This document shows positions 1-64,000 of a DNA stretch of 64,000 bases, piece after piece. The position numbers were made by a program, and so were the translations under genes. How positions within the stretch are numbered: position 1 is the stretch's first letter; each line of letters opens with the position of its first letter. Source of the DNA: a virus (Duplodnaviria; Heunggongvirae; Uroviricota; Caudoviricetes); IMG/VR virus record IMGVR_UViG_3300012075_000001, positions 15,804 through 79,803 of that record, one strand, 5' to 3'. The notes beneath the pieces are model-generated. The model was not told the origin of the DNA. It did no database searches and worked only from the letters and a program-made list of their open reading frames with translations.

Positions 1-1
1 C

Positions 2-128
2 TATGCGGCAAAACTTAGCGTACTTCGCGGTTCGATGAATAAAGGTATCGCTTTGGCTTATACCAACAAGCAATCTTCCCGTGATGTTGAGGTTGTTAAA
101 GGCATTGCGCAACGAGTGTTCGGGTAAA
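2..128 (+). CDS. 3' end of an upstream gene (partial), unknown function
   Basis: Open frame from the window edge to TAA at 126-128; precedes the SD and ATG of the next gene. Confidence 0.35.
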
Positions 129-157
129 TCCGAACACTTCTTTAGGGAGATAGCGGC

Positions 158-841
158 ATGGATAAATCAATTAACGAACTCTACAAAGAGCATGTTGGCT
201 TAATCAATAAAGTAACTAGCAATATCTTAAAACGTGTTGCCAATATGCAAAATGCAGGGATGCAAGTTCCGATCGACCTTCAAGATGGCGAAGACATTCA
301 CAACATTCTGTTTGAAGTATTTGTGAAGGCGATCAAAGGCTTTGATGAGAAGCAAAACTACCGCTTTTCAACCTATTTCGTGAAGGCGGCTTATAACCGC
401 ATCAATCGCATTATAGAAAATGCTGTTGGAGATCGGTCGATTAACACTGTCTCCTTCTTTGATCTTGCCAACAGTGATGAAGGCGAACCGGTAGACGCGG
501 ATGGCTTTTTAGATGTTGAGCAAGAGAACTCATTTGAGCAAGCGGATCTGTCAAACCTCCTCAGTTATGTGCAAACGCAACTGAGTCCTTTGGCCCTTGA
601 ATTGCTCAAGCAAGTAATACACCCACATCCTGAATTTGAGCGCGAATACGAGGCCCAATATGCCAAGCGTGAGTTTGCGCTTCAGTTTCATAGCTCCCAC
701 TACAAAGCGATGGTAAAGCCTCTAAATCTTGCGTTTATTGTGCGCTGTGTAAAGCGAACTGCAAAGACTAATCGAGAACAAGTCCTTGTCGATGAAGCTG
801 CAAAAGAGATCCGCAAATTGCTTAGCAATGAGCTTATGTGA
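158..841 (+). CDS. sigma-70 family-like transcription factor (phage sigma)
   Basis: SD GGGAGA before the ATG. Motif VFVKAIKGFDEKQNYRFSTYFVKAAYNRINR resembles sigma-70 regions 2.1-2.3 (RFSTYA..W.IR). Confidence 0.5.
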   Translation: MDKSINELYKEHVGLINKVTSNILKRVANMQNAGMQVPIDLQDGEDIHNILFEVFVKAIKGFDEKQNYRFSTYFVKAAYNRINRIIENAVGDRSINTVSFFDLANSDEGEPVDADGFLDVEQENSFEQADLSNLLSYVQTQLSPLALELLKQVIHPHPEFEREYEAQYAKREFALQFHSSHYKAMVKPLNLAFIVRCVKRTAKTNREQVLVDEAAKEIRKLLSNELM

Positions 842-915
842 CGTTTTAGACAAAAAGCTAACGAATATCAGTCTAACGGTTAAAAAGCGCTGTATGCGCA
901 AAAGAGAGCGAATTA

Positions 916-1605
916 ATGACACATGAAAATGAATCTAAGAAAGCTGCATTGAATGCGCCCGCTTGCTTTGGCGCAGTTTCCTGCTTTTCTAGCGACAGCG
1001 CAGTCTGTAAAGAATGTCCAGCGTTTGAGCAATGCATTCCAGCGGTTAGTGAGACGTTAAACCGCATCAAAGGCGTAATTAACGTTGAGGACTATTTAAA
1101 GAAACATGAAAAGGCTAAACGCGAAGTTAAAGAACGTATCGAAGCGCGAATGAAACAAGAGAAAATCGAAAAAGAGGCTGAGCGCAGAGAAATGCCAATG
1201 CCTGATATGAAGGTTGCTCGCAAAACTAAAGTTGAGAAAGTCGAATTTAAATTAAGCGACGATCAAAACACCTTGATTGCTGAACTGCCTGTTAAAGCTC
1301 AGTCATTCGCGGTACAGCTTTGTAAGACTGGTTTAGTCGACCGTATCAAGAAAGACCTTACAGCTGGCAACAATCCACTCGAAAAGACTGGCCCAAAGTG
1401 GCTCGCAATTCTAATTGAGCTATTGATCAAAGGCGGTGTAACTCGCGCAGAGTTGAAATCAGCTTATATGAACCGCCTAGAGTGGTCTGACGGCACAGCT
1501 GGCAGTCACACGTCTTTAGCTTTCAAAATTTTTCTAGCATTTGAGATTGCCATCGAGACTGAATCGAAACTCGTAGCTAATCCTAAGTTATTTGAATCTA
1601 ATTAA
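916..1605 (+). CDS. hypothetical protein, Cys-rich N-terminus plus K/E-rich helical region
   Basis: CFGAVSCF...CKECPAFEQC suggests a metal-binding cluster; charged coiled-coil-like middle. Confidence 0.4.
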   Translation: MTHENESKKAALNAPACFGAVSCFSSDSAVCKECPAFEQCIPAVSETLNRIKGVINVEDYLKKHEKAKREVKERIEARMKQEKIEKEAERREMPMPDMKVARKTKVEKVEFKLSDDQNTLIAELPVKAQSFAVQLCKTGLVDRIKKDLTAGNNPLEKTGPKWLAILIELLIKGGVTRAELKSAYMNRLEWSDGTAGSHTSLAFKIFLAFEIAIETESKLVANPKLFESN

Positions 1606-1636
1606 TTTTTACCTGTTAAACAGATAAAGGAACATA

Positions 1637-4600
1637 ATGAACATTAATCATGCCCTTTCCGTACAATCTGACTTCTCGATTGGTCAATCTATGCTTCAGG
1701 TTGACCATATTATTGAGAAAGCAAAGGAGCTGGGTTATCAATCGGTCGCTGTGGTTGATGACATGAGCGTTCATGCGCTTATTCAATTCACATACAAGGC
1801 TGAGAAAGAAGGTATCAAACCTATAACTGGCGTTCGTGTGCGAGTTTATGACGACCCTACCTATCGTCGACCTTCAAGAACATCACAAGAGATTCCTAAA
1901 GAAAACCCGTGGTTCATTTGTAAGGTTTTCGCGAAAACCGAGGTGGGATTCAAAGGGTTGCTTAGGCTATTAACCGAAGCGAATACTCCAGAGCGATTCT
2001 ATTACAATCCTCGTTCATGCCTTAAAGACCTTCTCGAGCTAGAGGATGTGATTGTTACGACGGGCGATATGTTCGGTATGTTTAGTCATCCGAACTACGA
2101 AAAGATTGCACGTCAATTAAAGTCTACCTTTGGCGATGATTTCTACGCAGAGCTGTGCCCTATAAACACACCATTGTTTGACAAGATGAATAAGCGTGCA
2201 ATTGAGCTTGTCAGCACAATGGGTTACAAACCTCTTGTCACCTACCCTTTTCGCTATTCAGATAACGCAGACGCGAATACGATGGATGTAATGAGTGCGA
2301 TTGCTACAAACACGCAATTAGATGCCTCTTTCCGTAGTCGTCAGTATGTTAAAGAATTTGCATTCGTTGGCCCAAATGTAATTATCGACCGCACAAAGGC
2401 AGCAATCGCACGCGGTGTTAAGTTCAATCGAACCATGTTAGATCCAAAAGCCGTAACAGCAATTTGGTCTACAGGTATCAAAAATTGCGATGAGATTGTT
2501 CAAAAGTGCCAGTACAAGTTTGAAAAACAATCAATTTCTCTTCCAAAATTAGCAGACGATGAGTTCAAGAAGTTATGCGATTTGTGTGTAGCGGGCTGGA
2601 AAAAACGATTTAGCAAACCCGTCTTAGGCTATTTGCCCACTAAACAGCAACTCGATACTGATTATAAAGATCGCTTAGGCTATGAGTTAAGAACGCTCAA
2701 AAATATGGGTTTTGAGTCCTACTTCTTAATGGTTGAGGATCTTGTAACGTGGGCCAAGAACAACGGTGTAATTGTAGGACCCGGTCGTGGTTCGGTTGGT
2801 GGTTCATTGGTTGCTTACCTTATTGGCATCACGGACGTAGACCCTATTCGCTTTGGTTTGATCTTCGAGCGTTTTATTAACCCTGAGCGACTAGATTTGC
2901 CCGATGCTGACCTTGACTTTGCCTCTTCGCGTCGTCACAAAGTTGTTGAATACCTCATTGATAAATACGGGAAAGAATACGTTGCGGGTATTTCCAACTA
3001 CTCAACATTAGCTTCGGCTTCAGCATTACGTGATGTCGGTCGTTTAAGCGGTTTAACACCTCTTGAATTAACGGCGTCTAAATTCGTGCTTAAAGATCAC
3101 GGTCAAACAATGTCGCTTGAAGAGTCAGCTAAAGCGGTTCCTGAATTAGACAAATTTAAAAAAGCGCATCCTGAAATTTGGAAGCATGCTGTTAAATTGG
3201 CGGGAACAATGAAGTCGTTCGGTCAACACGCTGCCGGTATTGTTGTAGCGGGTGAACCAATTGTGAACCGTGCTGTTTTGGAGCGTCGATCTGAAGGCAC
3301 GGTCGTAAACTGGGATAAGCGAGTGGTTGAAGACTGTGGCTTAGTAAAAATGGACTTACTGGGTTTGTCCACCTTAGACACGCTTAATATTGCCCGTGAC
3401 TACATCAAAGAACGTCATGGCATCTATCTAAACTACTTAGAAATTCCTTTAGATGATGCTAAGACCTTGCAAGCGTTTGCAAACGGTAATACTACAGGCG
3501 TTTTCCAGTTCGAATCAGGTGGTATGAAACAGCTGCTAAAAGATATCGCAAAGGGTGGCTCAATGACCTTTGATGATATTTCAGCTGCAACCGCTTTGTA
3601 TCGTCCGGGGCCTATGGATTCAGGACTTTTAGACGATTACGTTGCAACCCGTCAAGGTATGCGTTCAGTCAGCTACGATCATCCAAATATGATTGACGCA
3701 CTCAAAGACACTTTAGGCGTCATTATCTATCAAGAACAGGTAATGAAAGTCTCTGTGGACTTTGCAGGTTTTACAAACGCTGAAGCGGACAAACTCCGTA
3801 AAGCGATGGGTAAAAAGAACGTCGACGAAATGAACAAGATGCGTCAAAAGTTCATTGACGGCGCAGTTGCAAAATCAGGAGTAGAACCAGGAGAGGCTGG
3901 ACGAATTTTTGATAAGATCGAAGCCTTTGCTGGCTATGGTTTCAACAAATCTCACTCAGTTGAGTATTCAATCATTTCTGTATGGTGTGCTTATGTTCGC
4001 GTCCACTATCCAGCTGAATATTTTGCTGCATCTTTATCAATCGTAGATGAGGATAAATTGAAAGGTTTGGTGAAGGATGCTCGCGAATGCGGTATCGAAG
4101 TTTTACCGCCAGACATTAACCTTTCTTCTGACCGTTACACCATCTTAGACAATCACAATATTCTTGCACCGTTTAACGCTGTTAAGGGCGTATCAGAGAC
4201 GACGGCACGCGCTATCGTGAAGCTACGCGAAAAGAACCGCGATATGAAGATTGTTAAGTACAAACGCAATGAAGAGAAAACGCCTGTTTATGGTTATGAC
4301 GACGATGCGCCAATTAAAGGTCGCTTTGATAGCTTGTTCGAGTTCCAAGAAGCAGCAGCACAGCCTAAAACTAAGGTAAACTCAAAAGTCGTTGAGTCTC
4401 TTAATGCGATTGGCGCTTTAGCGAGCGTAGAGCCATCACAATTACCCGCTCGACACATCGACCGACGCAAAGCTCAAATGGACTTATTGCCCGGAATTGT
4501 CATCGATACGGTGAAGGCTGACCGAGTTGCTGATCTAAGCGAAAATCACTTAAAGAGTCGCATCATCATGGTGGCTCAGGAATACAAACAGTGTGATGGC

Positions 4601-5098
4601 TGCGATTTGAAAGGTAAAAAGCATCCAGTCATGCGTTGTGGTAACAAAGTTAAGTTTATGGTCGTCACAGATTGTCCAAATGTTGATGAGGACAAGCAAG
4701 ATAAGCTTATGGTAGGTGATGTCTCAACGTATTTGAAGCAAGCAATCAGAGACGCTGGACTAAATCCAAACGACGGTTACTACACTACGATGGTGAAGGC
4801 GCGTAAGTCAGATAAATTCCTTTCTAACTCACAAATTAATAATTGTAGTAAGTACTTGGAAGAAGAGATTAATCTTGTTAAGCCAAGCATTATTGTTGCG
4901 CTAGGCTCTAGTGTGGCCAAGAAGTTTTTGCCTAGTGTTAAGGGCGGCATTTCAGAGTTAAATGCGACCGCTGTTTATGACACTAACCTTGACGCAACTA
5001 TTGTCTGTGGCATTAGTCCTGCACAACTACCCTTTGACCCTTCAAAACTACCAGACCTTACTTTAGCCTTCGAAAAAGTAGCAGAAGTATTAAGTTGA
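1637..5098 (+). CDS. dnaE: DNA polymerase III alpha subunit (DnaE-like) with C-terminal degenerate family-4 UDG-like domain
   Basis: N-terminal PHP-like region and polymerase core (GPGRGS..G.LVAYL, MDLLGL, YRPGPMD, GYGFNKSH). The C-terminal ~170 aa align to family-4 UDG (KFMVVTDCPNVDEDKQ...VGD vs LMIVGEAPGEEEDKQ...VGRAG; LVKPSIIVALGS vs LVRPRVIVALGA). Confidence 0.85.
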   Translation: MNINHALSVQSDFSIGQSMLQVDHIIEKAKELGYQSVAVVDDMSVHALIQFTYKAEKEGIKPITGVRVRVYDDPTYRRPSRTSQEIPKENPWFICKVFAKTEVGFKGLLRLLTEANTPERFYYNPRSCLKDLLELEDVIVTTGDMFGMFSHPNYEKIARQLKSTFGDDFYAELCPINTPLFDKMNKRAIELVSTMGYKPLVTYPFRYSDNADANTMDVMSAIATNTQLDASFRSRQYVKEFAFVGPNVIIDRTKAAIARGVKFNRTMLDPKAVTAIWSTGIKNCDEIVQKCQYKFEKQSISLPKLADDEFKKLCDLCVAGWKKRFSKPVLGYLPTKQQLDTDYKDRLGYELRTLKNMGFESYFLMVEDLVTWAKNNGVIVGPGRGSVGGSLVAYLIGITDVDPIRFGLIFERFINPERLDLPDADLDFASSRRHKVVEYLIDKYGKEYVAGISNYSTLASASALRDVGRLSGLTPLELTASKFVLKDHGQTMSLEESAKAVPELDKFKKAHPEIWKHAVKLAGTMKSFGQHAAGIVVAGEPIVNRAVLERRSEGTVVNWDKRVVEDCGLVKMDLLGLSTLDTLNIARDYIKERHGIYLNYLEIPLDDAKTLQAFANGNTTGVFQFESGGMKQLLKDIAKGGSMTFDDISAATALYRPGPMDSGLLDDYVATRQGMRSVSYDHPNMIDALKDTLGVIIYQEQVMKVSVDFAGFTNAEADKLRKAMGKKNVDEMNKMRQKFIDGAVAKSGVEPGEAGRIFDKIEAFAGYGFNKSHSVEYSIISVWCAYVRVHYPAEYFAASLSIVDEDKLKGLVKDARECGIEVLPPDINLSSDRYTILDNHNILAPFNAVKGVSETTARAIVKLREKNRDMKIVKYKRNEEKTPVYGYDDDAPIKGRFDSLFEFQEAAAQPKTKVNSKVVESLNAIGALASVEPSQLPARHIDRRKAQMDLLPGIVIDTVKADRVADLSENHLKSRIIMVAQEYKQCDGCDLKGKKHPVMRCGNKVKFMVVTDCPNVDEDKQDKLMVGDVSTYLKQAIRDAGLNPNDGYYTTMVKARKSDKFLSNSQINNCSKYLEEEINLVKPSIIVALGSSVAKKFLPSVKGGISELNATAVYDTNLDATIVCGISPAQLPFDPSKLPDLTLAFEKVAEVLS

Positions 5099-5110
5099 TT
5101 TATTGGAGAA

Positions 5111-5130
5111 GTCAGTCATGACTGATTGAC
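5111..5130 (+). promoter_or_regulatory. variant palindromic motif (GTCAGTCATGACTGATTGAC)
   Basis: Related palindrome between dnaE and the next gene. Confidence 0.35.
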
Positions 5131-5182
5131 TTTTCTTTCAATGATTTTATAGTGACACCTTATTTTTAATGTAGAGGTAATT

Positions 5183-6280
5183 ATGACAACTCAAGTGCAA
5201 GATTTCACAAGCGAAGCAGATTTAGAAGAGCTATTTCAAGAATTAGACATGCTGGGCGAAAGCACTGCAAGCATAGCTGCTCAACCAACGCCAGCTCCCG
5301 CACCAGAGCCACAAGTTCAAGCGGTTCAACAACCTGTAGCTACCCCTACCCCTCAGCCGCAAGTAGTTACTGAAGCACCTGCGCAACCAACCGTCACTAC
5401 TCCACCGCCAGCTGAAGCGCAAACGCCTCATGCAATGTTTGCGAATATGAATGTTGGTGGAATGCTCAAACAAGCTGAAGGAAAAGTTGAGTTAGATCCA
5501 GAAACTCAAACCCCTCCACCACCTCAACAAACAAACCTACAACCACCAGTGCCGGAAAAGGTGGACAATGATCACGATCAAGAAGTTGTTGAGCAAATTT
5601 TTTCTTCGACCACTGCTACTGCATCCACCGCTCCTGCTAATCCTAGCGTCGTACCACCTGTCACAGCTGCTCCTAAAGCTCCTGAACCTACTACTTCGGT
5701 TCCTGCGCCAAAAACACCAACAGTGGGTCAACAAGCCTCAGCGTCGGGATACAGCGGAACGTTAGGCATCACTTTAGAGAATCTGAAGTATAAACCTGAT
5801 GTTCGTGCATTCCAGTTAGAAACAGCTATTTCTGACGCCACGATTGATCAGTGTATGACGAACCAACCTTCCTTAATGTCTTACTGGTCAGCGCAGCAGG
5901 CGTTGGCAGATCATCAACAGGCATTGGCTAAACGCCAGCTTGACCATGTTGAAGCTACGTTATTTCAGGTTTACCGCAAGGCACTTATTAAGAAAGGAGA
6001 GAAACCAACAGAGCGCCTTATTGATGCGTATATTCGCCGTGATGCAATGTGGGAATTGGCTTACGACGTACACGCTACAGCCTCTCAATATGCCAACATT
6101 TTGAAAGGTAATGTGTTTGCGCTTGTTCATCGTCGTGACATGTTAATTCAACGCGGCTCTAGTCTACGCGCAGAGTATCAAGGACAGGTTAGAACGCTTA
6201 GCGCGCAGAACCATGATGATCATTCAATGGCTGCGTTAGATAATGCTAACCGCGCATTAAATCGTACACATACCCAATAA
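5183..6280 (+). CDS. hypothetical protein: acidic N-terminal motif, P/T/Q-rich linker, conserved C-terminal domain
   Basis: Good SD (GAGGTAATT-ATG). The N-terminus is paralogous to that of 35103-36041. Confidence 0.5.
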   Translation: MTTQVQDFTSEADLEELFQELDMLGESTASIAAQPTPAPAPEPQVQAVQQPVATPTPQPQVVTEAPAQPTVTTPPPAEAQTPHAMFANMNVGGMLKQAEGKVELDPETQTPPPPQQTNLQPPVPEKVDNDHDQEVVEQIFSSTTATASTAPANPSVVPPVTAAPKAPEPTTSVPAPKTPTVGQQASASGYSGTLGITLENLKYKPDVRAFQLETAISDATIDQCMTNQPSLMSYWSAQQALADHQQALAKRQLDHVEATLFQVYRKALIKKGEKPTERLIDAYIRRDAMWELAYDVHATASQYANILKGNVFALVHRRDMLIQRGSSLRAEYQGQVRTLSAQNHDDHSMAALDNANRALNRTHTQ

Positions 6281-6295
6281 ATTCTATTGAAAAGA

Positions 6296-6316
6296 TCAGT
6301 CAGTACTGACTATACT
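6296..6316 (+). promoter_or_regulatory. palindrome AGTCAGTACTGACT + TATACT (promoter-like)
   Basis: Perfect 14-nt palindrome abutting a -10-like hexamer. Long inverted repeat (GTCAGAAC...GTTCTGAC) downstream. Confidence 0.5.
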
Positions 6317-6430
6317 ATTACCCGTCAGAACAAGCGAATCGCAGCACGTCGAAATGAAGCGATTCCCGAGTTCTGACAAGCAATCAAGCAACAAAGCAAT
6401 CAACGCAAAGCTACTCAAGGAAATTGTATC

Positions 6431-7321
6431 ATGACTCAATTCGTTTTAGACCCAGCAAAATTAATGGAAACCGCAGCAAATAAGCAAAATGCTATTCGCT
6501 CGCGTGAGAAAACTCTCAAACCTAAAGATGGGTCAAATCGTTTCGTGTTACTTCCGGGGTGGGGTTGGAAACAAGGTAAGCAAGATGTGTGGTTCCATGA
6601 CTTTGGTATGCACTTTATCAAAGATGCAAATGGTGACTTACAGTCTACTTATGTTTGTTTAGATAAAACTTATGGCAAGGACTGCCCGATCTGCGGAGCT
6701 TTAAAACAAGCTGCTAATATGGCTACAACAGAAGCTCAAGTTGAAGCGTTAAAAGAGTGTGGCTCACGTCAGACTTACTTAATGAACGTTTTGGCATTAG
6801 ATTCTGATCGACCTAACGACCCGCAAATCTTAGAAGTTCCTAAAACAGTGTTTAGCGCAATCTTCGATGTATTGGCTAAATGGGGTAGTCGTTTATTTGA
6901 TCCTAACGGTTCGCAAGTGATTGTAATTAACCGCAATGGTTCAGGTATGAATACCAAATACACTGTATTGCCAGATGCAGACACTAAACAAATCCAACCA
7001 CAGGTATATGAAAAACTTAACAACCTAGATGAATATGTACAGCAAGAAAATGATGAACGTTTACAACGCTCATTAGGTCATGTTCAGCAAGTTGTAGGTT
7101 TATTACCTCCATCTCAAAACAGCGATACGCCACGTACACCAGCAGCCGCTTTAGGTGTAGGCACTACCGCTCCGCAACAAACTTTCAGTCAAACTGCTGA
7201 AGAAATTTCGTATACCGAAGTTACTCAGCCTGCTCAACCTCAAGCAGCTCAACAGCCGCCGATTAACCTTAACACCGACCTCGACGCTTTATTAGACGGC
7301 GTTGATGACATTGTGGTTTAA
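6431..7321 (+). CDS. single-stranded DNA-binding protein, T4 gp32-like (Zn-binding)
   Basis: RFVLLPGW...H...C(X9)CPIC matches the gp32 RFLPS...H..C..C..C zinc subdomain pattern. Acidic C-terminal tail DLDALLDGVDDIVV. Confidence 0.55.
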   Translation: MTQFVLDPAKLMETAANKQNAIRSREKTLKPKDGSNRFVLLPGWGWKQGKQDVWFHDFGMHFIKDANGDLQSTYVCLDKTYGKDCPICGALKQAANMATTEAQVEALKECGSRQTYLMNVLALDSDRPNDPQILEVPKTVFSAIFDVLAKWGSRLFDPNGSQVIVINRNGSGMNTKYTVLPDADTKQIQPQVYEKLNNLDEYVQQENDERLQRSLGHVQQVVGLLPPSQNSDTPRTPAAALGVGTTAPQQTFSQTAEEISYTEVTQPAQPQAAQQPPINLNTDLDALLDGVDDIVV

Positions 7322-7334
7322 CCGTTAATCAACA

Positions 7335-7362
7335 AGAAAGCCGCCGCAAGGTGGCTTCTTTG
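7335..7362 (+). terminator. weak terminator-like hairpin after SSB gene
   Basis: GAAAGCC-GCCGCAAGGT-GGCTTCTTT. Confidence 0.4.
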
Positions 7363-7377
7363 TCAGAGGGTATCAAT

Positions 7378-8442
7378 ATGCCGCACTTAACTATTTTAAT
7401 TGATGGTAACTCTATTGGTTACGCAGCTCATCACGCAACAAAATTGTCTTCAGGTGGAATGCAAACTCAGGCGGTGTACGGTTTTTTGCGTACAGTGCGT
7501 GAATTGCGTATCCGTAACCCACTAGCAACGATTTATGTGCTTTGGGATGGAAAGGCTCAATTTCGTTATGACCTTTGCCCTGAATACAAAATTAAGCGTG
7601 TTGCAGATACACCCGAAAAGATAGCAGATAAAGAGGCTTACAAAGCTCAGATTCCGTTTATCAAAGCGGCCCTGTCTGCATTAGGCGTTGCTCAAATTCT
7701 TTCTTACATTCACGAAGCAGATGACTTAGCTGGGATTCTCACAAATCGCATTATGAGCGTGCCAGATCAAGAAATCTTACTTGCTTCAGGTGATGTCGAT
7801 TGGGTTCAACTCATACGTCGTGGTGTGCGCTGGCAAGACTTACGCGACAAAAACAATGAGAAGGTCATTACCTTTGAAAATTTTGTTGAAAAGACTGGCT
7901 ATAAAACACCGATTGCATTCTTAGAAGGCAAAGCGCTGCAAGGCGATTCTTCTGACTGTATTCCGGGTGTTGGTGGAATTGGTGAAGGCACAGCGCCATT
8001 ATTTCTTGCTGAACATGGTTCGGTTGGGAAATTCATTAAACGTTGCGACAGTGGCGAAATTAAGCCAGCCAATAAAGCTCAACGCTCATTGTGGAAAGGT
8101 ATGTCACCTTACACGAAAAATCAGTGGAAGGATTTGTTCCATTACGTTCATGACGATTCGCTAAGCGAAGAAGACAACGCGAAAGAATGCAAGAAACAAC
8201 TCAAAAAGCACATGGATGCTTATGAAGGTCAAGGTCGCAAACTCTTCGTCCGAAATATGCAAATCATGCAGCTAATCAAGCCACACCCCTTAGATAAGAA
8301 GCAACTCGAAGTCGACAAAGGCAACTTTGACTTAGATAAGTTTATTGATGTCTGCGCCGAGCTGAACTTCTCATCGATTCTGAACGTAATTGACAACTTT
8401 GTTCAACCGTTCAAACAAGCACTAACGAACCAAACTAATTGA
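7378..8442 (+). CDS. 5'-3' exonuclease / flap endonuclease (T4 RNase H / PolI 5'-exo family)
   Basis: HLTILIDGNSIGYAAHHA matches the LILIDGNSLAYRAFFA N-terminal FEN motif. Start moved to ATG 7378 (SD GAGGGT). Confidence 0.8.
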   Translation: MPHLTILIDGNSIGYAAHHATKLSSGGMQTQAVYGFLRTVRELRIRNPLATIYVLWDGKAQFRYDLCPEYKIKRVADTPEKIADKEAYKAQIPFIKAALSALGVAQILSYIHEADDLAGILTNRIMSVPDQEILLASGDVDWVQLIRRGVRWQDLRDKNNEKVITFENFVEKTGYKTPIAFLEGKALQGDSSDCIPGVGGIGEGTAPLFLAEHGSVGKFIKRCDSGEIKPANKAQRSLWKGMSPYTKNQWKDLFHYVHDDSLSEEDNAKECKKQLKKHMDAYEGQGRKLFVRNMQIMQLIKPHPLDKKQLEVDKGNFDLDKFIDVCAELNFSSILNVIDNFVQPFKQALTNQTN

Positions 8443-8452
8443 GACAAAAGAC

Positions 8453-9484
8453 ATGACAGCACAATCACAAATCGACGCTTTAAACGATGCATTATTCAAA
8501 ACAATTGGTGACAACCACACTGGACAAGCGGTTACTCAATGGATTGATACGGGTAACCCTGAACTAAACCGTATTATCTCAGGGCGGTATGATGGCGGTT
8601 TGCCATTTGGTCGAATGATTGAGGTGTTTGGTGAGCCTTCTACTGGTAAAACAGCTGACGCAACAGAATGGATGGTTCGAGCGCAGCAAATGGGCGGATG
8701 CGCAATCTTTATCGATTGGGAGCGCTCGTTTGATGTTGGTTTAGCTGAAGGGTTTGGCTTGACTACAGAACGTCCTTATTGGATCTACGCGAAGCCTAAA
8801 ACATGGGAAGAAGGCAACACGCTTGCTGCAAAAGCCTGTCAGTTAATTCGTGCGTCTAAAGCTATTCCAGACGACGCGCCAATTTTGGTTGTGTACGACT
8901 CAATTGCGGCTGCAATGCCTAAATCAGTTAATGAAAAAGGTATCGATGAATACACAATGAATGACACGACTGCTTTGGCTCGTGTTACATCGACAACTTT
9001 AAAAGCTATGGCCCAATACGCTGAAGACTTTAACGCAACGTTTGTTTACTTGAACCAAATGCGTTTAAAGCCGGGTGTTATGTTTGGTGACCCGCGTACT
9101 ACACCAGGCGGAAAAGCGATGGAGTTTTACGCTTCAGCTCGTTTAGCGCTTGGTCGTCAAAAGATTATGGACAAAGGTGAAACTGGCGATAAAGAGTTTG
9201 TGGGGCAAAACATTTCCGTCCAGTGTGTAAAAACAAAATTTACACGCCCGTTCCAAGAGTGCAACTTGCGCATGATGTACAACGAATTAGATGTAGCTTA
9301 TTTCGATCACGTTGCCTCTACCCTAGATTTGCTTATTAAACGTGGGTGGGTTGAATACAACAAGCCACGCGTAACTTGGACAGATGGCAAAAAATACTTT
9401 GTTAAAGATTTAGTTGCCAAATTAAACGCTGAACCTAATGGCATGGAGCAATTGAAAGCGCTCTTACCCAAGTCCAATAAATAA
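8453..9484 (+). CDS. RecA/UvsX-like recombinase
   Basis: GGLPFGRMIEVFGEPSTGKT resembles the RecA sequence [21 protein letters not shown] (Walker A). Confidence 0.7.
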   Translation: MTAQSQIDALNDALFKTIGDNHTGQAVTQWIDTGNPELNRIISGRYDGGLPFGRMIEVFGEPSTGKTADATEWMVRAQQMGGCAIFIDWERSFDVGLAEGFGLTTERPYWIYAKPKTWEEGNTLAAKACQLIRASKAIPDDAPILVVYDSIAAAMPKSVNEKGIDEYTMNDTTALARVTSTTLKAMAQYAEDFNATFVYLNQMRLKPGVMFGDPRTTPGGKAMEFYASARLALGRQKIMDKGETGDKEFVGQNISVQCVKTKFTRPFQECNLRMMYNELDVAYFDHVASTLDLLIKRGWVEYNKPRVTWTDGKKYFVKDLVAKLNAEPNGMEQLKALLPKSNK

Positions 9485-9556
9485 TTCTCAGGAGTATTAG
9501 ACGAACCGCCCTAAACTAAAAGTGTAAATAACATTTTTATTAGGGCGGTTTTGCTT

Positions 9557-9910
9557 ATGAAACATTACGTTTTGGATTTTGTACCACCACTTCAAGGCAT
9601 GGATGATCGCTTCAATACGATTCGATTGGGGATTACATGGTCAAAGAAACTTGCCATTGGTGATCGAGTGTATCTCCAAAATTCAAAAACTAAAATGGTC
9701 GAAGGTTTAGCGGTTGTTGATCGAGTAATTGTCGGGAAGCTTGGCGAACTATGCGCTTATTACGGTGCTGATAATCACACCGAAGTTGACAGTGACGACA
9801 AGTGTAGAAGCGCAGAGCGTCTATATAAATTGACGTTAAAGCTTTACGGGCCACACATCGCAAACGCAATGAAGAAATCAACAGTTATTTATTTAAGGCG
9901 GATAGAGTGA
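9557..9910 (+). CDS. hypothetical small protein (possibly PUA/ASCH-like beta-barrel)
   Basis: ORF with ATG at 9557; only a weak fold guess. Confidence 0.35.
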   Translation: MKHYVLDFVPPLQGMDDRFNTIRLGITWSKKLAIGDRVYLQNSKTKMVEGLAVVDRVIVGKLGELCAYYGADNHTEVDSDDKCRSAERLYKLTLKLYGPHIANAMKKSTVIYLRRIE

Positions 9911-10308
9911 GTATAGAATTTAACAAAGAATTTTCCGAAGGAAAGTATAAAGGCGAAACGCCAGCTAGTCTGATTCTCATGCTTCAGAATAATGCAAATT
10001 TTGAAGGTGTTGATTATTTACTTTGGCGAAGAAAGAGCTACGGCACCCAAAACCCAGCAGGCTTCAAGTTTTATTATGATGCCATTACTAATGCTTTGAT
10101 TGACTCAATTGTTTATGAAGTGCCAGCACTGAAGAACAAATACCCTGTAACTGTTTACGCCAAACAAGAAGCTGCCAGCATTATTGATGAATATCAAAAG
10201 AAGGTCGAGCAGGAAGAAAAAGAAAGAGTTTTAGAAGAAGAACGCAAAGAGCGTGCTAGACAAGAACATGCCGCACGTTACAAGGGCCAATGGGGGAGCT
10301 GGGCGTAA
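9907..10308 (+). CDS. hypothetical protein; first member of a coupled array, ending ...KGQWGSWA
   Basis: GTG start overlapping the upstream stop (GTGA). Its C-terminus encodes the RBS and start of the next gene. Confidence 0.45.
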   Translation: MSIEFNKEFSEGKYKGETPASLILMLQNNANFEGVDYLLWRRKSYGTQNPAGFKFYYDAITNALIDSIVYEVPALKNKYPVTVYAKQEAASIIDEYQKKVEQEEKERVLEEERKERARQEHAARYKGQWGSWA

Positions 10309-10745
10309 TGCTAGAAGAACAGTTGGAGCCAGACCTAAACATTGTTGAGCATCTTTTTCAGCAAGATGATTATGTTTACCGCTTAATGTTTTTGAGCAAT
10401 TCGAATGGTAGCAAAGTGGCTTTTTTGAAGGGTTTATATAATTGGCAAGATCCACATACGCACCCAATGGAAACAATCCTTTTAACATCTGAAAACACCG
10501 AAAGAGACGAGGTGTTTGCCAACGGAACGACGTTCATTGAAGAAATCAAAAGGGATTTGTATGGAAAGGCTGAATATAACTGGTGGACATCACCCGTTTA
10601 TTTTAACGATAACAGTGAGATGTGTACGTTAGAGGCAAAACTAACCAGAACAATCGGGTCTTATTTGAGAAGAGAGGTTTTGAAGTTCTTTAGAGATCAA
10701 CCAGTTCCGCAACGCAACAATCCAAATTGGGGAGCATGGTCATGA
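10308..10745 (+). CDS. NPNWGAWS-tail paralog 1
   Basis: TAATG overlap with upstream gene. Ends NNPNWGAWS. Shares the KVAFLKG / KMAFVKG block with the next gene. Confidence 0.5.
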   Translation: MLEEQLEPDLNIVEHLFQQDDYVYRLMFLSNSNGSKVAFLKGLYNWQDPHTHPMETILLTSENTERDEVFANGTTFIEEIKRDLYGKAEYNWWTSPVYFNDNSEMCTLEAKLTRTIGSYLRREVLKFFRDQPVPQRNNPNWGAWS

Positions 10746-11263
10746 AATACATCCCGAATCTGAATGCACAGCTTTGCGTCTTAGAGTACCGATTTAGAAA
10801 CGAGTATGAAAATAGCTGCCTAATGGTTATCTCGACCTTGGACAGAGCTAAAATGGCTTTCGTCAAAGGTCACACACGCAGAGATGTACCGGAATTAGGC
10901 CCTCAACAATGGGAAGTGAAACTAGCTAATGATAAAAATAATGAGCGCATCAGATCAGATAGCGAAAGACTGTTTTATCCAAATGTCGGAGAACTGCATA
11001 GCTACGCCCTTGATGAAATTCATACCTATATGCGCGAACATAATGGAGTCAAACACAAATGTGAGCGCGAAGAGTACACCGTCTTATTTGATAATAAAGA
11101 TCAAGCTGGAACGTTAATTGGGAAAATGGAAAAATTCGTTGGAGGTACGAAAACAAGAGATGTTCTTAGTTTTCTTGGTGCTTATGTTGGTGTGGTAGAA
11201 AAAGTTACTGTTCAGCCTGAAGCGCCAAAAAGAACAAACCCTAATTGGGGAGCTTGGTCATGA
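10742..11263 (+). CDS. NPNWGAWS-tail paralog 2
   Basis: ATGA stop/start overlap, SD GGAG 7 nt upstream. Ends TNPNWGAWS. Confidence 0.5.
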   Translation: MKYIPNLNAQLCVLEYRFRNEYENSCLMVISTLDRAKMAFVKGHTRRDVPELGPQQWEVKLANDKNNERIRSDSERLFYPNVGELHSYALDEIHTYMREHNGVKHKCEREEYTVLFDNKDQAGTLIGKMEKFVGGTKTRDVLSFLGAYVGVVEKVTVQPEAPKRTNPNWGAWS

Positions 11264-11730
11264 AAAAAGGAATTTTATCAAATGAAATCCAAATCAAAGC
11301 TAAAGAGATAGTGGGTTTGGAAGGTTATAGAATTCGACTGGTTCTTTTGTTTAACAATCAGACAAGCACATATCTGATTTTTAAACATGATAGCCGTTTC
11401 ACATACGAAGTAACTAAAAAGCTTATAAAAGAGGTCGGAACTGACTTTGAGGCAATTAGTAGAATATTTGATGTTGAAGTGTATAGAGCGCTTGAGCAGG
11501 CTAATGTAGGAAAAGATGATTATAAAATAGAAATCGCAGAGGGCAAACTTAGCCAAAATGAGTTTGTGTCCGACCCCTCGTTGCTTCAAGTGGTTATTGA
11601 CAGTCTAATCAATGAGGTTCAAACGCACTTCGGCAAACAAGAGGCTGACGAAGCCTTAGAATATATTGGAATTCGCCAAGTCGAAGTCATTGAGCGCAGA
11701 AATACTCCTAATTGGGGAGCATGGTCATGA
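11260..11730 (+). CDS. NPNWGAWS-tail paralog 3
   Basis: ATGA overlap. Ends NTPNWGAWS. Confidence 0.5.
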   Translation: MKKGILSNEIQIKAKEIVGLEGYRIRLVLLFNNQTSTYLIFKHDSRFTYEVTKKLIKEVGTDFEAISRIFDVEVYRALEQANVGKDDYKIEIAEGKLSQNEFVSDPSLLQVVIDSLINEVQTHFGKQEADEALEYIGIRQVEVIERRNTPNWGAWS

Positions 11731-12092
11731 GAAAACCGCACTCAATCAATGGCAAACAAGTCGGTATGGTTTATACCCAAAACGGCAAATCAATCTACTT
11801 GGCCATGCGATCTGGAGCTAAAAATCGCAACATCGATCTAAAGACCAACTCTTGGCTTTTTGAGCCCATCATTATTAGCCACTGTATTAATAATTCAATT
11901 GATGCAATTGGGGTAGTTCACCGTGTAAATAAGAAATGCACATACTACCTCACTCCATTAAGCCACTTTATTGAGAACTGCGAACCTCACAGCACATCGA
12001 AAGGCTTATTCAAAAGGTTAAATATGAATAAATTCTTAATCAATTCAAACCGTTTTCACGGCAATGTTGAAAAATCCCTCAAAATTAAGTAG
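11727..12092 (+). CDS. hypothetical protein, last gene of the coupled array
   Basis: ATGA overlap with the previous gene. No NPNWGAWS tail. Confidence 0.4.
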   Translation: MRKPHSINGKQVGMVYTQNGKSIYLAMRSGAKNRNIDLKTNSWLFEPIIISHCINNSIDAIGVVHRVNKKCTYYLTPLSHFIENCEPHSTSKGLFKRLNMNKFLINSNRFHGNVEKSLKIK

Positions 12093-12163
12093 CCTATTGT
12101 TCAGTCACCAATGACTTACTTTTAAAATGTTCATATCGAAAACAAACTAAAGAGTTTAATGAT

Positions 12164-12376
12164 ATGAACATTTCTAACAATCGCACGATTGACCGAACAG
12201 CTAAAGCCTTAATTAAGGAAGGTTGGACGTATCGCCAAAGCAAAGGCGGTCACGTTGTCTTGAAAGACCCTGCAACGGGCTTCTCTCTCCCCGCTCCTGT
12301 TTCTCCTTCTTGCCATAGAGCCGAGAAAAATTGGCTTTCAGCTGTGAAGAAAATACGACAAGGAGTTCGACCATAA
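12164..12376 (+). CDS. HicA/YcfA-like small protein
   Basis: AKALIKEGWTYRQSKGGHVVLKDP matches the HicA pattern (LEK.GW...R.kGSH...). Confidence 0.4.
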   Translation: MNISNNRTIDRTAKALIKEGWTYRQSKGGHVVLKDPATGFSLPAPVSPSCHRAEKNWLSAVKKIRQGVRP

Positions 12377-12774
12377 TGATTTTGACATCCGCGCTGACAT
12401 GCCTAGCTTTGAACATTTACCACGAAGCACGAGGTGAACCAAAGCTAGGCAAAGAGTTAGTTGCAATTACCACCCTTAACCGTGCTGAAGGCGACAATAA
12501 TAAAATTTGTCAGGAAGTCCTTAGAAAACATCAATTCTCGTGGACTACAAGTAAGGTAAGCGGTAGAACGCTCAACAGCAGCGGAAAGCCAAAAGAAAAA
12601 GAAGCTTGGGAAGATTCAAAACGAATTGCTGAACAAGCCTTGAATGGTCGATTTTCAGTTCCAGTCCGATACAGCGGTGTTACTCATTTTTGTTCACATC
12701 GTAAACGGGGTTGGGAAAAACAACTCAAATATGTTGGTCAAATAGGCAACCATCATTTTTATATGGCAAAATAA
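12376..12774 (+). CDS. cell-wall hydrolase, SleB/CwlJ (Hydrolase_2) family
   Basis: NIYHEARGE...VAITTLNRAEG...ICQEVLRKHQFSW matches the Hydrolase_2 motifs. TAATG-coupled to the HicA-like gene, SD AGGAG. Confidence 0.6.
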   Translation: MILTSALTCLALNIYHEARGEPKLGKELVAITTLNRAEGDNNKICQEVLRKHQFSWTTSKVSGRTLNSSGKPKEKEAWEDSKRIAEQALNGRFSVPVRYSGVTHFCSHRKRGWEKQLKYVGQIGNHHFYMAK

Positions 12775-12806
12775 TCAGTCAGTACTGACTTAATTATGTC
12801 TATAAT
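12775..12806 (+). promoter_or_regulatory. palindromic motif + TATAAT
   Basis: AGTCAGTACTGACT then TATAAT 11 nt downstream. Confidence 0.45.
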
Positions 12807-12835
12807 TATCTCACAATTTTGTGGAAACTATATCT

Positions 12836-13906
12836 ATGAAACCTTATGGCATTCAGTCAGATTCGCATCACCATAATTGGAGTGCGTTTTCTCACACCAC
12901 TTCAGACGGCATTAATAACCGTCTACAAGGGTGTTTAGACGAAGTTCGCCGTCTTGCAGCTGAAGTTAAAAGCGCAGGCGGCAACACTATTTATCACACA
13001 GGTGATTTATTTCATGTACGCGGGCAAATTCAACCCTCTGTACTAAACCCCACGCTTGACGTGTACCGCCGTTTAATCGAAGAAGGTTTTGTCATTCGAA
13101 TATTAGCTGGCAACCACGATCTTGAAGATCGTCATGTCACACGTACTGGCTCTGCAGTAACGGCATTAGAAGGTATCGGCTGTCAGATCGTCAATAAGCC
13201 AACCTTATTCGCAGATGACAAAGTGGTGATGATACCGTGGATTGAAAGCGTCAAAGGGCTAAAAGACGAAATCAAAGCCGCTACAGATCAATTGACTAAT
13301 TCGGGCGAAGACGTAAGTGACTGGACGCTCATGGTTCACGCACCAATTGACGGCGTAATTGTCGGTCTTCCTGATCATGGCTTAACGGCTACTGATCTTG
13401 AGGTGTACGGCTTTAAACATGTGTTTAGCGGTCATTACCATCATCACAAGCGACTAAGCGAAACCGTTTATTCGGTTGGCGCTCTGGCTCATTACACATG
13501 GTCGGATGTAGGTCACAAAGCAGGGTTCTTAGTTGTAGACGATATGGACGTTCGTTGGTTCAAATCGCATTTGCCTCAGTTTGTAGAAATAGATGGCTCA
13601 ATGGATGAATTAGATATTCATGCGGTTGTGCCTGGTAATTATGTTCGCGCAAAACTGAAGATCGTTAAACAGATCGAAATTGAGCAGTTCCGCAAGTACC
13701 TTACCGATCTTGGCGCTAAGGGCATCACAATCATTGCTTCAAAACCAGTTGCAGACGTTCAGCGTGCAAACGCAGCGGTTAAAGCGGGCGCTTCAATTGA
13801 AACGTCCGTCACTCAATTCATTTCAGGTTCACCGTTAAACAGCCCTCAACTCGATGCGCTGTGCCAATCAATTTTGACAGAAGCACGCATGGAGGTTGCT
13901 GAGTAA
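12836..13906 (+). CDS. Mre11/SbcD-family recombination nuclease (T4 gp47-like)
   Basis: Metallophosphatase motifs GDLFH, GNHD, GH.H. Confidence 0.75.
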   Translation: MKPYGIQSDSHHHNWSAFSHTTSDGINNRLQGCLDEVRRLAAEVKSAGGNTIYHTGDLFHVRGQIQPSVLNPTLDVYRRLIEEGFVIRILAGNHDLEDRHVTRTGSAVTALEGIGCQIVNKPTLFADDKVVMIPWIESVKGLKDEIKAATDQLTNSGEDVSDWTLMVHAPIDGVIVGLPDHGLTATDLEVYGFKHVFSGHYHHHKRLSETVYSVGALAHYTWSDVGHKAGFLVVDDMDVRWFKSHLPQFVEIDGSMDELDIHAVVPGNYVRAKLKIVKQIEIEQFRKYLTDLGAKGITIIASKPVADVQRANAAVKAGASIETSVTQFISGSPLNSPQLDALCQSILTEARMEVAE

Positions 13907-15858
13907 TGGAATTTTTAACACTCAAAATTAATAACTTCTTAACGATTGGCGAAGCTCGTCTTGATTTGGCTAATCGTGGTTTATTGTTGGTGCAAGGTGA
14001 AAACAAAGATAATACGTCCGCAGACTCTAACGGTTCCGGTAAGTCATCCATTGTTGACGCTTTATGCTGGTGTCTCTACGGAACTACAGCACGAGACGTT
14101 ACAGGCGATATGGTCATTAATAAGACGGCCAAAAAGGATTGTTCGGTCGAACTCACGATTCATGACAATGGACAGTGTTACAAAATCGCTCGTCACCGCA
14201 AACATGCGACACACAAAAACGCATTAATCGTTTTAAAGACAGATATTCACGGCAACGAGTTACCTAACGGCAATATCACAAAAGGCACCGACAAAGAGTC
14301 ACAAGAGTTGGTGATTGATATCGTCGGCTCTACTCTCGATGTATTTATGTCATCCGTATACGCTGGTCAGGAAATGATGCCTAACCTCCCTGCCCTTACG
14401 GATAAAAACTTAAAGGTGCTTATCGAAGAAGCTGCCGGTATTCAAGTTTTAGAACAAGCGCACACGGTCGCAAAACGTAAGTTGGCTGAAGTTAAAGGTA
14501 AGCTCTCTAATAAGCTCGCTATTCGCGATAACTTTGCGACGGTACTTGCGACCATGCAAGGGCAATTGGCAGACACTCAAGCGAAACTAGCGCAATTTGA
14601 CGCAACAAAAGAGTCACGCGCTAAAGTTGTTCTAGCTGAAGTGTTACCGCTGAGACAGGCGGTCGAAAATATCAAAGCGAATATTGGCAAGACCGACATT
14701 AATTCTCTTAATGCCGAGAAACAATCAATTGTAGCCGCGATTAATAAAATTGAAGCTATCTCGAATCAAGCTCAACAACTTGGGAAGATCCGCGATGACT
14801 TGGGTATGAAGTACCGCATCACTAATAATACTTATATCTCTTTAAATACTAATTTAAATAACTTAGTGACCAAAATTAAAGGCATCGACGGTTTAGTAGG
14901 TACGCCTTGTACACAGTGCGGTAAAGAGTATTGCAAGGATGATTTACAGCAAGCGCGAACGGCCCAAATCACACACGCTCAAACGGTCAAGCAAGACACG
15001 CTAAATGCCAAAAACGAAATGGAGCAAGCCAAAGAAGCGTTTGAACTGGCTGAAAAGAACCTTGCTGAGTTTGTTCGGAACAACCCACACGATGCCCGTA
15101 AGTTATATGCAGATTTAGCAGCTGTTGAAGGCGCAATTACCGCATTCAATTCCTCAAGCGAAGACATCAACCGCAAGATGACGGAAATCGAGCAAATCAA
15201 GATGCGTGCAAAAGGGGTTATGACAGAACAAAACCCTTTCAAGGTAATGGAAGCAGATCAACAAGCGAAGATTGCGGATTACGTTAATAAGAACTCTGCA
15301 ATCGACCAAGAAATTGCGGAGCTTCAAAAAACCGTCGAGCTACACGAACATGCGGTTCAGATCTATGGCCCTTCAGGAGTTCGGGCACACATTCTCGATA
15401 CTGTTACGCCGTTTTTGAATGAACGTACTGAAGACTATCTCGGCGCACTCACTGACGGCAACACTCATGCTGTTTGGTCAACCTTAACGCTAAACAGCAA
15501 AAAAGAACTCAAGGAAAAATTCACCATCGACGTTCGAGACAATACGGGCGGTGAATCATTCAAAGGTTTAAGCGGCGGTGAAAAACGCAAGGTTCGTTTA
15601 GCTACCGCTTTGGCCCTTCAAGATCTGGTTGCAAGTCGTGCCTCTAAGCCAATTAGCTTATTTATTGGTGATGAGATCGATGACGCCTTAGATAAATCAG
15701 GACTTGAGCGTCTTATGGGTGTGCTTGAGCGCAAAGCTCGAGAGCGAGGAACAGTCATCGTCGTTTCGCATTCTGAATTGCGAGATTGGATTGACGATGT
15801 TGTGGTGGTCACTAAAGAAAACGGTTATTCGACCGTAAGCGGTGCAAACCTCGTTTAA
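13906..15858 (+). CDS. Rad50/SbcC-family ATPase (T4 gp46-like)
   Basis: Walker A NGSGKSS, long coiled-coil middle, signature LSGGEKRKV, Walker B LFIGDEID. TAATG-coupled to the Mre11 gene. Confidence 0.8.
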   Translation: MEFLTLKINNFLTIGEARLDLANRGLLLVQGENKDNTSADSNGSGKSSIVDALCWCLYGTTARDVTGDMVINKTAKKDCSVELTIHDNGQCYKIARHRKHATHKNALIVLKTDIHGNELPNGNITKGTDKESQELVIDIVGSTLDVFMSSVYAGQEMMPNLPALTDKNLKVLIEEAAGIQVLEQAHTVAKRKLAEVKGKLSNKLAIRDNFATVLATMQGQLADTQAKLAQFDATKESRAKVVLAEVLPLRQAVENIKANIGKTDINSLNAEKQSIVAAINKIEAISNQAQQLGKIRDDLGMKYRITNNTYISLNTNLNNLVTKIKGIDGLVGTPCTQCGKEYCKDDLQQARTAQITHAQTVKQDTLNAKNEMEQAKEAFELAEKNLAEFVRNNPHDARKLYADLAAVEGAITAFNSSSEDINRKMTEIEQIKMRAKGVMTEQNPFKVMEADQQAKIADYVNKNSAIDQEIAELQKTVELHEHAVQIYGPSGVRAHILDTVTPFLNERTEDYLGALTDGNTHAVWSTLTLNSKKELKEKFTIDVRDNTGGESFKGLSGGEKRKVRLATALALQDLVASRASKPISLFIGDEIDDALDKSGLERLMGVLERKARERGTVIVVSHSELRDWIDDVVVVTKENGYSTVSGANLV

Positions 15859-15875
15859 TCACTTCAAAACATACC

Positions 15876-15911
15876 GCTAATACGCACTGATTGCGCGTAT
15901 TAGCGCGTTTT
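15876..15911 (+). terminator. rho-independent terminator after Rad50-like gene
   Basis: GCTAATACGC...GCGTATTAGC stem then GCGTTTTG. Confidence 0.55.
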
Positions 15912-15958
15912 GCGTTAAGGGCATACAAATTCACATATTAAATGCAAGGAGAGCAATT

Positions 15959-16588
15959 GTGAGTATCAGTGAAGATTTAGAGGAAATCGTCCTCGCACAG
16001 CTAGAGCAGGAGGACAAATTAGTTAAGCAGCACATGGAGGCATGCAAGTTAGAAGATTTAGAGCTTGTCGAAAAGGTCAAAGAAATCCTGACCGGAGTTG
16101 TAAATCAGATGAACGCTGAATTTGATATGAATCAAGAAGATCCTGAATCTTCTGTTTTGTCATTCGCCAATCAATTCATGTTGATTCAAGGTGGAAACAT
16201 TCAGGTTCGAAAAATTTTCAAGAGCGGTGCCGATTCATGGTCACAACGTGAGTTCTTAGGGGGTGAAACTTTTCTTTTGTATCAAGCTGGGATTAACGAA
16301 ACCCTTATAGAGCAAGCAAATCTTTGGACTCAAGAAGGCTTTTTCGACTTAATTCATCTTCGCTTCAAGCCGACATTTGCAGCTGACTTTACAGAAATCA
16401 TGGTTGATATCTGGCGCGGTCAAGAACTCTTTAACGGATTGAAAGAGACATTGACGGAAGTGTTTGACAGCTTCTCGTTTAGACCCGCGATCAAATCAAT
16501 CATGGAAGCAAAAACGGAAATTCTCAAGCTCCGCAATGCGCGTGAGCAAAAAATCCTAAGTTTAAGAAAGAACGTTACAGTGTGGTAA
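15959..16588 (+). CDS. hypothetical protein
   Basis: GTG start with SD AGGAGA. Confidence 0.4.
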   Translation: MSISEDLEEIVLAQLEQEDKLVKQHMEACKLEDLELVEKVKEILTGVVNQMNAEFDMNQEDPESSVLSFANQFMLIQGGNIQVRKIFKSGADSWSQREFLGGETFLLYQAGINETLIEQANLWTQEGFFDLIHLRFKPTFAADFTEIMVDIWRGQELFNGLKETLTEVFDSFSFRPAIKSIMEAKTEILKLRNAREQKILSLRKNVTVW

Positions 16589-16593
16589 AAAAT

Positions 16594-17241
16594 ATGAGTA
16601 ATACATTGAGAGTGGTTGGGATTGATCCAGCGCTGCAAAATATGGGAGTGGTATTTGCAGAAGTTGATTTAACCCAAGAGAACTACTCTTTCAAAGTTGT
16701 AGACATGCAGCTATTCCAAACTGAAGGTGAGAGAGTCACTAAAGTTGTGCTTGGTGCAGATGGCAAGAAACGCACTAAGAAAGTTAAACCGAAGACTTTG
16801 CGACAAAATTTGGATGATCTTCGCAGATCAAGAGAGTTAGCAGAAGGGCTTGCTGAAGCTTGCTCTAAAGCCGATATCGTTATAGCCGAGATACCCACTG
16901 GCTCGCAAGATGCAAGAGGGTGCGTATCATACGGAGTCTGCTTGGGGTTGCTTTCAACTTGTTCCGTTCCCTTTGTTGAAGTTATGCCGAGGGAAGTAAA
17001 ACTCTCAGGAACTGGCATTGATACAGCCAGTAAAGGCGAAATGATCGAAGCGGCAATAAAGGAGCATCCAGAAGCTGACAAATTCTGGCTTAGACGCAAG
17101 CTTAAAGGTGAAATGGTGCTTACTGAAAACAATGAACATTTGGCCGATGCGATTTTTGCCATTAAGGCTGGATTGGCAAAGGAACAGTTTAAAAAGCATG
17201 TTGAAACAATCAAGCAGTTAAAAAATACCCAAACGGTTTAA
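16594..17241 (+). CDS. RuvC-like Holliday junction resolvase
   Basis: VVGIDPALQNMGVVF resembles RuvC ILGIDPGSRVTGYGV. Also has the IVIAEIP acidic motif and a C-terminal LADAIFAIKAG helix. Confidence 0.5.
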   Translation: MSNTLRVVGIDPALQNMGVVFAEVDLTQENYSFKVVDMQLFQTEGERVTKVVLGADGKKRTKKVKPKTLRQNLDDLRRSRELAEGLAEACSKADIVIAEIPTGSQDARGCVSYGVCLGLLSTCSVPFVEVMPREVKLSGTGIDTASKGEMIEAAIKEHPEADKFWLRRKLKGEMVLTENNEHLADAIFAIKAGLAKEQFKKHVETIKQLKNTQTV

Positions 17242-17257
17242 AATTTTAGGCATTAGA

Positions 17258-17278
17258 TCAGTCAGTACTGACTATACT
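17258..17278 (+). promoter_or_regulatory. palindromic motif + TATACT
   Basis: Followed by the hairpin TTAAGGCGGCGA-TATG-TCGCCTTAA and a T-rich tract. Confidence 0.5.
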
Positions 17279-17338
17279 ATTAAGGCGGCGATATGTCGCC
17301 TTAATATTTTCTTTATTAAGTTTTTGGATCACTAACAG

Positions 17339-17929
17339 ATGAGCAATGATAACTTAAAGCACTTCATGGAGGGGAATGCCGCTCGCATTATCATTCGGTT
17401 GAATCCGTTTGAAAGAGATGCTCAAAGCGCATTTGAATTTAGCAAGAGAAAGGCTGAGCATCACGCGATAGATGATGGCTTTATTTCGGCAGAGTGTTTG
17501 AAGTGTCATTGTTTTAATGTGGAGCACGAAGTTGTTCGCAATCACATGCTTTGTGATGACGAAGTAAGAACGACATTTAGATGTAATTCCAGAACAATTT
17601 TTCGCCCGTCAATGTGCCCCGTTTTAGGTGTCCCAAGCGACCTAACGACAAGTATTGCAAATCTCACATCTCAAATAAGTTCGATGGGTCCATCGATCAA
17701 AGCAAGTGCGAGTGCAATAAGTTCGCTGTCTAGTCGAGTTAGTGACTTGTATGTAAGTGATAGAAAAGCCGAATCGTGGGATGGCTATTTTGAAGATTCA
17801 GGCATTATCTCTGAGCCAAAACCACCAAAGAAAACGCCAGAAGAGCTACAAAAAGAGCTAGAGGAAGGCTCAGATGAACTGGCGGGCATTACTAAAGATA
17901 TGCCTCGAAGTGGTGGGGTGGCGTGGTGA
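17339..17929 (+). CDS. hypothetical protein (Cys/His cluster)
   Basis: ORF follows a promoter-like motif and hairpin. Confidence 0.4.
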   Translation: MSNDNLKHFMEGNAARIIIRLNPFERDAQSAFEFSKRKAEHHAIDDGFISAECLKCHCFNVEHEVVRNHMLCDDEVRTTFRCNSRTIFRPSMCPVLGVPSDLTTSIANLTSQISSMGPSIKASASAISSLSSRVSDLYVSDRKAESWDGYFEDSGIISEPKPPKKTPEELQKELEEGSDELAGITKDMPRSGGVAW

Positions 17930-17934
17930 TAATA

Positions 17935-18246
17935 ATGCACAGACCTCGAAGCATGGGAAGATCAGCATTTCATAAAGAATTTATGGAACAACTTACAAAA
18001 GAAAAGTTAAGACAAGGTAAAGATGTTTGGATGACATCTACACCTTCCAAGCAATCACCAAAGGCGATTTACATGGATGAATGCGACTACCAAGATCACA
18101 TGCTAGATGCTTGGACAAAGGTGATGTTTGCAAACCTTGTCAAAGACGGAAAAGCAGTTGTGACAGTTGATTCCAACGAAGCGGAACCAGAAAAGGTTAT
18201 TCCGCTTAACTCAGATAAACCCCGAACAAAAGCAATTGTTTGGTAA
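17935..18246 (+). CDS. hypothetical protein
   Basis: ATG at 17935 within the ORF. Confidence 0.35.
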   Translation: MHRPRSMGRSAFHKEFMEQLTKEKLRQGKDVWMTSTPSKQSPKAIYMDECDYQDHMLDAWTKVMFANLVKDGKAVVTVDSNEAEPEKVIPLNSDKPRTKAIVW

Positions 18247-18291
18247 CTCTCGTGGCACAAGCCACACAACGTAACGCAACAAGGAAACAAA

Positions 18292-20682
18292 ATGACCAAC
18301 CGTGTAACCAAACGCAACGGCTCTACGGAGTCTTTTTCTCATGAAAAAATTGAGAAAGCGGTAATTTGGGCCACAAAAGATACGAATGTGCCACCTCAAT
18401 TAGTTATTGATAATGCGATTATGCTTATCTATGACGGCATCAAAACAAGCGACATACAAGAAGCGTTAATCAGCGCAGCGTCTAAGTTAACTTCTGCAAC
18501 CATGACAGATGCTTCATTTGTTGCGGCCCGCTTATTGTTGCTAGATTTGTACAAACATATTTGCGGGGAAAAGGGCAAGGTTGACGGTGGTGGTTTTCAA
18601 TACCCTCACATCAAAGATTACATTCAGGAAGGTGTAAATAACAAACTTCTTGACCCTGTATTGTTGCAGTCTTACGACTTAGAAAAAATCAACGCCGCAA
18701 TTAAACCTGAGCGTGATTTGCTGTTTGGTTATCTAGGCTTAGACACGCTGAAAGACCGTTACTTTATTCGCAAAAATCGCGATATCAAGTACGAGAAAGA
18801 CACGGGCAAACCTTCAGGTGAGATTATCGAATTGCCGCAGCATTTCTGGATGCGTGTTGCAATGGGCGTGGCTATCAAAGAAAAGCCTGAGAATCGTACA
18901 GCTCGCGCACTTGAGTACTATGAAATGTATTCGCCTTTAGACTACGTTTCATCAACACCAACATTATTCAATGCCGGAACGCTGCGCCCTCAACTGTCTA
19001 GCTGTTACTTAAACCAAGTGTCTGACACGATCACGGCAGAGCTTGGTGACAGCCGCTATGCATCAATTTTTGGCGCGATTGAAGAAACGGCCCTGCTTTC
19101 TAAATTTGCTGGTGGTATTGGTACAGACTGGACGCCTGTGCGTGGTGAAAATGAAATCATCATTGGAACCAATGGTATTTCAAGTGGTGTAGTTCCTTAC
19201 ATTAAGGTTCAGAACAACACTGCCGTTGCAGTTAACCAAGGTGGCAAACGCAAAGGATCTGTCGCGCCTTATCTTGAATCTTGGCATCCTGATTTCATGG
19301 CATTCTGTGAACTCAAGAAGGAAGCTGGCGATGACCGACTCCGCGCTCATGATACCTTCCCTGCTGCTTGGGTTCCTGATCTGCTTGTAAAACGCAAGGA
19401 AGACCCGGAAGCAATGTGGTCGTTCTTCTCTCCACATAAATTCCCTGAACTTCACGAATTGTACGGCGAAGCTTTTGAAACGCGCTATGAAGAACTTGAA
19501 GCGTTGAAAGAGTTTGAGTTCCAGTTGCCAGCGCTGAAAGTATGGCGTCATATTCTTTCTAACTTGTTTGAAACGGGCCACCCTTGGATTACATATAAAG
19601 ACGAAAGTAACCGCCGTAATCCTCAATCGCATGTTGGTGTAATTCATCACAGTAACTTGTGTACTGAAATTACGCTAAATAGCTCTAAAGAAGAAACTGC
19701 TGTTTGTAACTTAGGTTCTATTAACTTACCCAAAACAATGAGCGGCCCTAAACCTTTAGAAAAATTGCGTCAAATTGTACGCCTTGCTGTTCGCAATCTT
19801 GACTCGGTAATTGATGTCAATTACTACCCTTCAGAGCGTGCTAAGCGTTCTAACTTGCGTCATCGCCCGATTGGTTTAGGTGTGATGGGTTACTACGAGT
19901 GGCTTGTGAAGCAGGGCGTTGATTTTGAAAGTGACCAACACCTCGAACAAGCCGATGCTTTATTTGAAGCAATCTCTTATTTCGCAATTGAAGCCTCTGC
20001 GGACTTAGCTCAAGAGCTTGGCTCGTACCCATCGTTTGAAGGCTCTAAGTGGTCACAAGGTATCTTGCCAATTGATACCGCTAAAAAGATGGAAGATGGC
20101 AAGCCATTCTTTGACCGTCCACGCCGTTTTGATTGGGATGCTTTACGCGAAAAAGTCAAAAAAGGCATGCGTAACTCAAACATCATGGCAATTGCACCTA
20201 CTGCAACGATTTCGAACATTGCCGGCACAACCCAATGTACAGAAGTGCCGTTCTTGCTTCAGTACTACAAAACCAATTTAGGTGGCGTATACAAAATCGT
20301 TGACCCTTCTGTTCGCCATGTTGGTGACAACTTCCACCTTCTTAAAGAAGCGTTCTACGTTGATCAAATGTGGATTATCAAAAGCGCTGCTGTTCGTCAG
20401 AAGTGGATTTGCCAATCTCAGTCTACCAACCTGTTTGCAGCACAAGGCACAACTGGTAAAGACCTAGATGTGATGTATTCAAAAGCGTATGAATACGGCT
20501 TGAAAACCACCTATTACTTGCGTGGCCAATCAGCAACCAAGGGTTCAGCTTCAGCGAAAGCCGAAGTAATTGAGGCTTTAAAAGCTGCCGCTGCTCAGGT
20601 TAGTGTTTTGAGCGATGCGGAAGCCCAACAACAAGCTAAATTATGTTCGATTTTCGAGCCTGATTGCGAAAGCTGCCAATAA
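18292..20682 (+). CDS. nrdA: ribonucleotide reductase class Ia large subunit
   Basis: N-terminal ATP-cone (VTKRNGSTESFSHEKI), NLCTEI active-site motif, C-terminal Cys tail. Confidence 0.9.
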   Translation: MTNRVTKRNGSTESFSHEKIEKAVIWATKDTNVPPQLVIDNAIMLIYDGIKTSDIQEALISAASKLTSATMTDASFVAARLLLLDLYKHICGEKGKVDGGGFQYPHIKDYIQEGVNNKLLDPVLLQSYDLEKINAAIKPERDLLFGYLGLDTLKDRYFIRKNRDIKYEKDTGKPSGEIIELPQHFWMRVAMGVAIKEKPENRTARALEYYEMYSPLDYVSSTPTLFNAGTLRPQLSSCYLNQVSDTITAELGDSRYASIFGAIEETALLSKFAGGIGTDWTPVRGENEIIIGTNGISSGVVPYIKVQNNTAVAVNQGGKRKGSVAPYLESWHPDFMAFCELKKEAGDDRLRAHDTFPAAWVPDLLVKRKEDPEAMWSFFSPHKFPELHELYGEAFETRYEELEALKEFEFQLPALKVWRHILSNLFETGHPWITYKDESNRRNPQSHVGVIHHSNLCTEITLNSSKEETAVCNLGSINLPKTMSGPKPLEKLRQIVRLAVRNLDSVIDVNYYPSERAKRSNLRHRPIGLGVMGYYEWLVKQGVDFESDQHLEQADALFEAISYFAIEASADLAQELGSYPSFEGSKWSQGILPIDTAKKMEDGKPFFDRPRRFDWDALREKVKKGMRNSNIMAIAPTATISNIAGTTQCTEVPFLLQYYKTNLGGVYKIVDPSVRHVGDNFHLLKEAFYVDQMWIIKSAAVRQKWICQSQSTNLFAAQGTTGKDLDVMYSKAYEYGLKTTYYLRGQSATKGSASAKAEVIEALKAAAAQVSVLSDAEAQQQAKLCSIFEPDCESCQ

Positions 20683-20696
20683 TTTTAGGTTAATAT

Positions 20697-20720
20697 AGTC
20701 AGTCACTACTGACTTATAAT
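20697..20720 (+). promoter_or_regulatory. palindromic motif (AGTCACTACTGACT) + TATAAT
   Basis: Followed by hairpin AGGGGTGTT..AACACCCCT, then the nrdB start. Confidence 0.5.
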
Positions 20721-20760
20721 ACAGGGGTGTTTTAACACCCCTCTTTCATGGAATAAAGAA

Positions 20761-21753
20761 ATGACATACGCAAACCGAATTAATGATCGACGTTTAATTT
20801 TGGGTCCAAAGGATGACCTAATGGCGATCAGCCCGATGAAACACACGTGGGCCAGAGACATTCATCAACGCATGAAGGACAACAACTGGTTTCCTGAAGT
20901 GGTCGACTTGAGCAATGAAGGCATTTGCTATCGAGACAAGCTTACCGAAGCGGAACGTCGATTGTATGACAAGAGCCTTGCGTTTTTATCGAACCTTGAC
21001 GGTATCCAATTTCACAATATCAACCAAAATATTGCCAAGCATGTAACCTCTCCTGAAGTTGCTATTTGTTTATCCCGTCAAGCATGGGAAGAAGCAAACC
21101 ATGTGGAATCTTACGCTAAGCTCGTTGAAACCGTCTCTACAGATCCAATGAGTGTCTATATGACATTTGAGCGTGATGGTATTTTGGCGAAGAAAAACGA
21201 GTTTATTTTGCGTCAATCACGTATCTTGGGCGACCAATTTACAGCACGCGGTTTTGGGCTTTCATGTATTTCAAACGTCATGCTTGAGGGTGTTTACTTT
21301 TTCTCTGGGTTCTTAGGCTTCTACTTGCTTGCAGATAAAGGCAAAATGCTCGGTTCGGCAGATATGATTCGTTATATCCAGCGTGATGAAGAAGGTACAC
21401 ACCTTGATCTGTTCACCCACATGCTTGATACATTGCGCATCGAAAACTCAGAAATTTTCACAAATTCATTTTGGGACGATACGGCTGAATTAATCGACTC
21501 TTCAACCAAAATGGAGATTAGCTGGGGTCAATACGTTCATCAAGGCGTTACCAATCCCGAAGCAATCGAGTTGTATATCAAATCGTTAGCGAATAAGCGT
21601 GCCATTCAAATTAATGCACCGTTTGTGCCTTATCCTGGTGTGGTTAATCCGTTTCAGTGGGTAGAAGAATTTTCAAAGCCAAATACCGCCGAGAAGAACT
21701 TCTTTGAATCGCGGGTAACTGATTATAAGTCTGGTGGTGCATTAGCATGGTAA
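20761..21753 (+). CDS. nrdB: ribonucleotide reductase small subunit
   Basis: Di-iron ligand motifs (EEANHVESY, EGTH) and size. Confidence 0.85.
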   Translation: MTYANRINDRRLILGPKDDLMAISPMKHTWARDIHQRMKDNNWFPEVVDLSNEGICYRDKLTEAERRLYDKSLAFLSNLDGIQFHNINQNIAKHVTSPEVAICLSRQAWEEANHVESYAKLVETVSTDPMSVYMTFERDGILAKKNEFILRQSRILGDQFTARGFGLSCISNVMLEGVYFFSGFLGFYLLADKGKMLGSADMIRYIQRDEEGTHLDLFTHMLDTLRIENSEIFTNSFWDDTAELIDSSTKMEISWGQYVHQGVTNPEAIELYIKSLANKRAIQINAPFVPYPGVVNPFQWVEEFSKPNTAEKNFFESRVTDYKSGGALAW

Positions 21754-21783
21754 AAGAAAAGGCGCATTAAGCGCCTTTTTTAT
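21753..21783. terminator. bidirectional rho-independent terminator (nrdB / doc convergence)
   Basis: AAAAGGCGC-ATTAA-GCGCCTTTTTT. Confidence 0.75.
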
Positions 21784-22205
21784 AACTGATGAACATATTG
21801 ATAGAGGTAGTCGCCTAATGCCTCAGCAATTTCCTTGTGGCCACCGTCTTCGCATGATTGTGCGCTTTCAACAATGTCAACCATCATGTCATCCAGATCT
21901 TGATTAGGTTCAATGTAAACGCCTTGCATACGAAGGTAAGTCAACATTACGGTCAATCCTGTTCTTTTATTGCCATCTTTAAATGCGTGTTGCGTGGCAA
22001 TTGAAATACCATACCATGCCGCAATCACATAAATGTCATTCAAGCCTTCGTAGTAAACGTATTGTTGAACTCTTGCCAAAGCGCTTTCAAGTAGACCGTC
22101 ATTGGTTGGGCCTCTCAAGCCACCCTGTACGCTATCTAGAATTTCGTTATGAATCGCCTTTACAAGCGCTGCGTTAATTGTAGGTGCCGGATCAAAATCA
22201 TCCAT
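21780..22205 (-). CDS. doc: Doc (death-on-curing) / Fic-family toxin
   Basis: HAFKDGNKRTG matches the Doc/Fic motif H.F.(D/N)GNKR. Confidence 0.7.
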   Translation of the reverse strand: MDDFDPAPTINAALVKAIHNEILDSVQGGLRGPTNDGLLESALARVQQYVYYEGLNDIYVIAAWYGISIATQHAFKDGNKRTGLTVMLTYLRMQGVYIEPNQDLDDMMVDIVESAQSCEDGGHKEIAEALGDYLYQYVHQL

Positions 22206-22564
22206 TATTTATAAGCCAGACGTTCAAGTTCCTCGTGATGATCACGAATAACACTGCGGGCAACGCCACGAACCAAACGCTCAGAAGCAGGCGACTCAGT
22301 TAGCCCGATCATGACAGCCGCACGTTCTGAAGCAAGTTTGCGGGCACTCTCAAGAACTTTAGCGCTTTGAGAAGAATCAAGATACTTCATCATTTGCACA
22401 GCAGCACCAGTGCTTGCTTTGTCCAATAACAAATCTTCTAGCTGACGATTTTTCTCTTCTTCACTAAGTTGAGAAACTGATTCAAATGCTTTACGCATTT
22501 GCTCCATTCTGTCTTCGTACAGCTTGCTTTTACGCTCAGTTAAAAACTCGCTAAATCTTTTCAT
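22205..22564 (-). CDS. putative cognate antitoxin / partner of Doc (not Phd-like)
   Basis: Immediately upstream of doc on the same strand with a TAATG overlap. Helical and charged. -35 TTGACA upstream. Confidence 0.45.
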   Translation of the reverse strand: MKRFSEFLTERKSKLYEDRMEQMRKAFESVSQLSEEEKNRQLEDLLLDKASTGAAVQMMKYLDSSQSAKVLESARKLASERAAVMIGLTESPASERLVRGVARSVIRDHHEELERLAYK

Positions 22565-22708
22565 GTAATTAACCTCATTAACAAACGTCGATCATGTGTC
22601 AATTCACTACGGGTCGACCGTATGTCATGGTTCATTTTAACCGTTTATTCGCAAACATAAAACAACTGGCTAAAAATAAGCCTATTTATAGAAAATAATC
22701 TCCAAAAG

Positions 22709-22730
22709 ATCAGTCAGTACTGACTATACT
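22709..22730 (+). promoter_or_regulatory. palindromic motif + TATACT
   Basis: Followed by hairpin GGAGGTGAC-GCCAA-GTCACCTC then TTTTT (22750-22776). Confidence 0.5.
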
Positions 22731-22797
22731 TTAACGCTCAGAGAACGAGGGAGGTGACGCCAAGTCACCTCTTTTTAATAGTGAGTGTCAACCAACA

Positions 22798-23658
22798 ATG
22801 CAAGTCAAAATTATTGCGGATTCTTGTAGTCATGAAGGGAAACGTATTACGACCTTTCAACTGCGTTACCCGCGTTTTATTCACAGTGAAGTGATGACCC
22901 ACCGCGTATTTAGTCGCAATGCATCAAGCTCGCGTGCCATCCCTGTAATCAAAATGATCAATCAGGTTGAAGCAAATCCGGCGATGCCTGTTCATTGGGG
23001 CAAAAACCAAGCTGGTATGCAGGCTTGGGAAGAAGTGGATGAAGAAACAAAGGAACTTGCTCGTGAAGCTTGGCTAATCGCAGCTAAAAATGCGGTTGAA
23101 ACAGCGCGATTCATGGCTGTTGATCTCAATCTGCACAAACAAGTTGTTAATCGCATCTTAGAGCCATTCCAATTCATTGAAGTGGTTTTGACGGCGACCA
23201 GTTATGACAACTTCTTTGAGCTTCGCCATCACGAAGATGCCGACCCAACTATTTTTGCCTTAACTGCATTGATGAAGGCAGAAATTCAAAAATCAACACC
23301 AGTTCTTTTAGGGCCTAACGAATGGCACCTTCCATACATCACAGATAAAGAACGTGAACTTTATCCGATCGAAATTCTGTTGCAAGTATCGGCGGCTCGT
23401 TGTTGTCGCGTCTCCTACTTACTACATGACGGCCAAACGCCAAACATCGATAAAGATATTCGCCTTTGTGAAAAGTTAGTTGGTTCTGAACCACTTCACG
23501 CCTCTCCTTTTGAACATCAAGCAACACCGGATATTCGAAATCCGTGGTTAGTCAAATTGTTCTGCGGCGAATGGCAAAACAAACATCTGCATGGGAATTT
23601 CGATGGCTTTATACAGCATCGGAAATTAATCGAACTTCAATTTAAGGAAGCAGCATGA
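22798..23658 (+). CDS. thyX: flavin-dependent thymidylate synthase
   Basis: THRVFSRNASSSRAIP matches the ThyX RHR(X7)S motif. Confidence 0.8.
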   Translation: MQVKIIADSCSHEGKRITTFQLRYPRFIHSEVMTHRVFSRNASSSRAIPVIKMINQVEANPAMPVHWGKNQAGMQAWEEVDEETKELAREAWLIAAKNAVETARFMAVDLNLHKQVVNRILEPFQFIEVVLTATSYDNFFELRHHEDADPTIFALTALMKAEIQKSTPVLLGPNEWHLPYITDKERELYPIEILLQVSAARCCRVSYLLHDGQTPNIDKDIRLCEKLVGSEPLHASPFEHQATPDIRNPWLVKLFCGEWQNKHLHGNFDGFIQHRKLIELQFKEAA

Positions 23659-23951
23659 GCTTTTTGAAATGGTTATTCGGCTCAACTGAGCCAGTACAAC
23701 AACCACAGGAACAATCAGTCGACTTGATCATTGGAAATATTTCAAAGCAGGTCGAAGAGTTAAACGCTTTGCAAGAGGCGAAATTGCGTGAAGCCAATGG
23801 ACACGGTGAAGCTGCGGCAAAAATCTTATTCAAACAAGATCAAGCCCATGCTGAAGCTGAGCGCGCAAGTTTGGTAGGCAATGCTTTAAGCAGCCTTATT
23901 TCTGTTCCTCAAAATTTAACCATTGAAGATGTAAAGAAGGAAATTAACTAA
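23655..23951 (+). CDS. hypothetical protein
   Basis: ATGA-coupled to thyX. Confidence 0.4.
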   Translation: MSFLKWLFGSTEPVQQPQEQSVDLIIGNISKQVEELNALQEAKLREANGHGEAAAKILFKQDQAHAEAERASLVGNALSSLISVPQNLTIEDVKKEIN

Positions 23952-24412
23952 TGGTTCCAGTGGAAGTAAAAATCTTAGATGAGCGCTTGTTAAGTGAATT
24001 TGGCGCTCCAGTGTATGCCTCTGAAGGTGCCGCAGGTTTGGATCTTCGTGCGTGTATCGACAAGCCTGAAGTGACCATCATGCCAGGTGAGCAACTTATG
24101 GTTGGAACGGGTCTGGCCATCCACCTGAAAAACCCTAACCTTGCCGGACTTCTTATGCCCCGCTCTGGCCTTGGCACCAAGCACCGTATTGTACTTGCGA
24201 ATACCGTTGGTCTAATGGACTCAGACTATCAGGGTGAAGTTAAGGCTTGTTTAACCAATGAAGGTAGCCAGCCATTTGTTCTAAGAGCCGGTGAGCGTAT
24301 TGCTCAATATGTTGTTGTGCCTACCTTCCAACTTGCCATGACTGTCGTTGAAGAGTTTGGCGCTTCAACAGAACGCGGTGAAGGCGGCTTCGGAAGCACA
24401 GGTACAAAATAA
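23951..24412 (+). CDS. dut: dUTPase
   Basis: dUTPase motifs AGLDLRA, PRSGLG, DSDYQGEV and C-terminal motif V. Confidence 0.85.
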   Translation: MVPVEVKILDERLLSEFGAPVYASEGAAGLDLRACIDKPEVTIMPGEQLMVGTGLAIHLKNPNLAGLLMPRSGLGTKHRIVLANTVGLMDSDYQGEVKACLTNEGSQPFVLRAGERIAQYVVVPTFQLAMTVVEEFGASTERGEGGFGSTGTK

Positions 24413-25095
24413 TGTTTGGTCTTTGTGGAAGTCACCGTACTGGTAAGACAGCGCTTGCTCAAGCATACGCGGAAAAGCACGGTGCTATTTTTCTAAAAAG
24501 TGACATCACAGGATGGCAACGCGAGATTGGGTTTGATTCATCGAATCAGACCTACTCATTTGACGATCGAATGAAGATCCAAGAGCACATGATTACTCGT
24601 CTTGAAGACTTATTCGTTGAACACTTCATGGGCGAGAACAGACTCGAACCAGTCATTACAGATCGCACGCCTATTGACCTGATGATGTACACAATCGCTG
24701 CTGTTTCAGATGGTTTAAGCGATGAACAGTCTCAGCGCTTGGAAGCGTATTTAAACAAATGCTTTGAAGTTCAAAACAAATATTTCACGGGGGTAATGCT
24801 GGTCCAACCGGGTATTCCTTTGGTCGAAAAAGATGGTTCAGCCAAATGCTGTAAAGCTTTTATTGAAAAGCTGAACACGATTGTCTTGGGCCTATTCATG
24901 GACAGCCGTTTACGCGTACCTCATTGGTATCTCAAGCGCGATGTCCTTGACCTTAATAAACGTATTTCTCTTTGTCATTCATGCTGGCACAAAGCACGGA
25001 TTTCGCTAATTGCCAAATTGGAGACAAAGGAAACCGTTTCAAGCAAGCCTGATTCCATAAAAGGAATTGAGTTTGCCACTGAAACACGCCAGTAG
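24412..25095 (+). CDS. P-loop nucleotide kinase (dNMP kinase-like)
   Basis: N-terminal GSHRTGKT Walker A. Sits in the nucleotide-metabolism block. Confidence 0.45.
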   Translation: MFGLCGSHRTGKTALAQAYAEKHGAIFLKSDITGWQREIGFDSSNQTYSFDDRMKIQEHMITRLEDLFVEHFMGENRLEPVITDRTPIDLMMYTIAAVSDGLSDEQSQRLEAYLNKCFEVQNKYFTGVMLVQPGIPLVEKDGSAKCCKAFIEKLNTIVLGLFMDSRLRVPHWYLKRDVLDLNKRISLCHSCWHKARISLIAKLETKETVSSKPDSIKGIEFATETRQ

Positions 25096-25184
25096 GCGAA
25101 TCAACAGGAGGTCATTGAGACCCCTATTTAACAGCGCTTCAATAAAGAAGTTGAAGCGCAAACACTCAGAATCAAAAGGAGTTA

Positions 25185-25370
25185 ATGATGAGTGACGCAG
25201 CAATCCAACAATTACAAGCGCAAGTAAATGACCTTACAGCAAAAGTGACATCTCAAGGTCAAGAAATTGTGCAGCTTAAACAGTCTTTAAATAGCAATGC
25301 AGTAGCTATCAGCACTTTAAGCAGCACAGTTTTAAGTCTACAGAGCCGTGTAACACAGCTTGGCGGCTAA
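25185..25370 (+). CDS. small coiled-coil protein
   Basis: 61-aa ORF followed by a terminator. Confidence 0.35.
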   Translation: MMSDAAIQQLQAQVNDLTAKVTSQGQEIVQLKQSLNSNAVAISTLSSTVLSLQSRVTQLGG

Positions 25371-25391
25371 CAAGCGTAAGTAATAAGCAAA

Positions 25392-25418
25392 AGGTGGCAG
25401 CGTAAGCTGCCATTTTTA
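25392..25418 (+). terminator. rho-independent terminator
   Basis: GGTGGCAGC-GTAA-GCTGCCAT-TTTT. Confidence 0.7.
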
Positions 25419-25536
25419 TCAATGTATATAACGGGGTTTCTATGAACATTAATTCGCTCCCCTCTTTGTGGTTGGTCTGTTTGGCCGTTATTGGCGCGGT
25501 AATTATTTTAGCCGCTGTATTTATACGAGTTTTCGG

Positions 25537-25707
25537 ATGAGCAAGATGACTGGATTTTTATTGGGATTCATTGTCGCGTGGTTCATGTGTCACAACTACA
25601 CACATTCAATGATCGCCTCTGAGTGTGAACGTTTAGGTGGGTTCTTCGTGGGCAAGAAGGTTTTTAAGTGCATCGCGGTCGAGAGTCTTGAAGAGGAACA
25701 AAAATGA
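25537..25707 (+). CDS. small membrane protein
   Basis: One predicted TM helix (GFLLGFIVAWF). Confidence 0.3.
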   Translation: MSKMTGFLLGFIVAWFMCHNYTHSMIASECERLGGFFVGKKVFKCIAVESLEEEQK

Positions 25708-25892
25708 GCAAGCCTGATTTTAAAGCTCGGAAAGCTGAACGTACCGAACGTTACTTTAAATATGAGTTTCGAAACAAATTAGTGGAATGCACAGCTTGCA
25801 ACGGTTCGGGTTGGTATGACTCGTGCCGACCTAATGGTGACTCAATCCCTTGTGGTAATTGCGAAGGCACAGGCAAGGAGCGCGAAAGATAA
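25704..25892 (+). CDS. small zinc-ribbon protein
   Basis: C..C...C..C pattern. Confidence 0.35.
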   Translation: MSKPDFKARKAERTERYFKYEFRNKLVECTACNGSGWYDSCRPNGDSIPCGNCEGTGKERER

Positions 25893-26323
25893 TGGATTTT
25901 CAGCAAAGAGCCAACTTTCATATTTGCAAACATACTAACTTTTGTATCGATTTGAATTTGGTTATTGGGTTAACGGTCTGGAATGACGCAGGCAAACGAA
26001 AAGGCATAACTGCTCTATTAAAAGACGGTACGAAATTCTACAGCCAAGCAATATCTGAGGGGCTTCTAGCTAAAGCATTTGCAGAAATCGCGGAAGCTTT
26101 GAAGGGTTCGCAAGGCGAGAGTCGGTCAAAACCCGGTGAGCATCCAGCTTCAGTTTTGCAAAAGATAGGTAACGCGGAAAGTGTTTGGATTCACAAACCT
26201 ACAAAAACTTATTACGCAGCCAATGGTAACAGTTTGGATTATTGGTGTGGCGTACTAAATAAATGGGAAAGATCGGGTCACACCGCGTTTGGTTCATTTT
26301 TTCATGAGTTGGAGCAAATATGA
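25892..26323 (+). CDS. hypothetical protein
   Basis: TAATG-coupled. Confidence 0.4.
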   Translation: MDFQQRANFHICKHTNFCIDLNLVIGLTVWNDAGKRKGITALLKDGTKFYSQAISEGLLAKAFAEIAEALKGSQGESRSKPGEHPASVLQKIGNAESVWIHKPTKTYYAANGNSLDYWCGVLNKWERSGHTAFGSFFHELEQI

Positions 26324-26730
26324 GCGCAGTTCAATTTATTCAGGCTCATGGCCCTAAACACACGGCGGAGATTGTGAAGAATGCGCCATCAACAGCGACA
26401 CATTTCACTGAAGCTCTCGGCGGACACTATGCCAAAGAAGCGCTTCGCAATAATGAGCTTCAGTGGGCGTGGTTTAACACAATAGTTCAGGCGTGGTATT
26501 ACGATTTTGCATCAAAAGAACGTGTACAACTTTCTGAACTCAGAATCCTAGTGAAATCAGTAGAGCGAATTAACCGTTTTGAACATGGCATTCAACAAGC
26601 AAAAAACCACTTGAACTACTTAATTTCGTTTGGTTCCGAATTTGCTGGCGTTAGTAAAGAGGAAGTTAAAGAGCTTGCTGAAGATATTAACAATTACGAA
26701 TCAATATATGGAACAAAAAACCATGCTTAA
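26320..26730 (+). CDS. hypothetical protein
   Basis: ATGA-coupled. Confidence 0.4.
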   Translation: MSAVQFIQAHGPKHTAEIVKNAPSTATHFTEALGGHYAKEALRNNELQWAWFNTIVQAWYYDFASKERVQLSELRILVKSVERINRFEHGIQQAKNHLNYLISFGSEFAGVSKEEVKELAEDINNYESIYGTKNHA

Positions 26731-27520
26731 TAATTTTGAATCATGCCCTGTGTGCCAAGAGCAGACCGATCAATGTTTATCTTGCGCCTCTTATGTCGTG
26801 GATGGCGAACGCATTTATTACGAAAAGCTGAAAGATTTTGGCGCAACTCAAGATCATGAATTGCGCTTTATTCGACGTATTCAAAAGCACAGAACAACGG
26901 CGTTCTTCCATAAAGGGAAATTGTACATACCAAGTCGACAAGGCAGATCAGTTCCTTTGGCAATTGGTTTGCAATGGGAAGCTTGGGAAGAGCAACAAGA
27001 AAAAGTTAATGAACTAGAAAATCGTGTTAATGCGGCACTAGCAAGGGCAAACATGACTTGTCTCGGCGGCCCCATGTTCTTTAAGCAGTTTGACGACGTG
27101 CTTGCAATCTTGAGAGGCAAAGAGCCTTTAAACCACGAACAAGAGGAGACTTTCGCAGAGTTTCACCTTAGATGGTTCGCAATGACAAATGCCGACCTTT
27201 CGGAAGAGGAAGTTAAAAAATTGTATGACCGAGTTTACGGTCATTCGCGTATGCAGCCCGAACTTCATGATCACGAAGAGATCTGGAAGCTTCAGCAAAA
27301 GAATGTCGATTATTGGAAGAAAGCATACAAGAACCTAAAACTCCAACTTCAAAACAAGGAGATTGATGCGCAGGCAGACGCAAAGAAAATTGCTGAGCTG
27401 GAAAATCGGACAAATGCAGCATTGAAAATCATCGAGTCATTACTTGTTTGTGAAATGTACGCACATGATGCGCTGAAGTTAGAGCGAGCTTTAAGCGGTG
27501 AGTCCAATGGCCAAGTCTAA
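26723..27520 (+). CDS. hypothetical protein, N-terminal zinc ribbon plus coiled coil
   Basis: CPVC...CLSC then heptad-rich region. Confidence 0.4.
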   Translation: MLNNFESCPVCQEQTDQCLSCASYVVDGERIYYEKLKDFGATQDHELRFIRRIQKHRTTAFFHKGKLYIPSRQGRSVPLAIGLQWEAWEEQQEKVNELENRVNAALARANMTCLGGPMFFKQFDDVLAILRGKEPLNHEQEETFAEFHLRWFAMTNADLSEEEVKKLYDRVYGHSRMQPELHDHEEIWKLQQKNVDYWKKAYKNLKLQLQNKEIDAQADAKKIAELENRTNAALKIIESLLVCEMYAHDALKLERALSGESNGQV

Positions 27521-27752
27521 ATACAATTGGTCAAAAGTGCCTGAGTGGGTGAATTGGATTGCGACCAACGAAAGTGGTTTCGCATTTGGGCATGCTGAAA
27601 AACCAGTAAGCGGATGGCTTTTCGAAGGCTTTTGGTATCTAGGTGGCACGACAGTGTTTTTATTTTGGCCCAGAGAAAACCCTTGCAAAGACGATTGGAC
27701 AAATTCCCTAGAACAACGACCTGAAGGAGTCGCAGGTAATGACGAACGATAG
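27507..27752 (+). CDS. hypothetical protein (Trp-rich)
   Basis: ORF only. Confidence 0.3.
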   Translation: MAKSKYNWSKVPEWVNWIATNESGFAFGHAEKPVSGWLFEGFWYLGGTTVFLFWPRENPCKDDWTNSLEQRPEGVAGNDER

Positions 27753-27833
27753 TTGGTTTTGGCTTTTTCTGATTGTGGTTGCTATCTGTATTACCACGCT
27801 CAAATTGAACGGCATAGACGTAAAGGGGTTTTA

Positions 27834-28142
27834 ATGATTGTTTACATTGGTTCAAACGACAAAGATAAAGGCGATTGGTTATGCACTTCAAAAGATGATG
27901 AATTTGACATCAAATGCTTTGATTTTTACGTTCAAAACGGTGGTTGGGGCGGAACATTCTGCGATGGTCAAATTGAGATTCATCATGGTGGACGCATTGT
28001 CGATAACCTTTACGCAACAACCGAAGAGTCACAATTTCCAGAGTGGACCGAGATATATGTAAAGGAAATCAAAGAAAGGGAAAAACGCCGCGCTCTCCGT
28101 GATGAAAATCCTCTCGAACTATATGACGATACCCCATTTTGA
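27834..28142 (+). CDS. hypothetical protein
   Basis: SD AAAGGGG before the ATG. Confidence 0.4.
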   Translation: MIVYIGSNDKDKGDWLCTSKDDEFDIKCFDFYVQNGGWGGTFCDGQIEIHHGGRIVDNLYATTEESQFPEWTEIYVKEIKEREKRRALRDENPLELYDDTPF

Positions 28143-28158
28143 GATAAGGGACTTAAAA

Positions 28159-28536
28159 ATGAATGAAATTACTTTCATAAGAAGAAATTCTATTCAAAAG
28201 GCTCAAAAGCTAATTGAAAACGCCCCGCCAGAAGCCAATTACTACGGCCCGCATCATTACTTGCAATGGGATGGACGAGTATTAAATACATTAGTAGAAG
28301 GCGCTTGGCGCGCGACCGCAACTTATGGCGGGAATCAACGCTTTATTGACGATTGCAGTGTGAATCTAAAAGAGCTTGAAAAGGTTTTAGACTCACTTAA
28401 ACGAATCGAAGAGAATGGCGGCATTCAAAGTGCGAGAGATAGGTTGAAGATGAATGCTGTTTTACGCTGGATAAATCCTGAAATTGAACAGTTGAAGGAA
28501 GACGTGGACTATTGGGATGCAATACATGAAAAATGA
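28159..28536 (+). CDS. hypothetical protein
   Basis: SD AAGGGAC before the ATG. Confidence 0.4.
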   Translation: MNEITFIRRNSIQKAQKLIENAPPEANYYGPHHYLQWDGRVLNTLVEGAWRATATYGGNQRFIDDCSVNLKELEKVLDSLKRIEENGGIQSARDRLKMNAVLRWINPEIEQLKEDVDYWDAIHEK

Positions 28537-29386
28537 AAAGCCTCTACGACTGTCAATTAAAGATCGCCTGAAGCTTTTGCGAAGAGCGTTAATTGTCGTA
28601 TTTAAGCCTAATATCAGACAGGTCAATGTAATTTGGCAAGAAGAAGTTGGCGATATCAAACAGCATGCCTTCTTTGTAGATGGCATTAAACCGAGTGATA
28701 TGACGTTCTTGTACTTCTCTTATGTGGCGGGAAATAGCGATACTTTTGAAGACCTAATGAGAAGGACTAAGTTTTTACTAGACAAAATCGCCGTAGCTTA
28801 TGCGTTGTATAACAAAGTCTCTACAAAGTCGATTCAATATACACCTGAGCCGTTTAGACTGGTTAAAAAGCTTAACCTACATTTGCTTGAGCGTAACTTT
28901 GACCCTGATCTATACGAGAACATCGTTTTAAATCACGAAGAAAACGTCCTGACTGTGTTTTTGTACTCACTGAACGGTAAATTAGTTGGCTATCAACAGT
29001 ACCGACCAGATTGCAAAGACAAGCGAACGAATGACCCTAAAATGGCTCGTTACTTCACTTACAGGACTCCTGGTAATATTGCAGTTTGGGGTTTGGAAAA
29101 ACTAGATTACAGCCAAAAGCGTTTATATGTGGTTGAAGGTATTTTTAAAGCCTCAGCCCTTCACATGCTCGGACTTAATGCGGTGGCTCTTTTAACTGGC
29201 TCCCCTTCTACAGATATGCTGAATTGGCTTCAGTCAGTACCTTTCGAGCTTTATGCTATTGGTGATAATGACGATACAGGCAAACGCCTAGTTCGCGCGG
29301 TGGGAAATGGCACATGTTTTGAAAAAGACGTGGACGAATACTCATTAGAAGAGTTGGAATCGTTATTGGGGTCTTCTCAAATTTAA
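28517..29386 (+). CDS. Toprim-domain protein, probable DNA primase
   Basis: VVEGIFKA (Toprim Glu) and AIGDNDDTGK (DxD). Confidence 0.5.
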   Translation: MQYMKNEKPLRLSIKDRLKLLRRALIVVFKPNIRQVNVIWQEEVGDIKQHAFFVDGIKPSDMTFLYFSYVAGNSDTFEDLMRRTKFLLDKIAVAYALYNKVSTKSIQYTPEPFRLVKKLNLHLLERNFDPDLYENIVLNHEENVLTVFLYSLNGKLVGYQQYRPDCKDKRTNDPKMARYFTYRTPGNIAVWGLEKLDYSQKRLYVVEGIFKASALHMLGLNAVALLTGSPSTDMLNWLQSVPFELYAIGDNDDTGKRLVRAVGNGTCFEKDVDEYSLEELESLLGSSQI

Positions 29387-29414
29387 TATCATATTTTTTA
29401 ATTTGTGCTTATAA

Positions 29415-29456
29415 TCAGTCACTACTGACTTATTGAATCGGTAGTGACTTTTTTAT
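29415..29456 (+). promoter_or_regulatory. palindromic motif embedded in terminator-like hairpin
   Basis: AGTCACTAC...GTAGTGACT stem then TTTTTT. Confidence 0.45.
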
Positions 29457-29475
29457 TTAAGGAATATTTATAAAA

Positions 29476-29934
29476 ATGCTACATAAATGCCCTAACGCTG
29501 GTTGTTCTAAAACCTTCTTTTTTAAACGTAACATGACCTGCTCAAACTGCGACGGAAGTAAACGTACTCCGCGTGTGCATTCTACGCCCGTGGCAGCGTC
29601 GCGTTACTCAAGTAATGACTTAACTCCTGAAGCGTTGTATGCGCAACAGAACGCTATGCAGCTGAATAACACATTGTTGGCACTAGAAAGCTCTGACAGC
29701 TCAAAAGACTGCAAATCTAGCGATGACAGCCACATTCGCCGTAATCAATGTGAAGATACCCCTTCTCGTACAGAGCCGTCATATACGCATTCTCATAGTC
29801 ATAGCAGCCATGATCACAGTAGCTCTTCGACTTCTTCATCTAGCGACAGTTGGAGTTCTTCATCTTACAGCTCAGACAGTAGCTCATCGTATGACAGCGG
29901 AAGCAGTTCGTCTTCTTCTGACAGTAGTTGGTAG
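29476..29934 (+). CDS. zinc-finger protein with extreme Ser/His-rich C-terminal tail
   Basis: CPNAGC...CSNC N-terminus. About 60 C-terminal residues are almost entirely S/H/D/Y. Confidence 0.45.
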   Translation: MLHKCPNAGCSKTFFFKRNMTCSNCDGSKRTPRVHSTPVAASRYSSNDLTPEALYAQQNAMQLNNTLLALESSDSSKDCKSSDDSHIRRNQCEDTPSRTEPSYTHSHSHSSHDHSSSSTSSSSDSWSSSSYSSDSSSSYDSGSSSSSSDSSW

Positions 29935-29939
29935 ATAAC

Positions 29940-30278
29940 ATGCGCACTACAGCGATGAAACTTGATTGGCATTGGTCGAAACCAAAAGAAAAAATTAGCC
30001 GTTTGGTTGCAACTCAAGCCATTAAACACCTAACTGAACATGGCTTTAACAATGACGATGCAAAGTTTTACTTTCGCGAATGCCGCGATGGATTCTATTA
30101 CAACGCTGAATCAAATATTTGGATGCTTGAATTTGCAGATAAAGCAAAGTGTTTAATAGATGATGATTGGGTTTTTCTTTCATCTAACACTAATGTGATA
30201 CATGAAGACCCTGAAGTGCTTCCGCTAATAGAGGTTGAGCGTATCGCTTTACGGATGATAACGATCTCAAATGATTAA
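29940..30278 (+). CDS. hypothetical protein
   Basis: ORF only. Confidence 0.4.
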   Translation: MRTTAMKLDWHWSKPKEKISRLVATQAIKHLTEHGFNNDDAKFYFRECRDGFYYNAESNIWMLEFADKAKCLIDDDWVFLSSNTNVIHEDPEVLPLIEVERIALRMITISND

Positions 30279-30322
30279 ATAATGTTTGGTTAATTGTTTT
30301 TATGAAAAATAATTACCAATAA

Positions 30323-30344
30323 ATCAGTCAGTACTGACTATACT
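30323..30344 (+). promoter_or_regulatory. palindromic motif + TATACT
   Basis: Perfect AGTCAGTACTGACTATACT. Confidence 0.5.
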
Positions 30345-30429
30345 TTTCGCCATAGAAGCACGAAAGGGAACGCTAAGACGTTTAGCGGTGCTTTTATAAA
30401 GTTCAAAATTAATTTTAGGAATACAAAAG

Positions 30430-31179
30430 ATGTGCTTTCACTGTTTTGCAGAAGATATCAAAAAATCGGGTCTAGGCGAAGTTGTTGTTTTGGAAATGAC
30501 AAAAGATGGTTTGCGTCCAGTTAATCTCAAACCAACAGGTAACGAAACCGCCATTAGCAACTTGGTTGGCGAAACAATTAAAGCGGCTCAAGCGAGAGGA
30601 GAAGCGCTTCAGCATAACAATATCTCAAACCGTGGGGCCGCAGGTGTTGCGGGTGTAAGCATTACAGACAGTGGTGTAATTGCGGGTATGGGTCTTACTG
30701 GCAAAGCAACCAAAGCTGAAGGCAAAATCGGCACAGCGGGAACGAGCCACAGCATCTTGACTAAACCGCTACCAGAAAAAGCAAACTTCGTTGCTTTGGG
30801 CGGCAATACAATTAAAGCCACAAACATCAACACATTAGATCAAGCATATACAGCAAGCGAAAAAATGCATCGCTTTGTTGTTCCAAATCTTGATGAATTA
30901 TTGCTTCGCACTCAAGCAAGTGTAGGCGCGTTAAGTGGTTTAAGCGTTCACTTAAACAATGGCGATGAAGATAAGTACTCGGAGGAACAATACGTCAAAG
31001 AGCTTATTAAGTTGACCGCTTTGAACTTCATGTCACTTCAGGAACGCGGCGTTGCTTTAGAAGATGTTGTGAAAGCAGTTACCCAAACTTTTGAAGAAAT
31101 GGGTACTCAAACGCTCCGTAACGAAATGACCAACTTCCTTAAAGAACGTGGTTTTGCCACTGATGTGAAGGCGGGTTAA
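30430..31179 (+). CDS. hypothetical protein (Gly/Ala-rich middle)
   Basis: Follows a promoter-like motif. Confidence 0.4.
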   Translation: MCFHCFAEDIKKSGLGEVVVLEMTKDGLRPVNLKPTGNETAISNLVGETIKAAQARGEALQHNNISNRGAAGVAGVSITDSGVIAGMGLTGKATKAEGKIGTAGTSHSILTKPLPEKANFVALGGNTIKATNINTLDQAYTASEKMHRFVVPNLDELLLRTQASVGALSGLSVHLNNGDEDKYSEEQYVKELIKLTALNFMSLQERGVALEDVVKAVTQTFEEMGTQTLRNEMTNFLKERGFATDVKAG

Positions 31180-31181
31180 TC

Positions 31182-31415
31182 ATGCCACGCGTCATCGTAC
31201 ACCAAGCAACAGACGGCACACTTCACCGCACTTATGACGAATATGTAAAGCATGAAGAGGCGTGTCGAATTGATGATGAATATGACAAGTCCAGTCTTCC
31301 GGTTCATCTAGATCACGTGAATGTTAAGTCATTCATCATCGACAACAAGGATGTTATCGAACAGATCATCCTTAAATCCAAAGTTAAACGTAAGGCCCAG
31401 CCTAAGAAGAAATGA
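31182..31415 (+). CDS. hypothetical protein
   Basis: ORF only. Confidence 0.35.
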   Translation: MPRVIVHQATDGTLHRTYDEYVKHEEACRIDDEYDKSSLPVHLDHVNVKSFIIDNKDVIEQIILKSKVKRKAQPKKK

Positions 31416-31594
31416 TCTCGATTCTCTTCAAAACACTTTTAATCATCCTTGTCGTTGTTGCATTTGTAACAGCGGCATTTAACTCAAACATTCGCAAAAA
31501 AGCGCTTGGTCACATGAATAAATACAGATGGCAAATTTTAGTTGTCATCACTGTTCTTTTGGCTATTTACGTTTATGCGACTTTAGGAACTTAA
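31412..31594 (+). CDS. small two-TM membrane protein (holin-like size)
   Basis: Two hydrophobic helices in 60 aa. Confidence 0.4.
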   Translation: MISILFKTLLIILVVVAFVTAAFNSNIRKKALGHMNKYRWQILVVITVLLAIYVYATLGT

Positions 31595-31595
31595 C

Positions 31596-32417
31596 ATGAA
31601 AATTAAAAGCTCTCTCCTTTTAGCCATTGCAGTTGGGCTATCAGTGGCTTTTACAGGCTGTTCAAAAGTTGAAACAGGTCACGTAGGTGTTGAATCTGTT
31701 TTCGGCAAAATGAAAATGGACGAATTAACTCCGGGTGTGTATCAAAGCATCACTCGTGATCTAAAGGTGATCAGCGTCCGCGAGACAACTGTTCCTTTGG
31801 AAAACATTCACCCTAAGACGAAAGACAACGTATCGATGCAAGAAGTCGATATGGACATTCGTTATATGATTCAACCAAACAAAGTGGCTGACACGCTCTC
31901 TAAGCTTGCTGGTGACTTAGGCGCTAACAAAGATGGCGATATGGTGGTTGGCGAACGCTTTGTCAAACGTCATGCATTAGAAGCAGTTTTTAAAGCGACG
32001 GCGAAGTATGACTCAAGCGAAATTCACTTAAAACGTGAAGAAATTGCTGCCGATGTAGTTGCTACATTACAGAAGTCTTTAGACAAAGAAATGCCCAATA
32101 CATTTACAATCGCTGGCACTTCTGTTCGCGCCCTTGTTACTGATGAAAAGTTGGAACAAGCAATTACTCGTGCCGCTCAAATTGAATTTGATATTTCACG
32201 CAAAAAAGAAGAGCAACACCTTGCAGATGCTCAGGCCCAAGTTACTTTAACTAAGGCTCGCGCCGAAGCTGAAGCTAACCGAATTGTTGGTGCATCACTT
32301 ACACCAATGCTAATTAAGAAGATGGAAATTGAAGCACAGCAAGCCTTTGCTCAAGAAGGCACTCACACTGTTTTACTCCCTTCTAATAGCGCAACCCCTC
32401 TCGTAAACGTTAAGTAA
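31596..32417 (+). CDS. SPFH/band-7 family lipoprotein
   Basis: Lipobox AFTGC after a signal peptide. Prohibitin/HflC-like core. Confidence 0.5.
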   Translation: MKIKSSLLLAIAVGLSVAFTGCSKVETGHVGVESVFGKMKMDELTPGVYQSITRDLKVISVRETTVPLENIHPKTKDNVSMQEVDMDIRYMIQPNKVADTLSKLAGDLGANKDGDMVVGERFVKRHALEAVFKATAKYDSSEIHLKREEIAADVVATLQKSLDKEMPNTFTIAGTSVRALVTDEKLEQAITRAAQIEFDISRKKEEQHLADAQAQVTLTKARAEAEANRIVGASLTPMLIKKMEIEAQQAFAQEGTHTVLLPSNSATPLVNVK

Positions 32418-32457
32418 AAGCTGATAAGCCAATATTGATGTTTTACAATGCAGTTAG

Positions 32458-32490
32458 ATAGTCAGTCACTACTGACTGCATTAATAAACC
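32458..32490 (+). promoter_or_regulatory. palindromic motif (variant)
   Basis: AGTCAGTCACTACTGACT then TTAATAAA. Confidence 0.4.
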
Positions 32491-32512
32491 ATTAAGTCAA
32501 GGCGGTTATGCA

Positions 32513-32779
32513 ATGAGCAATATAGCAATTTCTGAAACCGAACTGCTCAAACAAACTGAAGAGTGGTTCGAGGACACATTAAAACGTTTAGGCGAAATCG
32601 TAAAAGATGAAGATGAGAAACAAATCATCCTCAACACGGGCGAAGAAAAAATCCTTTTGGATAATCCAAAAGATATTCGCATTGCTCGAAATACTCTTCG
32701 AGCTATTTTAAATACGCTCCAGTACACATTCCCTTATACGACTAAAAGCGTTATTGCACAGGAAGTAGTTGCAGAATGA
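32513..32779 (+). CDS. hypothetical protein
   Basis: ORF only. Confidence 0.4.
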   Translation: MSNIAISETELLKQTEEWFEDTLKRLGEIVKDEDEKQIILNTGEEKILLDNPKDIRIARNTLRAILNTLQYTFPYTTKSVIAQEVVAE

Positions 32780-33309
32780 TTATTCGTGGTTTTGATACAG
32801 AGACTACAGGTTTAGAACAAGCTGAAGGTCATCGCATCATTGAAGTTGCGATTTTGTCTTATGACTCCAATACCCGTCAGCTCGTTGATAAATATGTGCA
32901 GCGCATAGATCCAGAGCGCTCAATCGACCCTAAAGCACAAGCGGTACATGGCATTGATTATAGCCAGCTTATCGGTTGCCCTAAATGGGAACAGGTTGCG
33001 CCCCAAGTTCATCATTTGCTAAGTACTAGCGATTTAGTAATTGCGCATAACATTGCCTTCGATATGCCCTTTACACAGGCTGAACTTCAGCGCGTTGGAT
33101 TACGTTTACCTCCCGTACAGCAGCTTTGTACGATGGATAAAGGTCGTTGGGCTACCTTTGATGGAAAATCACCGAAATTGGGTGAATTATGCTTTGCGCT
33201 TGATGTGGATTATGACCCTAAAGCTGCCCATGCTGCGGACTATGACGTTGATGTCATGATGCAATGTTTCTTTGCAGGCGTTGATCGCGGTTTTTATAGC
33301 ATCGCTTAA
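32776..33309 (+). CDS. DnaQ-like 3'-5' proofreading exonuclease (epsilon-like)
   Basis: Exo I FDTETTG, Exo II VIAHNIAFDMPF, Exo III HAADYDVDVM. Confidence 0.8.
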   Translation: MIIRGFDTETTGLEQAEGHRIIEVAILSYDSNTRQLVDKYVQRIDPERSIDPKAQAVHGIDYSQLIGCPKWEQVAPQVHHLLSTSDLVIAHNIAFDMPFTQAELQRVGLRLPPVQQLCTMDKGRWATFDGKSPKLGELCFALDVDYDPKAAHAADYDVDVMMQCFFAGVDRGFYSIA

Positions 33310-33390
33310 TTATCGCCAATAGCCATAAGTTAAATTTCAAGTTATTTAGGATTCGTTGTAATATAAGTCCAAGTACTTGAAATTTAACAT

Positions 33391-33738
33391 GTGATTATGG
33401 CACTTAAAGATAATATTAGAAGCCTTGTAGGCGAACAGGAATTTAATAACGTTCTACTGGAAGTAGAAGAAAACTTAACGGTAGAAACTAAGAACTTCAA
33501 CAACACCAAGAAGATCTCAAATGTTTGTTTGGTCGCTGGGGTTATTTGTTTGTTTATTCCTGCGCTTTGGATTATTGCAGCAATCTTATTGGTAATTGGT
33601 TTGGCTACGCTTAAACTAAAAACAGATTCCAAGAAGAAGGTCGATATCTTCAGTGAAGTTAAATATTTTTTGACCGAAGATGTTGAAAGCACTGAGGAAA
33701 ATTCCGAACGTTACAAGTACTTAATTAACCAATTGTAA
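33391..33738 (+). CDS. membrane protein
   Basis: Central double-TM hydrophobic stretch. Confidence 0.4.
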   Translation: MIMALKDNIRSLVGEQEFNNVLLEVEENLTVETKNFNNTKKISNVCLVAGVICLFIPALWIIAAILLVIGLATLKLKTDSKKKVDIFSEVKYFLTEDVESTEENSERYKYLINQL

Positions 33739-33926
33739 CTTGACCATATAGGCCCATAAGGTTATATTTGCCCTATGAGTTGTGAAACTCGCATTATCTT
33801 GTTTGTTTGTTTCGAGCCTATCGAAAGATAGGAAAACAATGAGATAACTTAGTTAAGTTGGGAAAGGCAATTGGAGAAATCTAATTGCCTTTTTCTTTAG
33901 CGGCTAAGCAAATAATAGGACTAAAA

Positions 33927-34178
33927 ATGGATAATCATGATTCTGAATCCCTTCGCATGACGCCTGAAGAGCTAAAACAGGCGGGTGAAATACTCTATGG
34001 CGCTCAGTGGCAAACAGAATTGGCCCGAGCAATTGATGTGGATCCGTGCAGAGTTAGACAATGGTTAACTGGCGAGCGCCTTATTCCAACAAGTTTGCGC
34101 AGTGAAATGATTCTACTCCTGAAGGAAAAGAGTAGAAAATCGGTTGAATATGCAGATTATTTAGATCAGCAGTTTTGA
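33927..34178 (+). CDS. small HTH DNA-binding protein
   Basis: ELARAIDVDPCRVRQWLTGER resembles an HTH. Confidence 0.4.
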   Translation: MDNHDSESLRMTPEELKQAGEILYGAQWQTELARAIDVDPCRVRQWLTGERLIPTSLRSEMILLLKEKSRKSVEYADYLDQQF

Positions 34179-34266
34179 TGGTTCCAATCTGGCAAACAAC
34201 CCCCTCGCGTTTAATATCCAACAAAAAAAATATCTAATAGATTGAATTTGTTAAGTCTTAGAGAAA

Positions 34267-34980
34267 ATGAATATTTTTATTTTGAACGATCAAAGCGTGA
34301 AAGATGTAAAAAATACACATGTCGCGCTTAAAGGGAAAAAATTAATTGCACGTGGACAGTTTTCAGGTGTCTACGAAAGCGGTAATTCAGATACGGTTTT
34401 AAAATTAAGTATTGATGCTATGGGCTACGAGTCCATATTCGGTTCAAACGCTTTGTCGCGTGAAAGTAATCATTTTACACAGCCTATCCGGGACTTTGGA
34501 AAAGTGGGTGAATTTGTTGTCGGTAAGAACATTAGTCAGACCGCAATTACTCAACCAAAAATGATGCCGGTACCAATGTTTTTATATGAAGTTGAACGTC
34601 TCGAAAAATTGCCAGTTAAGGGCGCAAACCGTTCGTTGGTCAATAGAATTTGCAAAAAGCTACGTATCCTTAATGGGTGTAGCTTTATCGATGACCGTCA
34701 CGAGCGAAACGTAACTTGCTTGATGGATTTAGCCGTTGATGAAAATTTGAAAGACCACCCGTCACTCGGTCTGAGCTTTCTTCAAATGGCTAATTTTTTG
34801 AAAGCAAATGCCGACGCTTTTCCTGACTTACATACGGGCAACTTTATGCAGAGAAAAGACGGTACTTTAGTAATTTCAGATCCAGTCGGTTCAACGAGCA
34901 TTTTTGAGTGCTGTAATACCTTCAAGCCTATCTCTTATGATGCTCCCATCATCATAAATAAAGAGCTAAGTTGCGCATAA
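34267..34980 (+). CDS. protein-kinase-like / APH-family phosphotransferase fold protein
   Basis: FPDLHTGNFMQRKDGTLVISDPVG resembles the APH/ChoK catalytic loop HGDLHPGNVL...VIDW. Confidence 0.35.
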   Translation: MNIFILNDQSVKDVKNTHVALKGKKLIARGQFSGVYESGNSDTVLKLSIDAMGYESIFGSNALSRESNHFTQPIRDFGKVGEFVVGKNISQTAITQPKMMPVPMFLYEVERLEKLPVKGANRSLVNRICKKLRILNGCSFIDDRHERNVTCLMDLAVDENLKDHPSLGLSFLQMANFLKANADAFPDLHTGNFMQRKDGTLVISDPVGSTSIFECCNTFKPISYDAPIIINKELSCA

Positions 34981-35102
34981 ATAAATGATTATTTATTGCA
35001 CAAGGCAACCTTTGCAGCTCGCCATCAAAATCTATTCTTTGTCCAACGGCGGTTAGTCATAATTCACTCATCGAAACAAACAACGTAACGAATGAGGTAA
35101 TT

Positions 35103-36041
35103 ATGACAGCTCAAGCAAATATTCAAGATGAAGTGCTTTTAGAGCAACTTTTTGATGATAGCAGCGACTTAACCGACCTAATGAAAGAACTTGATGGTCA
35201 AGAGGCTGCCCCTTTAAACGCAAGTGAAGAAGATGCACTCTCGCTTGAAGATCTCGAATTAGATGCAGCTTTAGTTGAAGAAGTAGCAGCTCAAGCTGAG
35301 CCAGTAACCGAAGAAGTGAAAGCTGAATCGACCGACTTACTCGACGGTTTGATAGATGAGGCTGATATCGACGCGGCTGCATTAGACCTGTCTGCTGCGG
35401 TTGCAGAAGAAGCGCCAGCTGAAGAGGTTAAAGTCGAAAAGAAAGCTAAGTCCAAAAAGACTAGCGCCAAAGAAACAGAAGCAGCGAAAGCGCAAGAGAA
35501 GCAGCAAGATGCAGCGCCTTCAACTTATCGCACAACATATCAAAACAGCAAAGTATCTGCTGTGTTGTTGTCGCGACTAGGCGAGAACGCGCATGACCAC
35601 CTTTTGCTTGAAGTTGATGACGTTGATTTACTTGAAAAAGATCCAGAAGCTTTGAAAGCTAAACAACAAGAGTTGTTAAACATACTCAATGCACGTCCGG
35701 GTAGTGGTTCATCTGTCACAACACAAAAGAAAGTAGCTGAAAAAATAGTGCAGCTCTTCACATGGTTGAAGAATGGCGGTGAATTGAACGTTGTTATGCA
35801 TCGAACTTTTGGCGTTCTTTTGAAAGATGGTTACATCACAACGAAGAAAGCGGGCAACTTGTATTCGAACTTGCTTGCAAAGCCTTACTCTCCTGGTACA
35901 GCAAGTGCGCAAAGCGGGCAAATGATGCAAATGTTGCCTATGTTAAAAATTACCATGAAAGACGAACAGGGTCGCTTAGTGCCTAACCCGAACTCACTCA
36001 TTCTTATGAAGATCAAGAGTGAATTATTTCCAGAGCTTTAA
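35103..36041 (+). CDS. hypothetical protein, acidic N-terminal motif plus A/E-rich linker
   Basis: N-terminus and 5' nucleotide sequence paralogous to gene 5183-6280. Confidence 0.5.
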   Translation: MTAQANIQDEVLLEQLFDDSSDLTDLMKELDGQEAAPLNASEEDALSLEDLELDAALVEEVAAQAEPVTEEVKAESTDLLDGLIDEADIDAAALDLSAAVAEEAPAEEVKVEKKAKSKKTSAKETEAAKAQEKQQDAAPSTYRTTYQNSKVSAVLLSRLGENAHDHLLLEVDDVDLLEKDPEALKAKQQELLNILNARPGSGSSVTTQKKVAEKIVQLFTWLKNGGELNVVMHRTFGVLLKDGYITTKKAGNLYSNLLAKPYSPGTASAQSGQMMQMLPMLKITMKDEQGRLVPNPNSLILMKIKSELFPEL

Positions 36042-36089
36042 TCAGTAATGATTAGGAGGGTTCGCCCTCCTTAAACTAAGGTGCTAGTG

Positions 36090-36434
36090 ATGAATTTAGA
36101 CGTATTGAAAAAATTAACGAATGAGGCCCTTTTCAAGCTGCAAGAGGGTGTGAAAGAAGAATTAGAAAGCCGTATAGATTACAGTGTTGGGGTTGGTAAG
36201 TGCGGAACTTTTTATGATCGCCGACTCGGTGTTCAGCGCCGCGTTCGAATTACAAAGGTTAATTCCAAATCCGTAACCGCTGTTGAGACTGGCGATAGTT
36301 ATGCTCCGGGTGAAAACTGGCGTATAAGTGCAACTTTGCTAAAAATAGAAGGTGTTATAAGAAAAGAGCGCAAAATAAAGCCTCGCGAAGAAGGGCCTAA
36401 GAAAATGGTCACAAAGTCTGAAAACGTATGGTAA
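36090..36434 (+). CDS. hypothetical protein
   Basis: SD AAGGTG before the ATG. Terminator follows. Confidence 0.4.
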   Translation: MNLDVLKKLTNEALFKLQEGVKEELESRIDYSVGVGKCGTFYDRRLGVQRRVRITKVNSKSVTAVETGDSYAPGENWRISATLLKIEGVIRKERKIKPREEGPKKMVTKSENVW

Positions 36435-36457
36435 AGGGCGATTAATCGCCCTTTTTA
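36433..36457 (+). terminator. rho-independent terminator
   Basis: AAGGGCGATTAATCGCCCTTTTT. Confidence 0.7.
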
Positions 36458-36572
36458 ATGCGCGTAATTTCGCGTATTTCGCATTTGTTTAACTCGATTG
36501 ATAAATTACACATCTTTTCTATAAAAGCGCTTAAAAACGCAATTTTTTATAAATAATCACAATTCCAATTGA

Positions 36573-36597
36573 TCAGTCACTACTGACTGTTTATAAT
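36573..36597 (+). promoter_or_regulatory. palindromic motif + TATAAT
   Basis: AGTCACTACTGACTGTTTATAAT. Confidence 0.5.
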
Positions 36598-36645
36598 CCT
36601 CGCTGTTATTTATATATTTATCTCAAATTATTAAGAGATAAGCAC

Positions 36646-37053
36646 ATGAAAGCATGTATAGATCAGTCACTATTTAGTGATTTTAATAAACCTCATATTG
36701 TTTATATGTCGATGACTCCGCGTGAAGAGTTTCGCCTTAACGGGTGCTTATGCGTGCCTACTCAACAAAGACTTATTGATCGTATTGAGGATTTAGAAAC
36801 AGAAGCGGTCGACAAGAGCGCAATCAAAGCCTACCTGAGAGAAATCAAAGGAAATTTGATCGATTCTGATGATCTGAAATGTCTTTCGGAAGAGCTTTTT
36901 GCACTTCAAGGACATTTACGCGGTGAAAACCGTAAGCGCATGACAGAAGTTTTAGAAGCATTTACTCACTTACGCCATGCGGTTGAAGGACAAAGCGAAT
37001 ATGCATGCGAACAAATTAAACATGTGGTTGAGGAATTAAAGCTGGCGAAGTGA
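36646..37053 (+). CDS. hypothetical protein
   Basis: ORF only. Confidence 0.4.
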   Translation: MKACIDQSLFSDFNKPHIVYMSMTPREEFRLNGCLCVPTQQRLIDRIEDLETEAVDKSAIKAYLREIKGNLIDSDDLKCLSEELFALQGHLRGENRKRMTEVLEAFTHLRHAVEGQSEYACEQIKHVVEELKLAK

Positions 37054-37119
37054 GTTGCCAGCATTTAACCCCAAAATTTTTTATCTATCATACACTTAAC
37101 TTAACAGAGAGTCACAACC

Positions 37120-38322
37120 ATGACACAATATCTTCGCCACAACACTTCATACACTTTTGCACCAGACGTAAGCGGTGTTGCTCTTGATAAATTGCCTGCT
37201 GGTTTCTACCGCGTTTGTTGGAATGACATTGCTGGTTTTTACCTTGAAATAGCAGAGCCTTTGACTCTTATTGCTAAAGCGTATGGTAATGCATACCAAC
37301 ATCAAGACCGCATCATGAATACATTCAATGAGCGCGTTGGTTTGCCTACAACAGTGCTTTTAGAAGGTTACAAAGGCACAGGTAAAACATTGCTTGCGAA
37401 AAAGCTATGTGTTGACTTCGTAAATGCTGGCGGCATTTGTCTTCTTCAGGGCAAAGCTTATACAGGGGACGCGTACAAAGCATTCCTTCAAAAGATTGAA
37501 CAGCAAAAAATTGTTTTCATTGATGAGTTTGACAAAGTTTATAACGAGTCAGACAAAGTAAACGATATGCTTACGTTACTTGATGGTATGTACCCAATGC
37601 ATACCTTGTTTATCCTCACTATGAATGCTGATTCACGCGGTTCTCGCTATGAATACTTCAGCAACCGTCCGGGACGCGTTTATTACAACATACACTTTGG
37701 CAGCATTAGCGAATCAACTATTCGTGAATATGCAGCTGACAATCTGATAAACAAATCACGAATTGATGAAATCATCGAATACGTTGGTCGTTTCTCAATG
37801 TTCAACATGGACATGCTTACCGTGTTGGTCAAGGAAGTTAATAATAACGAAAACATTTCCGTGCGTGAGCTAGGTGTTTTCTTAAATATTAAGCCAACCA
37901 TTTCATACGATGACGTTCGTCTTGATATTACAGCGACTTATAAAGGCTACGATGTTTCAAATTCACTTAATCGTGATTACTTGTCCGCTGATTATTTTGA
38001 ACGAATGGTCACAACAAATGATTTTCGCTTCCTTCTTCAAGTGTATCCAAATACCACTCGCAAAACTGATGATGGCGAAGTCAAACTTAATCACTACGAC
38101 GAGCCAGTTCGCGTTATCGGCTACATGGATGAAGAAAGCGGTAAGTTTGTAGAGTTACCTAAATACGAACGTCGTGTGACGCCATGCGAAGTTGAATGCT
38201 CATTCGATCCTAAAGAACGCGTCATGACGATTCATGACAAAGAAAATGACCTCATCATTAAAGCTTGTGCAAAGCCTCGCTTCAGCTACTTAAATCGCGA
38301 TTCTCGTACTGTAGTTTTCTAA
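37120..38322 (+). CDS. AAA+ ATPase
   Basis: Walker A GYKGTGKT, Walker B IVFIDEFDK. Confidence 0.6.
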   Translation: MTQYLRHNTSYTFAPDVSGVALDKLPAGFYRVCWNDIAGFYLEIAEPLTLIAKAYGNAYQHQDRIMNTFNERVGLPTTVLLEGYKGTGKTLLAKKLCVDFVNAGGICLLQGKAYTGDAYKAFLQKIEQQKIVFIDEFDKVYNESDKVNDMLTLLDGMYPMHTLFILTMNADSRGSRYEYFSNRPGRVYYNIHFGSISESTIREYAADNLINKSRIDEIIEYVGRFSMFNMDMLTVLVKEVNNNENISVRELGVFLNIKPTISYDDVRLDITATYKGYDVSNSLNRDYLSADYFERMVTTNDFRFLLQVYPNTTRKTDDGEVKLNHYDEPVRVIGYMDEESGKFVELPKYERRVTPCEVECSFDPKERVMTIHDKENDLIIKACAKPRFSYLNRDSRTVVF

Positions 38323-38391
38323 TCCAAATCGAAACATACAGGCTGTGCTTAGGTACAGCCTGTCTCCCAACTTAACTATTGGATATCGAAA

Positions 38392-39501
38392 ATGACTGAT
38401 AATACCGAAAATACAATTGAACCAATCGCATTAAAACAAGCATCCGTCACTACCAGCGTTCGTGATCTTGGCGAATTTACTGTCAAATCTAACGCAATTC
38501 GTTTTTCTGACCCTTGTTACAACAATGACACATGGTGCAAAGGCTCAATGCCTGCGCTTAATGGTCAATGGCAAGCAAAATTAGGCTTCTTTCGTGATTC
38601 CTATGATGAGAAATCGCTAAAAGATGGCATTGCAATTCAAACTAAAGCGCACGAGATTGTAAAAGCGCTTACCTTTTCAGTGAAATCTGAATTAGAGATA
38701 TTAAAAAATACATTAAACGAATTTGTAAAAGAGCATAAGCCTAAACAAATTCCCTATCGCCAATTAAACCTGACCGACCTTACAAAGCCGATTGTTGACG
38801 ATATTGTCAAATTCTCACATGACAGCATTGAACCGCACAGTTGGCGAACCCCGTCTGAATCTGCTCTTTCCACCCTTCTTGACATTCTTGATCTTATTTT
38901 GGGTGTGTCGCATAGAATTCCTGATCGTTGGAGCTACCGCATCGCAATGGCAGAGTTTCAAGCGAACAAAGCTGAGAACAAAACAGACGAACAGCGCTAT
39001 GAAGATGCCAAGACTGTTTTGCTAGAAACACTAAATAGCGGTATCGAAAAAAGTCAAAAGGCTTTTGATGAAGGTTGTCCACGCCGTACCCAATTTTTGC
39101 ACATAAAGCATGAGTCTGTAGTGGATTTCACCCCATTAGACCAAGAAGTGTGGCTTGAAAATTCTGCGTTTGATGTAGGCGTTGATTCTGGTCAAGCTGG
39201 CTTCTTTGACGAGAATTGGTACGCAGAATATGGCAACGAGAAAGATGACAACAATCGCAGCGCCAAGTGGGAAGAGATTTACAGCAAGTTATGCGATCTA
39301 ACATTAGGTCAATACAGAATTGATCCAGAAACAGGTGAGCGCGCTGAATACAACTATGCAGGCACTTTCGAGTTTGGCTGCAACGGTCAGACAGCACACG
39401 GTGATGGCTCAGCCCCTCTCTACTACCGTACAGATGAAGATGGAAATGTAATCGAAGCGGTTTACCACTACGACATCGATTGGGAAGAGGAGGATGAATA
39501 A
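38392..39501 (+). CDS. hypothetical protein
   Basis: ORF only. Confidence 0.4.
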   Translation: MTDNTENTIEPIALKQASVTTSVRDLGEFTVKSNAIRFSDPCYNNDTWCKGSMPALNGQWQAKLGFFRDSYDEKSLKDGIAIQTKAHEIVKALTFSVKSELEILKNTLNEFVKEHKPKQIPYRQLNLTDLTKPIVDDIVKFSHDSIEPHSWRTPSESALSTLLDILDLILGVSHRIPDRWSYRIAMAEFQANKAENKTDEQRYEDAKTVLLETLNSGIEKSQKAFDEGCPRRTQFLHIKHESVVDFTPLDQEVWLENSAFDVGVDSGQAGFFDENWYAEYGNEKDDNNRSAKWEEIYSKLCDLTLGQYRIDPETGERAEYNYAGTFEFGCNGQTAHGDGSAPLYYRTDEDGNVIEAVYHYDIDWEEEDE

Positions 39502-40022
39502 TGGACAATTTTTTACTACTCGCCAATTTTGAAACAGCGGTTCGCATACACGAAATGAAAGGCAGTCAGCCTCCTGAAGATCATGAAGCAATCGAAGCTG
39601 AATTTGTCAAAGCGCAAAAAGCTCTAATAGAAGCGCTCACAAACCCGAAGCTCGCCAATGACTGCATGATTAATCAAGTGTGGTTTATGAAGGGTTCGCC
39701 CGTATCTGAGCTAATTAAGCACGCTGAAGGTGTTTATAAAGCTGAAGCGGTAGCGCAGAACTCAAAAATCGAATTTGGCACCGATGATAATGAAATTTGG
39801 TGGGCGCATGACGTTCCCTTTTTCGGTCGAGTTCAGCTGCAACGATTTGTAGAACACGGCATTGTCGAATGGGACATCCATTTTAATGAATGTTGGCAAG
39901 GTCCTTTTGAATCTAAAGCCAGAGCAATTCTACATCTTGAAGAATGCATCGCTGAAAAACGCGAAGAGGCTAAATCAAATACTGCATTGGATGATTCAAA
40001 TGCTAGTGACATTGATGACTGA
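39501..40022 (+). CDS. hypothetical protein
   Basis: TAATG-coupled. Confidence 0.4.
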   Translation: MDNFLLLANFETAVRIHEMKGSQPPEDHEAIEAEFVKAQKALIEALTNPKLANDCMINQVWFMKGSPVSELIKHAEGVYKAEAVAQNSKIEFGTDDNEIWWAHDVPFFGRVQLQRFVEHGIVEWDIHFNECWQGPFESKARAILHLEECIAEKREEAKSNTALDDSNASDIDD

Positions 40023-40482
40023 TGCAAGCCACTGCCCTGACACTGGCGCCGCTGGGTTTGGATTTTGGTGTGCGTCAGATAGAGGCAAACTTGCAGGCGG
40101 CTCAAAGTTTAGAGGTGTTTTGAAGGATAGCTATGAGGCTGAGTTTAAGGGCGTGGCTAACTCCTTAAAAGCATCAATGAACGCAGGGCTTATTTTGAGT
40201 GGAGATAAGGTGTTAGTGCAACTTGATTGCATTGGAGTGATTTTCTGCTTGGAAGGAAAAAGCAAGCCAAGATGTGATGTTGAAAAAGTACTTAAATACA
40301 TTCGCGACATCGTTAAACAGCACGGTTTAACACTCGAATGTCGTCACGTCAAAGGTCACACCAGAAGGTCGAAAGGCAATAGATTCGCAGCAAATAATCA
40401 TTGTGACAAAAGAGCTAAAACCGCAATGCGTGAAGCTCGAATGTCACTAGAGGCACAAACTTTGCAGCATGACAAGGATTAA
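40015..40482 (+). CDS. RNase H-like protein
   Basis: DTGAAGFGF...LVQLDC...HVKGHT...ANNHCDKRAK follows the RNase HI motif order (DGS..G, TDS, VKGH...NE.AD.LA). Confidence 0.5.
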   Translation: MTDASHCPDTGAAGFGFWCASDRGKLAGGSKFRGVLKDSYEAEFKGVANSLKASMNAGLILSGDKVLVQLDCIGVIFCLEGKSKPRCDVEKVLKYIRDIVKQHGLTLECRHVKGHTRRSKGNRFAANNHCDKRAKTAMREARMSLEAQTLQHDKD

Positions 40483-40578
40483 ACGAGCCATGAAACAGAT
40501 TAATGATTTAGGTGCAGAAACAAGCAACACAAATTTAGACGGGACGATAGATCCTGAAGCGATTGAGGTAGAGCAATC

Positions 40579-41064
40579 ATGAAAGCAAGCGAAGTAAATC
40601 TCGACTACCTTGTTCCCCACTTATCAAGAGTGGCTTTAAAGAACAAGTTGGCATTTGAAATATCAAGCGTTGACGTTTCAAGAGTTGGCGAAATGAAACA
40701 TTACTTCGTCACGTTTCTCAATTCGCATGATAACGAATTTTTGGCTCTTACTTACGATTTTAAAGGGCAAGTTATCAAGCATGCGGGAATTCCTCTCAAT
40801 TTAGGTGAAGATTGGAACATCATTGACATGGGCATGTATATCAAAATGCTTGATATATCAGAGCTTAAAACAGGCACAGTGGTACGCACACAATCCGGTC
40901 AAATTTATACCGTTGGTTTTGTTGAGCGTGTTAGCTGGGGAGGCAATTTTGAGTGGCTGGTCAAGCCGGAAGACCCTAGCTTCAGCATACTCCGATATAA
41001 AAGCAATGGTGTCTGCACTGGCACAGAATCTTTCAACATTATGGGCGTTAAGGTTGAGGACTAA
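40579..41064 (+). CDS. hypothetical protein
   Basis: ORF only. Confidence 0.4.
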   Translation: MKASEVNLDYLVPHLSRVALKNKLAFEISSVDVSRVGEMKHYFVTFLNSHDNEFLALTYDFKGQVIKHAGIPLNLGEDWNIIDMGMYIKMLDISELKTGTVVRTQSGQIYTVGFVERVSWGGNFEWLVKPEDPSFSILRYKSNGVCTGTESFNIMGVKVED

Positions 41065-41067
41065 CTG

Positions 41068-41256
41068 ATGGCATATTTAGTTAAGTGGAGCGAAAAAGGC
41101 ACCATACGTTGCGGCGAAAAGACCGTGAATACACTTCAGCAGGCCCGTGAGTATCTGGAAGATGAAAGCTACTCTGATGGACTTATTGAAATCGTTCTTG
41201 AAGAAGGTTTTTACTCAGGCACATACGATGAAGTAAGCATTGAGGAGGTTAAGTAA
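41068..41256 (+). CDS. hypothetical small protein
   Basis: ORF only. Confidence 0.3.
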   Translation: MAYLVKWSEKGTIRCGEKTVNTLQQAREYLEDESYSDGLIEIVLEEGFYSGTYDEVSIEEVK

Positions 41257-41258
41257 TC

Positions 41259-41687
41259 ATGAAACTTTGGCAGGCATTAAAACAAGCAGACTTTGGCGAA
41301 GTTGGTCGGGAGACTATTAAATGGGACAAAAGTTTGCTCGGCCCTGAAAGCAAGACTCCAATAATTATGCTCACTGACGAAGATGATTTTAACTGGGCGG
41401 AAGTTGATCAGTTTCAAGTTGTCGAACTCAATGAAAGTCGAACCATCATTAATTTTTTGGACAATTCAAATGCATCGCATGACATGGAATTGTTTTCCAA
41501 CAAGCCGGTTGCACTTGAAGAGCCTGTTGCCCCTTACTGGAATTTTAAAGTCTCTGGGGTGGTGCAGATCCGCGCAGAGACAGAACAGGAAGCGGTTGAG
41601 CAAGTCAATCAGTGGATCCTTCTTCAAGGTGAGCGACCCGAAGATATGACTTTAAGCGGCATTAAGCTCCATCGTCTCGAGCAATAA
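41259..41687 (+). CDS. hypothetical protein
   Basis: ORF only. Confidence 0.4.
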   Translation: MKLWQALKQADFGEVGRETIKWDKSLLGPESKTPIIMLTDEDDFNWAEVDQFQVVELNESRTIINFLDNSNASHDMELFSNKPVALEEPVAPYWNFKVSGVVQIRAETEQEAVEQVNQWILLQGERPEDMTLSGIKLHRLEQ

Positions 41688-41778
41688 CACATTGTGCATT
41701 GGCAACTTCAACCCCAATGCACAATATCCAAAAAACTTTCAATATCATTAATTTACGAAAGTTTAAACAGGTTCAACA

Positions 41779-42159
41779 ATGCAAGATAAAACATTCAACC
41801 GTGATGACTTCATGTCATTTTTTCGCGACGAAAACGCGCTTAATACGCTGTCAAATGATGATCGTATAGAAATATTCAAGAGTATCTTGGCAGGCTCTAG
41901 CGACTTAACCGTAACGCTTCTCGACGAATTGTTAAAAAATTACAACGCGTCAGAAATCATAGTTTTGGACGCGCCCAGCTTAGAAGCACAACCTATTCCA
42001 AGCTCAGCAATAACAGCGTTGGAAAAAGTTCGTAAATTTTGTCAAGACAACTATCAGGAAGAGCAAAGGCTATTTGAAGAAGATGGTGACTTTGAGCATT
42101 CATTCAGAACGGATGCTTTTGATGAAGTTCAAAATTTTGTAGAAGGTTTAATGCAATGA
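41779..42159 (+). CDS. hypothetical protein
   Basis: ORF only. Confidence 0.4.
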   Translation: MQDKTFNRDDFMSFFRDENALNTLSNDDRIEIFKSILAGSSDLTVTLLDELLKNYNASEIIVLDAPSLEAQPIPSSAITALEKVRKFCQDNYQEEQRLFEEDGDFEHSFRTDAFDEVQNFVEGLMQ

Positions 42160-42848
42160 AAGATTTTTTAGCGCCAGAAGAAGGTTATAAACACTACAAA
42201 GCAGACCTAAAGCTAAGTGAAAAATGGATCGAAGTTCCTAGCGATGCTGAAACCGTCACATACTCCAATGCTAAACATGGTGAGTGTGTTTTATTTTGGA
42301 AGAAAAGTCATGAAAAAAACTTAGGCAATCGAGAAGTCATTTTTGACCCAACGCGCGCAGACAAGGGCTGGTTTGTAGGTGGAAATGACCTTCAGGGACA
42401 TTTAGATTCCGATTCATATCAAGGGCGAATAATTTGGCGTTGGAATCAATCTCAAGCTAGGCGTCTTTTAAGCGGTGCGGAGGCTAAAATAGCTTGGGCC
42501 AACGGTAATCTAATTCAAACTTTAACGCGAAATGGCGACAATTCTTGGCACGATTTAATAAATAGCGAAGCAACATTAGACGTTTTTGAAAATCCTCTAT
42601 TTTTCAGACTAAAACCCAAAACAATAGTCGTAAATGGAATAGAAATACCGGCACCTGAGCAGCCAATAATGGGTGAGTGGTTTTACTATTTATCTACAGA
42701 GTTTAAAGAAGGTTATTCCAGTCGCCGCCTGCATGACGATACGCCTGAATATTTATATCAATATGGCGCTTGGCTGGATGAGCGCGATATGCAGGAGGTG
42801 GTTAAAGCTTATCGTTCTTTTGCTCGGGAGACTGGCAATGAAGGTTAG
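42156..42848 (+). CDS. hypothetical protein
   Basis: ORF only. Confidence 0.4.
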   Translation: MKDFLAPEEGYKHYKADLKLSEKWIEVPSDAETVTYSNAKHGECVLFWKKSHEKNLGNREVIFDPTRADKGWFVGGNDLQGHLDSDSYQGRIIWRWNQSQARRLLSGAEAKIAWANGNLIQTLTRNGDNSWHDLINSEATLDVFENPLFFRLKPKTIVVNGIEIPAPEQPIMGEWFYYLSTEFKEGYSSRRLHDDTPEYLYQYGAWLDERDMQEVVKAYRSFARETGNEG

Positions 42849-43314
42849 AGTTGAGTTTGAAATTCCTGAACTTGAATGGGTAAACGTGCCTACTAATTAC
42901 AATACGCCTATCGGTGAGTTTGCAGATATACACCATGTTAACGCCATTCAAGATCTGATTGAGTATCTTCAGCGCCTTAATGAGATTGAGTGGATTATTA
43001 ATGCAAACCATCAACACGTCCGCCATCCTTTCTGTCGTGAATTGGTTCGTGACCGCCTTCGCTTTGTGCCAGAGAGTCAAATTTGGTGGGTGGGTGAACA
43101 ATTAAGTCACTTCTTAATGAGTTTCAGAAAGTATTCAGGACTTAAATTTTCAGAATACAAATTTACCTATCAAGTCCTTTCGAACGGTAAAAAGGTTCAA
43201 ATTAAAGGCTATACCCAACTTTTTAACACTGAGGAAGAAGCAATACGTCATCGCGTTCACGTTTGTACATCTGGAAAAGACTTTGATTTTGAAATTTTGG
43301 AGAACGAAGCATGA
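42838..43314 (+). CDS. hypothetical protein
   Basis: SD GGGAGA before ATG 42838. Confidence 0.4.
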   Translation: MKVRVEFEIPELEWVNVPTNYNTPIGEFADIHHVNAIQDLIEYLQRLNEIEWIINANHQHVRHPFCRELVRDRLRFVPESQIWWVGEQLSHFLMSFRKYSGLKFSEYKFTYQVLSNGKKVQIKGYTQLFNTEEEAIRHRVHVCTSGKDFDFEILENEA

Positions 43315-43652
43315 GTATTGCAAAAGTTCGATATTGGACAACAAGCGAAATTAATAAGCTAATCGTCCTGCACTCAAAAGATACGCCAATTGCAGAAATT
43401 GCGAAGGAGTTAAACAGAACTGTAGGCACCATCAATGCATCAATTGCACGGCTGCGTAAGAGTGGCAAAATGCCTCCAGCAAAAACAGCACTGGAACATA
43501 TCGGTAGTGTAGATAAAGCCAAAAAGCTTATTGCTGAGGCTGAATCACGCGGATTTAAAACGATACCGATCAAAACGGACAATGGCTATTCACAAACGTA
43601 TATCCATCGTTTACGCACTTTGATTCAAAAAGCGGAGCAAAGAGCGGCATGA
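43311..43652 (+). CDS. HTH protein (sigma region-4-like)
   Basis: TPIAEIAKELNRTVGTINASIARLRK. Confidence 0.4.
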   Translation: MSIAKVRYWTTSEINKLIVLHSKDTPIAEIAKELNRTVGTINASIARLRKSGKMPPAKTALEHIGSVDKAKKLIAEAESRGFKTIPIKTDNGYSQTYIHRLRTLIQKAEQRAA

Positions 43653-43864
43653 GTGAGATTAACAAAGAAGCACGAGAGCTTTTTCATGAAGGCTTTGATT
43701 TGGGATTGATAAGCGAGTCCGAGCAGTTAAGAACCACGCTCCAAATGCGTCAAATCGCTGTCGATAATCACAAGAAGCATTTGGCAGAAATTGACTCTTG
43801 GATTAAAAATCAAAAGAATGGCTTAAAACGTCGTATCGCTCAGGTAAAAGGGGTGAAAGCATGA
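43649..43864 (+). CDS. hypothetical small protein
   Basis: ORF only. Confidence 0.3.
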   Translation: MSEINKEARELFHEGFDLGLISESEQLRTTLQMRQIAVDNHKKHLAEIDSWIKNQKNGLKRRIAQVKGVKA

Positions 43865-44079
43865 CTTGCAGAAGAATACCCGGCGGTTTCATGTGCCTGG
43901 TTCCAACTTTCAGATTGCGCTTACTCGATGGGCGATATGTTTACATGACGTGGAACAATTACTGTGGCCCGCTCTTTTCACATGATCGCGACGAAACACG
44001 TGTGATTGAAGATTGGCACAAGGACGAAATGTTGTGTAAGGCGGTTGATTGGTTTGTTAAAAGAGGCAAGAAGGCATGA
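43861..44079 (+). CDS. hypothetical small protein
   Basis: ORF only. Confidence 0.3.
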   Translation: MTCRRIPGGFMCLVPTFRLRLLDGRYVYMTWNNYCGPLFSHDRDETRVIEDWHKDEMLCKAVDWFVKRGKKA

Positions 44080-44232
44080 AGCCACTGTTAATAATCTTGG
44101 CTTGTGTTGCGTTACTTGGATGCACAGCCAGCTCAATCAGCACCAATGTAAATATCAGCGTTTGCATGCAATGCGTGCAATATGGCTAAAACACAAGGCA
44201 ACACTCGTTGCCTTTGCACCCCCTATTGCTAG

Positions 44233-44607
44233 TTGAGAAGATGCTTACATCAACAAAACAGGTTTAAAGTCATGCAAATAGAAGTATTTACAAATGAAGT
44301 TGAAGCAGCTGATTATGCTGAAAATATATCTAAACAATGTAGCGCTCTTCATGATGGAGATATGATGCTCCTATCGCAAGGAAAAGTGGTTCTTGAAGCC
44401 GTTGTTTGCGAAGTTGAAGAAGGTATCAAAGCGCTAATATACGAATTTCAAAGCGCTGATATTTGCAACCTTTCAGAGTTAGACGGTTACGATTATTTTG
44501 AATCTCAAGATTTTGTAAAATTGACTGTATTTGATAACGCGAAAGAAGCAAAAGAGTTCATGTTGGCTCGCGCAACTGAATCAATGATGCTAAACAGTCT
44601 CATATAA
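44233..44607 (+). CDS. hypothetical protein
   Basis: Terminator follows. Confidence 0.4.
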   Translation: MRRCLHQQNRFKVMQIEVFTNEVEAADYAENISKQCSALHDGDMMLLSQGKVVLEAVVCEVEEGIKALIYEFQSADICNLSELDGYDYFESQDFVKLTVFDNAKEAKEFMLARATESMMLNSLI

Positions 44608-44612
44608 AACCT

Positions 44613-44638
44613 CAAACCGTCTTGATGACGGTTTTTTA
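44613..44638 (+). terminator. rho-independent terminator
   Basis: AACCGTC-TTGATG-GACGGTTTTTT. Confidence 0.7.
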
Positions 44639-44644
44639 ATAATA

Positions 44645-44730
44645 ATAACAACTCCTAAGCCATTGATAGTAAGTCCAAAATATTATTGAGAAAATCTTTC
44701 TATCGAAACAAGCAACATAGAGTTATACAA
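44645..44730 (+). repeat. conserved ~70-nt leader element, copy A
   Basis: CCTAAGCCA...ATTGAGAAAAT..CT(C/T)TATCGAAACAAGCAACATAGAG immediately before the ATG. Confidence 0.5.
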
Positions 44731-45309
44731 ATGCAAGTTACATTACATCGCACAGCTAAATTCTCTACAGACGCAATTGTTACAGGATTTGAAAAACCGT
44801 TTATATTGTCTTTATACGCAGATCACTTGCGGTCCATGATGTCTCTGAATAGTGAGAGAAGCAGCGCTTTCATTCAAGAAAACGTAACGCCCAACTCAAA
44901 AGCTCCAGTTAGAGATGACGAACCTTTCCATTATTGTCACAAAGCTCGTGAGCTAACTGAAGAAGAAATAGAAGAGCTTTTCTCAAATCCTCGTGATTAT
45001 GAGTTCTATGATGACTCATATTCTTATTACAGCACTATAGACTTGTCGCATTTATCACATGAGCAGCACAAAACCATAAATTGTGCTATCTCAGCGATAA
45101 ATGATGCTACATGCGGATTTAATGACTATTACGATCGAGAAGAAAGCGAAGACAAAGATGGTTATATTCATGATTATGACAATGCAGAACGTTTAATTGT
45201 CGATCTTGATGCGTGTACAGTCCAATACATGAACGGTTATAAAACTAATTCTGATCATCATCCTGTAGTTTCGTATAAATACGCATTAATTCCATATACA
45301 ACAGAATAA
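44731..45309 (+). CDS. hypothetical protein, paralog of 48358-48849
   Basis: Shared block YYSTIDLSHL(S/T)HEQHK and M(Q/K)VT(L/A)HR start. Conserved leader upstream. Confidence 0.45.
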   Translation: MQVTLHRTAKFSTDAIVTGFEKPFILSLYADHLRSMMSLNSERSSAFIQENVTPNSKAPVRDDEPFHYCHKARELTEEEIEELFSNPRDYEFYDDSYSYYSTIDLSHLSHEQHKTINCAISAINDATCGFNDYYDREESEDKDGYIHDYDNAERLIVDLDACTVQYMNGYKTNSDHHPVVSYKYALIPYTTE

Positions 45310-45319
45310 AGAATTAATT

Positions 45320-45347
45320 CAACCGCTCCATTATGAGCGGTTTTTCT
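45320..45347 (+). terminator. rho-independent terminator
   Basis: ACCGCTC-CATTAT-GAGCGGTTTTT. Confidence 0.7.
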
Positions 45348-45354
45348 TTATAAA

Positions 45355-45437
45355 TAACAACGCCTAAGCCACAAATTGTTTGTCCAAATACCGATTGAGA
45401 AAATAACTCTATCGAAACAAACAAAGCGATTTTTAAA
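45355..45437 (+). repeat. conserved leader element, copy B (partial 3' half)
   Basis: ACGCCTAAGCCA...GATTGAGAAAATAACTCTATCGAAACAA. Confidence 0.45.
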
Positions 45438-45980
45438 ATGACTAACGAAACTAATGATCAAGTGACTATAGAGCAATTTTTAGCGAAGTTTTCAAACCCT
45501 GATAACAACAAACGTTTTCGCTTAGAAGGCTTCAGTTTTACGCATCAACACGGTTTTAACCTTTACTTTGACGAATACGACGACTTTAAAGACGAGTTAG
45601 GCGATGTAGAAATCGAGTTCTGGCAGCTGGAAGACACTTGGGCCAATGAAGAGATTAAAGTTTCATCTTTCAGCACTCTTGAAACGATAGTTGAGTTTTT
45701 AGTAAGCCTTAATCTTGATGAAGTTAAAGAAGTTGGCGTATACGCAGCTTTAGTCGAAGGTAACTATGCTGATTGGTCAAATGTAAAAGAGTGGCACGAA
45801 GAGCATTATGTTTGTGACTATGAAAACGACGATGACTTTGGACGCTACTTAATTGATGAATTATCCGCTTTAGATATACCTGAAGACATACAAGGCTATT
45901 TTGATTACGAACGCTACGGGCGCGATGCTCTATTAAGCGATTACTGCAAAGCTGAAGGAAAAGTTTACCGAAACTGCTAA
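45438..45980 (+). CDS. acidic hypothetical protein
   Basis: Partial copy of the conserved leader upstream. Terminator downstream. Confidence 0.45.
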   Translation: MTNETNDQVTIEQFLAKFSNPDNNKRFRLEGFSFTHQHGFNLYFDEYDDFKDELGDVEIEFWQLEDTWANEEIKVSSFSTLETIVEFLVSLNLDEVKEVGVYAALVEGNYADWSNVKEWHEEHYVCDYENDDDFGRYLIDELSALDIPEDIQGYFDYERYGRDALLSDYCKAEGKVYRNC

Positions 45981-45985
45981 ACAAC

Positions 45986-46016
45986 AAAGGCGCCGTAATA
46001 GCGCCTTTTCTTTTGT
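45986..46016 (+). terminator. rho-independent terminator
   Basis: AAGGCGC-CGTAATA-GCGCCTTTTCTTTT. Confidence 0.7.
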
Positions 46017-46283
46017 CTAATCACTTCATGGCTTTAAGCATCAAATAAATGAGCCCTACCGCTCCAAGAACAATAAATGCGGTCAACATGCGCCGTACTC
46101 AATTCATATCACATGCAATCATTATAACCATCGCAATAGGAAACACTATAGGCAACATAAGCGCCTCCACTTCTGTGTCCTACCCGGTATTTATACAATG
46201 CTCATATCAAGACAACGAAGCGCTGTAGTAATACAAATCGTGTGTATTGATAGATAAAAACGGTCTCACAAGCCACCTTTAAG

Positions 46284-46322
46284 CCAGCTCTATTCCCCCT
46301 ATTCGAGAGCTGGCTCTTTTTA
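46284..46322 (+). terminator. terminator-like hairpin inside noncoding region
   Basis: GCCAGCTCT-(13 nt)-AGAGCTGGC-TCTTTTTA. Confidence 0.45.
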
Positions 46323-47164
46323 TGCAAAATCAGCAAAAACAGGCAGTTAGAGCAATATTATTGTATATCATTGATTTATAGGAAATTTTACACAAATAAA
46401 CTGACTTGTAACTAACTCATAACTTACCCAACCGCCCTTATTATTGTCAGATAAGTAAACACACCCAATTTAACTCTTCATAATCACTCATAACAGCGCG
46501 CTAGAGACGCTTTAAACCTAAAGATGGTGAATCACTCATAACATACCTAAAACGCTCTCTAAAGCAATTCTATGCGCAATTACTAAATTAGGTTTTTGGC
46601 TATATCCGCGGCTAAACGTTATAACAAACAATCAGGCTTTCTTAAAGGCACAATTCATAATATCCGTATTATCGTAATATCATATTCCCATACGCCCATA
46701 CATACATACGGTAATATCGTAATACGCTAACAAACATATAGATCAAACAACGCATTTTTTAAAACGTATTCTAATAAAGAGAACTTACTATAAAACAATC
46801 TAACTACTCTACTGCTAACCCATAGAACAGCTAATCACATAACACACGCGCAATTTCATAACGCTATCTAAATAATCAAACTACCAATAAACCTTACTTC
46901 TCTATACGCTACTAAAACAAATCAATTAACACTGACAAAAACAATAACAATGACACGGACAATGATAAGTAAGCGCTGAACACTATATACACCAAGGATA
47001 GAGAGAATAACTCATATAACAATGATTCATCATACACGGATACATAGAGCCATAGGAAGTATGCATATAGGAGTTTATAAAGGAGTGATACATAGAGAGG
47101 GGAGTTGTGCAGTGTGCAGGAAGCGACCGAAGGGAGCGGTGGATTCAATCGATTAAAAAATTGT

Positions 47165-47245
47165 CTCCGCCAAGTTTCTTACACTTGCAAAGTCAGTAAC
47201 TACTGACTAAACTTTCGAACGAAAGTTTTCACCGCTTGGCGGTGG
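47165..47245 (+). promoter_or_regulatory. palindromic motif nested inside a long inverted repeat, no -10
   Basis: CCGCCAAG...AGTCAGTAACTACTGACT...AAACTTTCGAACGAAAGTTT...CTTGGCGG. Confidence 0.4.
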
Positions 47246-47751
47246 ACCCATTTTGCTTTTGATAGGGGTGCGTTTTACTTAGGGTCGACGTTTACCAACT
47301 ACGGAATGTTAGCATTTCGATGTGGCGTAGATTAAGTAATTGCCTTCTCCCTTCCTTCTCGTTTAATTGTCTTTTTAGGCTACGGGGGGGAAGGGGGGGC
47401 ATTTTCACTTCTTCTAACGTTTTCACATCGGAATGGTGTAATACTTTAAAAGCTTATAAGAACAATGAAAAATCCCAATGAAATTCCTGAACAAACTAAT
47501 TTTCCAAAAATCACATATACACACTGGCAAATGGCACAAAAATTTCGTCGCCGAGGCAAATCCACAAAGCCAACAATTCAATTATCCACGGCGCACCCAA
47601 GGCATGTTCCACGCAAAAGTTGGCGAATCCTTGGGTGAAACATGCGGCTAATCGGAAGAGGCGATTGATGAATATCACTACGCCATGCGGTGTATGTCCA
47701 GCTGCTAAATATCACAATGCACATATCGAAAACGTATAGAGAGAAACGGCA

Positions 47752-47973
47752 ATGAGTGAAGATGTTAAAAGTATAGATGTGGAGAACTTCCACGTTGAAA
47801 TCAATGCCAAGACTCAGCGCGGCTGGTTTGAGCATGACGAAGAAGAAATTGAAGGCGGTCTGTGGTTCCAAGACAATGTGCTTGTTGACTATGACGGCGT
47901 ATTTGAACTACCAGTGGCGGTGACACATGCCATTCACCAATTGGGCTTTCGTGTGGAGTGTGAAGATATATGA
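47752..47973 (+). CDS. hypothetical small protein
   Basis: ORF after the long noncoding region. Confidence 0.35.
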   Translation: MSEDVKSIDVENFHVEINAKTQRGWFEHDEEEIEGGLWFQDNVLVDYDGVFELPVAVTHAIHQLGFRVECEDI

Positions 47974-48140
47974 AGGAATATCAAATCAAGGTAATACGCA
48001 TGGAGGTTATAACTGTGCGGGCCATTAGCAAAGAAGCCGCATTTGACTACGCCGAAGATCCAAAGAATTTTCCACCAAACTCGGAGCTGTTCGACGCCCA
48101 CCTCATAAGTGAGGAAGAGATAAAGGATAAGCCGCTGTAA
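47970..48140 (+). CDS. hypothetical small protein (56 aa), not in supplied ORF track
   Basis: ATGA-coupled to the previous gene. Terminator follows. Confidence 0.3.
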   Translation: MKEYQIKVIRMEVITVRAISKEAAFDYAEDPKNFPPNSELFDAHLISEEEIKDKPL

Positions 48141-48283
48141 TAGGCGGTTTTCTTTTTGGCCACATTCTTGCCTAGGCCAATCCAATTTTCACTCAGGCAC
48201 AGGCCAAGGCATTTTTCATGAGGCTAATCCTCGGCACATCCACGGCGCGGCCAACACACAGGAGACATGCACACAACGCCTAA

Positions 48284-48357
48284 GCCACGTGTTACTTATC
48301 CACTAACGCATTGAGAAAATAGCTCTATCGAAACAAGCAACACATAGAGTTAAGCAA
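48284..48357 (+). repeat. conserved leader element, copy C
   Basis: ACGCCTAAGCCA...ATTGAGAAAATAGCTCTATCGAAACAAGCAACACATAGAG with CTCTAT/ATAGAG inverted repeat. Confidence 0.5.
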
Positions 48358-48849
48358 ATGAAAGTTACAGCACACCGTATAGCACCAATGGGTTATGATG
48401 CTTTGATCATAGGTTTTGATCGCCCTTGTATAATATCGCTTTGCAAAGACACCGTTTCGCCTCTGTGTGGTTCGAGCTTAAATAACGACAGAAGCGTGTT
48501 TCGATATAGCTCATTTACTGAAGAGGATGAGCAAAACCCTAACTTGAGCGCCAAAGACTATGCGTATGTTGATGGTTTAGGTTTTAGTGATTTTTACCGT
48601 TATTACAGCACTATAGACTTGTCACACTTGACGCATGAACAGCATAAAATCATGTATACAGCGGTTGCAGAAATTAACGATGTAACCGACTTCTGCAACT
48701 ACACTCCAATGCCAGAAGAGTGTGAGCAGGAGCGTGAAGATTGTCGCAAGCTCATGAAGCGCACAGACAACATGGTAATTAATTTGAAGAAGCTCCACAT
48801 AAAATATTCAGACGGTGAAAAAGCAACTTACGACGACTTACACAACTAA
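48358..48849 (+). CDS. hypothetical protein, paralog of 44731-45309
   Basis: Shared YYSTIDLSHLTHEQHK block. Conserved leader upstream. Confidence 0.45.
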   Translation: MKVTAHRIAPMGYDALIIGFDRPCIISLCKDTVSPLCGSSLNNDRSVFRYSSFTEEDEQNPNLSAKDYAYVDGLGFSDFYRYYSTIDLSHLTHEQHKIMYTAVAEINDVTDFCNYTPMPEECEQEREDCRKLMKRTDNMVINLKKLHIKYSDGEKATYDDLHN

Positions 48850-48944
48850 GCTGACACACTGATTAAGTGAATGCGGTTGAGCTTAATTGACCGCCTTCAT
48901 GCTGTGTAGAACAGTTCTGATGCTCACTCACTATGGACACGACT

Positions 48945-48974
48945 GCACCGCTCTAAGATGAGCGGTTTTTTATT
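48945..48974 (+). terminator. rho-independent terminator
   Basis: ACCGCTC-TAAGAT-GAGCGGTTTTTT. Confidence 0.7.
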
Positions 48975-49274
48975 ATCGTACGCAACGTGCCATGGACAAT
49001 CCAAAGCAGATCCACGCTGCATCCAAGAGTGAAAAACGGCGTTGCCTCGGCTGAACACTAGAATTTTCCTAAAACACCCGCACGCTCGCATAAGGAACTG
49101 CCGCTCTCCACAGTGCCGCCGTGGAAGAGCCACACGGCAATCCAATTTCCGACAGGATTTGCCTTGGCGTTAACCATCCAAAAACAGCGCCAACCCTTGT
49201 GCCATAAGGTTTTCATAGATTTTGAGTGAATTTTCGTTTTTAATTTTGAACAAGTGATTAATTAGCGCTCAAAA

Positions 49275-49308
49275 TTGACTTGCAACAAGTCAATTAAGGT
49301 GTAATTAT
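49275..49308 (+). promoter_or_regulatory. palindromic operator TTGACTTGCAACAAGTCAA overlapping sigma70-like promoter
   Basis: 19-nt perfect palindrome. Candidate -35 TTGCAA, 16 nt, -10 TAATTA. Confidence 0.45.
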
Positions 49309-49357
49309 TCGCTCAGTCGGTTAGCTCGAAACAAACCGACAAATACAACTTAACTAT

Positions 49358-49699
49358 ATGAAGGTTTTTATCATGACAACTCAAAACATGCGTAAATTAG
49401 CTATAACTAAACTTACTAATGAATTAAGCAACGATAGCGAATTGTTGAATACTGTATTAGAAGGTAAACATGCATACATGAAGTTAATACAACAACGTGC
49501 AGAAGTTCACGCACAACTATGCATAGAACGTCAAAATAAGCGTATCGAGTATCTAACAGCGATAACAAAGCACAAAAAGGTTTTAAAGCTGTCTAAAAGC
49601 ACATTTATGAATGATTTTATCAACAAATACATGTTTAACTTCATGCAGTACCGTAGCATTGCGTTAAACGTGCATAACATGCGGTTAACAGTGATATAA
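49358..49699 (+). CDS. hypothetical protein
   Basis: Downstream of the palindromic operator/promoter at 49275. Confidence 0.4.
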   Translation: MKVFIMTTQNMRKLAITKLTNELSNDSELLNTVLEGKHAYMKLIQQRAEVHAQLCIERQNKRIEYLTAITKHKKVLKLSKSTFMNDFINKYMFNFMQYRSIALNVHNMRLTVI

Positions 49700-49824
49700 G
49701 CACATAATGTAATACATCGTACCATTTTTAATAAAACGCTCTAAAAAGGGCGTTTTATTGCATTTAAAGCACATGTTTACTTATTTGATTATTTTTTACT
49801 CAAATAAACAAATTATTTAATAAA

Positions 49825-49857
49825 TTGACTTGTAACAAGTTAGTTTTGTGCTATTAT
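49825..49857 (+). promoter_or_regulatory. second copy of operator/promoter (TTGACTTGTAACAAGTTAG ... TATTAT)
   Basis: Same architecture; -10 TATTAT 16 nt after TTGTAA. Confidence 0.45.
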
Positions 49858-49933
49858 GAACTCATACCGAAACAACTTACTCGAAACAAGTTAAACGGTA
49901 TCTAAAACAACTTAACTAATGTGAGATTTTACT

Positions 49934-50635
49934 ATGAATACTAAAGCAAACCTTGACCTTTTAGCTGCTGACACAACTATAGAAAACGCTGCTACTGCTA
50001 AGAAAGAAGTTAAAACAAACTTCAAAGCACGCGCTAAGAACATACAAAAGACTATTCTTGCTAACCTTGATATACGCAAGGTGCATCAACCGCTATCACG
50101 TGACATTGTGAGCGAAATAAACTTTTTCTCTACTGATGCAGGTTTAGCAACTATAGAGCAGTGTTTAACTAAAGGTATCGAGCTAAAAGCATTCGCTGAT
50201 ATTATCGGTACGTACAGCGAAGACATAAAAGGTAAAGACGGTTACTTAGCAAGCAAAGCGATTGTTAAGTGTCGCAAGCTCATGCAAGCAATCGCACAAA
50301 ACAACTGCATGAAGATCGACCCGTACACACGTTCTATCTTGCGTAACTTAATCGAGTTCAAGCAATTAAGACACTTTGAATTAGAACGCTGCTTGTGTGC
50401 GACCATTGAGAATAAAGACGGGCTAGAGAACGTTAAGCGCGTTAGACAGTATCACAGTACGGGCATGAATACCGCACCGACTCAAACATGTTCAACTAAA
50501 GCAATGTTGCAAATGTTCAATATATGCGACCTTGTGAAAGGTGAGAAACACGGTTTAGTTAGCTTTACAAGTGAAGAAGTGACAGCGTTAATTGTTGAGA
50601 TGTTTAAGACATTCACTATCGAGCAAAAACGTTAA
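49934..50635 (+). CDS. hypothetical protein
   Basis: Downstream of the second operator/promoter copy at 49825. Confidence 0.45.
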   Translation: MNTKANLDLLAADTTIENAATAKKEVKTNFKARAKNIQKTILANLDIRKVHQPLSRDIVSEINFFSTDAGLATIEQCLTKGIELKAFADIIGTYSEDIKGKDGYLASKAIVKCRKLMQAIAQNNCMKIDPYTRSILRNLIEFKQLRHFELERCLCATIENKDGLENVKRVRQYHSTGMNTAPTQTCSTKAMLQMFNICDLVKGEKHGLVSFTSEEVTALIVEMFKTFTIEQKR

Positions 50636-50644
50636 TTTACTAAT

Positions 50645-50680
50645 TCAGTCACTACTGACTGTTTAACCGCGGTCAGTAGC
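50645..50680 (+). promoter_or_regulatory. palindromic motif whose right half is reused in a hairpin
   Basis: AGTCACTACTGAC tgtttaaccgcg GTCAGTAG. Confidence 0.4.
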
Positions 50681-50697
50681 TTGTAAGGTGCGATGCT

Positions 50698-50895
50698 ATG
50701 AAAACTTTAATAATAATTATCTTGAATGTGTTTGTTTTGATCATGCTAGTTGTAACCGTGTTCTATACGGTTAGCGGTGAAGTGACATTGAGTTTTGCAA
50801 AACTGTATATTGCTATGACGTTTATATTTTATGTGTGTCTTATGCTCTTATGCTCATACATTGAACATACAAACAAGCGCATAGTTTTGAACTAA
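50698..50895 (+). CDS. small two-TM membrane protein
   Basis: Highly hydrophobic 65 aa. Confidence 0.3.
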   Translation: MKTLIIIILNVFVLIMLVVTVFYTVSGEVTLSFAKLYIAMTFIFYVCLMLLCSYIEHTNKRIVLN

Positions 50896-51012
50896 CAAGT
50901 GAATAGCGAAGTCCTAGAGATTTCGCTAAACCCCGGATGCATAGCCTTCCTAAATCTCCAACCCCCTATAACGTCCTTATATTTTCAGGACTGGCTGTCG
51001 GAGAACGAGTCC

Positions 51013-51357
51013 TTATACTTCCGCATCCCTGTCGTACACTTTAATTCCCTCGTATTTAATATCGTTATTCTGCAACTTCAGCATGATGCCAAAATGCTGA
51101 TAACCATTGTTGTGACCCTCAAGGATACCCTCGTTTAAAAACCCCTTCAGGATAGAGGCGTTTTCAGCGTGATCACCAAAATATGGCATGTTGCTATTAA
51201 TAAAACTGTAAACAGCGCAGTATGCTCCACTCTCAACAAACTCAACATTGTCTTGAGCTAACTTGGCAAGCGCTTTTTCACTTTGATCTTCGAGCGCCAG
51301 TTCATATTCGTTTTCAGCGCTTTTACGTGCTTCAATTGTAGTGTTAATTACAAACAT
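51013..51357 (-). CDS. hypothetical protein
   Basis: Minus-strand island. Confidence 0.4.
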   Translation of the reverse strand: MFVINTTIEARKSAENEYELALEDQSEKALAKLAQDNVEFVESGAYCAVYSFINSNMPYFGDHAENASILKGFLNEGILEGHNNGYQHFGIMLKLQNNDIKYEGIKVYDRDAEV

Positions 51358-51376
51358 ATTTTTACCTTATAAAGTA

Positions 51377-51655
51377 TTAAGAATCTTCTGTTTTCTTTTT
51401 TGGCCGTCCGCCAGCTCTCGCATGAATTTTTGGTGGCTTAGCTTCAGCAAATTTTGAACAAGCCTCCTCAATGACGTAACTCATGCGATCATCTTCGAGA
51501 AAGTCAGCCAGAACCGACACAATATCACCTTGCGTAAGAGTAGGGTACTTTTCAGCAAAACGAGCAATAATCTCTGAGGCTTCCTGCGTCACTGTGAATG
51601 GCTTACGAATTAAACCCTTTTCATCATAGAACTTTTTTGAATCAAACGATGGCAT
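51377..51655 (-). CDS. hypothetical protein
   Basis: Downstream of the helicase on the minus strand. Confidence 0.4.
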   Translation of the reverse strand: MPSFDSKKFYDEKGLIRKPFTVTQEASEIIARFAEKYPTLTQGDIVSVLADFLEDDRMSYVIEEACSKFAEAKPPKIHARAGGRPKKKTEDS

Positions 51656-51747
51656 TACTTTCTCTAAAAACTGTCTTGTTGCAAGTTATTATATACATAA
51701 ACCTTTGTCACAAAAAGAATTGCCACTCGATAAAGTGGCAATCTGTC

Positions 51748-53463
51748 TTATGCTGCCTTCCTGGTGAATCCTAGATCTTCAAAATTGAACTCATTCACAA
51801 TGTTTTCGCCGAACCCCTTCGTATGCTCCACAATCTCACGACGCTGCATGGCATGATTCTTTGTATGTGAGTTCCAATGGTCTGTGAAGTCAACAATGAA
51901 CGCCACGTTTGGACCAGTCTTCTTCGCACGCAAACCACGACCGATCCGCTGACGAAGGGCAATTTCAGCTTTACCACCACCCCCAAGAATAATCATACCG
52001 ACCGCAGGGACGTCGACACCGACATCCAAAATGGTTGTACCGATCAACGCATCAATAGTACCGCTGGACAGCTTATTCAGCGCTAATTTGCGCTCTGCTT
52101 GATTGTTTTCACCTTTGATGAACTCAGCACGTAACCCGTATTGAGTCAAAAGCTCAGTTAAATGGTCGCCGTGTGATGTGTGCTGCACGAGAATCATCGA
52201 CGTCAAACCATACGCTTTTGCTCGAATGATCTCGCTCACAATCGCTAAGTTGCGCTCTTCATTGTCAGTCACACCAAGTCGATATGCTGATTGCCAACCA
52301 GTGCTGCGGAGTAAGTGCGTCGGCTTCTTGCGAAGTTCAATATATTTGAAATAAGGCTTCGCCAATACACCGCGTTGAATCAACATTTCCTCAGACACTT
52401 TAATTGCGATAGGGCCAGAACATGCCATTAGGCGCATGTTTGACTCTTCGCTCTCACGCATAAACGGTGTACCCGTTAATGCCAAGCGATAGTGAGCGTT
52501 TTTGCAGTGGCGCATGATTTCGTAGTAAGAATTGCCTGAAGCTTCGTGCGCCTCTTCAAGAATCACAAACTCAAACATAGAAAGAAGTTTGATTGTTTTT
52601 AGGCGCTCAATATTCTTTTCATCAAATTTGGCCTTCGCCTTATTTGTCATGTCTTGAGCGTTCGCTTTTAACCACACTTGCTGCTTGGTGATCAAATCAT
52701 TTGTGGCAGTTGTAATCTCAGCTGTGCTTTTTTTGTCTTTAGTTAGCTTTGTTTTTAAAGCCACAATTTCTTTTTTGAACTTCTCTTGAGCCGCTTCAAA
52801 TAAAACATTGAACTCTCCTTGAATCGTGGTGACTTCAAGCTTGCTAATAAACGTTTGCACTGTTCCGACTGACATCATTTTGATTGTCGTTTGCCCTTGT
52901 GCGTTGATGTGGCCAAAGTGACCGTCGCCAAAAACTGAACAGGGGATACCCATATCTTTTTCGAATGCATCTTTCATTTGATACATCAGGATTGAGCGGG
53001 TGGTAAGAAAAAGGGTAGGTCGATTAATGCGAGCGAAGCAAAGACGGGCAATACGAGACTTACCGCCACCTGTAGCAACTTGCGCAATAATTTGGCCATG
53101 TTTGACCAGTTTGTCCATTACCTCAGGCTGATAGTCATACTTAGGGTCATATCCAAAAGCATCGACCTGCGGACGCTCAGGGCCTAATGGAGCGGGGAAG
53201 GGCTTGCGAACGATATTAACTTGATAGCCTTCACGGCGAAGGTTAGCGGCAACAAAATGAAGGAAGCCCGCTGGAAAAGAGCAATTTTTATAAACAAAAA
53301 AAGATGAACGACCATCCCACTTATGTTGTTTAAACAAGGCCATCGTTTCAGCGCCGTCAACTTGGTACGATAGCGCCTTTTGGACAATTAATTTTACTTT
53401 GGTGCTGGGTTGATTCAGCACGGCATTTACCGCGTTGGCGGCAATCGTAACTACCTCTGACAT
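51748..53463 (-). CDS. SF2 DNA helicase (UvsW-like)
   Basis: Walker A VATGGGKS, DEAH-like LEEAH, helicase C motif QRIGRGLR. Confidence 0.7.
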   Translation of the reverse strand: MSEVVTIAANAVNAVLNQPSTKVKLIVQKALSYQVDGAETMALFKQHKWDGRSSFFVYKNCSFPAGFLHFVAANLRREGYQVNIVRKPFPAPLGPERPQVDAFGYDPKYDYQPEVMDKLVKHGQIIAQVATGGGKSRIARLCFARINRPTLFLTTRSILMYQMKDAFEKDMGIPCSVFGDGHFGHINAQGQTTIKMMSVGTVQTFISKLEVTTIQGEFNVLFEAAQEKFKKEIVALKTKLTKDKKSTAEITTATNDLITKQQVWLKANAQDMTNKAKAKFDEKNIERLKTIKLLSMFEFVILEEAHEASGNSYYEIMRHCKNAHYRLALTGTPFMRESEESNMRLMACSGPIAIKVSEEMLIQRGVLAKPYFKYIELRKKPTHLLRSTGWQSAYRLGVTDNEERNLAIVSEIIRAKAYGLTSMILVQHTSHGDHLTELLTQYGLRAEFIKGENNQAERKLALNKLSSGTIDALIGTTILDVGVDVPAVGMIILGGGGKAEIALRQRIGRGLRAKKTGPNVAFIVDFTDHWNSHTKNHAMQRREIVEHTKGFGENIVNEFNFEDLGFTRKAA

Positions 53464-53498
53464 ATTTATTCCTTTTGCAAAAGACTTATATTTATGGC

Positions 53499-53522
53499 AA
53501 AGTATAAGTCAGTACTGACTGA
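53499..53522. promoter_or_regulatory. palindromic motif in divergent region; TATACT lies on minus-strand side
   Basis: AGTATA-AGTCAGTACTGACT: the -10-like hexamer is oriented toward the minus-strand helicase gene. Confidence 0.45.
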
Positions 53523-53534
53523 TCTTCTAGTAAT

Positions 53535-54173
53535 ATGACACACGAACTTATATGGGTTGACCCTGCTCAATTGCAGCCTAACCCGTGGAACTCAAACATC
53601 GTGTCGCCAGAAAATGAAGCTAAGTTAAAGGCATCCATCGAACGTCGCGGAATGTTCAAGCCTATTGTCGTGCGTCAGCTCGACGATGGTTCATTCCAAA
53701 TTATCGGTGGGGAACATCGCTCTCTAGTCGCAAAACAAATGAAAATGGACAAAGTGCCCGCTTTCAATCTTGGAAAAATCAGCGACAAAGAAGCTAAAGA
53801 AATTGGACTGCTCGATAACGGGCGGTACGGTTCCGATGATGCACTCAAATTGGCTGAAATCTTTGCGGACATTGGAACGCCCGAAGACCTTGCCAACTTC
53901 ATGCCTTTCACTTCTTCAGACATCGACACGATTTTCACTAATTCAACTATAGCCCTAGATGCTCTAGCTGACCTCGATTTGCCAGACGAAAACGTTGAAT
54001 TGCCTTCAGGAAAAGCAGTTCAAACACATCAAATCATGCGATTCAAAGTCCCTGTAGAGCAAGTGGACAAAGTAGTTGAACGCATTCAGGCCGTTATTAA
54101 GTCACAAGGATATGACGATGACGACGCCATGATTAACGCCGGGGACGCTTTAGCCCACATTGTACTCAAGTAA
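53535..54173 (+). CDS. ParB/Srx-like nuclease-domain protein
   Basis: N-terminal ParB-like block (PIVVRQLDDGSFQIIGGEHR). Confidence 0.55.
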   Translation: MTHELIWVDPAQLQPNPWNSNIVSPENEAKLKASIERRGMFKPIVVRQLDDGSFQIIGGEHRSLVAKQMKMDKVPAFNLGKISDKEAKEIGLLDNGRYGSDDALKLAEIFADIGTPEDLANFMPFTSSDIDTIFTNSTIALDALADLDLPDENVELPSGKAVQTHQIMRFKVPVEQVDKVVERIQAVIKSQGYDDDDAMINAGDALAHIVLK

Positions 54174-54184
54174 GGATACTGAGA

Positions 54185-54706
54185 ATGACCGAACAGGAAG
54201 TTGAACAACGATTGCAGGAATTGCAACGCACAGCACCGCGCTTATCGCCAGAACTGATCGATGAAAAGATTGCACATAAAACGTTTTATGTTCATGGCGG
54301 CAAATTAACAGTTTGTATTTTGAAGCTTCAAAACGGTTTTGAAATCGTTGGAGAGTCTGCTTGTGCGCATCCAGATAACTTCGACCAAGAACTAGGCGAA
54401 AAGGCGGCATTTGAAAACGCTCGACGCCAAATCTGGAAGCTTGAAGGTTACTTGCTTTGCCAAAAGCTTTACGAACAGGCTTTAGAAGGCGGCAAAACCT
54501 TCCTCGACCGCCTCTTTGATGAGCATAAGCAACAAGTAGATCGCCGTGACAAACTTCACGCCTTCATGGTGAACGGCAAACCTGACCACGTATCAGATGT
54601 TGAATGGTTCCAGTTGGCAGATCAACTTGACGTATTAGTTGATTACGTTGACATCCTCGAAACACGTATCGCCATTCACACCAAATCTGAAGAAGAAGAG
54701 GAATAA
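54185..54706 (+). CDS. hypothetical protein
   Basis: ORF only. Confidence 0.4.
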   Translation: MTEQEVEQRLQELQRTAPRLSPELIDEKIAHKTFYVHGGKLTVCILKLQNGFEIVGESACAHPDNFDQELGEKAAFENARRQIWKLEGYLLCQKLYEQALEGGKTFLDRLFDEHKQQVDRRDKLHAFMVNGKPDHVSDVEWFQLADQLDVLVDYVDILETRIAIHTKSEEEEE

Positions 54707-54713
54707 GCACTCT

Positions 54714-55355
54714 ATGGAATTAATTATTCAACAATGGAATGTTGATGAAGTTAAGCCATACGAACTGAACGCAAAAATCCACGACAAAGCACAGGTTGAG
54801 CGTATCGCTCAGTCAATTAAAGAGTTTGGTTGGGATCAACCAATTGTCGTAGATAAGGACGGCGTAATTATCAAGGGGCATGGTCGTCGTGAGGCGGCTT
54901 TGCATCTTGGTTTAAAAGTCGTTCCCGTGTTAGTTCGCTCAGACCTTGACGATCATCAAGTCCGTGCAGCTCGACTTGCCGACAACCGTGTTGCAATCGG
55001 GGACATCGACACCGATTTGCTACAAAAAGAGCTTCAGACGCTTAACTTTGATCTTGAAGGCATCTTCGACAAGAAGGAACTCAATTTTGTTGCCGCTGAC
55101 CTATCAGGCATGAACCTAGATTCGATTGTTTTGGATCTGGACAGCGAAGTGGCCAAACAGACTGAAGAAACCATCAAAAAAATTGAAGAAACGGACGCCA
55201 GAGCTGTTCGTATCGACAAGGCTCTTGGGTTTAAAGAAATCAAGGGTAAGGATGAACGCTTTGTTGCTCAGTTCATGGCTGTAGCGGAAGGCGAAACAGG
55301 TCTTGAGGGCGCAGATGCCTTTATTGAGTACGTTAAAAAACAGGTGACGAAATGA
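54714..55355 (+). CDS. ParB/Srx-like nuclease-domain protein (second copy)
   Basis: PIVVDKDGVIIKGHGRREAA. Confidence 0.55.
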   Translation: MELIIQQWNVDEVKPYELNAKIHDKAQVERIAQSIKEFGWDQPIVVDKDGVIIKGHGRREAALHLGLKVVPVLVRSDLDDHQVRAARLADNRVAIGDIDTDLLQKELQTLNFDLEGIFDKKELNFVAADLSGMNLDSIVLDLDSEVAKQTEETIKKIEETDARAVRIDKALGFKEIKGKDERFVAQFMAVAEGETGLEGADAFIEYVKKQVTK

Positions 55356-56008
55356 CCGTATACCGAATTAACAAGAAATTTGACACGGAAGTAAATCGAA
55401 GTGACCGCGTGCTTGAAGTTGCTGAAGCGTTTGGCCTTGGACTTGATGATAAAACCTTTGTTGTTTTTGATGATTTGGATCTGCCAATCGATCAAGGGGA
55501 TATTGTTTACATTACAGGTCAATCCGGTAGTGGCAAGTCCACTGTTCTACGCGAACTATCAAAAGCTATGTCAGCTGACGGCCTTTCTGTGTCAGATATT
55601 AATGCTGTTGAGTTTGAAGATAAGCCTCTAATCGACCAGATCGGGAAAGATTTGAACGAGGCGTTAAATTTACTCTCTATTGCGGGCCTGAACGACGCAT
55701 ATCTATTCATCCGCAAGCCAAGTGAGCTTTCAGATGGGCAGCGTTACCGCTTTTGCTTAGCCAAGCTCATTGAATCAAAAGCACAAGTTTGGATTGCTGA
55801 CGAGTTCTTAGCGGTACTCGACCGAGCAACGGCCAAAGTTATCGCTTACAACATTCAAAAAATTGCTCGTAAAGCTGGGGCTACCGTCTTGGTGGCAACC
55901 ACGCATAACGACATGGTTGAGGATCTGGCCCCTAATATTACGGTTACCAAGAAATACCGTGAGAAAGTCGCCATTAGCCGCAACGAAGATTACAAGACAA
56001 CGATTTAA
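55352..56008 (+). CDS. ABC-type ATPase (soluble)
   Basis: Walker A GQSGSGKST, signature-like LSDGQRYR, Walker B VWIADEF. Confidence 0.55.
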   Translation: MTVYRINKKFDTEVNRSDRVLEVAEAFGLGLDDKTFVVFDDLDLPIDQGDIVYITGQSGSGKSTVLRELSKAMSADGLSVSDINAVEFEDKPLIDQIGKDLNEALNLLSIAGLNDAYLFIRKPSELSDGQRYRFCLAKLIESKAQVWIADEFLAVLDRATAKVIAYNIQKIARKAGATVLVATTHNDMVEDLAPNITVTKKYREKVAISRNEDYKTTI

Positions 56009-56018
56009 GGAGAAATCG

Positions 56019-56378
56019 ATGCCACCACGTACACTTAAAACAGCAACAGCCTCAGCAGTAGAAGTCGAGGCACAACCCGAAGTTCAGGAAACTGCCGAAA
56101 CTGCAGAACCAGCGGCACCAAAACGCTTCATCAAAATTTTTACAAGCCCTACATGTGGACCATGCAAACGCTATAAGCCACTTTTGCTTGAAGAAGCAGA
56201 GAAACGCGGCGTTGAAGTGATTCAAGTTGAATTGGCGGACGATACCCGTGAAGAGTTTGAAGCTCTAGGCATTCGCCAAGTTCCAGTGACCGTCGTTTTC
56301 GAGGGCGACAAAGAAGTGTCACGACTGATGGGGGCGCCAGCGAATATCGTTCCCCAAATGGACAATTGGGGCTTCTAA
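56019..56378 (+). CDS. thioredoxin/glutaredoxin-like protein
   Basis: CGPC active site. SD AAGGAG. Confidence 0.6.
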   Translation: MPPRTLKTATASAVEVEAQPEVQETAETAEPAAPKRFIKIFTSPTCGPCKRYKPLLLEEAEKRGVEVIQVELADDTREEFEALGIRQVPVTVVFEGDKEVSRLMGAPANIVPQMDNWGF

Positions 56379-56382
56379 AAAC

Positions 56383-56414
56383 GGTGGCCCTTAGTGGGCC
56401 ACTTTCTTTTCAGG
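56383..56414 (+). terminator. rho-independent terminator after thioredoxin gene
   Basis: GGTGGCCC-TTAGT-GGGCCACTTTCTTTT. Confidence 0.65.
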
Positions 56415-56422
56415 GATGAAAT

Positions 56423-57373
56423 ATGCGTGAAATTCTGACGGACAATCAGGATGCCTTAATTGTTCGAAAACCAACTCCTGCCAATCACCTTCTGTCTTTG
56501 CTGGACGATATCTATATTGAACCAGGCACTAAGGAAGATTGGGAATTGTTGCATGAGCTCCACTACAAAGCAGACACTTTAGGTATTGGCCCTCGCTATT
56601 GGCGCGTGATGTTACATGGCCAAACCATCGGCGTAGGGGTGATGACTGTGCCGAAGATGCTTTTGTCGGGCCGCAATGAACTTTTTGAACATCTGCGCCC
56701 CAATACAAACGGGAAAGACTCAAGATTAATCAACCGACATCGCGCCCTATGGTTGAATAACAACGCCTGCACGAACTCTCGACTGGTTTTAGACACGATG
56801 TATAGAGGCGCTGGGATTGCTTATCGTGCGCAAAATTTGATGATGCGTATGAGCGGTTGTTTGCTTATTGAGTTCCAAAGCTCGATGTCAAAATTCAACC
56901 CATTCGCAGCAAAAGCCGGTATTCAATTTGCTCCACCCAAACGGGCCACAAACTATGAACGCGGACTGCAATTTTTCCGTCGTTGGTTCGAATCAATTCC
57001 AACCGACTTTGTTGGGGTGATGAACGAAATTGAAAAAATGCCAAACCCGGTACGCGAAAAGTGCATAGCCGAGATGCGCAAGTTTTACTACTCCTTCAGT
57101 TCAATGGAGAAGTCGGGCGATAACCGCATGAACGGAACTAAGCGAGTAGATGCACTACCAATCGAAAAGCTCTTAAAAAATACACAACAGCTGGTGTTCG
57201 CTTCGCCTCTGTACGGCGTTTACGTAAACCCTGACGTGAAGGCAGCGAGAGAGGCGGGTGTTGAGCCAAAACTTCCAATCCGATTGCCATTGATGGCTTT
57301 TGAAAACCAACTACCAAACGAACCATTAAACTTAAATGCGATAAGCGAAAAGGATATTGCTTATGTCAGTTAA
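56423..57373 (+). CDS. hypothetical protein
   Basis: ORF only. Confidence 0.4.
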   Translation: MREILTDNQDALIVRKPTPANHLLSLLDDIYIEPGTKEDWELLHELHYKADTLGIGPRYWRVMLHGQTIGVGVMTVPKMLLSGRNELFEHLRPNTNGKDSRLINRHRALWLNNNACTNSRLVLDTMYRGAGIAYRAQNLMMRMSGCLLIEFQSSMSKFNPFAAKAGIQFAPPKRATNYERGLQFFRRWFESIPTDFVGVMNEIEKMPNPVREKCIAEMRKFYYSFSSMEKSGDNRMNGTKRVDALPIEKLLKNTQQLVFASPLYGVYVNPDVKAAREAGVEPKLPIRLPLMAFENQLPNEPLNLNAISEKDIAYVS

Positions 57374-57689
57374 TTTAACCCCGAAGCAAGTTGAAATTCT
57401 CTTGTTGGTGTTTAAAAAAAACACCGATGGAACACATTTCGATCTTGATCAATTACTTACCGAGTTGAGCTACAAGCCAACCAAACAGGCATTGCAGTTC
57501 TCGATACGATCACTGATCAAAACTCATAAGTACATTTCCAAAGGCAGTGAGAAACGCCGTGGCCGCAGACATGTGACTTACCTCGCAACACCAACAGGTG
57601 AATACGTGGCGCAGCAATATTTACCCAAGCCGGGTAGTTCATCTAACCTTAAAAACGCTTTGGTCGAAGATGAAACAACCGCGATTTAA
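57357..57689 (+). CDS. hypothetical protein (possible winged-helix)
   Basis: ORF only. Confidence 0.35.
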   Translation: MLMSVNLTPKQVEILLLVFKKNTDGTHFDLDQLLTELSYKPTKQALQFSIRSLIKTHKYISKGSEKRRGRRHVTYLATPTGEYVAQQYLPKPGSSSNLKNALVEDETTAI

Positions 57690-57727
57690 TTGGGTGACTT
57701 GGGTGTTCCTACGCTCATCATTATATT

Positions 57728-57768
57728 AATATACTCAGTCATTACTTAGTGACTAAGTAATATTTAAT
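57728..57768 (+). promoter_or_regulatory. variant palindromic motif (AGTCATTACTTAGTGACTAAGTAAT)
   Basis: Extended near-palindrome flanked by TATACT and TAATAT. Confidence 0.35.
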
Positions 57769-57791
57769 AGCGGTTACGATTAGGATTCCCA

Positions 57792-58187
57792 ATGACCCTA
57801 GATGAAAACGAAGCCCTCATCATCGGTTACGATTATGAGGCAGGAGCGGAAACAGATACGGATATCGATTCGCTCCTTGGACATGACACAATGCTTTTTG
57901 AAGGAAAGCCGATTCGATGCGATGACACTGGATGTTTTGAGGCCCCTAAATATTCTGAAGACATAGAATTAACAAAGCTTGAATTAGAAAAATTAGAATT
58001 AGACCCTCTTATTGTTCCTGTTGTTCCGTATAGCGCTAAAAAGACCCGTAAGCCTGCCAAAGATGTAGATCATAAGTTCGCTGCAATGTTTGAGTTTGGC
58101 GGTGAACAATGCATTACCAGACCGTGTGAAAGCGAAAATGAAGCCCTAGCTTGCGTCTTATGGTATGCACTTTCATATTTTTATTAA
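57792..58187 (+). CDS. hypothetical acidic protein
   Basis: ORF only. Confidence 0.4.
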   Translation: MTLDENEALIIGYDYEAGAETDTDIDSLLGHDTMLFEGKPIRCDDTGCFEAPKYSEDIELTKLELEKLELDPLIVPVVPYSAKKTRKPAKDVDHKFAAMFEFGGEQCITRPCESENEALACVLWYALSYFY

Positions 58188-58195
58188 CCAAAAGT

Positions 58196-58222
58196 TCAGT
58201 CAGTACTGATTGACATAGATTA
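58196..58222 (+). promoter_or_regulatory. palindromic motif variant (AGTCAGTACTGATTGAC)
   Basis: Upstream of the terminase small subunit candidate. Confidence 0.4.
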
Positions 58223-58305
58223 ATTTTAAAAGTATCCTCAGCCAAACGACGGGGTGTTTCAGACAGGAAGTAGGAGCCACCCCTTTTCAACTTCTTGGAA
58301 AGCGA

Positions 58306-58896
58306 ATGACTAACCAACGCAAGTCCGTCCCTTTGAAGAAGTGGGCGGAGGCAGAAGCCCTGTGGGCGAATGGTGATGCTACTCGCAAGGAAATTGCAAA
58401 GAAGTTGGGCGTATCGGAGTCTGCCGTTCAACAACACATGGCGAAAGCAGGCGTTAAGTATCGACAAAATGCAGATCAGCATAGGGCAAAGATTGCCGAT
58501 GCAGTTCAGCAAGCCGCAACGGAAGAGGCATCGATACACGCTCAGCGAATCCGTGAGACGAAGAACGAGCATTACGCAATATCTCAAAATATTGCAAAGC
58601 TGGTTTGGCAGGAAGTTCTTACAGCAAAGAAGAATGGACAGCCGCTTGCAACCGCAGCTCCAAACCTTAAAGCGTTAGATATTGCTATCTCAGCGCTTGC
58701 CAAAGCCCGCATGGAACGATGGGCTGTATTGGGTCTTGACCGACCGGATGCCGTAGATACTAACGAGCTTGCTACGTTAGAGATCAACGAGCTGACGGCT
58801 GGCGAAATTGAAGAGTTACGTGAACGTAATTTCAATGATTTCGAAATGGAAGAGACGGAACCAGTACAGGAGACAGTGGAAGTTAAAACAAGTTAG
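58306..58896 (+). CDS. terminase small subunit candidate (HTH)
   Basis: N-terminal HTH (TRKEIAKKLGVSESAVQQH). Sits immediately upstream of the large terminase. Confidence 0.45.
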   Translation: MTNQRKSVPLKKWAEAEALWANGDATRKEIAKKLGVSESAVQQHMAKAGVKYRQNADQHRAKIADAVQQAATEEASIHAQRIRETKNEHYAISQNIAKLVWQEVLTAKKNGQPLATAAPNLKALDIAISALAKARMERWAVLGLDRPDAVDTNELATLEINELTAGEIEELRERNFNDFEMEETEPVQETVEVKTS

Positions 58897-58898
58897 CG

Positions 58899-60143
58899 AT
58901 GGGAATCAAAGAAAAACTCAGCCTACATCCTAAACAGATGGAGGTTTACCAGTCTAAAGCGCGTTTCCGCGTGGTTGTTGCTGGGCGCCGTTGGGGTAAG
59001 AGTCAACTTTCTAAGATTTTGATGATTTCCAAAGCGCGCGTTCCAAAGCAAAAGGTATGGTACGTTGCACCAACGTACAAAATGGCTAAGCAGATCATGT
59101 GGAATGATTTGCTTGACGCTATACCTAAATCATGGATCGCCAAAGTCAACGAGTCAAACCTTTCAATTCGATTGGTAAATAAATCACGAATTGAACTGAA
59201 AGGTGCGGACAAGGCCGATTCCCTTCGTGGTGTCGGTATCAACTTTCTCGTTCTCGATGAGTTTCAGGACATGGACGAAGACACTTGGACTAAAGTGTTG
59301 CGTCCTACGCTGGCAGATACAGGTGGTCACGCCATCTTCATCGGTACGCCTAAAGCCTACAACTGTCTTTACACCGTTTATAAATTAGGGCAAGACCCTA
59401 AGAAAATTAAAACGGGCCAATGGCAGTCGTGGCAGTTTCCAACGATTACATCCCCATTCATCCCATTATCTGAATTAGCTGCCGCTAAAGCAGATATGGA
59501 TGAAAAATCCTTCAAACAGGAGTTTTTAGCGTCATTCGAAACCATGAGTGGTCGTGTCTACTATCCATTTGACCGAAATCTGCATGTGGGGAATTACGAA
59601 ATCAATCCTCACTTGCCAATTTGGGTAGGTATGGACTTCAACATTGACCCAATGAGCGCCGTTTTGTTTCAACCTCAAGAGAACGGCGAACTTTGGGCAG
59701 TTGATGAAGTTGTTCTGTTTGGCTCTAACACCGAAGAAATGTGTCAGGCGCTGGATGAAAAACTATGGAGACACAGATCGCAAATCGTTGTTTACCCCGA
59801 CCCAGCAGGCGGACAAAGGCAGCATGCGCGAGGCGAGACAGACTTGGACATCCTAAGAGAAATGGGTTTCAAGCACATCAAGTACCGCAAAAAGCATCCA
59901 ATGATTGCAGATAGGGTCAACTCGGTGAATCGATTACTAATGGCGGCAGATGGCTCAATTCGATTGAAAATCGATGAGAAGTGCAAACATCTTATCAACT
60001 CCTTCGAACAGACCATTTACAAGCCGGGTTCGCGCGATGTCGACAAGGCAGCTGGCGTTGAACATAGTGCCGATGCAGCAGGGTACGCAATCGAACTTGA
60101 GTTTCCATTACGCAAAATTGAGTTTGGCGGTATTTCAATTTAA
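58899..60143 (+). CDS. terminase large subunit candidate
   Basis: Walker A AGRRWGKS, Walker B LVLDEFQD, C-terminal acidic nuclease-like region. Confidence 0.5.
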   Translation: MGIKEKLSLHPKQMEVYQSKARFRVVVAGRRWGKSQLSKILMISKARVPKQKVWYVAPTYKMAKQIMWNDLLDAIPKSWIAKVNESNLSIRLVNKSRIELKGADKADSLRGVGINFLVLDEFQDMDEDTWTKVLRPTLADTGGHAIFIGTPKAYNCLYTVYKLGQDPKKIKTGQWQSWQFPTITSPFIPLSELAAAKADMDEKSFKQEFLASFETMSGRVYYPFDRNLHVGNYEINPHLPIWVGMDFNIDPMSAVLFQPQENGELWAVDEVVLFGSNTEEMCQALDEKLWRHRSQIVVYPDPAGGQRQHARGETDLDILREMGFKHIKYRKKHPMIADRVNSVNRLLMAADGSIRLKIDEKCKHLINSFEQTIYKPGSRDVDKAAGVEHSADAAGYAIELEFPLRKIEFGGISI

Positions 60144-60150
60144 GTTACAC

Positions 60151-60172
60151 ATCAGTCATTACTGACTGATAA
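60151..60172 (+). promoter_or_regulatory. palindromic motif variant (AGTCATTACTGACT)
   Basis: Between terminase and portal candidates, 15 nt before SD AGAGGAAAGG. Confidence 0.4.
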
Positions 60173-60182
60173 AGAGGAAAGG

Positions 60183-61886
60183 ATGAATCTTAAACACGGA
60201 GAAACGGCAGTAATTGATTTGCAGGCTCAGGAAGCCAAGCAAAGCACAGCTTCCGTTGCTGGTGACCAAGCGCGTTTTCGTACTTTGATCGAGAGACGGC
60301 ATCCTAAGTACAAAGCCTTATTGTGTCACTGGAACTTCATGGAGGAGACATATAACGGCGGTCGTAAGTGGTTTGATTCGAACATTTTCCGTTACATCAA
60401 AGAGGGTGACAAAGAGTTTAACAATCGCATTGCGCGAGCTTATCGCTTCAATCATACGCGTGAAGTTGTTGACTTGATCAACAAGTACCTGTTCAAACAG
60501 GCTATCACTCGCAATGAAGTCGATGCGCCTGCGTGTGTATTGGATTTCTGGAAGTCTGCAACCAAAGGCAACTTAACGATCAATGATTTTGTTCGTCAAG
60601 TAAGTAAAAAAACTTCTTTGTTTGGCCGAGTGGCCATTGTTGTTGATAAGACAGACGCCGAGAAAGAGATTGTGACACGTCAAGATGAGATTGAAGCCAA
60701 TCTTCATACTTACGGTTACATCGTCGAACCTCAGCGAATCCTAGACTACTCATACGATGAAAACGGTGAGTTAAATTGGATCTTAATTCATGAAATCGGG
60801 CGAGATGATGAAGACCCTTTCTTATCCTCTGGAAAACAAGTCAATCGATACAGACTGTGGACCAAGAACAATTGGCTACTGTTAGAGGTAAAAGAAGGCA
60901 AAGGCAAAAAGAATTACGAAGTTACTGAAGTTCAACGTGGTGAACACGCACTCGGAGAGGTTCCGGTAATCTTAGCGGACAACATTATTGGTGATGATCA
61001 ATATTCTGCGCCAGCACTTATTGATGACATCGCTTATCTTGACCGCGCAACTGCCAATTACCTTTCGAACTTGGATGCCATCATTCAAGACCAAACCTTC
61101 AGCCAATTGGCGATGCCAGCGCAAAACCTGATGCCTGGTGAAGAGCAATACGACAAGCTTTTGGAAATGGGCACCAAGCGGGTGTTCCTATATGACGGTG
61201 AGAATGGCACAAGCCCGTTCTACTTGTCACCAGACGTAAAGCAAGCCGATCTATTGATGACCACAATCAACAAGATCATTGGAGAGATTTACCACACTGT
61301 CGGTTTAGCAGGAGAGCGCACAAAACAGGACAATGCGGTAGGTATCGACAATAGCTCAGGCGTAGCAAAAGCCTATGACTTTGAGCGCGTAAATGCATTG
61401 CTTACAGCGAAAGCTGATTCACTAGAAACCATCGAAAATAAGATCGTTCGACTCGTTGCCAAATGGAATGGCGTCAAAATCGACGATAAAGATTCATACG
61501 TTTCTTACCCGGATAACTTTGATACACGCGGCTTGTATGACGAATTTGATATCTCTGCACGTCTCATGTTGATTGAAGCACCAGAAACGGTAAGACGTAC
61601 CCAAATGGAAGCTGTGATCAACAAACTATTCCCTCAGTTAGCCAAAGAGCTTCGCAAGAAGATGATTGATGAATTGAAGGACTGGCCAATTGACCCGCTT
61701 GAACTAGCGGCTCAAATCACAGACGGAAACAGCACAGGTCAACTCAAGAATCGCACAAGCATTAAAAAGAATGCTGACGACGCAAAAGACACGACCGAAG
61801 CTAAAGCAAAAAATCCTCAAGGAAACACAGCAGCCAAAGCGACCAAAAACAACCGCCAAGGCCAAGTGACCAAACAAACAAAGTAA
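60183..61886 (+). CDS. portal protein candidate
   Basis: Size and position after the terminase. Confidence 0.4.
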   Translation: MNLKHGETAVIDLQAQEAKQSTASVAGDQARFRTLIERRHPKYKALLCHWNFMEETYNGGRKWFDSNIFRYIKEGDKEFNNRIARAYRFNHTREVVDLINKYLFKQAITRNEVDAPACVLDFWKSATKGNLTINDFVRQVSKKTSLFGRVAIVVDKTDAEKEIVTRQDEIEANLHTYGYIVEPQRILDYSYDENGELNWILIHEIGRDDEDPFLSSGKQVNRYRLWTKNNWLLLEVKEGKGKKNYEVTEVQRGEHALGEVPVILADNIIGDDQYSAPALIDDIAYLDRATANYLSNLDAIIQDQTFSQLAMPAQNLMPGEEQYDKLLEMGTKRVFLYDGENGTSPFYLSPDVKQADLLMTTINKIIGEIYHTVGLAGERTKQDNAVGIDNSSGVAKAYDFERVNALLTAKADSLETIENKIVRLVAKWNGVKIDDKDSYVSYPDNFDTRGLYDEFDISARLMLIEAPETVRRTQMEAVINKLFPQLAKELRKKMIDELKDWPIDPLELAAQITDGNSTGQLKNRTSIKKNADDAKDTTEAKAKNPQGNTAAKATKNNRQGQVTKQTK

Positions 61887-61935
61887 CAGTCAAGGGAACG
61901 ACTGTAGCTAAGAGACTAGCACAAGGAAGATCGAT

Positions 61936-62790
61936 ATGCCTTTATGGATGCAACTTTTAATGAATGGCGGCTTACTTCAACAAGAAGCCGATGGTGAAGG
62001 TTCTGATTTAGGAGCTGGCGCGGGCGCAGAAGGTGGCGCAGCACAAGACCCTAAAGGCGAGCCAACTAAAGAAACTGACGAGCCAAAAAAAGAAGATGGC
62101 GACAACAAGCCAACTGATAAAGAAGCTGAATTACTTAAAGAAGTAATGAAGAAAAAAGCTGAAGCACAACGGGCGAAGCAGGAGCTTGAAGACCTAAAGG
62201 CTAAATATATCGACATCGATCCTGAAGCTGCTCGCAAGGCACTTGAAGAGAAGAAAGAACAGGAAACGAAACAGCTTGAAGCGAAGGGTGATTTTGAGCG
62301 CTTAAAAGCTCGCATGGCCGAAGAGCATGCGAAAGAAGTGACCGCTTTGAAAACACGCATTGCCGAGCTGGAAAGTGCCGACTCTAGTAAATCTCAAACG
62401 ATCAACGACCTAACGGTCGGAACACAGTTCACTCAGTCGCAATACATCAAAGAAGACCTACTTTATACGCCAACTAAGTTGCGTGCGTTATATGGCAGTC
62501 ACTTTGAAATTGAAGATGGCAAAGTTGTTGGTTACGACAAACCTCGCGGTTCGGCTGAGCGTACCAAAATTGTAGACAGCCAAGGTAACGCCGTTGGTTT
62601 TGATAAAGCGCTTGAAAAGATCATTTCGCTAGATCCAGATGCGAATTACATGATCAAAGCTAAGTCTAAACCCGGAGCTGGTTCACAGCCAAACCCTAAA
62701 CAGGGTGCCCAAAAGCCAAATGAGAAAGTAACTTCTCAAGCCAAAATCTCAAATGGTTTAACACAGTTGTTTGCTGGCCAAGGTCAGTAA
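61936..62790 (+). CDS. scaffold protein candidate
   Basis: E/K-rich coiled coil between portal and capsid candidates. Confidence 0.35.
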   Translation: MPLWMQLLMNGGLLQQEADGEGSDLGAGAGAEGGAAQDPKGEPTKETDEPKKEDGDNKPTDKEAELLKEVMKKKAEAQRAKQELEDLKAKYIDIDPEAARKALEEKKEQETKQLEAKGDFERLKARMAEEHAKEVTALKTRIAELESADSSKSQTINDLTVGTQFTQSQYIKEDLLYTPTKLRALYGSHFEIEDGKVVGYDKPRGSAERTKIVDSQGNAVGFDKALEKIISLDPDANYMIKAKSKPGAGSQPNPKQGAQKPNEKVTSQAKISNGLTQLFAGQGQ

Positions 62791-62841
62791 GTCCAAATAG
62801 CACGCTCGACCCCTTATAGTTCGGGCGTTTCAGTAAAAATA

Positions 62842-62862
62842 ATCAGTCATTACTGATTGATC
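62842..62862 (+). promoter_or_regulatory. palindromic motif variant (AGTCATTACTGATT)
   Basis: Between scaffold and capsid candidates. Confidence 0.4.
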
Positions 62863-62962
62863 TTTTGGATCCATTGTAGTAGGATTCTCGATCAATCGGT
62901 GGCTAGAGAGAGTTAGTAAATCCGACAATCTCAATGAGCAAATTAACTAATGGAGTAGTTAA

Positions 62963-63865
62963 ATGCCACTATTACGCGAAGAAGCTGCGAAGCTTAGTAA
63001 TAACGAACTCGTCTCAGGCGTGGTCGAAGAAATCATCGACAAGGATGAAATGTTTGCGTTTCTTCCATTTATCGGCGTAAAAGGGAAAGCTTACGTCTAT
63101 AACCGTGAAAAAACGTTAGCTGACGCTGATTTCTTGGATCCAAACGAAGAAATCAAAGAATCTGCATCAACGTTCGACGAAGTTACTGCCAAGTTACGTA
63201 TTTTGGCTGGTGACGTCGACATCGACAAATTCCTTGATTCAACAATGGATGACACTAATAACCAAATGGCGATCCAAGTGACGCAAAAGGCGAAAGGTGT
63301 TGGCCGTAAATTCCACAAAACTTTAGCAACTGGTGATGCCTCTGTTAACCCGAAAGAGTTTGACGGTATCGCAAAACTTGTAACTGAAGAGCAAACTATT
63401 GTCGCTGGTGACAATGGTAGTGGTATCACTTTAGCGTTGTTAGACGAATTACTTGATAAGGTTCCTCATGGTGCCGACTGTTTAGTGATGCGTCGTGGTA
63501 CGATTCGTGCGTACCGTAACTTGCTCCGTGTGACATCGGGCACTGACGCTGTAATGCAGATGATCGAAAACTTTGGTCGTCCAATGTTGACGCACAACGG
63601 TGTGCCAATTGTGATGAACGAATTTTTGCCAGCTGACGAAGTGGTGGGCACGAACCAAAAAACGTGTTCTATTTACGCAATCCGTGCAAACGAAGTAGAT
63701 GGCTTACATGGTATCTACGGCGGTGGCCCTGCTGGTATCGTTGTTGAAAACATCGGTACGGTACAAAATAAAGACGCAACACGCATCCGCTTAAAGTGGT
63801 ATGTTGGTTTAGTCTTGAAATCAACTAAGTCTTTGGCGCGTTTAAAAGGTATTACTAATACCTAA
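62963..63865 (+). CDS. major capsid protein candidate
   Basis: Gene order. Strong terminator follows. Confidence 0.35.
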   Translation: MPLLREEAAKLSNNELVSGVVEEIIDKDEMFAFLPFIGVKGKAYVYNREKTLADADFLDPNEEIKESASTFDEVTAKLRILAGDVDIDKFLDSTMDDTNNQMAIQVTQKAKGVGRKFHKTLATGDASVNPKEFDGIAKLVTEEQTIVAGDNGSGITLALLDELLDKVPHGADCLVMRRGTIRAYRNLLRVTSGTDAVMQMIENFGRPMLTHNGVPIVMNEFLPADEVVGTNQKTCSIYAIRANEVDGLHGIYGGGPAGIVVENIGTVQNKDATRIRLKWYVGLVLKSTKSLARLKGITNT

Positions 63866-63869
63866 TAAA

Positions 63870-63891
63870 TCAGTCACCACTGACTTACAAT
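63870..63891 (+). promoter_or_regulatory. palindromic motif variant (AGTCACCACTGACT) + TACAAT
   Basis: Just after the capsid-candidate stop, before a terminator. Confidence 0.4.
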
Positions 63892-63920
63892 AAAAGGGGC
63901 TTTTTAGTCCCTTTTTTGTT
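63892..63920 (+). terminator. rho-independent terminator after capsid candidate
   Basis: AAAAGGGGC-TTTTTAGT-CCCTTTTTTG. Confidence 0.55.
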
Positions 63921-64000
63921 GTGTTTCAATTGATGCTAGATCACCAATAACTTATCATTCAAAAATCTACAAAGACAAGGAAGTCAGATGAAATTACGAC

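Follow-up and report, generated by a model that had tools for sequence, protein, structure and literature searches.

Our analysis identifies, in the window (the whole 64,000-nucleotide stretch of viral DNA analysed here), a two-gene Doc-type toxin–antitoxin cassette in which the toxin gene is preceded by, and translationally coupled to, a partner that is not Phd. We consider the pair to be, in all likelihood, a type II Doc operon on an AB-group phage-plasmid, most likely serving – by analogy with phd-doc of P1 – as an addiction module for the plasmid-prophage. Only the antitoxin belongs to a previously unclassified family; the Doc toxin is of a known kind.

The two open reading frames concerned (21780–22205 and 22205–22564, both on the minus strand) are real genes. 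As the preliminary description had reported, they overlap by one nucleotide within TAATG and oppose their surroundings: they are flanked by nrdB (20761–21753, plus strand) and thyX (22798–23658, plus strand), and are the only credible minus-strand genes within about 50 kb of plus-strand genes. The layout – two small, co-oriented, overlapping genes with the putative antitoxin first – is that of a type II toxin–antitoxin system. The partner gene lies immediately upstream of doc in every locus found, and the pair has been kept together in phage-plasmids, at one chromosomal site of three species and in a distant element, where its position differs. The proposal that the cassette is an acquired moron holds in part. 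It is an insertion relative to a sister phage-plasmid lineage that lacks it and has the next plus-strand gene immediately after nrdB; its distribution, however, is not sporadic, the partner being present in 27 PLSDB plasmids, all of one type and one sub-lineage, and the PLSDB records that match the window at 80–90% identity number the same, 27. In GC content the cassette is indistinguishable from its flanks.

Evidence that the downstream gene (21780–22205, minus strand; 141 aa) encodes a Doc-family toxin comes from its signature, its fold and its kinase-type motif. The signature HAFKDGNKRTG is present as first described, and the protein exceeds the cut-offs of both Pfam Fic (PF02661; E 3.6e-14, 53.8 bits against a cut-off of 24) and TIGR01550 DOC_P1 (64.2 bits against 38.65); it also matches phrog_577, 'Doc-like toxin', at 9e-37. 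P1 Doc (3k33) aligns to the window Doc at E 8e-14, with HAFKDGNKRTGL opposite HIFNDANKRTAL, and the motif H73-A-F-K-D-G-N-K80-R81 falls on H66-I-F-N-D-A-N-K73-R74 of P1 Doc. The active site, comprising H73, F75, D77, G78, N79, K80 and R81, is of the form HxFx(D/N)(A/G)NKR, Lys taking the place of the Gly of AMPylating Fic proteins. It is the Doc-specific K73 that turns the Fic fold into a kinase (PMC7180214), and because Lys80 aligns with this residue we read the motif as being of the kinase type. The AF2 model (pLDDT 81, pTM 0.80) shows a small helical Fic/Doc fold of one domain, with P1 Doc as its nearest structure: the top five Foldseek matches in the PDB are all P1 Doc chains (TM 0.84–0.88, rmsd 2.0–2.7 Å). 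Both cassette genes are under purifying selection, which for doc is strong (dN/dS 0.04–0.07). In one cluster representative (P0012, from Acinetobacter baumannii) the motif has D in place of N, and some Doc copies, of which this would be an example, may be attenuated.

The upstream gene (22205–22564, minus strand; 119 aa) is less readily placed. Its product matches phrog_8906 (function unknown) at 1.2e-33, and has no significant match to any Pfam or NCBIfam family, Phd/YefM and the AbrB-type doc_partner included: PF02604 gives no match at E up to 1, and neither TIGR02609 nor PF04014 matches. The structural model, although of low confidence (pLDDT 64, pTM 0.24), is all-helical and devoid of β-sheet, unlike the Phd/YefM fold, in agreement with the initial reading of a helical partner outside Phd/YefM. 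Comparison of the model with PDB folds gave no structural match (E above 6), a PDB sequence-profile search found nothing significant (best E 0.17), and searches of Pfam, NCBIfam, PDB sequences and folds revealed no DNA-binding domain. A ribbon-helix-helix N-terminus (MKRFSEFL) was considered and rejected, for its hydrophobic residues follow no alternating pattern and the helix of the model already begins at residue 4. Among 1.84 billion representatives the family accounts for only four clusters. A partner-profile search of the contigs of species-representative genomes retrieved no relative, and neither tblastn with the partner protein nor a megablast for close DNA returned anything from 50,697 phage records; the relatives are filed as plasmids and not as phages.

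A critical issue is whether this partner is the antitoxin, and here the comparative data speak in its favour. The C-terminal tail, SPASERLVRGVARSVIRDHHEELERLAYK (22208–22294, minus strand; codons 91–119), belongs to a stretch of 30 terminal residues that is invariant in eight homologues, and across codons 88–119 there are 0 nonsynonymous against 9 synonymous differences to the chromosomal copy described below. The tail also has the highest pLDDT of the partner model (72–80) and is predicted to form a helix-kink-helix. The middle segment (22304–22528, minus strand; codons 13–87), by contrast, is hypervariable and replaceable: its dN/dS is 0.25–0.45, one locus (L007) carries unrelated sequence in its place and another (L008) a deletion. 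Upstream of related Docs, moreover, this tail recurs on N-terminal bodies of unrelated sequence. In P0015, whose gene lies upstream of a Doc of the same clade, a shared tail (59% identity over 37 aa) follows an unrelated 90-residue N-terminal part, and in total the tail accompanies this Doc clade on three different bodies. The invariant tail, the variable body and the sharing of the tail across bodies beside related Docs together support the 119-aa partner as the putative cognate antitoxin, and we infer that the tail is its Doc-binding, neutralising segment. The lack of any known domain in the partner, its quickly changing middle, which some variants have replaced or deleted, and the altered motif of one Doc variant might also suggest a selfish or decaying passenger of no present function, or an unrelated regulator next to a Doc made harmless by low expression; the selection on doc, the absence of nonsynonymous change in the tail, its recurrence with one Doc clade on three bodies, and the survival of an intact pair in chromosomes where the adjoining nrdB remnant has decayed leave this reading with very little probability.

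Conserved non-coding elements lie on either side of the pair. A GC-rich hairpin (21755–21781), with U runs on both sides, is common to the convergent 3′ ends of nrdB and doc; its folding energies are −13.9 and −17.6 kcal/mol, with z −3.8 for the minus and −4.5 for the plus strand and no equally stable fold among 200 shuffled sequences, and it is kept in the chromosomal copy. A strict terminator pattern scan did not list it. The hairpin of the bidirectional terminator that had been placed at 21753–21783 is borne out by significant folding on both strands, and is likely to be a bidirectional intrinsic terminator that insulates the cassette from nrdB. On the other side, the region upstream of the partner gene (22565–22727, minus strand) retains 89–94% identity across loci that show 37–69% difference at coding synonymous sites, is included in the chromosome-captured fragment, and must hold the promoter and operator of the cassette.

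The motifs underlying the original proposal of a near-consensus promoter with a Shine-Dalgarno sequence do exist: TTGACA is exact at 22597–22602, and GAGG (22573–22576, minus strand), read from the sequence as a possible Shine-Dalgarno 8 nt before the ATG, has a purine-rich GAGG or GGGG counterpart in all loci. As a working pair, however, they do not stand. A sigma-70 scan called no promoter at this TTGACA, no −10 candidate lying 16 nt downstream is better than TAATGA (2/6 matches, with TG before it), and only 33 nt separate TTGACA from the ATG of the partner; a transcript would start downstream of GAGG, and promoter and Shine-Dalgarno are therefore mutually exclusive. TTGACA forms the start of the second copy of a conserved direct repeat with the consensus TGACA-N4-RTCGACG – copy 1, TGACATACGGTCGACC, at 22612–22627 and copy 2, TGACACATGATCGACG, at 22586–22601, both on the minus strand. 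The 11 other cassette loci that share this partner N-terminus all have the two copies in the same position; L003, L015 and L016 lack the repeat, which is confined to loci with a partner of this N-terminal type. Its flanks are identical in every locus that has it, whereas the central N positions differ. From this pattern the repeat pair is a candidate operator, each copy a candidate half. Farther upstream, and facing thyX, a 14-bp palindrome, AGTCAGTACTGACT, followed by TATACT (22712–22725, plus strand) is one of a family of promoter/operator elements spread over the genome; the chromosomal fragment has its upstream boundary here. A full-text literature search on this palindrome found no paper. 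Twice the cassette stands back-to-back with such a palindrome promoter of a nucleotide-metabolism gene. Rfam gave nothing significant over 21400–23100, and RNA structure in the cassette leader was not significant (z −1.27).

The nature of the replicon is central to any assignment of function. Positions 1–25000 of the window are 95% covered, at 83% identity, by circular A. baumannii plasmids of 105–114 kb, and the contig from which the window derives measures 109,760 bp. The window encodes a terminase large subunit (58899–60143) and a major capsid protein (62963–63865), together with gp32, DnaE and RecA. An AB group of Acinetobacter phage-plasmids was described by Pfeifer et al. 2021 (PMC7969092); no member is known to form virions, and the group includes no known phage (PMC7969092). 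Features of that group – a circular extrachromosomal Acinetobacter replicon of ~100–120 kb, most genes held in common with its members, and phage structural and packaging genes – are found here. On the strength of its collinearity with A. baumannii plasmids and its phage genes, we place the replicon, at roughly 110 kb, among the AB-group Acinetobacter phage-plasmids; it is not a virulent phage, as had been supposed at the outset.

This placement removes the ground from the suggestion that Doc serves host translation shutoff in a virulent phage. In its general form – Doc shutting off host translation during lytic growth, with the partner as a timing or immunity factor – such a takeover role draws on the position of the cassette within a nucleotide-metabolism block, on its again adjoining nrdB in a distant relative, and on PHROGs, where the category for Doc-like toxins is 'moron, auxiliary metabolic gene and host takeover'. 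It is nonetheless highly improbable: inactivation of EF-Tu would halt phage protein synthesis too, the cassette opposes the lytic operons, whose palindrome-plus-TATACT promoter is missing from the cassette's strand, purifying selection is strong in chromosomes that hold no phage genes, and the replicon is a plasmid-prophage. The same status as a plasmid-prophage makes addiction the leading candidate among these roles.

Further insight comes from copies outside the phage-plasmids. A stand-alone unit of 1.26 kb, corresponding to 21451–22727 (minus strand) and comprising the regulatory region, partner gene, doc, hairpin and ~300 nt of the nrdB 3′ end, is inserted between an Mpo1-like gene and thiE in the chromosomes of A. 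oleivorans, A. lactucae and A. pittii; the window segment is 86.8% identical to two of the corresponding loci (L004 and L006) over 1281 columns (blastn). The nrdB remnant is broken by stop codons, whereas both cassette genes are intact, with a dN/dS of 0.04 for Doc. A scan for empty sites using the 20-bp repeat that flanks the insert found none in Acinetobacter. Judged from these alignments, a copy of the cassette has been captured into the chromosomes of three Acinetobacter species, and the pair moves as a unit.

That the pair persists in chromosomes without the plasmid means that addiction is not the sole basis of its selection. Intact, selected chromosomal copies need a benefit beyond plasmid retention, and an abortive-infection or superinfection-defence module, which is compatible with addiction, would provide one: an incoming phage would shut down host expression, the labile antitoxin would decay, and the Doc thus freed would protect the lysogen population. 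Accessory genes in reverse orientation within prophages are often defence genes, and the window Doc weakly matches PADLOC candidates (PDC-M59B at 7.7e-08, PDC-S23 and SoFic at about 1e-05), but these are generic Fic-domain matches to untested candidate systems. Neither the window nor the chromosomes, in which housekeeping genes flank the insert, offer the setting of a defence island, and a phage-sensing component is absent; we consider defence an unlikely primary role, if a good deal less so than lytic takeover.

Taken together, the phage-plasmid replicon, the distribution within one sub-lineage and the chromosomally captured copy make plasmid-prophage addiction the best reading. In the mechanism that we envisage, Doc would phosphorylate EF-Tu at Thr382 and arrest translation, while the invariant 30-residue helix-kink-helix at the C-terminus of the partner would bind Doc and block its active site, much as the C-terminal helix of Phd does; the fast-evolving body would be the labile component. 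The operon would be transcribed alone in the lysogenic (plasmid) state, against the direction of the lytic operons, ending at the shared hairpin, possibly with autoregulation via the two TGACA-N4-RTCGACG repeats just upstream. Expression in lysogeny is an assumption here, since no convincing sigma-70 promoter was found. Cells that lose the 110-kb element would be deprived of antitoxin first, with arrest or killing as the result.

A broader and more tentative possibility is that the partner represents a new, modular class of Doc antitoxins, in which an invariant 30-residue 'Doc-lock' tail has been shuffled onto unrelated bodies and combined with repeat-based control and, possibly, with wiring into the palindrome regulon. 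From their sequences, the bodies of such a class may include the 119-aa Acinetobacter type, that of P0015 and a 60-aa Burkholderia phage type, and may in general be fast-evolving and without a classical DNA-binding domain. Should the cassette be wired into the palindrome regulon, prophage maintenance would be linked to the lysis–lysogeny state.

AB-type phage-plasmids are common in clinical A. baumannii and carry resistance genes; in one relative an IS26-bounded msr(E)-mph(E) island adjoins the cassette locus. If the cassette is an addiction module it helps to explain how a 110-kb element persists without selection, and offers a target for curing strategies. For the toxin–antitoxin field the gain is modest: a compact candidate Doc-neutralising tail, possibly a transferable peptide inhibitor of this Doc clade, and an instance from nature in which antitoxin bodies have been exchanged around one constant tail, inferred to bind the toxin. 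Knowledge of Doc itself is unchanged.

The nearest functional parallel is phd-doc of P1, a persistent gene pair among P1-like phage-plasmids. By tblastn, 66% of the length of the window Doc aligns to P1 Doc at 37.6% identity, and the two have the same fold and active-site motif; in both systems doc follows the antitoxin gene and is coupled to it in translation, and both are carried by a temperate phage kept as a plasmid. By analogy the P1 mechanism – phosphorylation of EF-Tu at Thr382, neutralisation by a C-terminal helix, and post-segregational killing – would be expected here also. The partners are nevertheless distinct: that of the window is not Phd/YefM, is 119 as opposed to 73 aa long, is predicted to be all-helical with no DNA-binding domain found, and has a tail with no sequence similarity, by eye, to that of Phd. 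The operator sites of P1 phd-doc are palindromic, whereas the candidate operator of the window consists of direct repeats. The systems differ also in host, here Acinetobacter, and their phage-plasmids belong to unrelated groups.

That Doc should have a partner other than Phd is not unusual in itself, and is already known. AbrB/MazE–Doc pairs have long been recognised, for example TasA-TasB of the Bacillus thuringiensis plasmid pGI1 (PMC1626090); 48 AbrB/MazE–Fic/Doc pairs have been listed (PMC2701414), the AbrB-type family being TIGR02609 'doc_partner'. Such non-Phd antitoxins precede Doc, and Doc therefore combines with different antitoxin families. The tails of the AbrB-type doc_partner and of the window partner end in ...ALAK or ...LAYK, but the window partner has no AbrB/SpoVT domain and no TIGR02609 match, and hhalign against 23 doc_partner sequences gave a probability of 0.1%. 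Homology of its tail to the ...FRALAK tail was consequently rejected, the profile-profile comparison finding no similarity behind the look-alike ending. A tail-profile search did retrieve mostly AbrB-type doc_partner sequences, because one such sequence sat in the query.

In class I Fic pairs (VbhA-VbhT, YhfG-FicT), too, the antitoxin is small and helical, has no classical DNA-binding domain, and places an inhibitory helix at the active site of the toxin. Their toxins are AMP-transferases with a GNGR motif, in contrast to the GNKR, of Doc type, in the window Doc. The class I inhibitory helix carries (S/T)xxxE(G/N), to which a SPASER segment is similar in the window family only; as an inhibitory motif this segment was discarded, since neither P0015 nor the Burkholderia partner retains its Glu. 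A description of YhfG is given in PMC2701414.

Related pairs occur in Burkholderia, in phage phiBtTUL1a and relatives and in chromosomes of the Burkholderia cepacia complex (P0016). The phiBtTUL1a Doc is 45% identical to that of the window, and its partner, annotated as a hypothetical protein, likewise overlaps doc, in this instance within an integrating temperate phage. At 60 aa the Burkholderia partner comprises little beyond the tail, lacking both the 90-residue helical body and the conserved MKRFSEF N-terminus; it ends SPAGRKAILNAA(R/K)xVYEQH(R/H)SVIQALA, in register with SPASERLVRGVARSVIRDHHEELERLA of the window. The match of the 60-aa phiBtTUL1a product to the window tail (BLASTP E 2e-5; hhalign E 0.0022 over 30 columns) indicates that the two partners probably carry the same Doc-binding tail.

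Two minus-strand ORFs lie between nrdB (20761-21753, plus strand) and thyX (22798-23658, plus strand): a 141-aa Doc-family toxin gene (21780-22205) and, upstream of it, a 119-aa partner gene (22205-22564). They have a single base in common, within TAATG, and are the sole credible minus-strand genes amid ~50 kb of plus-strand genes, the coordinates and overlap being exactly as set out in the preliminary description. Its assignment of the 141-aa protein to Doc is likewise borne out, by every available test: Pfam Fic (53.8 bits, cut-off 24), TIGR01550 DOC_P1 (64.2 bits, cut-off 38.65), PHROG 577 'Doc-like toxin' (9e-37), and alignment to the P1 Doc structure 3k33 (E 8e-14), in which HAFKDGNKRTGL faces HIFNDANKRTAL. 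The AlphaFold model (pLDDT 81, pTM 0.80) agrees, its top PDB matches being five P1 Doc chains (TM 0.84-0.88, rmsd 2.0-2.7 A). Lys80 occupies the place of K73, the position that sets Doc kinases apart from AMPylating Fic proteins (PMC7180214); the toxin would be expected to phosphorylate EF-Tu at Thr382. The representative of an A. baumannii Doc cluster of 19 member sequences (P0012) carries the motif HAFSDGDKR, with Asp replacing the conserved Asn, whereas the Doc of a PLSDB plasmid copy of the cassette (NZ_CP026705.1) keeps the Asn; judging from the motif, some isolates may harbour an attenuated toxin variant.

No close match to the window DNA was found among 50,697 phage records. The window is instead collinear with circular 105-114 kb plasmids of Acinetobacter baumannii (first 25 kb: 95% covered, 83% identity), in which PGAP already annotates the toxin as 'type II toxin-antitoxin system death-on-curing family toxin' and lists the partner as a 'hypothetical protein'. 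The exact source contig is 109,760 bp, and among the window genes are those for a terminase large subunit, major capsid protein, gp32-like SSB, DnaE and RecA. These features correspond to the AB group of phage-plasmids, which are ~110 kb, restricted to Acinetobacter and without a known phage; the best phage match of the window nrdA is Pseudomonas phage nickie, one of two distantly related phages named for that group (PMC7969092; PMC12977533). The element is therefore a plasmid-prophage, and not the virulent phage originally supposed. Given that phd-doc stabilises P1 by post-segregational killing (PMC7180214, PMC7969092), the cassette is best explained by analogy as a Doc toxin-antitoxin operon of type II, which would stabilise the plasmid-prophage in the same way and would be expressed in lysogeny. 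As an aside, the window DnaE (1637-5098, plus strand, 1153 aa) has PHP, pol III alpha, finger and HHH domains together with a C-terminal uracil-DNA glycosylase superfamily domain (residues 1004-1136, E 3.2e-11), and on this domain assignment is an unusual polymerase-UDG fusion.

In PLSDB the nrdB and thyX flanks are matched by 175 records, from Acinetobacter and other bacteria, and the whole stretch by 27 only. The partner is encoded in exactly 27 records, every one from A. baumannii, 104-114 kb in size and non-mobilizable by typing; 27 records likewise match the window at 80-90% identity, the two sets being compared by number alone. In a larger sister lineage (e.g. p1DB053) the next plus-strand gene follows directly after nrdB and there is no cassette, which indicates that the cassette is an insertion, apparently fixed in one sub-lineage. 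Separately, NZ_CP026705.1 (18771-24159) carries an IS26-bounded msr(E)-mph(E) macrolide-resistance island directly upstream of nrdB, in the place of the window nrdA, which marks the nucleotide-metabolism block near the cassette as a hot spot for insertion among clinical isolates.

The cassette also exists as an autonomous unit. Three species, A. oleivorans, A. lactucae and A. pittii, carry in their chromosomes a 1.26-kb fragment corresponding to window 22727-21451, at an identical site between an Mpo1-like gene and thiE, and no other phage genes were found in the neighbourhood. The fragment runs from 160 nt of upstream sequence through both genes and the hairpin that follows them into ~300 nt of the nrdB 3' end; the nrdB remnant is interrupted by stop codons while both cassette genes are intact. 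Decay of the one beside preservation of the other shows that transfer ran from phage-plasmid to chromosome, and that selection maintains the pair on its own. An imperfect 20-bp direct repeat, GTTCATGAYGGTATAYRTCA, stands at both flanks of the chromosomal cassette (A. oleivorans locus L004, 9808-9827 and 11105-11124, and four further chromosomal loci); a search for the empty insertion site found none.

Codon analysis against a chromosomal copy gave a dN/dS of 0.04 for Doc and 0.25 for the partner middle (codons 13-87), while the partner tail (codons 88-119) has nine synonymous changes and no nonsynonymous change. Both genes thus encode selected proteins, the tail being the most constrained part, and these values contradict the notion that the cassette is a passenger without function. 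An abortive-infection or defence module is a rival reading: such a role would account for retention of the cassette in chromosomes, PADLOC returns weak matches, and defence may coexist with the addiction function that we favour.

The 119-aa partner has no significant match in Pfam or NCBIfam, which excludes Phd/YefM, in line with the preliminary description, and likewise the AbrB-type doc_partner (TIGR02609). PHROG 8906, to which no function is assigned there, matches it across its full length. A sequence search of the PDB found no relative, and the model, a low-confidence all-helical prediction (pLDDT 64), found no match in a fold search. The family is tiny: eight clusters in a collection of 5.8 billion proteins, the named ones all Acinetobacter, and four among 1.84 billion representatives. 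Within it residues 1-12 are conserved, residues 13-87 are hypervariable and the last 30, SPASERLVRGVARSVIRDHHEELERLAYK, are invariant. In one phage-plasmid locus (L007, 6001-6309) codons ~8-88 are swapped for non-homologous sequence, and in another (L008, 6001-6285) the middle is divergent and shortened through deletion; both keep homology in the upstream region, the first 7-17 partner codons, the tail and doc.

The tail, moreover, is common to one clade of Doc loci, in which pairing with the toxin is obligatory. The single distant match of a partner profile search, a 129-aa metagenome protein (P0015), has only the tail in common with the window partner (59% identity over 37 residues), its N-terminal 90 residues being unrelated, and the gene that follows encodes a Doc of the same clade. 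At this locus (SRR23684495/SRR23684493) nrdB lies on the other side, divergent, so that the cassette is upstream rather than downstream of nrdB – elsewhere, that is, within the same nucleotide-metabolism block. The Doc of Burkholderia phage phiBtTUL1a is 45% identical to that of the window; a 60-aa ORF precedes and overlaps its gene and ends in SPAGRKAILNAARTVYEQHRSVIQALAKR, in register with the window tail (BLASTP E 2e-5; hhalign E 0.0022, 30 columns). We infer that Doc is bound and neutralised through the tail, which would play the part of the Phd C-terminal helix, and that the partner would act as a labile antitoxin. A likeness of the tail to the way in which AbrB-type doc_partner proteins end (...FRALAK) gained no support from profile-profile comparison.

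The regulatory signals first proposed for the cassette stand in part. At 21755-21781 a hairpin flanked by U runs folds significantly on either strand, which makes a bidirectional terminator plausible, but a strict terminator pattern scan did not list it. Upstream of the partner, TTGACA (22597-22602) is exact and conserved and GAGG (22573-22576) is present; however, a promoter scan called no promoter there, and the -10 candidate at 16-nt spacing, TGtTAATGA, agrees with consensus at TA only. A start from TTGACA would fall at ~22567-22570, downstream of GAGG, such that this promoter and this SD are mutually exclusive. The region is constrained: the 163 nt upstream of the partner ATG retain 89-94% identity between loci with 37-69% divergence at synonymous sites. 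Within it two minus-strand copies of a direct repeat, TGACA-N4-RTCGACG (22612-22627 and 22586-22601), lie 24-26 nt apart, flanks invariant and centre free. All 11 other cassette loci with this partner N-terminus have the pair in the corresponding position; neither the P0015 locus nor the cassette-free lineage has it. These repeats are a candidate operator overlapping the promoter, through which the operon could be autoregulated.

A different signal is dispersed across the window. A 14-bp palindrome, AGTCA(G/C)TACTGACT, has 24 matches (<=3 mismatches) in the window against 1.95 expected, and all 17 good copies are intergenic (14 bp each, at 5110, 6298, 12777, 17260, 20701, 22712, 29417, 30326, 32464, 36575, 47195, 50647, 53507, 58198, 60154, 62845 and 63872). 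Downstream of several, among them those preceding nrdB and thyX, the plus strand reads TATACT or TATAAT; the palindrome probably represents a promoter/operator family spread across the phage-plasmid genome, its dispersal comparable to that of the C1 operators of P1. A full-text literature search found no mention of it. In a metagenome contig (L016) the cassette is preceded by a related AGTCACCGCTGACT. Several of the palindrome promoters are followed in the leader by a strong hairpin and U run. Between promoter and start codon thyX has a 12-bp GC-rich stem with a U run (22747-22775; -27.6 kcal/mol, z -5.7) and nrdB a GC-rich hairpin with a U run (20723-20741; z -2.0), an order – promoter, terminator-like hairpin, gene – that points to control by antitermination or to a 5' stabiliser. 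Palindrome family and leader hairpins may exceed the cassette in interest. The cassette itself is oriented against the lytic operons, the promoter motif of those operons is missing on its strand, and it survives in phage-free chromosomes; the host translation shut-off raised in the preliminary description, that is, a device of the lytic cycle, is for these reasons unlikely.

As a Doc toxin-antitoxin operon the cassette would not surprise a specialist. Non-Phd antitoxins of Doc are already established in TasA-TasB and MazE-Doc (PMC1626090), 48 AbrB/MazE-Fic/Doc pairs have been described, as has YhfG (PMC2701414), and TIGR02609 provides a further precedent. What is new is a putative antitoxin family in which an invariant tail is joined to a body that can be exchanged and no DNA-binding domain is recognisable, together with the occurrence of this family in a clinically common lineage of Acinetobacter phage-plasmids.

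Follow-up and report, generated by a model that had tools for sequence, protein, structure and literature searches.

The DNA analysed here, referred to as the window, is a 64,000-nucleotide stretch of a Caudoviricetes genome that belongs to an Acinetobacter phage-plasmid of roughly 110 kb. The window has genes for a DnaE-type polymerase, SbcCD and ParB, and shares synteny with Nickievirus-like siphoviruses and with plasmids of A. baumannii. Clinical isolates of A. baumannii commonly carry phage-plasmids, whose accessory region includes anti-defence genes such as ardA. The repeats described below lie in the plastic accessory region of this element, among small genes and terminators (at 44614, 45321, 45986, 48129 and 48947; Table 1). 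One of these genes is assigned to ArdA (Pfam score 47.3 bits, cut-off 27), and the other downstream genes matched no Pfam family. The genes at 44731–45309 and 48358–48849 are indeed paralogues, as originally suggested (33% identity, E=2e-23, both phrog_8815); the fold of the latter's protein found no match among solved structures.

Table 1. Genes, terminators and repeat heads in the accessory region of the window (start sites are predicted).
Feature	Position	Strand	Description
Strongest copy in window	35056–35107	+	-10 CATAAT 35058–35063; predicted +1 35070
Hairpin of strongest copy	35056–35107	+	GTCATAATT..ACTCAT (35056–35071) pairs with ATGAG..AATTATGAC (35092–35107)
Degenerate copy	44237–44271	+	TG and -10 GAAGAT 44237–44242; predicted +1 44249 (ATCAACAAAAC); gene 44272–44607 next
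Terminator-like hairpin and T-run	44614–44634	+	AAACCGTCTTGATGACGGTTT then TTTT; closes gene 44272–44607, just 5' of copy 1; given as 44634–44614 by the hairpin scan
Copy 1 head	44645–44730	+	Block A 44652–44662; TAGTAA in -35 position 44667–44672; TCC 44674–44676; TG 44687–44688; -10 GAAAAT 44690–44695
Copy 1 inverted-repeat arms	44698–44703, 44717–44722	+	TTCTAT; ATAGAG
Copy 1 leader	44702–44730	+	Predicted +1, A 44702
Accessory gene, phrog_8815 paralogue	44731–45309	+	192 aa
Terminator	45321–45342	+	AACCGCTCCATTATGAGCGGTT and T-run; 3' boundary of swapped cassette
Copy 2 head	45355–45437	+	Block A 45361–45371; TTGTTT in -35 position 45376–45381; TCC 45383–45385; TG and -10 GAAAAT 45399–45404; predicted +1 45411
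ArdA-type anti-restriction gene	45438–45980	+	180 aa; terminator 45986–46008 after
Further copy	47713–47751	+	-10 CACAAT 47713–47718; predicted +1 47725 (ATCGAAAA); leader to ATG 47752
Genes behind 47725 start	47752–47973, 47970–48140	+	Predicted to be driven by 47713 copy
Terminator	48129–48150	+	Closes 47752–48140 unit
Copy 3 head	48274–48357	+	Block A 48277–48287; TTACTT in -35 position 48292–48297; TCC 48299–48301; TG 48312–48313; -10 GAAAAT 48315–48320; predicted +1 48327
Copy 3 inverted repeat	48320–48328, 48344–48352	+	TAGCTCTAT / ATAGAGTTA; 9 bp, one G.U
Accessory gene, phrog_8815	48358–48849	+	163 aa; terminator 48947–48966 after
Long-leader variant 1	49274–49357	+	Dyad ATTGACTTGCAACAAGTCAAT 49274–49294 over -35 TTGCAA 49280–49285; -10 AATTAT 49303–49308; predicted +1 49315; gene 49358–49699
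Variant 1 5'-terminal hairpin	49316–49340	+	UCGAAAC in loop
Long-leader variant 2	49824–49933	+	Dyad over -35 TTGTAA 49830–49835; TG and -10 TATTAT 49852–49857; predicted +1 49864; gene 49934–50635
Variant 2 5'-terminal hairpin	49864–49901	+	UCGAAAC in loop

The original prediction described a leader repeated three times, and the copies at 44645–44730, 45355–45437 and 48284–48357 are present where it placed them. With one mismatch allowed, their 27-nt core, ATTGAGAAAATNNCTCTATCGAAACAA, is found at 44685, 45394 and 48310 (and in none of 100 shuffles), and the aligned copies have a per-column identity of 78%; copy 1 reads CTCCTAAGCCA rather than CGCCTAAGCCA as first reported. The count of three proved too low. 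At least six short-leader and at least two long-leader copies are present in the window, among them blocks at 35058–35077 and 47713–47732 and a degenerate one (44237–44259) marked by a weak nhmmer hit (44195–44268), and the suggested search of related genomes returned about 30 more copies from five related Acinetobacter phage-plasmid loci. The further short repeats reported nearby, GGCNAATCC and ATCCACGGCGC, do exist (exact GGCNAATCC at 47555, 47622, 48175 and 48222, and at 49155 on the minus strand) as parts of three homologous stretches upstream of three promoters, but the motif with one mismatch allowed is not clearly enriched across the window (46 against 34.8 expected).

The suggestion of a shared promoter finds support in the family as a whole. 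Among 37 copies from six loci, A-11, A-8 and T-7 occur in 37 of 37 (of these three, A-11 and T-7 but not A-8 served to select the copies), T-34 in 35, and TCC at -28 to -26 in 33–34. In information content this profile matches a sigma-70 -10 element, and ATCGAAAC follows the -10 hexamer at a fixed distance of six bases throughout. The family form of the hexamer is nAnAAT; the three flagged copies have GAAAAT with an extended-10 TG. The short-leader class has a poor -35 hexamer and a short 5' UTR (23–33 nt) that is A/C-rich and unstructured, with a weak Shine-Dalgarno sequence (GAG/GGT). Elsewhere the -10/N6/ATCGAAAC block stands 16–17 bp behind a canonical -35 hexamer, namely in the long-leader copies (TTGCAT, TTGCAG, TTGTCA, TTGCAA), unrelated viral contigs (TTGACA, 17 bp), the Klebsiella phage mfs (six copies) and the Pseudomonas phage Torfinnsbu. 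This recurrence in several settings fixes the -10 element and the predicted start position. Judged by consensus geometry, which also gives the predicted start, the heads read as sigma-70-type promoters. A simple promoter scan did not pick up the three flagged heads, and the poor -35 of the short-leader class, together with the conserved TCC, may point to activator dependence.

Conservation of this kind could also mark a DNA operator, in which ATCGAAAC..AACAAC (+1 to +16) and/or T-34 and TCC bind a phage-plasmid repressor or activator that co-regulates all the cassettes, as the C1 operators do in P1. The sequence that stays invariant, and equally far from the -10, in all 37 copies, the poor -35 with its TCC, the long leaders with two CGAAAC copies about 14 nt apart and the gene for an HTH protein just upstream (43311–43652) are all consistent with this possibility. 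However, the same +1 sequence occurs in unrelated phages and contigs, so that an operator would need one regulator everywhere, and in the long leaders the motif sits in the apical loops of covarying RNA hairpins. We therefore consider an operator unlikely as the explanation of the repeats, and it is compatible with, not exclusive of, their reading as promoter-bearing cassette heads.

The second part of the original prediction was a hairpin conserved in all three copies, and here the picture changes. A repeat of the CTCTAT/ATAGAG type is found in two of the three: copy 2 (45355–45437) lacks the 3' arm and has no inverted repeat, copy 1 pairs TTCTAT with ATAGAG, one pair being U.G, at about -1 to -2 kcal/mol, and the sole 9-bp stem, in copy 3, reaches -6.9 kcal/mol (z=-0.6), no better than shuffles. 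The 3' arm does lie on the ribosome-binding region, as had been noted. The proposal of a structured 5' UTR, translational operator or riboregulator is not supported in its original form, as the 5' arm falls at -4 to +2 relative to the predicted promoter's start (in stronger copies as far as -14) and the cassette's own transcript would therefore lack it. Folded from +1, the leaders are predicted to be unstructured (-0.1 to -0.7 kcal/mol), and Rfam covariance models run over the whole window gave no match at gathering scores.

The wider family suggests what such a repeat may do. About 12 of 33 short leaders have stems of 7–11 bp that pair positions -8 to +3 with the Shine-Dalgarno region, in compensating variants (CTCTAT/ATAGAG, CTTTATC/GGTAAAG and TTGCTTTATC/GGTAAAGCAG); about 15 of the 33 show no pairing at all. 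When arms were swapped among 21 non-orthologous leaders, a set from which obvious orthologues were removed, short of full phylogenetic correction, own arms paired at a mean of -4.45 kcal/mol versus -2.95 kcal/mol for swapped arms, an excess that may be inflated by inheritance of whole modules. That difference was reached in 19 of 50,000 permutations, and neighbouring 5' windows gave no excess. The strong examples fold at -19.5, -18.5, -16.5 and -14.5 kcal/mol (z -3.4 to -6.5). Overall, 14 of 34 long forms have most of the Shine-Dalgarno sequence paired, versus 0 of 34 own-start forms, the latter folding at 0 to -3 kcal/mol, and the wobble pairs are G.U on the sense strand. The copy with its predicted start at 35070 is the strongest case in the window. 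The 3' arm of its hairpin includes the Shine-Dalgarno sequence GAGG and the start codon at 35103, its -10 hexamer CATAAT pairs with AUUAUG of the start codon, and the predicted energy is -19.5 kcal/mol (z=-5.8) if the RNA starts upstream versus -3.0 kcal/mol (z=0.1) from +1. From these folding models, we infer that the hairpin probably blocks translation only in RNA that reads in from upstream. Since the hairpins of the three flagged copies are weak or absent, masking may be vestigial there.

We propose, with a probability of roughly 0.65, that each repeat forms the head of a self-contained expression cassette in the accessory region, that the heads serve as cassette-swap points, and that the hairpin masks read-through RNA. 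The observed parts of this model are the repeats with their geometry and conservation profile, the points at which homology breaks, the covariation of the arms and the calculated folding energies. In the proposed order, an upstream terminator or stem-loop would be followed by the promoter, six bases, a start at the A of ATCGAAAC, the 5' UTR and the ATG. With a head that runs from its own promoter to the ATG, each small gene (ArdA, the two phrog_8815 paralogues and the ORFans) would be its own transcription unit, closed by a terminator of the ACCGCTC..GAGCGGTTTTT type. The inverted repeat would straddle the start site, its 5' arm within the promoter (-4 to +2 in copies 1 and 3, elsewhere up to -14 to +3 with the -10 hexamer included) and its 3' arm over the Shine-Dalgarno sequence and, in strong copies, the AUG. 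Pairing would then be possible only in read-through RNA. RNA from the cassette's own promoter would lack the 5' arm and present an open ribosome-binding site, and translation would thus be tied to that promoter.

A structured 5' UTR proper would place the start upstream of the stem, with a protein, small RNA or ligand opening or closing the ribosome-binding site. The inverted repeat covaries and covers the Shine-Dalgarno sequence and AUG, and its wobble pairs fit sense-strand RNA, all as such a leader would predict. We nevertheless find this improbable, because the 5' arm overlaps or directly follows the invariant A-11/A-8/T-7 hexamer, no alternative promoter is visible upstream, and the same block follows a canonical -35 at 16–17 bp in other copies and phages. 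In addition, long-leader hairpins begin at the predicted +1 (+1/+2 in 9 of 10, on stems of four different sequences), stems are missing from copy 2 and some 15 further leaders, and Rfam offers no match.

The reading as cassette heads also makes sense from the pattern of homology between relatives, which supports the idea of a recombination module for cassette exchange. Two independent replacements were found in which homology ends in the leader and resumes in the downstream terminator. In the comparison with one relative (L141), homology extends across the copy-1 promoter as far as about +9, breaks off, and returns in the terminator at 45321–45342, where homology to a second relative (L009) resumes too; against L009, it is also lost at +1 to +8 of the 47725 copy and returns at the 48144 T-run. 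Relatives have different genes behind the same heads. Breaks in the leader with a return in the terminator make the heads cassette boundaries, and as repeated sequences the heads and terminators would also offer crossover points for cassette gain, loss and replacement. Homologous recombination is the mechanism that we infer for the exchange.

Simple residue of gene duplication, in which a gene was copied with its upstream region and the repeat is nothing beyond an ordinary promoter, would fit copies 1 and 3, which precede paralogues and whose similarity runs into the first codons, but it is already contradicted by these findings: copy 2 precedes the unrelated ArdA gene, the same head stands before many unrelated genes at six loci, and it persists where identity between orthologous proteins is just 38–60%. 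Equally remote is a promoter read by an RNA polymerase or sigma factor of the phage itself, or one of the N4 hairpin type, which the long conserved block across the start site (as in T7-type promoters) and the inverted repeat at the promoter might evoke, since the A-11/T-7 signature and TTGACA-type -35 of sister copies point to sigma-70 and no polymerase gene was found among the ORFs scanned. Hairpin promoters of the N4 type have a 5–7-bp stem and a 3-nt loop upstream of the start; we rejected this class on the loops of 8–17 nt seen here and a stem that spans the start site.

The closest known counterparts of the proposed cassette heads are the promoter-early stem-loops (PeSLs) of T4-type phages (Arbiol et al., 2010, PMC2839356; Comeau et al., 2014, PMC4122927). 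Each is a repeated intergenic module of ~100 bp that combines a sigma-70-like promoter, a stem-loop terminator or attenuator, a Shine-Dalgarno sequence and a start codon. Heads and PeSLs alike are found mostly in hyperplastic regions 5' of ORFans, and it is to these modules that differences between related genomes map. In three relatives (L138, L140 and L160), the stem-loop ACCGCTAGT..ACTAGCGGT lies between the -35 and -10, the commonest PeSL layout, and relatives have a hairpin at -39 to -14; Klebsiella phage mfs has a GC hairpin between -35 and -10, and the terminators of the window stand separately, 20–170 nt upstream. In contrast to the PeSLs, the heads described here belong to a DnaE-encoding, siphovirus-like Acinetobacter phage-plasmid, have a poor -35, in many copies add a repeat across the start site that would mask the ribosome-binding site, and share the invariant transcribed start ATCGAAAC, of which the PeSL papers make no mention. 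Their promoter and terminator activity is predicted from sequence. We rejected strict membership because the genome is not that of a T4-type myovirus, and regard the heads as a PeSL analogue.

The masking has its own precedent in the T4 genes e (lysozyme), soc, 49 and I-TevI, whose ribosome-binding sites are sequestered in long transcripts and whose promoters lie inside the region encoding the 5' strand (PMC3014915, section 29). As in these genes, the Shine-Dalgarno sequence and/or AUG would pair with a segment upstream of the proximal promoter's start, and transcripts from that promoter, without the 5' strand, are predicted to be open. Whereas the T4 device separates early from late expression of a few genes through late promoters (TATAAATA), the predicted masking here belongs to a sigma-70 cassette head that is repeated and exchangeable; this pairing occurs in only about 40% of copies and is weak or absent in the three flagged ones.

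The transcribed start recalls yet another system. T7 A1 is a strong early lytic-phage promoter with a defined initial sequence, its RNA starting AUCGA. Like T7 A1-type early promoters, which are strong host-polymerase promoters before early genes, the heads have an A at +1 followed by UCGA, but here about 16–20 nt (ATCGAAACRAACAACGGAG) are common to unrelated phages; our literature search found no leader shared across unrelated phages in this way. Canonical promoters of Klebsiella, Pseudomonas and Pectobacterium phages and of viral metagenome contigs have the ATCGAAACRAACAACGGAG start at +1 as well, and the contigs (42–60% GC) have no proteins in common with the window. The cassette-head model gives no reason for the invariance of ATCGAAAC itself. 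Speculatively, 5'-AUCGAAAC(A/G)AACAAC(GGAG) might be a horizontally mobile "early-gene expression tag" of unrelated gammaproteobacterial phages, kept invariant through recognition by a conserved host component and joined in the Acinetobacter lineage by a promoter-embedded anti-RBS arm that insulates each exchangeable cassette from upstream transcription. Carriers of AUCGAAAC are Acinetobacter phage-plasmids, a Klebsiella Webervirus, Pseudomonas siphoviruses, a Pectobacterium jumbo phage and uncultured contigs; candidate recognisers would be the ribosome or protein S1, the 5'-end decay machinery, or RNA polymerase at promoter escape.

If the cassette-head model is true, new small genes would arrive expression-ready in these phage-plasmids, slotted in behind one repeat, the promoter-leader head, and ahead of another, the terminator. 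Promoter DNA would serve a second time as an anti-RBS arm, effective only against RNA that comes in from upstream, so that each gene stays dependent on its own promoter. The shared ATCGAAAC start offers a testable lead to a compact, portable and strong promoter-leader, or to a host factor that recognises it. The PeSL idea would reach beyond T4-type phages, and the device of T4 gene e would become a reusable part of mobile cassettes, no longer a curiosity of a few genes.

The repeated element is real, and it heads more genes than the three at which it was noticed. A 27-nt core occurs three times in the window at no more than one mismatch, against none in 100 shuffles, and the three aligned copies (copies 1 to 3, listed in the table) agree in 78% of columns. 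The genes behind copies 1 and 3 were borne out as paralogues by sequence comparison; ArdA lies between them, behind copy 2. The CTCTAT...ATAGAG repeat, said to be conserved, is present in copy 3 and, with one U.G pair, in copy 1, and is missing from copy 2. Folded alone, no leader of the three does better than shuffled sequence. As a whole, the observation was thus confirmed in part. A hairpin with a T-run precedes each copy and another follows each gene, and the three genes therefore appear to be separate transcription units. Copy 3 also shows 83% complementarity, over 23 nt, between its promoter and leader and a stretch inside its own gene, GCGTGTTTCGATATAGCTCATTT (codons VFRYS); this complementarity is only partly kept in the A. 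baumannii relative L009 and is probably chance.

Features of the window and related loci
Feature	Sequence	Position	Remark
Copy 1 leader	window	44645-44730	phrog_8815 paralogue, 44731-45309
Copy 2 leader	window	45355-45437	ArdA
Copy 3 leader	window	48284-48357	phrog_8815 paralogue (gene 3), 48358-48849
Further copies	window	35070; 47725	geometry scan
Degenerate copy	window	44249	geometry scan
Long-leader variants	window	49315; 49864	geometry scan
Strong hairpin	window	35050-35115	-19.5 kcal/mol, z=-5.8
Strong hairpin	L139	4750-4815	-18.5 kcal/mol, z=-6.5
Strong hairpin	L009	8738-8790	-16.5 kcal/mol, z=-5.6
Strong hairpin	L140	4420-4480	-14.5 kcal/mol, z=-3.4
Conserved core	window	47225-47445	inside gene-free stretch 46010-47710
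Conserved core	L009	7868-8088	
Conserved core	L138	5062-5290	
Conserved core	L139	6400-6625	
Conserved core	L140	6325-6555	
Dyad	window	49274-49294	before gene 49358-49699
Dyad	window	49824-49844	before gene 49934-50635
Homologous stretches	window	47540-47660; 48165-48260; 48985-49170	each upstream of a promoter
Copy 3 complementarity	window	48316-48338; 48494-48516	
HTH protein	window	43311-43652	113 aa
Hairpin in gap	window	~33790-33840	minus strand, in gap 33309-34267
DnaE-type polymerase	window	1637-5098	
Helicase	window	51748-53463	minus strand

Judged by its sequence, the window is a phage-plasmid of the pABTJ2-like Acinetobacter group, as plasmid matches and phage synteny together argue. 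The flagged region has matches, at ~84% identity and covering 41% of it, in 27 Acinetobacter baumannii plasmids, which are 105-114 kb long and whose annotation lists ArdA and hypothetical proteins. GenBank phages gave no match to this region, whether searched for near-identity or by protein, its relatives being filed under A. baumannii plasmids, not phages; a 109,760-bp metagenome contig encodes the exact gene-3 protein. By DnaE, the nearest annotated phages are Rhizobium RHEph10-like phages and Pseudomonas Nickievirus (41-43% identity), the latter syntenic with the window around helicase, ParB, terminase and portal. The window also encodes SbcCD, ribonucleotide reductase, large terminase and portal; almost all of its genes lie on the plus strand, and no tRNA genes were found in it. 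More distant relatives were obtained through gene-3 homologues: L141 (85% protein identity), L139 (61%), L138 (53%) and L140 (38%).

These relatives show how large the family of heads (repeated promoter plus leader before a small accessory gene) is. In L009/L137, copies stand before genes different from those of the window, and in L138-L141 the small genes of the region are almost all headed by a -10-like hexamer (CATAAT, TATTAT, TATCAT or CACAAT, with which GAAAAT of the window aligns), six bases, ATCGAAAC(G/A)AACAACG and, 10-15 nt on, ATG. The block pattern of the family is -10/N6/ATCGAAACRAACAAC, and its leader from +1 to +16 reads ATCGAAACAAGCAAC. A 17-base pattern scan of genome contigs returned matches that are almost all chance, as are several in IMG/VR.

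Among 37 copies profiled, A-11, A-8 and T-7 are invariant, A-11 and T-7 having been the only selection criteria. T-34 occurs in 35 of the 37, TCC at -28 to -26 in 33-34, and T-1 in 33; ATCGAAAC comes next. An extended -10 (TG at -15/-14) marks the flagged copies 1 to 3 and the copies most closely related to them. Canonical -35 hexamers (TTGCAT, TTGCAG, TTGTCA, TTGCAA) lie 16-17 bp upstream in the long-leader copies, one of whose promoters was also found by a consensus promoter scan. The head thus reads as a predicted sigma-70 promoter with a fixed start; the -10 profile, the fixed start distance and the canonical -35 in sister copies all support the shared promoter of the original prediction. 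From the predicted +1, a 5'-terminal hairpin begins at +1/+2 in 9/10 long-leader RNAs, with four different stem sequences and (U)CGAAAC in the apical loop; short leaders from +1 are unstructured (-0.1 to -0.7 kcal/mol). TTGAGA was rejected as the -35 of the flagged copies, there being no -10-like sequence 16-18 bp downstream; AAC..TCC was also considered as a sigma-E-like element and dropped for its unfit spacing, and Hfq (ARN)n or Crc AAnAAnAA motifs were found unfit in the leader on inspection by eye.

Several features nearby could bear on regulation. The dyad ATTGACTTG-N3-CAAGTCAAT lies over the -35 of both long-leader promoters (0.15 matches expected by chance) and looks like a repressor operator for the two genes behind it. 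The conserved T-34/TCC positions have a candidate reader in an HTH protein encoded where the cassette array begins; it is conserved in relatives and weakly resembles sigma-70 region 4 and 'D5-like' regulators. Three homologous stretches share GGCNAATCC(A), ATCCACGGCGC and CCAAGGCATTTTTCA, and hold 5/6 exact window matches to GGCNAATCC; they may serve as binding sites or be left over from duplication.

The leader start extends well beyond the Acinetobacter family. IMG/VR contigs with a GC content of 42-60% and no proteins in common with the window contain the exact string TATCGAAACRAACAACG, in many cases with the same GGAGCAAGACGAGATG behind it, at +1 of TTGACA-17-(nAnnnT)-N6 promoters before 55-128-aa ORFans. 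Likewise, ATCGAAAC(A/G)AACAACGGAG stands at +1 of canonical sigma-70 promoters in viral contigs L143, L146, L150-L153 and L158 and in phages CBB (L162), mfs (L163-L165) and Torfinnsbu (L164). BLAST of the 33-nt leader against GenBank phages returned 150 records (86 Klebsiella, those examined being Webervirus; 34 Pseudomonas; 23 Vibrio; plus Pectobacterium CBB), and E. coli genomes gave no match. Klebsiella phage mfs (OP611406.1) has six copies, arranged as TTG(C/T)TAAA, GC hairpin, TATnAT, tacccc, ATCGAAAC, GGAG and ATG, the GC hairpin lying between -35 and -10 in each; Pseudomonas phage Torfinnsbu reads TTGACG-17-CATTAT-N6-ATCGAAACGAACAACGGAG. With these and the contig copies, the -10 and the start are fixed without recourse to the Acinetobacter family. 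Pseudomonas phage nickie, by DnaE the nearest relative with annotation, carries one copy at most, which means that the head does not characterise the clade as a whole. Possible reasons for the invariance of ATCGAAAC, outside the model of the head itself, are 5'-end stability, ribosome recruitment and promoter escape (T7 A1 RNA, too, begins AUCGA). The leader string was not found in the literature searched, and the cross-phage leader is new as far as could be checked. A minus-strand hairpin, CTATC-TTTC-GATAG followed by GC-TCGAAACAAACAAACAAG, stands in a gap among plus-strand genes and may be a leader copy or a small RNA.

The hairpin was at first judged spurious from folding of the flagged leaders, a judgement reversed by the family-wide scan. 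Stems of 7-11 bp form in ~12/33 short leaders, pairing -8..+3 with the stretch that leads up to the ATG, and their arms covary (CTCTAT/ATAGAG, CTTTATC/GGTAAAG, TTGCTTTATC/GGTAAAGCAG). Own arms pair better than swapped ones, at a mean of -4.58 versus -3.36 kcal/mol over all copies (reached in 3/20,000 permutations) and -4.45 versus -2.95 kcal/mol over 21 non-orthologous representatives (19/50,000); the neighbouring 5' windows -19..-9 and +1..+11 have no such excess. The four strong copies in the table are each significant by themselves, and in them the start-codon sequence, AUUAUG or GUUAUG, is paired with the -10 hexamer CAUAAU. Where pairs deviate from Watson-Crick, the sense strand has G.U, which speaks for sense RNA and not for a DNA palindrome. 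Because the 5' arm lies inside the promoter, the hairpin RNA must come from upstream. The Shine-Dalgarno sequence is mostly paired in 14/34 leaders with RNA from -14 and in 0/34 with RNA from +1. The original prediction of a structured UTR, as part of the gene's own mRNA, is not supported, given the position of this arm and the unstructured leaders from +1. We propose that the hairpin would instead mask RNA arriving from upstream of the head, and that own-promoter RNA would lack the 5' arm. The same arrangement, with the ribosome-binding site paired in upstream-started RNA, is described for T4 genes e, soc, 49 and I-TevI (PMC3014915). Among the flagged copies, the mask is weak in copy 3, marginal in copy 1 and missing in copy 2; all three follow a hairpin and T-run, and an inverse relation, across the family, between hairpin strength and the presence of a terminator has counter-examples, among them L138 2720 and 3172. 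The start-straddling hairpin is absent in phages mfs and Torfinnsbu, and Rfam at gathering scores gave no match in the whole window.

The head also marks cassette boundaries. The window and L141 are homologous across the copy-1 promoter as far as ~+9 and again from within the terminator at 45321-45342; the segment between these breakpoints contains a phrog_8815 paralogue in the window and, in L141, another gene, of 125 aa. Against L009, homology spans a 1.7-kb gene-free stretch and the 47725 promoter to +1..+8 and returns at the T-run near 48144, with two small genes in the window replaced by two others. Pairwise comparison thus gives two independent replacements, with breakpoints in the leader and in the downstream terminator, which supports the predicted cassette exchange; the terminators form their own repeat family (ACCGCTC..GAGCGGTTTTT). 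Integron attC-like cassettes were set aside, since the cassettes here bring their own promoters and the scanned proteins include no integrase. Closer is the promoter-early stem-loop (PeSL) of T4-type phages, a repeated promoter and stem-loop module found in hyperplastic regions, before ORFans, at junctions of phage differences (PMC2839356). The window heads show the same picture of repeated module, ORFan and junction, and the stem-loop between -35 and -10 positions in L138, L140 and L160 is the commonest PeSL layout. The heads sit in another phage lineage, however, and are therefore not strict members of the PeSL family; nor do the PeSL papers mention a conserved start, unlike the invariant ATCGAAAC here.

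A core of ~220 nt in the gene-free stretch keeps 70-100% identity in relatives with protein identities of only 40-60%. Its sequence is TTGCTTTyGATAGGGGTGCGkTTTrCTTGGGTCGAsGTTTAsCAA, a pyrimidine tract, GGGGGGGAAGGGGGGGCA and GTTTTCAC, in this order; RNAalifold predicts 55 pairs, of which 12 have changed on both sides, and Rfam on 45950-47780 at E<=1 gave no match. The core may be an unlisted ncRNA, or an origin or packaging site.

Of the interpretations originally offered, promoter and cassette exchange are thus upheld, and a structured UTR on the gene's own transcript is not. From its sequence we infer what the element does: it would work in the manner of a PeSL joined to a T4 gene-e-type mask, in which the ribosome-binding site is paired in long RNA and free in RNA from the proximal promoter. 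The mechanisms are already known; their combination in one exchangeable head is new.

Follow-up and report, generated by a model that had tools for sequence, protein, structure and literature searches.

The gap at positions 46017-47751 of the window, the 64,000-nucleotide stretch of DNA analysed here, is best read as a non-coding RNA locus in which a leader RNA would act as a two-state switch and a second, probably separate RNA would come from a skewed tract, and not as an origin or packaging site. Judged from sequence, we put the probability of this reading at about one half. The window is part of a ~110-kb Acinetobacter baumannii phage-plasmid of the SSU5/pMT1/pHCM2 supergroup. The initial annotation had kept a long noncoding RNA as its alternative to an origin, and that alternative is the one the evidence favors: the promoter is conserved, a G·U-rich hairpin covaries, the composition is strand-specific, and in enterobacterial relatives a promoter and a terminator bracket the tract. 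We infer the functions of the locus RNAs, and their transcription, start site and 3′ end are predictions.

Coding content and relatives of the gap

The gap lies between an ArdA-like gene (45438-45980) and small genes without assigned function. It had been described as gene-free, which stands in that no long ORF is conserved (in the relative, codon 14 of a 57-aa ORF at 47465-47638 is an in-frame stop) and fails in that two tiny minus-strand ORFs, at 46021-46089 and 46099-46158, are present. In a close relative the equivalent 1,762-nt gap is the largest ORF-free stretch within 100 kb, and its PGAP annotation carries no feature there. The INPHARED phage collection holds no DNA or protein match to the region, its flanks or the polymerase gene, no distant homologs of the ArdA-like flank were found, and nothing matched when the gap was compared with diverged helicase loci by blastn and nhmmer. 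Homology of the diverged gaps was recognized by reading the A. geminorum gap, and then through structure.

A conserved promoter and operator

The right-hand part of the gap contains the following features.

47185-47213, + strand: sigma-70-type promoter, with -35 TTGCAA at 47185-47190, a 17-nt spacer and -10 TAAACT at 47208-47213
47191-47208, + strand: palindromic operator AGTCAGT-AACT-ACTGACT in the promoter spacer
47228-47246, + strand: 5′ hairpin of the transcript (UUCACCGC-uug-GCGGUGGA), from folding
47261-47308, + strand: module A, a diverged direct copy of the 3′ arm of the long hairpin (GATAGGGGTGCGTTTTACTT..ACGTTTACCAACTACGGAATG)
47310-47438, + strand: long hairpin RNA of 51 pairs (8 G·U), with base stem CAUUUCGAUGUG/CACAUCGGAAUG
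47343-47362 and 47384-47399, + strand: pyrimidine arm, then, past the apical loop, the G7-AA-G7 tract
47439-47751, + strand: non-coding spacer before the next gene

A 14-mer that recurs genome-wide had been reported here as a copy without a -10 box. This is mistaken, as TAAACT stands in the same register as the genome-wide TATACT and is paired with a -35 TTGCAA; the 14-mer is the spacer of the 47185-47213 promoter, and is the operator/spacer of a conserved promoter class. The transcript is predicted to start at ~47218-47222. The corresponding promoter of the relative reads TTGAAA-17-TACAAT, while in ten further lineages cTTGACa-N5-CAGTCACnACTGAC-TATnAT lies equally far from the hairpin. In the 10 lineages where the promoter was read, the -35, operator and -10 are kept ~95-125 nt upstream of the hairpin, and they are kept in lineages whose helicases are 54-92% identical. 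The palindromic operator occurs at many promoters throughout the family.

The long inverted repeat and inner perfect palindrome described around this promoter do exist in the window. In a 79%-identical relative, the arms CCGCCAAG/CTTGGCGG are weakened and the palindrome is lost, and for this lack of conservation neither was accepted as a functional unit. The 5′ hairpin, which includes the right arm of the repeat, shows a compensatory C:G to U:A exchange in the relative (CACCGC/GCGGTG versus CACTGC/GCAGTG) and has a counterpart of differing sequence in all lineages.

A long, covarying G-run hairpin

The pyrimidine/purine pair noted earlier proved to be the apical helix of a conserved hairpin of ~125 nt that begins ~95 nt past the promoter. 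The hairpin was found in 13 loci representing about 11 lineages, in elements of ~105-118 kb, and promoter and hairpin are conserved together as a unit in these lineages. Independent folding of 11 lineages returned the same architecture each time, with 44-60 pairs per hairpin (6-13 of them G·U) and energies of -83 to -121 kcal/mol on the + strand versus -55 to -78 on the minus strand; mononucleotide shuffles served as fold controls. Additionally, a covariance model built from five GC-rich lineages detects all Acinetobacter lineages, the window included. Built without the window, this model places the window's hairpin at 47312-47436 (24.7 bits, E 0.005). A second, broader model scores it at 70.8 bits and recovered two held-out lineages at 87.7 and 48.7 bits.

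Both sides have changed in 32 of 42 pairs, a count reached in 0 of 500 shuffles, and 88.8% of cells are paired, versus 68.5 ± 1.4% in shuffles and 50-63% in slid controls. The alignment behind these pair counts was fitted to the model structure, a dependence from which the independent folds and an alignment-free arm test are free; in the latter, the 5′ arm of a lineage's own hairpin was the best partner of its 3′ arm in 10 of 10 lineages. MAFFT, applied to the whole RNA, failed to align the arms correctly, and its alignment was left out of the covariation analysis. In every lineage, the helix contains a G5-7-W1-3-G5-7 tract ~170 nt past the promoter. Bases opposite the invariant G-runs toggle only between C and U, and changes at the central W positions are matched in the other arm; the sequence of the G-runs is itself under constraint, beyond their role as pairing partners.

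This hairpin has the covarying structure and the co-conserved promoter expected of a structured non-coding RNA and matches no described family. Rfam 15 gave no match in the gaps, and a permissive scan returned only hits with E >= 2, at 14-19 bits versus thresholds of 38-54. Even with filters off, the covariance models found no homolog in pMT1 or in E. coli or Klebsiella plasmids, and ~55 other loci of that helicase family lack the hairpin. At least 154 sequenced Acinetobacter plasmids carry it without annotation. A pattern scan for a pyrimidine arm with G7-N-G7 was discarded, most of its hits being poly-G assembly artefacts or GC-rich phages with no relation to the element, and a second pattern scan added no lineage.

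An alternative pairing and a proposed leader switch

Module A resembles the G-run arm (module B) in every lineage. When truncated transcripts were folded, module A paired with the 5′ arm in 11 of 11 lineages. The alternative pairing is moderately supported: module A of a lineage paired best with the 5′ arm of that same lineage in 5 of 10 cases, with the window ranking 4th of 10, among lineages that are not independent of one another. Competition between module A and the G-run arm for one partner suggests a two-state leader switch. Here, the hairpin RNA would be the leader of a rightward early or accessory transcription unit. During transcription, the 5′ arm would pair first with module A, and the G-run arm, once made, would displace module A to form the much more stable long hairpin. 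The outcome of this competition would determine whether transcription continues into the genes downstream. The effector could be Rho, acting at the G-poor, C-rich unstructured tail, or RNase III, cutting the long duplex, although a role for either is conjectural. The invariant G-runs, which are G-quadruplex-capable when unpaired, may be the element that is sensed or bound by a protein.

No intrinsic terminator stands immediately after the long hairpin, where UAAUACUUUAAAAGC follows instead, and in 9 of 11 lineages the 900 nt that follow are free of terminators; the pABTJ2/geminorum type alone carries one, ~150 nt beyond the hairpin. The spacer comprises an A/C-rich, G-poor tail (47440-47545) and a GC-richer part containing the short palindromes CCACGG/CCAAGG/CCTTGG and a 15-nt inverted repeat at 47602-47645. 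Its length of ~300 nt is conserved between lineages whose downstream genes are non-homologous, and ORF maps read by eye place the first + strand ORF 555-600 nt past the -35 in 9 lineages. The CCNNGG motifs are not significantly clustered in the window. In some relatives, CCNNGG arrays are striking.

Several known systems invite comparison. Leader RNA switches (attenuators, HK022 put, riboswitch platforms) share with this locus a promoter just upstream and genes downstream, a conserved folded RNA, mutually exclusive pairings that arise here from a duplicated arm and, in one lineage, a downstream intrinsic terminator. The locus differs from them in having no sequence or Rfam similarity, in its ~50-bp helix, much longer than the put stem-loops, and in that neither fold is a terminator hairpin with a U-tract, its two-state behavior being predicted; moreover, neither a ligand nor a leader peptide nor a polymerase-binding feature could be identified. 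The P1 c4 and P4 CI immunity RNAs, of ~77-79 nt, are processed by RNase P from the leader of the operon they control, and carry repeated segments complementary to downstream targets. Like them, the locus belongs to a phage-plasmid and would lead a rightward operon, with a repressor-type operator and internal repeated segments, but its repeats are direct copies that compete for one partner.

A skewed, structure-poor tract and the left end

Upstream of the promoter, the gap and its left edge contain the following.

45986-46008, both strands: bidirectional intrinsic terminator that ends the ArdA-like gene, from a terminator scan
46021-46089, - strand: mini-ORF1, a 22-aa hydrophobic peptide, MLTAFIVLGAVGLIYLMLKAMK, from the window's ORFs
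46099-46158, - strand: mini-ORF2, a 19-aa hydrophobic peptide, MLPIVFPIAMVIMIACDMN, with a GGAGG Shine-Dalgarno
46282-46322, + strand: terminator-like hairpin with a 10-bp perfect stem and 14-nt loop, then CTCTTTTTAT
46330-46985, + strand: G-poor, A/C-rich, almost structure-free tract, from composition and folding
46383-46415, + strand: candidate weak promoter of the skewed tract (TTTTACACAAATAAACTGACTTGTAAC), a conserved block in the relative
46653-46726: GTAATA/TATTAC short direct and inverted repeats around CCATACGCCCATACATACATA, in two copies only
46990-47160, + strand: purine-rich tract with TAGAGAG-type repeats, ending in the conserved block GCGACCGAAGGGAGCGGTGGATTC

The strand-composition switch reported earlier is pronounced. 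Only 9.5% of 46351-46950 is G, less than in any other 600-nt window (median 22%), and GC skew runs from -0.3 to -0.7 before flipping to +0.3 to +0.53 at 47000-47150. The same switch occurs in four other lineages, E. coli and Klebsiella included. The flip to a purine-rich, C-poor stretch is likewise real, though at a purine fraction of 0.60-0.62 it is not the most purine-rich part of the window. The G-poor tract, with 7-14 G per 100 nt, folds less than shuffled sequence (130-nt windows of -2 to -15 kcal/mol, z 0 to +3.3). Its sequence is only ~70% conserved, in patches, while its composition is kept as far as E. coli and Klebsiella. Of the purine-rich part, 47123-47146 is identical in the relative. 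TAGAGAG clusters fall on the GA tract in L054 (6 per 250 nt versus 0.17 expected), and also in L008, E. coli and Klebsiella (3 versus ~0.1). The repeats that had been called iteron-like, TATCGTAATA and CATACATAC, do exist, but they are two-copy and not iteron-like, real 22-bp iterons lying beside rep elsewhere; at the place of 46653-46726, the relative has a 14-nt inverted repeat, TATCATATTACCGT/ACGGTAATATGATA.

The tract 46330-47160 most likely yields a separate, almost structure-free ncRNA of ~0.8 kb from the same strand as the hairpin. In the E. coli and Klebsiella relatives, a conserved promoter-like block and a terminator bracket the tract on the same strand, which makes it a candidate ~0.8-kb ncRNA, and folding of the enterobacterial gaps revealed no strongly structured segment. 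The block at 46383-46415 contains the ACTGACT half of the family operator and resembles the one heading the enterobacterial tracts; we infer that it may serve as the tract promoter, its match to the consensus being poor. The skewed tract is missing from GC-rich lineages, so tract and hairpin are separable, and the two may be functionally unrelated.

The tract RNA would perhaps be a protein-binding platform. Protein-sponge RNAs (CsrB/RsmY/RsmZ and Pseudomonas CrcZ) resemble it as long non-coding units with repeated short motifs and low structure, and the tract is further sponge-like in the promoter and terminator of its enterobacterial versions and in the many GGA/AGGAG motifs of its GA part. 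Unlike the sponges, it lacks A-R-N/AANAANAA enrichment, carries its GGA outside hairpin loops, has no Rfam match and, at 0.8 kb, is far longer. A CrcZ-like Hfq sponge was rejected, since A-R-N/AANAANAA motifs are not above the expectation from composition in five lineages, and GGA frequency is uninformative for a CsrA sponge in a GA-rich tract.

At the left end, the relative has a different but equivalent hairpin in place of the terminator at 45986-46008, which would also end a transcript of the minus-strand mini-ORFs. The 79%-identical relative encodes mini-ORF1 as MLTALIVLGAIGLIYLMLKAMK, with the changes F>L and V>I and a synonymous one, and its stretch is among the best-conserved parts of the gap. 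In mini-ORF2, the frame and stop are retained in the relative while ATG has become ATA, and its status as a gene is doubtful. The terminator-like hairpin of the initial annotation was confirmed, with a perfect 10-bp stem (46282-46291/46306-46315) followed by a T-run; its stem is identical and its loop divergent in the relative. It has the GC-rich hairpin and U-tract of an intrinsic terminator, and was missed by the terminator scan because its loop exceeds 8 nt. Between 46021 and 46322, the conserved ORF for a 22-aa hydrophobic peptide is preceded, at a distance of 130-200 nt, by a terminator hairpin on the + strand. Considered as a type I toxin-antitoxin locus, this end gave no convincing promoter for either RNA.

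Origin, packaging and DNA-binding alternatives

The size of the non-coding region, its skew change and its short repeats and palindromes could suggest a plasmid-mode origin (oriV) or a packaging (pac/cos) site, as was first proposed, but comparison with a complete circular relative makes this highly improbable. The Rep_3 initiator gene of that element is 63 kb from the gap and is accompanied by 22-bp iterons, four in tandem plus a fifth (L007 14137-14408), and by an AT-rich stretch; pABTJ2-type plasmids are likewise reported to carry four 22-bp iterons beside rep (PMC4411360). Cumulative GC skew, the check that had been recommended, reaches its minimum at 12,753 bp, beside rep and not in the gap, which occupies 77.3-79.1 kb, just beyond the detrended cumulative maximum at 76.1 kb. 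The gap resembles a Rep_3 iteron origin in being non-coding with short direct repeats. It differs in that its repeats are two-copy, irregular and partly conserved (10-27 nt), with three or more regularly spaced 17-22-bp tandem repeats absent, and in that no initiator (rep) gene is found among its neighbors. A candidate small terminase (wHTH) gene, in or beside which a pac/cos site would be expected, lies 11 kb downstream with the large terminase gene, no long palindrome adjoins the small terminase gene of the window, and the palindromes of the gap are not kept in the relative. In 2 of 5 related contigs, an end does fall inside the gap, one at the G-tract and one at the promoter; such breaks are ambiguous, with failed assembly at a G-rich hairpin and at a dispersed repeat the more likely cause.

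A transcription-primed lytic origin draws on the conserved elements themselves. RNA from the 47185-47213 promoter would form an R-loop at the G7-AA-G7 tract, possibly with a G-quadruplex on the displaced strand, its 3′ end would prime synthesis after induction, and the hairpin and its competing fold would gate R-loop formation. R-loop primer systems include ColE1 RNA II, T4 oriF/oriG and mitochondrial LSP-CSBII (G6-A-G8). As in those systems, the promoter lies 100-200 nt upstream of a G6-7-W-G6-7 tract close to the G6-A-G8 of CSBII, and a folded RNA upstream could gate the hybrid. The tract is on the non-template strand, and its G-runs are conserved as sequence. The gap is also the largest non-coding region of an element that codes for its own helicase, primase and polymerase, and a literature search found no lytic origin, ncRNA or G-tract strings reported for these elements. 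We nevertheless consider such an origin quite unlikely. The G-tract is sequestered by a pyrimidine arm that co-evolves with it and forms G·U pairs, as a folded RNA would and an RNA-DNA hybrid would not. Most of the supergroup lacks the module, among them every enterobacterial member with the same replication genes. Iterons and the skew minimum at rep also count against it, and no origin signature in skew marks the gap; the G-tract is followed by no AT-rich unwinding element and adjoined by no initiator gene and, in distinction from ColE1, there is no evident RNA I-like antisense regulator. Protein binding at the DNA level, with the RNA folds incidental, would instead make the gap a control region or centromere-like site, at which phage regulators or partition/segregation proteins would bind the TAGAGAG-type, AATCACTCATAAC and GTAATA/TATTAC repeats and the operator palindrome. 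The short motifs are conserved in kind across lineages, the operator recurs at many promoters of the family, and two ParB-N-domain genes lie a few kb from the gap in every relative. This too is unlikely, since double-stranded sites explain neither a strand-specific composition kept without sequence conservation nor a G·U-dependent strand asymmetry of 20-46 kcal/mol, covariation preserves pairing and not sequence, and the repeats are few and irregularly spaced. A non-coding RNA locus with a leader switch remains our preferred reading.

Implications for phage-plasmid biology

Members of the SSU5/pMT1/pHCM2 supergroup of phage-plasmids are frequent in clinical Acinetobacter, Klebsiella, E. coli, Salmonella and Yersinia, and relatives of the helicase are present in 1,057 plasmids of this type. 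To our knowledge, there is essentially no account of how these elements switch between plasmid maintenance and lytic growth, and conserved G-quadruplex-capable RNA is rare in bacteria. An RNA of this kind in a co-evolving helix with a built-in competitor strand would be of interest to RNA biologists whatever its role. The composition-conserved, structure-free tract is common to Acinetobacter and enterobacterial phage-plasmids. At its most far-reaching, and as an unlikely extension of the data, the locus could represent a new class of phage-plasmid riboregulator, in which the two invariant G-runs, a G-quadruplex motif with short loops, are in turn locked in a ~50-bp G·U-rich helix or freed by module A to form an RNA or RNA-DNA G-quadruplex or R-loop that primes lytic replication or stops transcription, with the 0.8-kb tract as a second new type of long ncRNA shared with the SSU5-type elements of E. 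coli and Klebsiella. If true, the priming would be a mechanism like that of mitochondrial CSBII in a bacterial virus. Taken together, the promoter class, the G-run RNA and the skewed tract provide testable handles on the regulation of these phage-plasmids, at a locus that annotation pipelines leave blank.

The element and its relatives

The 64-kb window encodes, nearly all on the + strand, a PolIII-alpha/UDG fusion, ribonucleotide reductase, an SbcCD-like pair, terminase and portal; in the PolIII alpha gene (1637-5098) the fused C-terminal uracil-DNA glycosylase domain spans residues 1004-1136 (Pfam UDG). Window proteins matched exactly to a 109,760-bp contig whose cluster mates are all Acinetobacter baumannii (105-111 kb). 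Neither a DNA nor a protein relative of the window was found in the phage collection; in the plasmid collection, the gap (the 1.7-kb ORF-poor region at 46017-47751) occurs at 78.8% identity in 27 circular A. baumannii plasmids of 105-114 kb. The annotation of one of these, pDA33098-108, shows a RepB/Rep_3 initiator, ParA, DnaB-like helicase, primase, dnaE, terminase, portal, capsid and tail genes, which makes the element a phage-plasmid. In the Acinetobacter typing scheme (PMC9927589), its Rep protein belongs to type R3-T9/GR30. Relatives of the helicase encoded downstream of the gap occur in 1,057 plasmids (Klebsiella 346, Escherichia 228, Acinetobacter 161, Enterobacter 92, Yersinia 62, Salmonella 49), which are the SSU5/pMT1/pHCM2 supergroup, and in about 80 metagenomic viral contigs of 105-118 kb each. 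The complete circular relative (NZ_CP029570.1) encodes its own Hfq-like RNA chaperone of 179 aa (16225-16764), with rep on one side and the DnaB-like helicase on the other; in the window's own element, the matching segment falls outside the window. Paralogous genes of PHROG family phrog_8815 flank the gap on both sides (44686-45309 and 48358-48849), and since its left neighbor (45438-45980) is an ArdA-like anti-restriction gene, the gap is located in an accessory/anti-defense neighborhood.

A conserved hairpin RNA

A helicase-anchored search of species-representative genomes led to an Acinetobacter geminorum locus with neither blastn nor nhmmer similarity to the gap. An ORF-free gap lies there in the same position and, read in window orientation, holds its parts in the same order:

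Part 1, purine-rich repeat tract with a similar end block
Part 2, promoter TTTACA-17-TATACT
Part 3, 5′ hairpin
Part 4, TTTGCTT-GATGGGGGT
Part 5, pyrimidine arm TCTCCCCAAACTCTCTCC and G7-TTT-G7

The helix center is swapped, from UU:AA in the window to AAA:UUU in A. geminorum. G-run pairs were present in 20 of the 84 helicase loci screened, on the same relative strand throughout and 4.8-7.6 kb past the helicase, with further lineages among them carrying G6-TAA-G7, G7-TA-G7, G6-TTT-G6 or G6-A-G7, each with a matching pyrimidine arm. When 11 lineages were folded independently, all 11 formed the same extended hairpin, with 44-60 pairs (6-13 being G·U) and a + strand fold 20-46 kcal/mol more stable than that of the minus strand. 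The window hairpin (47310-47438, +) has a fold z of -5.9, equaled in stability by none of 200 dinucleotide shuffles. With five GC-rich lineages as its basis, a covariance model recovered all Acinetobacter lineages and one new one, locating the window copy at 47312-47436. Two held-out lineages scored 87.7 and 48.7 bits with a broader model, which found one copy per element.

In the model-guided alignment, paired cells amounted to 88.8% versus 68.5 ± 1.4% in shuffles (50-63% in slid-control alignments), and both sides had changed in 32 of 42 pairs, which 0 of 500 shuffles matched. Because this alignment was fitted to the model structure, an alignment-free arm-pairing test was added, where the own-lineage 5′ arm was the most stable duplex partner of the 3′ arm in 10/10 lineages (mean arm-duplex energy -66.7 kcal/mol for own lineage versus -40.7 kcal/mol). 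We put the probability of selection on the hairpin as an RNA structure at roughly 0.9. The arm opposite the G-runs shows C/U toggling only, so that the G's, 5-7 to a run, do not vary. G7-AA-G7 parses as G3-N1-G3-N2-G3-N1-G3 and, as a sequence property, constitutes a putative short-loop G-quadruplex motif. Rfam searches with gathering and with permissive thresholds gave no match for the hairpin. Unannotated copies of the pABTJ2 type occur in 127 Acinetobacter plasmids, with 27 GR30-type plasmids in addition.

The promoter and its dispersed operator

About 95 nt before the hairpin lies a promoter (47185-47213) whose 17-nt spacer, between TTGCAA and TAAACT, is occupied by a palindromic 14-mer dispersed through the window:

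6298, 12777, 17260, 20701, 22712, 29417, 30326, 32464, 36575, 47191, 50647, 53507(-), 60154, 63872 and others: palindrome AGTCAGTACTGACT / AGTCACTACTGACT, promoter spacer

In the relative, a 79%-identical A. baumannii plasmid, the boxes are TTGAAA and TACAAT. The initial annotation was wrong to describe the gap copy as lacking a -10 box, since TAAACT stands in the register of TATACT after other window copies. The promoter is co-conserved with the hairpin as cTTGACa-N5-CAGTCACnACTGAC-TATnAT, and the dispersed 14-mer is thus the spacer/operator of a family-wide promoter class. The palindrome is also kept in distant metagenome relatives (54-57% helicase identity), pointing to a conserved regulator that would bind inside the promoter spacer.

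Composition and conservation of the gap

What had initially been described in the gap is largely real. The skew switch was recovered, with GC skew of -0.3 to -0.7 over 46350-46950 and +0.3 to +0.53 at 47000-47150, and G drops to 9.5% in the 600 nt from 46351, the window minimum (median 22%). The sequence also contains the terminator-like hairpin (46282-46315), the pyrimidine/purine pair and, near 46660-46730, the short repeats. The long inverted repeat (47167-47174/47235-47242) is there too, with the qualification that in the relative its outer repeat has an A·A mismatch and the inner perfect palindrome is lost. The gap, called gene-free, indeed has no conserved long ORF: a 57-aa ORF at 47465 is interrupted by a codon-14 stop in the relative, whose 1,762-nt gap is blank in the PGAP annotation and is the longest ORF-free stretch in 100 kb. 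The description had, however, overlooked two tiny ORFs at the left end:

46021-46158, - strand, two mini-ORFs in tandem, hydrophobic peptides of 22 and 19 aa

The 22-aa mini-ORF is kept in the relative; the 19-aa one has a GGAGG Shine-Dalgarno, and its ATG is lost there. With the + strand terminator hairpin (46282-46322) just upstream, the arrangement recalls a type I toxin-antitoxin or small membrane-peptide operon.

Conservation against the relative is uneven. The mini-ORF region (46017-46135), 46340-46430 and the purine-tract end (47090-47165) are well conserved, and 47224-47440 is ~93% identical, with the flanking coding gene lower at 88%; the G-poor tract is patchy at ~70%. A small hairpin that includes the right arm of the long inverted repeat carries a compensatory change, from CACCGC/GCGGTG in the window to CACTGC/GCAGTG. 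Inside the G-poor tract, GTAATA/TATTAC repeats surround CCATACGCCCATACATACATA (46653-46726), and the relative has a clean 14-nt inverted repeat there, TATCATATTACCGT/ACGGTAATATGATA; this looks like a protein-binding site. The motif AATCACTCATAAC occurs at 46415, 46482, 46530 and 47005 (two exact 14-mers 48 nt apart and two variants), with partial conservation in the relative.

The skewed tract (46330-47160), G-poor and then GA-rich, is almost without structure, its 130-nt windows folding at -2 to -15 kcal/mol with z up to +3.3. The Acinetobacter lineages have the large upstream non-coding stretch, which the GC-rich lineages lack. E. coli/Klebsiella SSU5-type plasmids (helicase ~41% identical) have unannotated 1.55-kb gaps at the syntenic position with the same architecture: ~800 nt at 7-16% G, then a GA-rich tract whose TAGAGAG-type repeats form the densest cluster of the motif in each locus. 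On the window-orientation strand, a promoter-like block and a terminator-like hairpin, both conserved, bracket the tract there. A strand-specific composition that persists in the absence of sequence conservation points to a role at the RNA or single-strand level; the simplest candidate is a ~0.8-kb non-coding RNA. The idea of a CrcZ-like Hfq sponge was tested and discarded. Right after the skewed-tract terminator, E. coli locus L131 (19910-20030, -) has four ~25-nt AACGG-type repeats (AACGGCTGGGTTGCC, AACGGCTGGAGGTTTTC, AACGGTCGAGTTGCC, AACGGTGGAGTACC), partly conserved in Klebsiella, where Acinetobacter has the hairpin.

Origin, packaging site or RNA locus

The initial annotation proposed a replication origin or pac/cos region, with a noncoding RNA locus as its alternative. 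The complete relative carries four tandem 22-bp iterons, a fifth copy and an AT-rich stretch immediately upstream of rep, in agreement with the arrangement reported for pABTJ2 (PMC4411360). Cumulative GC skew there has its minimum at 12.75 kb, beside the iterons, and the gap, at 77.3-79.1 kb, comes shortly after the detrended maximum. With iterons and skew minimum at rep and the terminase genes 11 kb downstream of the gap, the origin or pac/cos reading is not supported; the conserved promoter and covarying hairpin support the RNA alternative. Of five related isolate-genome contigs, two break off within the gap, one at the promoter and one at the G-tract:

Window ~47171, L001 contig end, just before the promoter palindrome
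Window 47395, L004/L052 contig end, inside the G7-AA-G7 tract

These breaks are probably assembly failures at the G-rich hairpin and at the dispersed repeat; a physical end would fit as well. That transcription through the G-tract primes a separate lytic origin we consider improbable. AT-rich intergenic palindromes just upstream of the small terminase gene in enterobacterial relatives (L130 8349-8458, L131 8531-8705, L132 8346-8457), which the hairpin covariance model matches weakly on both strands, would be a more conventional place than the gap for a pac/cos site or late promoter.

A possible leader switch

Module A (47261-47308 in the window), the stretch of ~45 nt that precedes the hairpin, resembles the hairpin 3′ arm (module B) in every lineage, and the resemblance is lineage-specific. 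For transcripts cut just before the G-tract, the predicted fold pairs the 5′ arm with module A in 11/11 lineages. The own-lineage 5′ arm is the best module A partner in 5 of 10 lineages (~1 expected by chance), with a small energy margin, and the window's own pair ranks 4th. Two mutually exclusive folds are thereby moderately supported as a prediction. The hairpin is followed not by a U-tract but by an A/C-rich, G-poor tail and then a spacer of conserved length, the first ORF beginning 555-600 nt past the -35 in the nine lineages examined. The genes adjoining this spacer are non-homologous between lineages, and an intrinsic terminator ~150 nt downstream occurs in the pABTJ2 type only. ATCCACGGCGCACCCAAGGCAT-like repeated units and short CCWWGG/CCNNGG palindromes lie upstream of small genes in the window (47584-47611, 48204-48254), where they show no statistical clustering, and ATCCACGGCGCACCCAAGGCAT-like/CCNNGG units also occur in spacers downstream of the hairpin at five other loci (L056, L065, L093, L111, L117), L056 having CGTTCCTTGG four times in tandem.

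As a preferred mechanism, the hairpin RNA would act as a leader switch setting read-through, via Rho or RNase III; the full explanation, with this mechanism and the second RNA included, we hold at even odds. What chiefly emerges is a new structured RNA family, well supported, along with a conserved G-poor tract.
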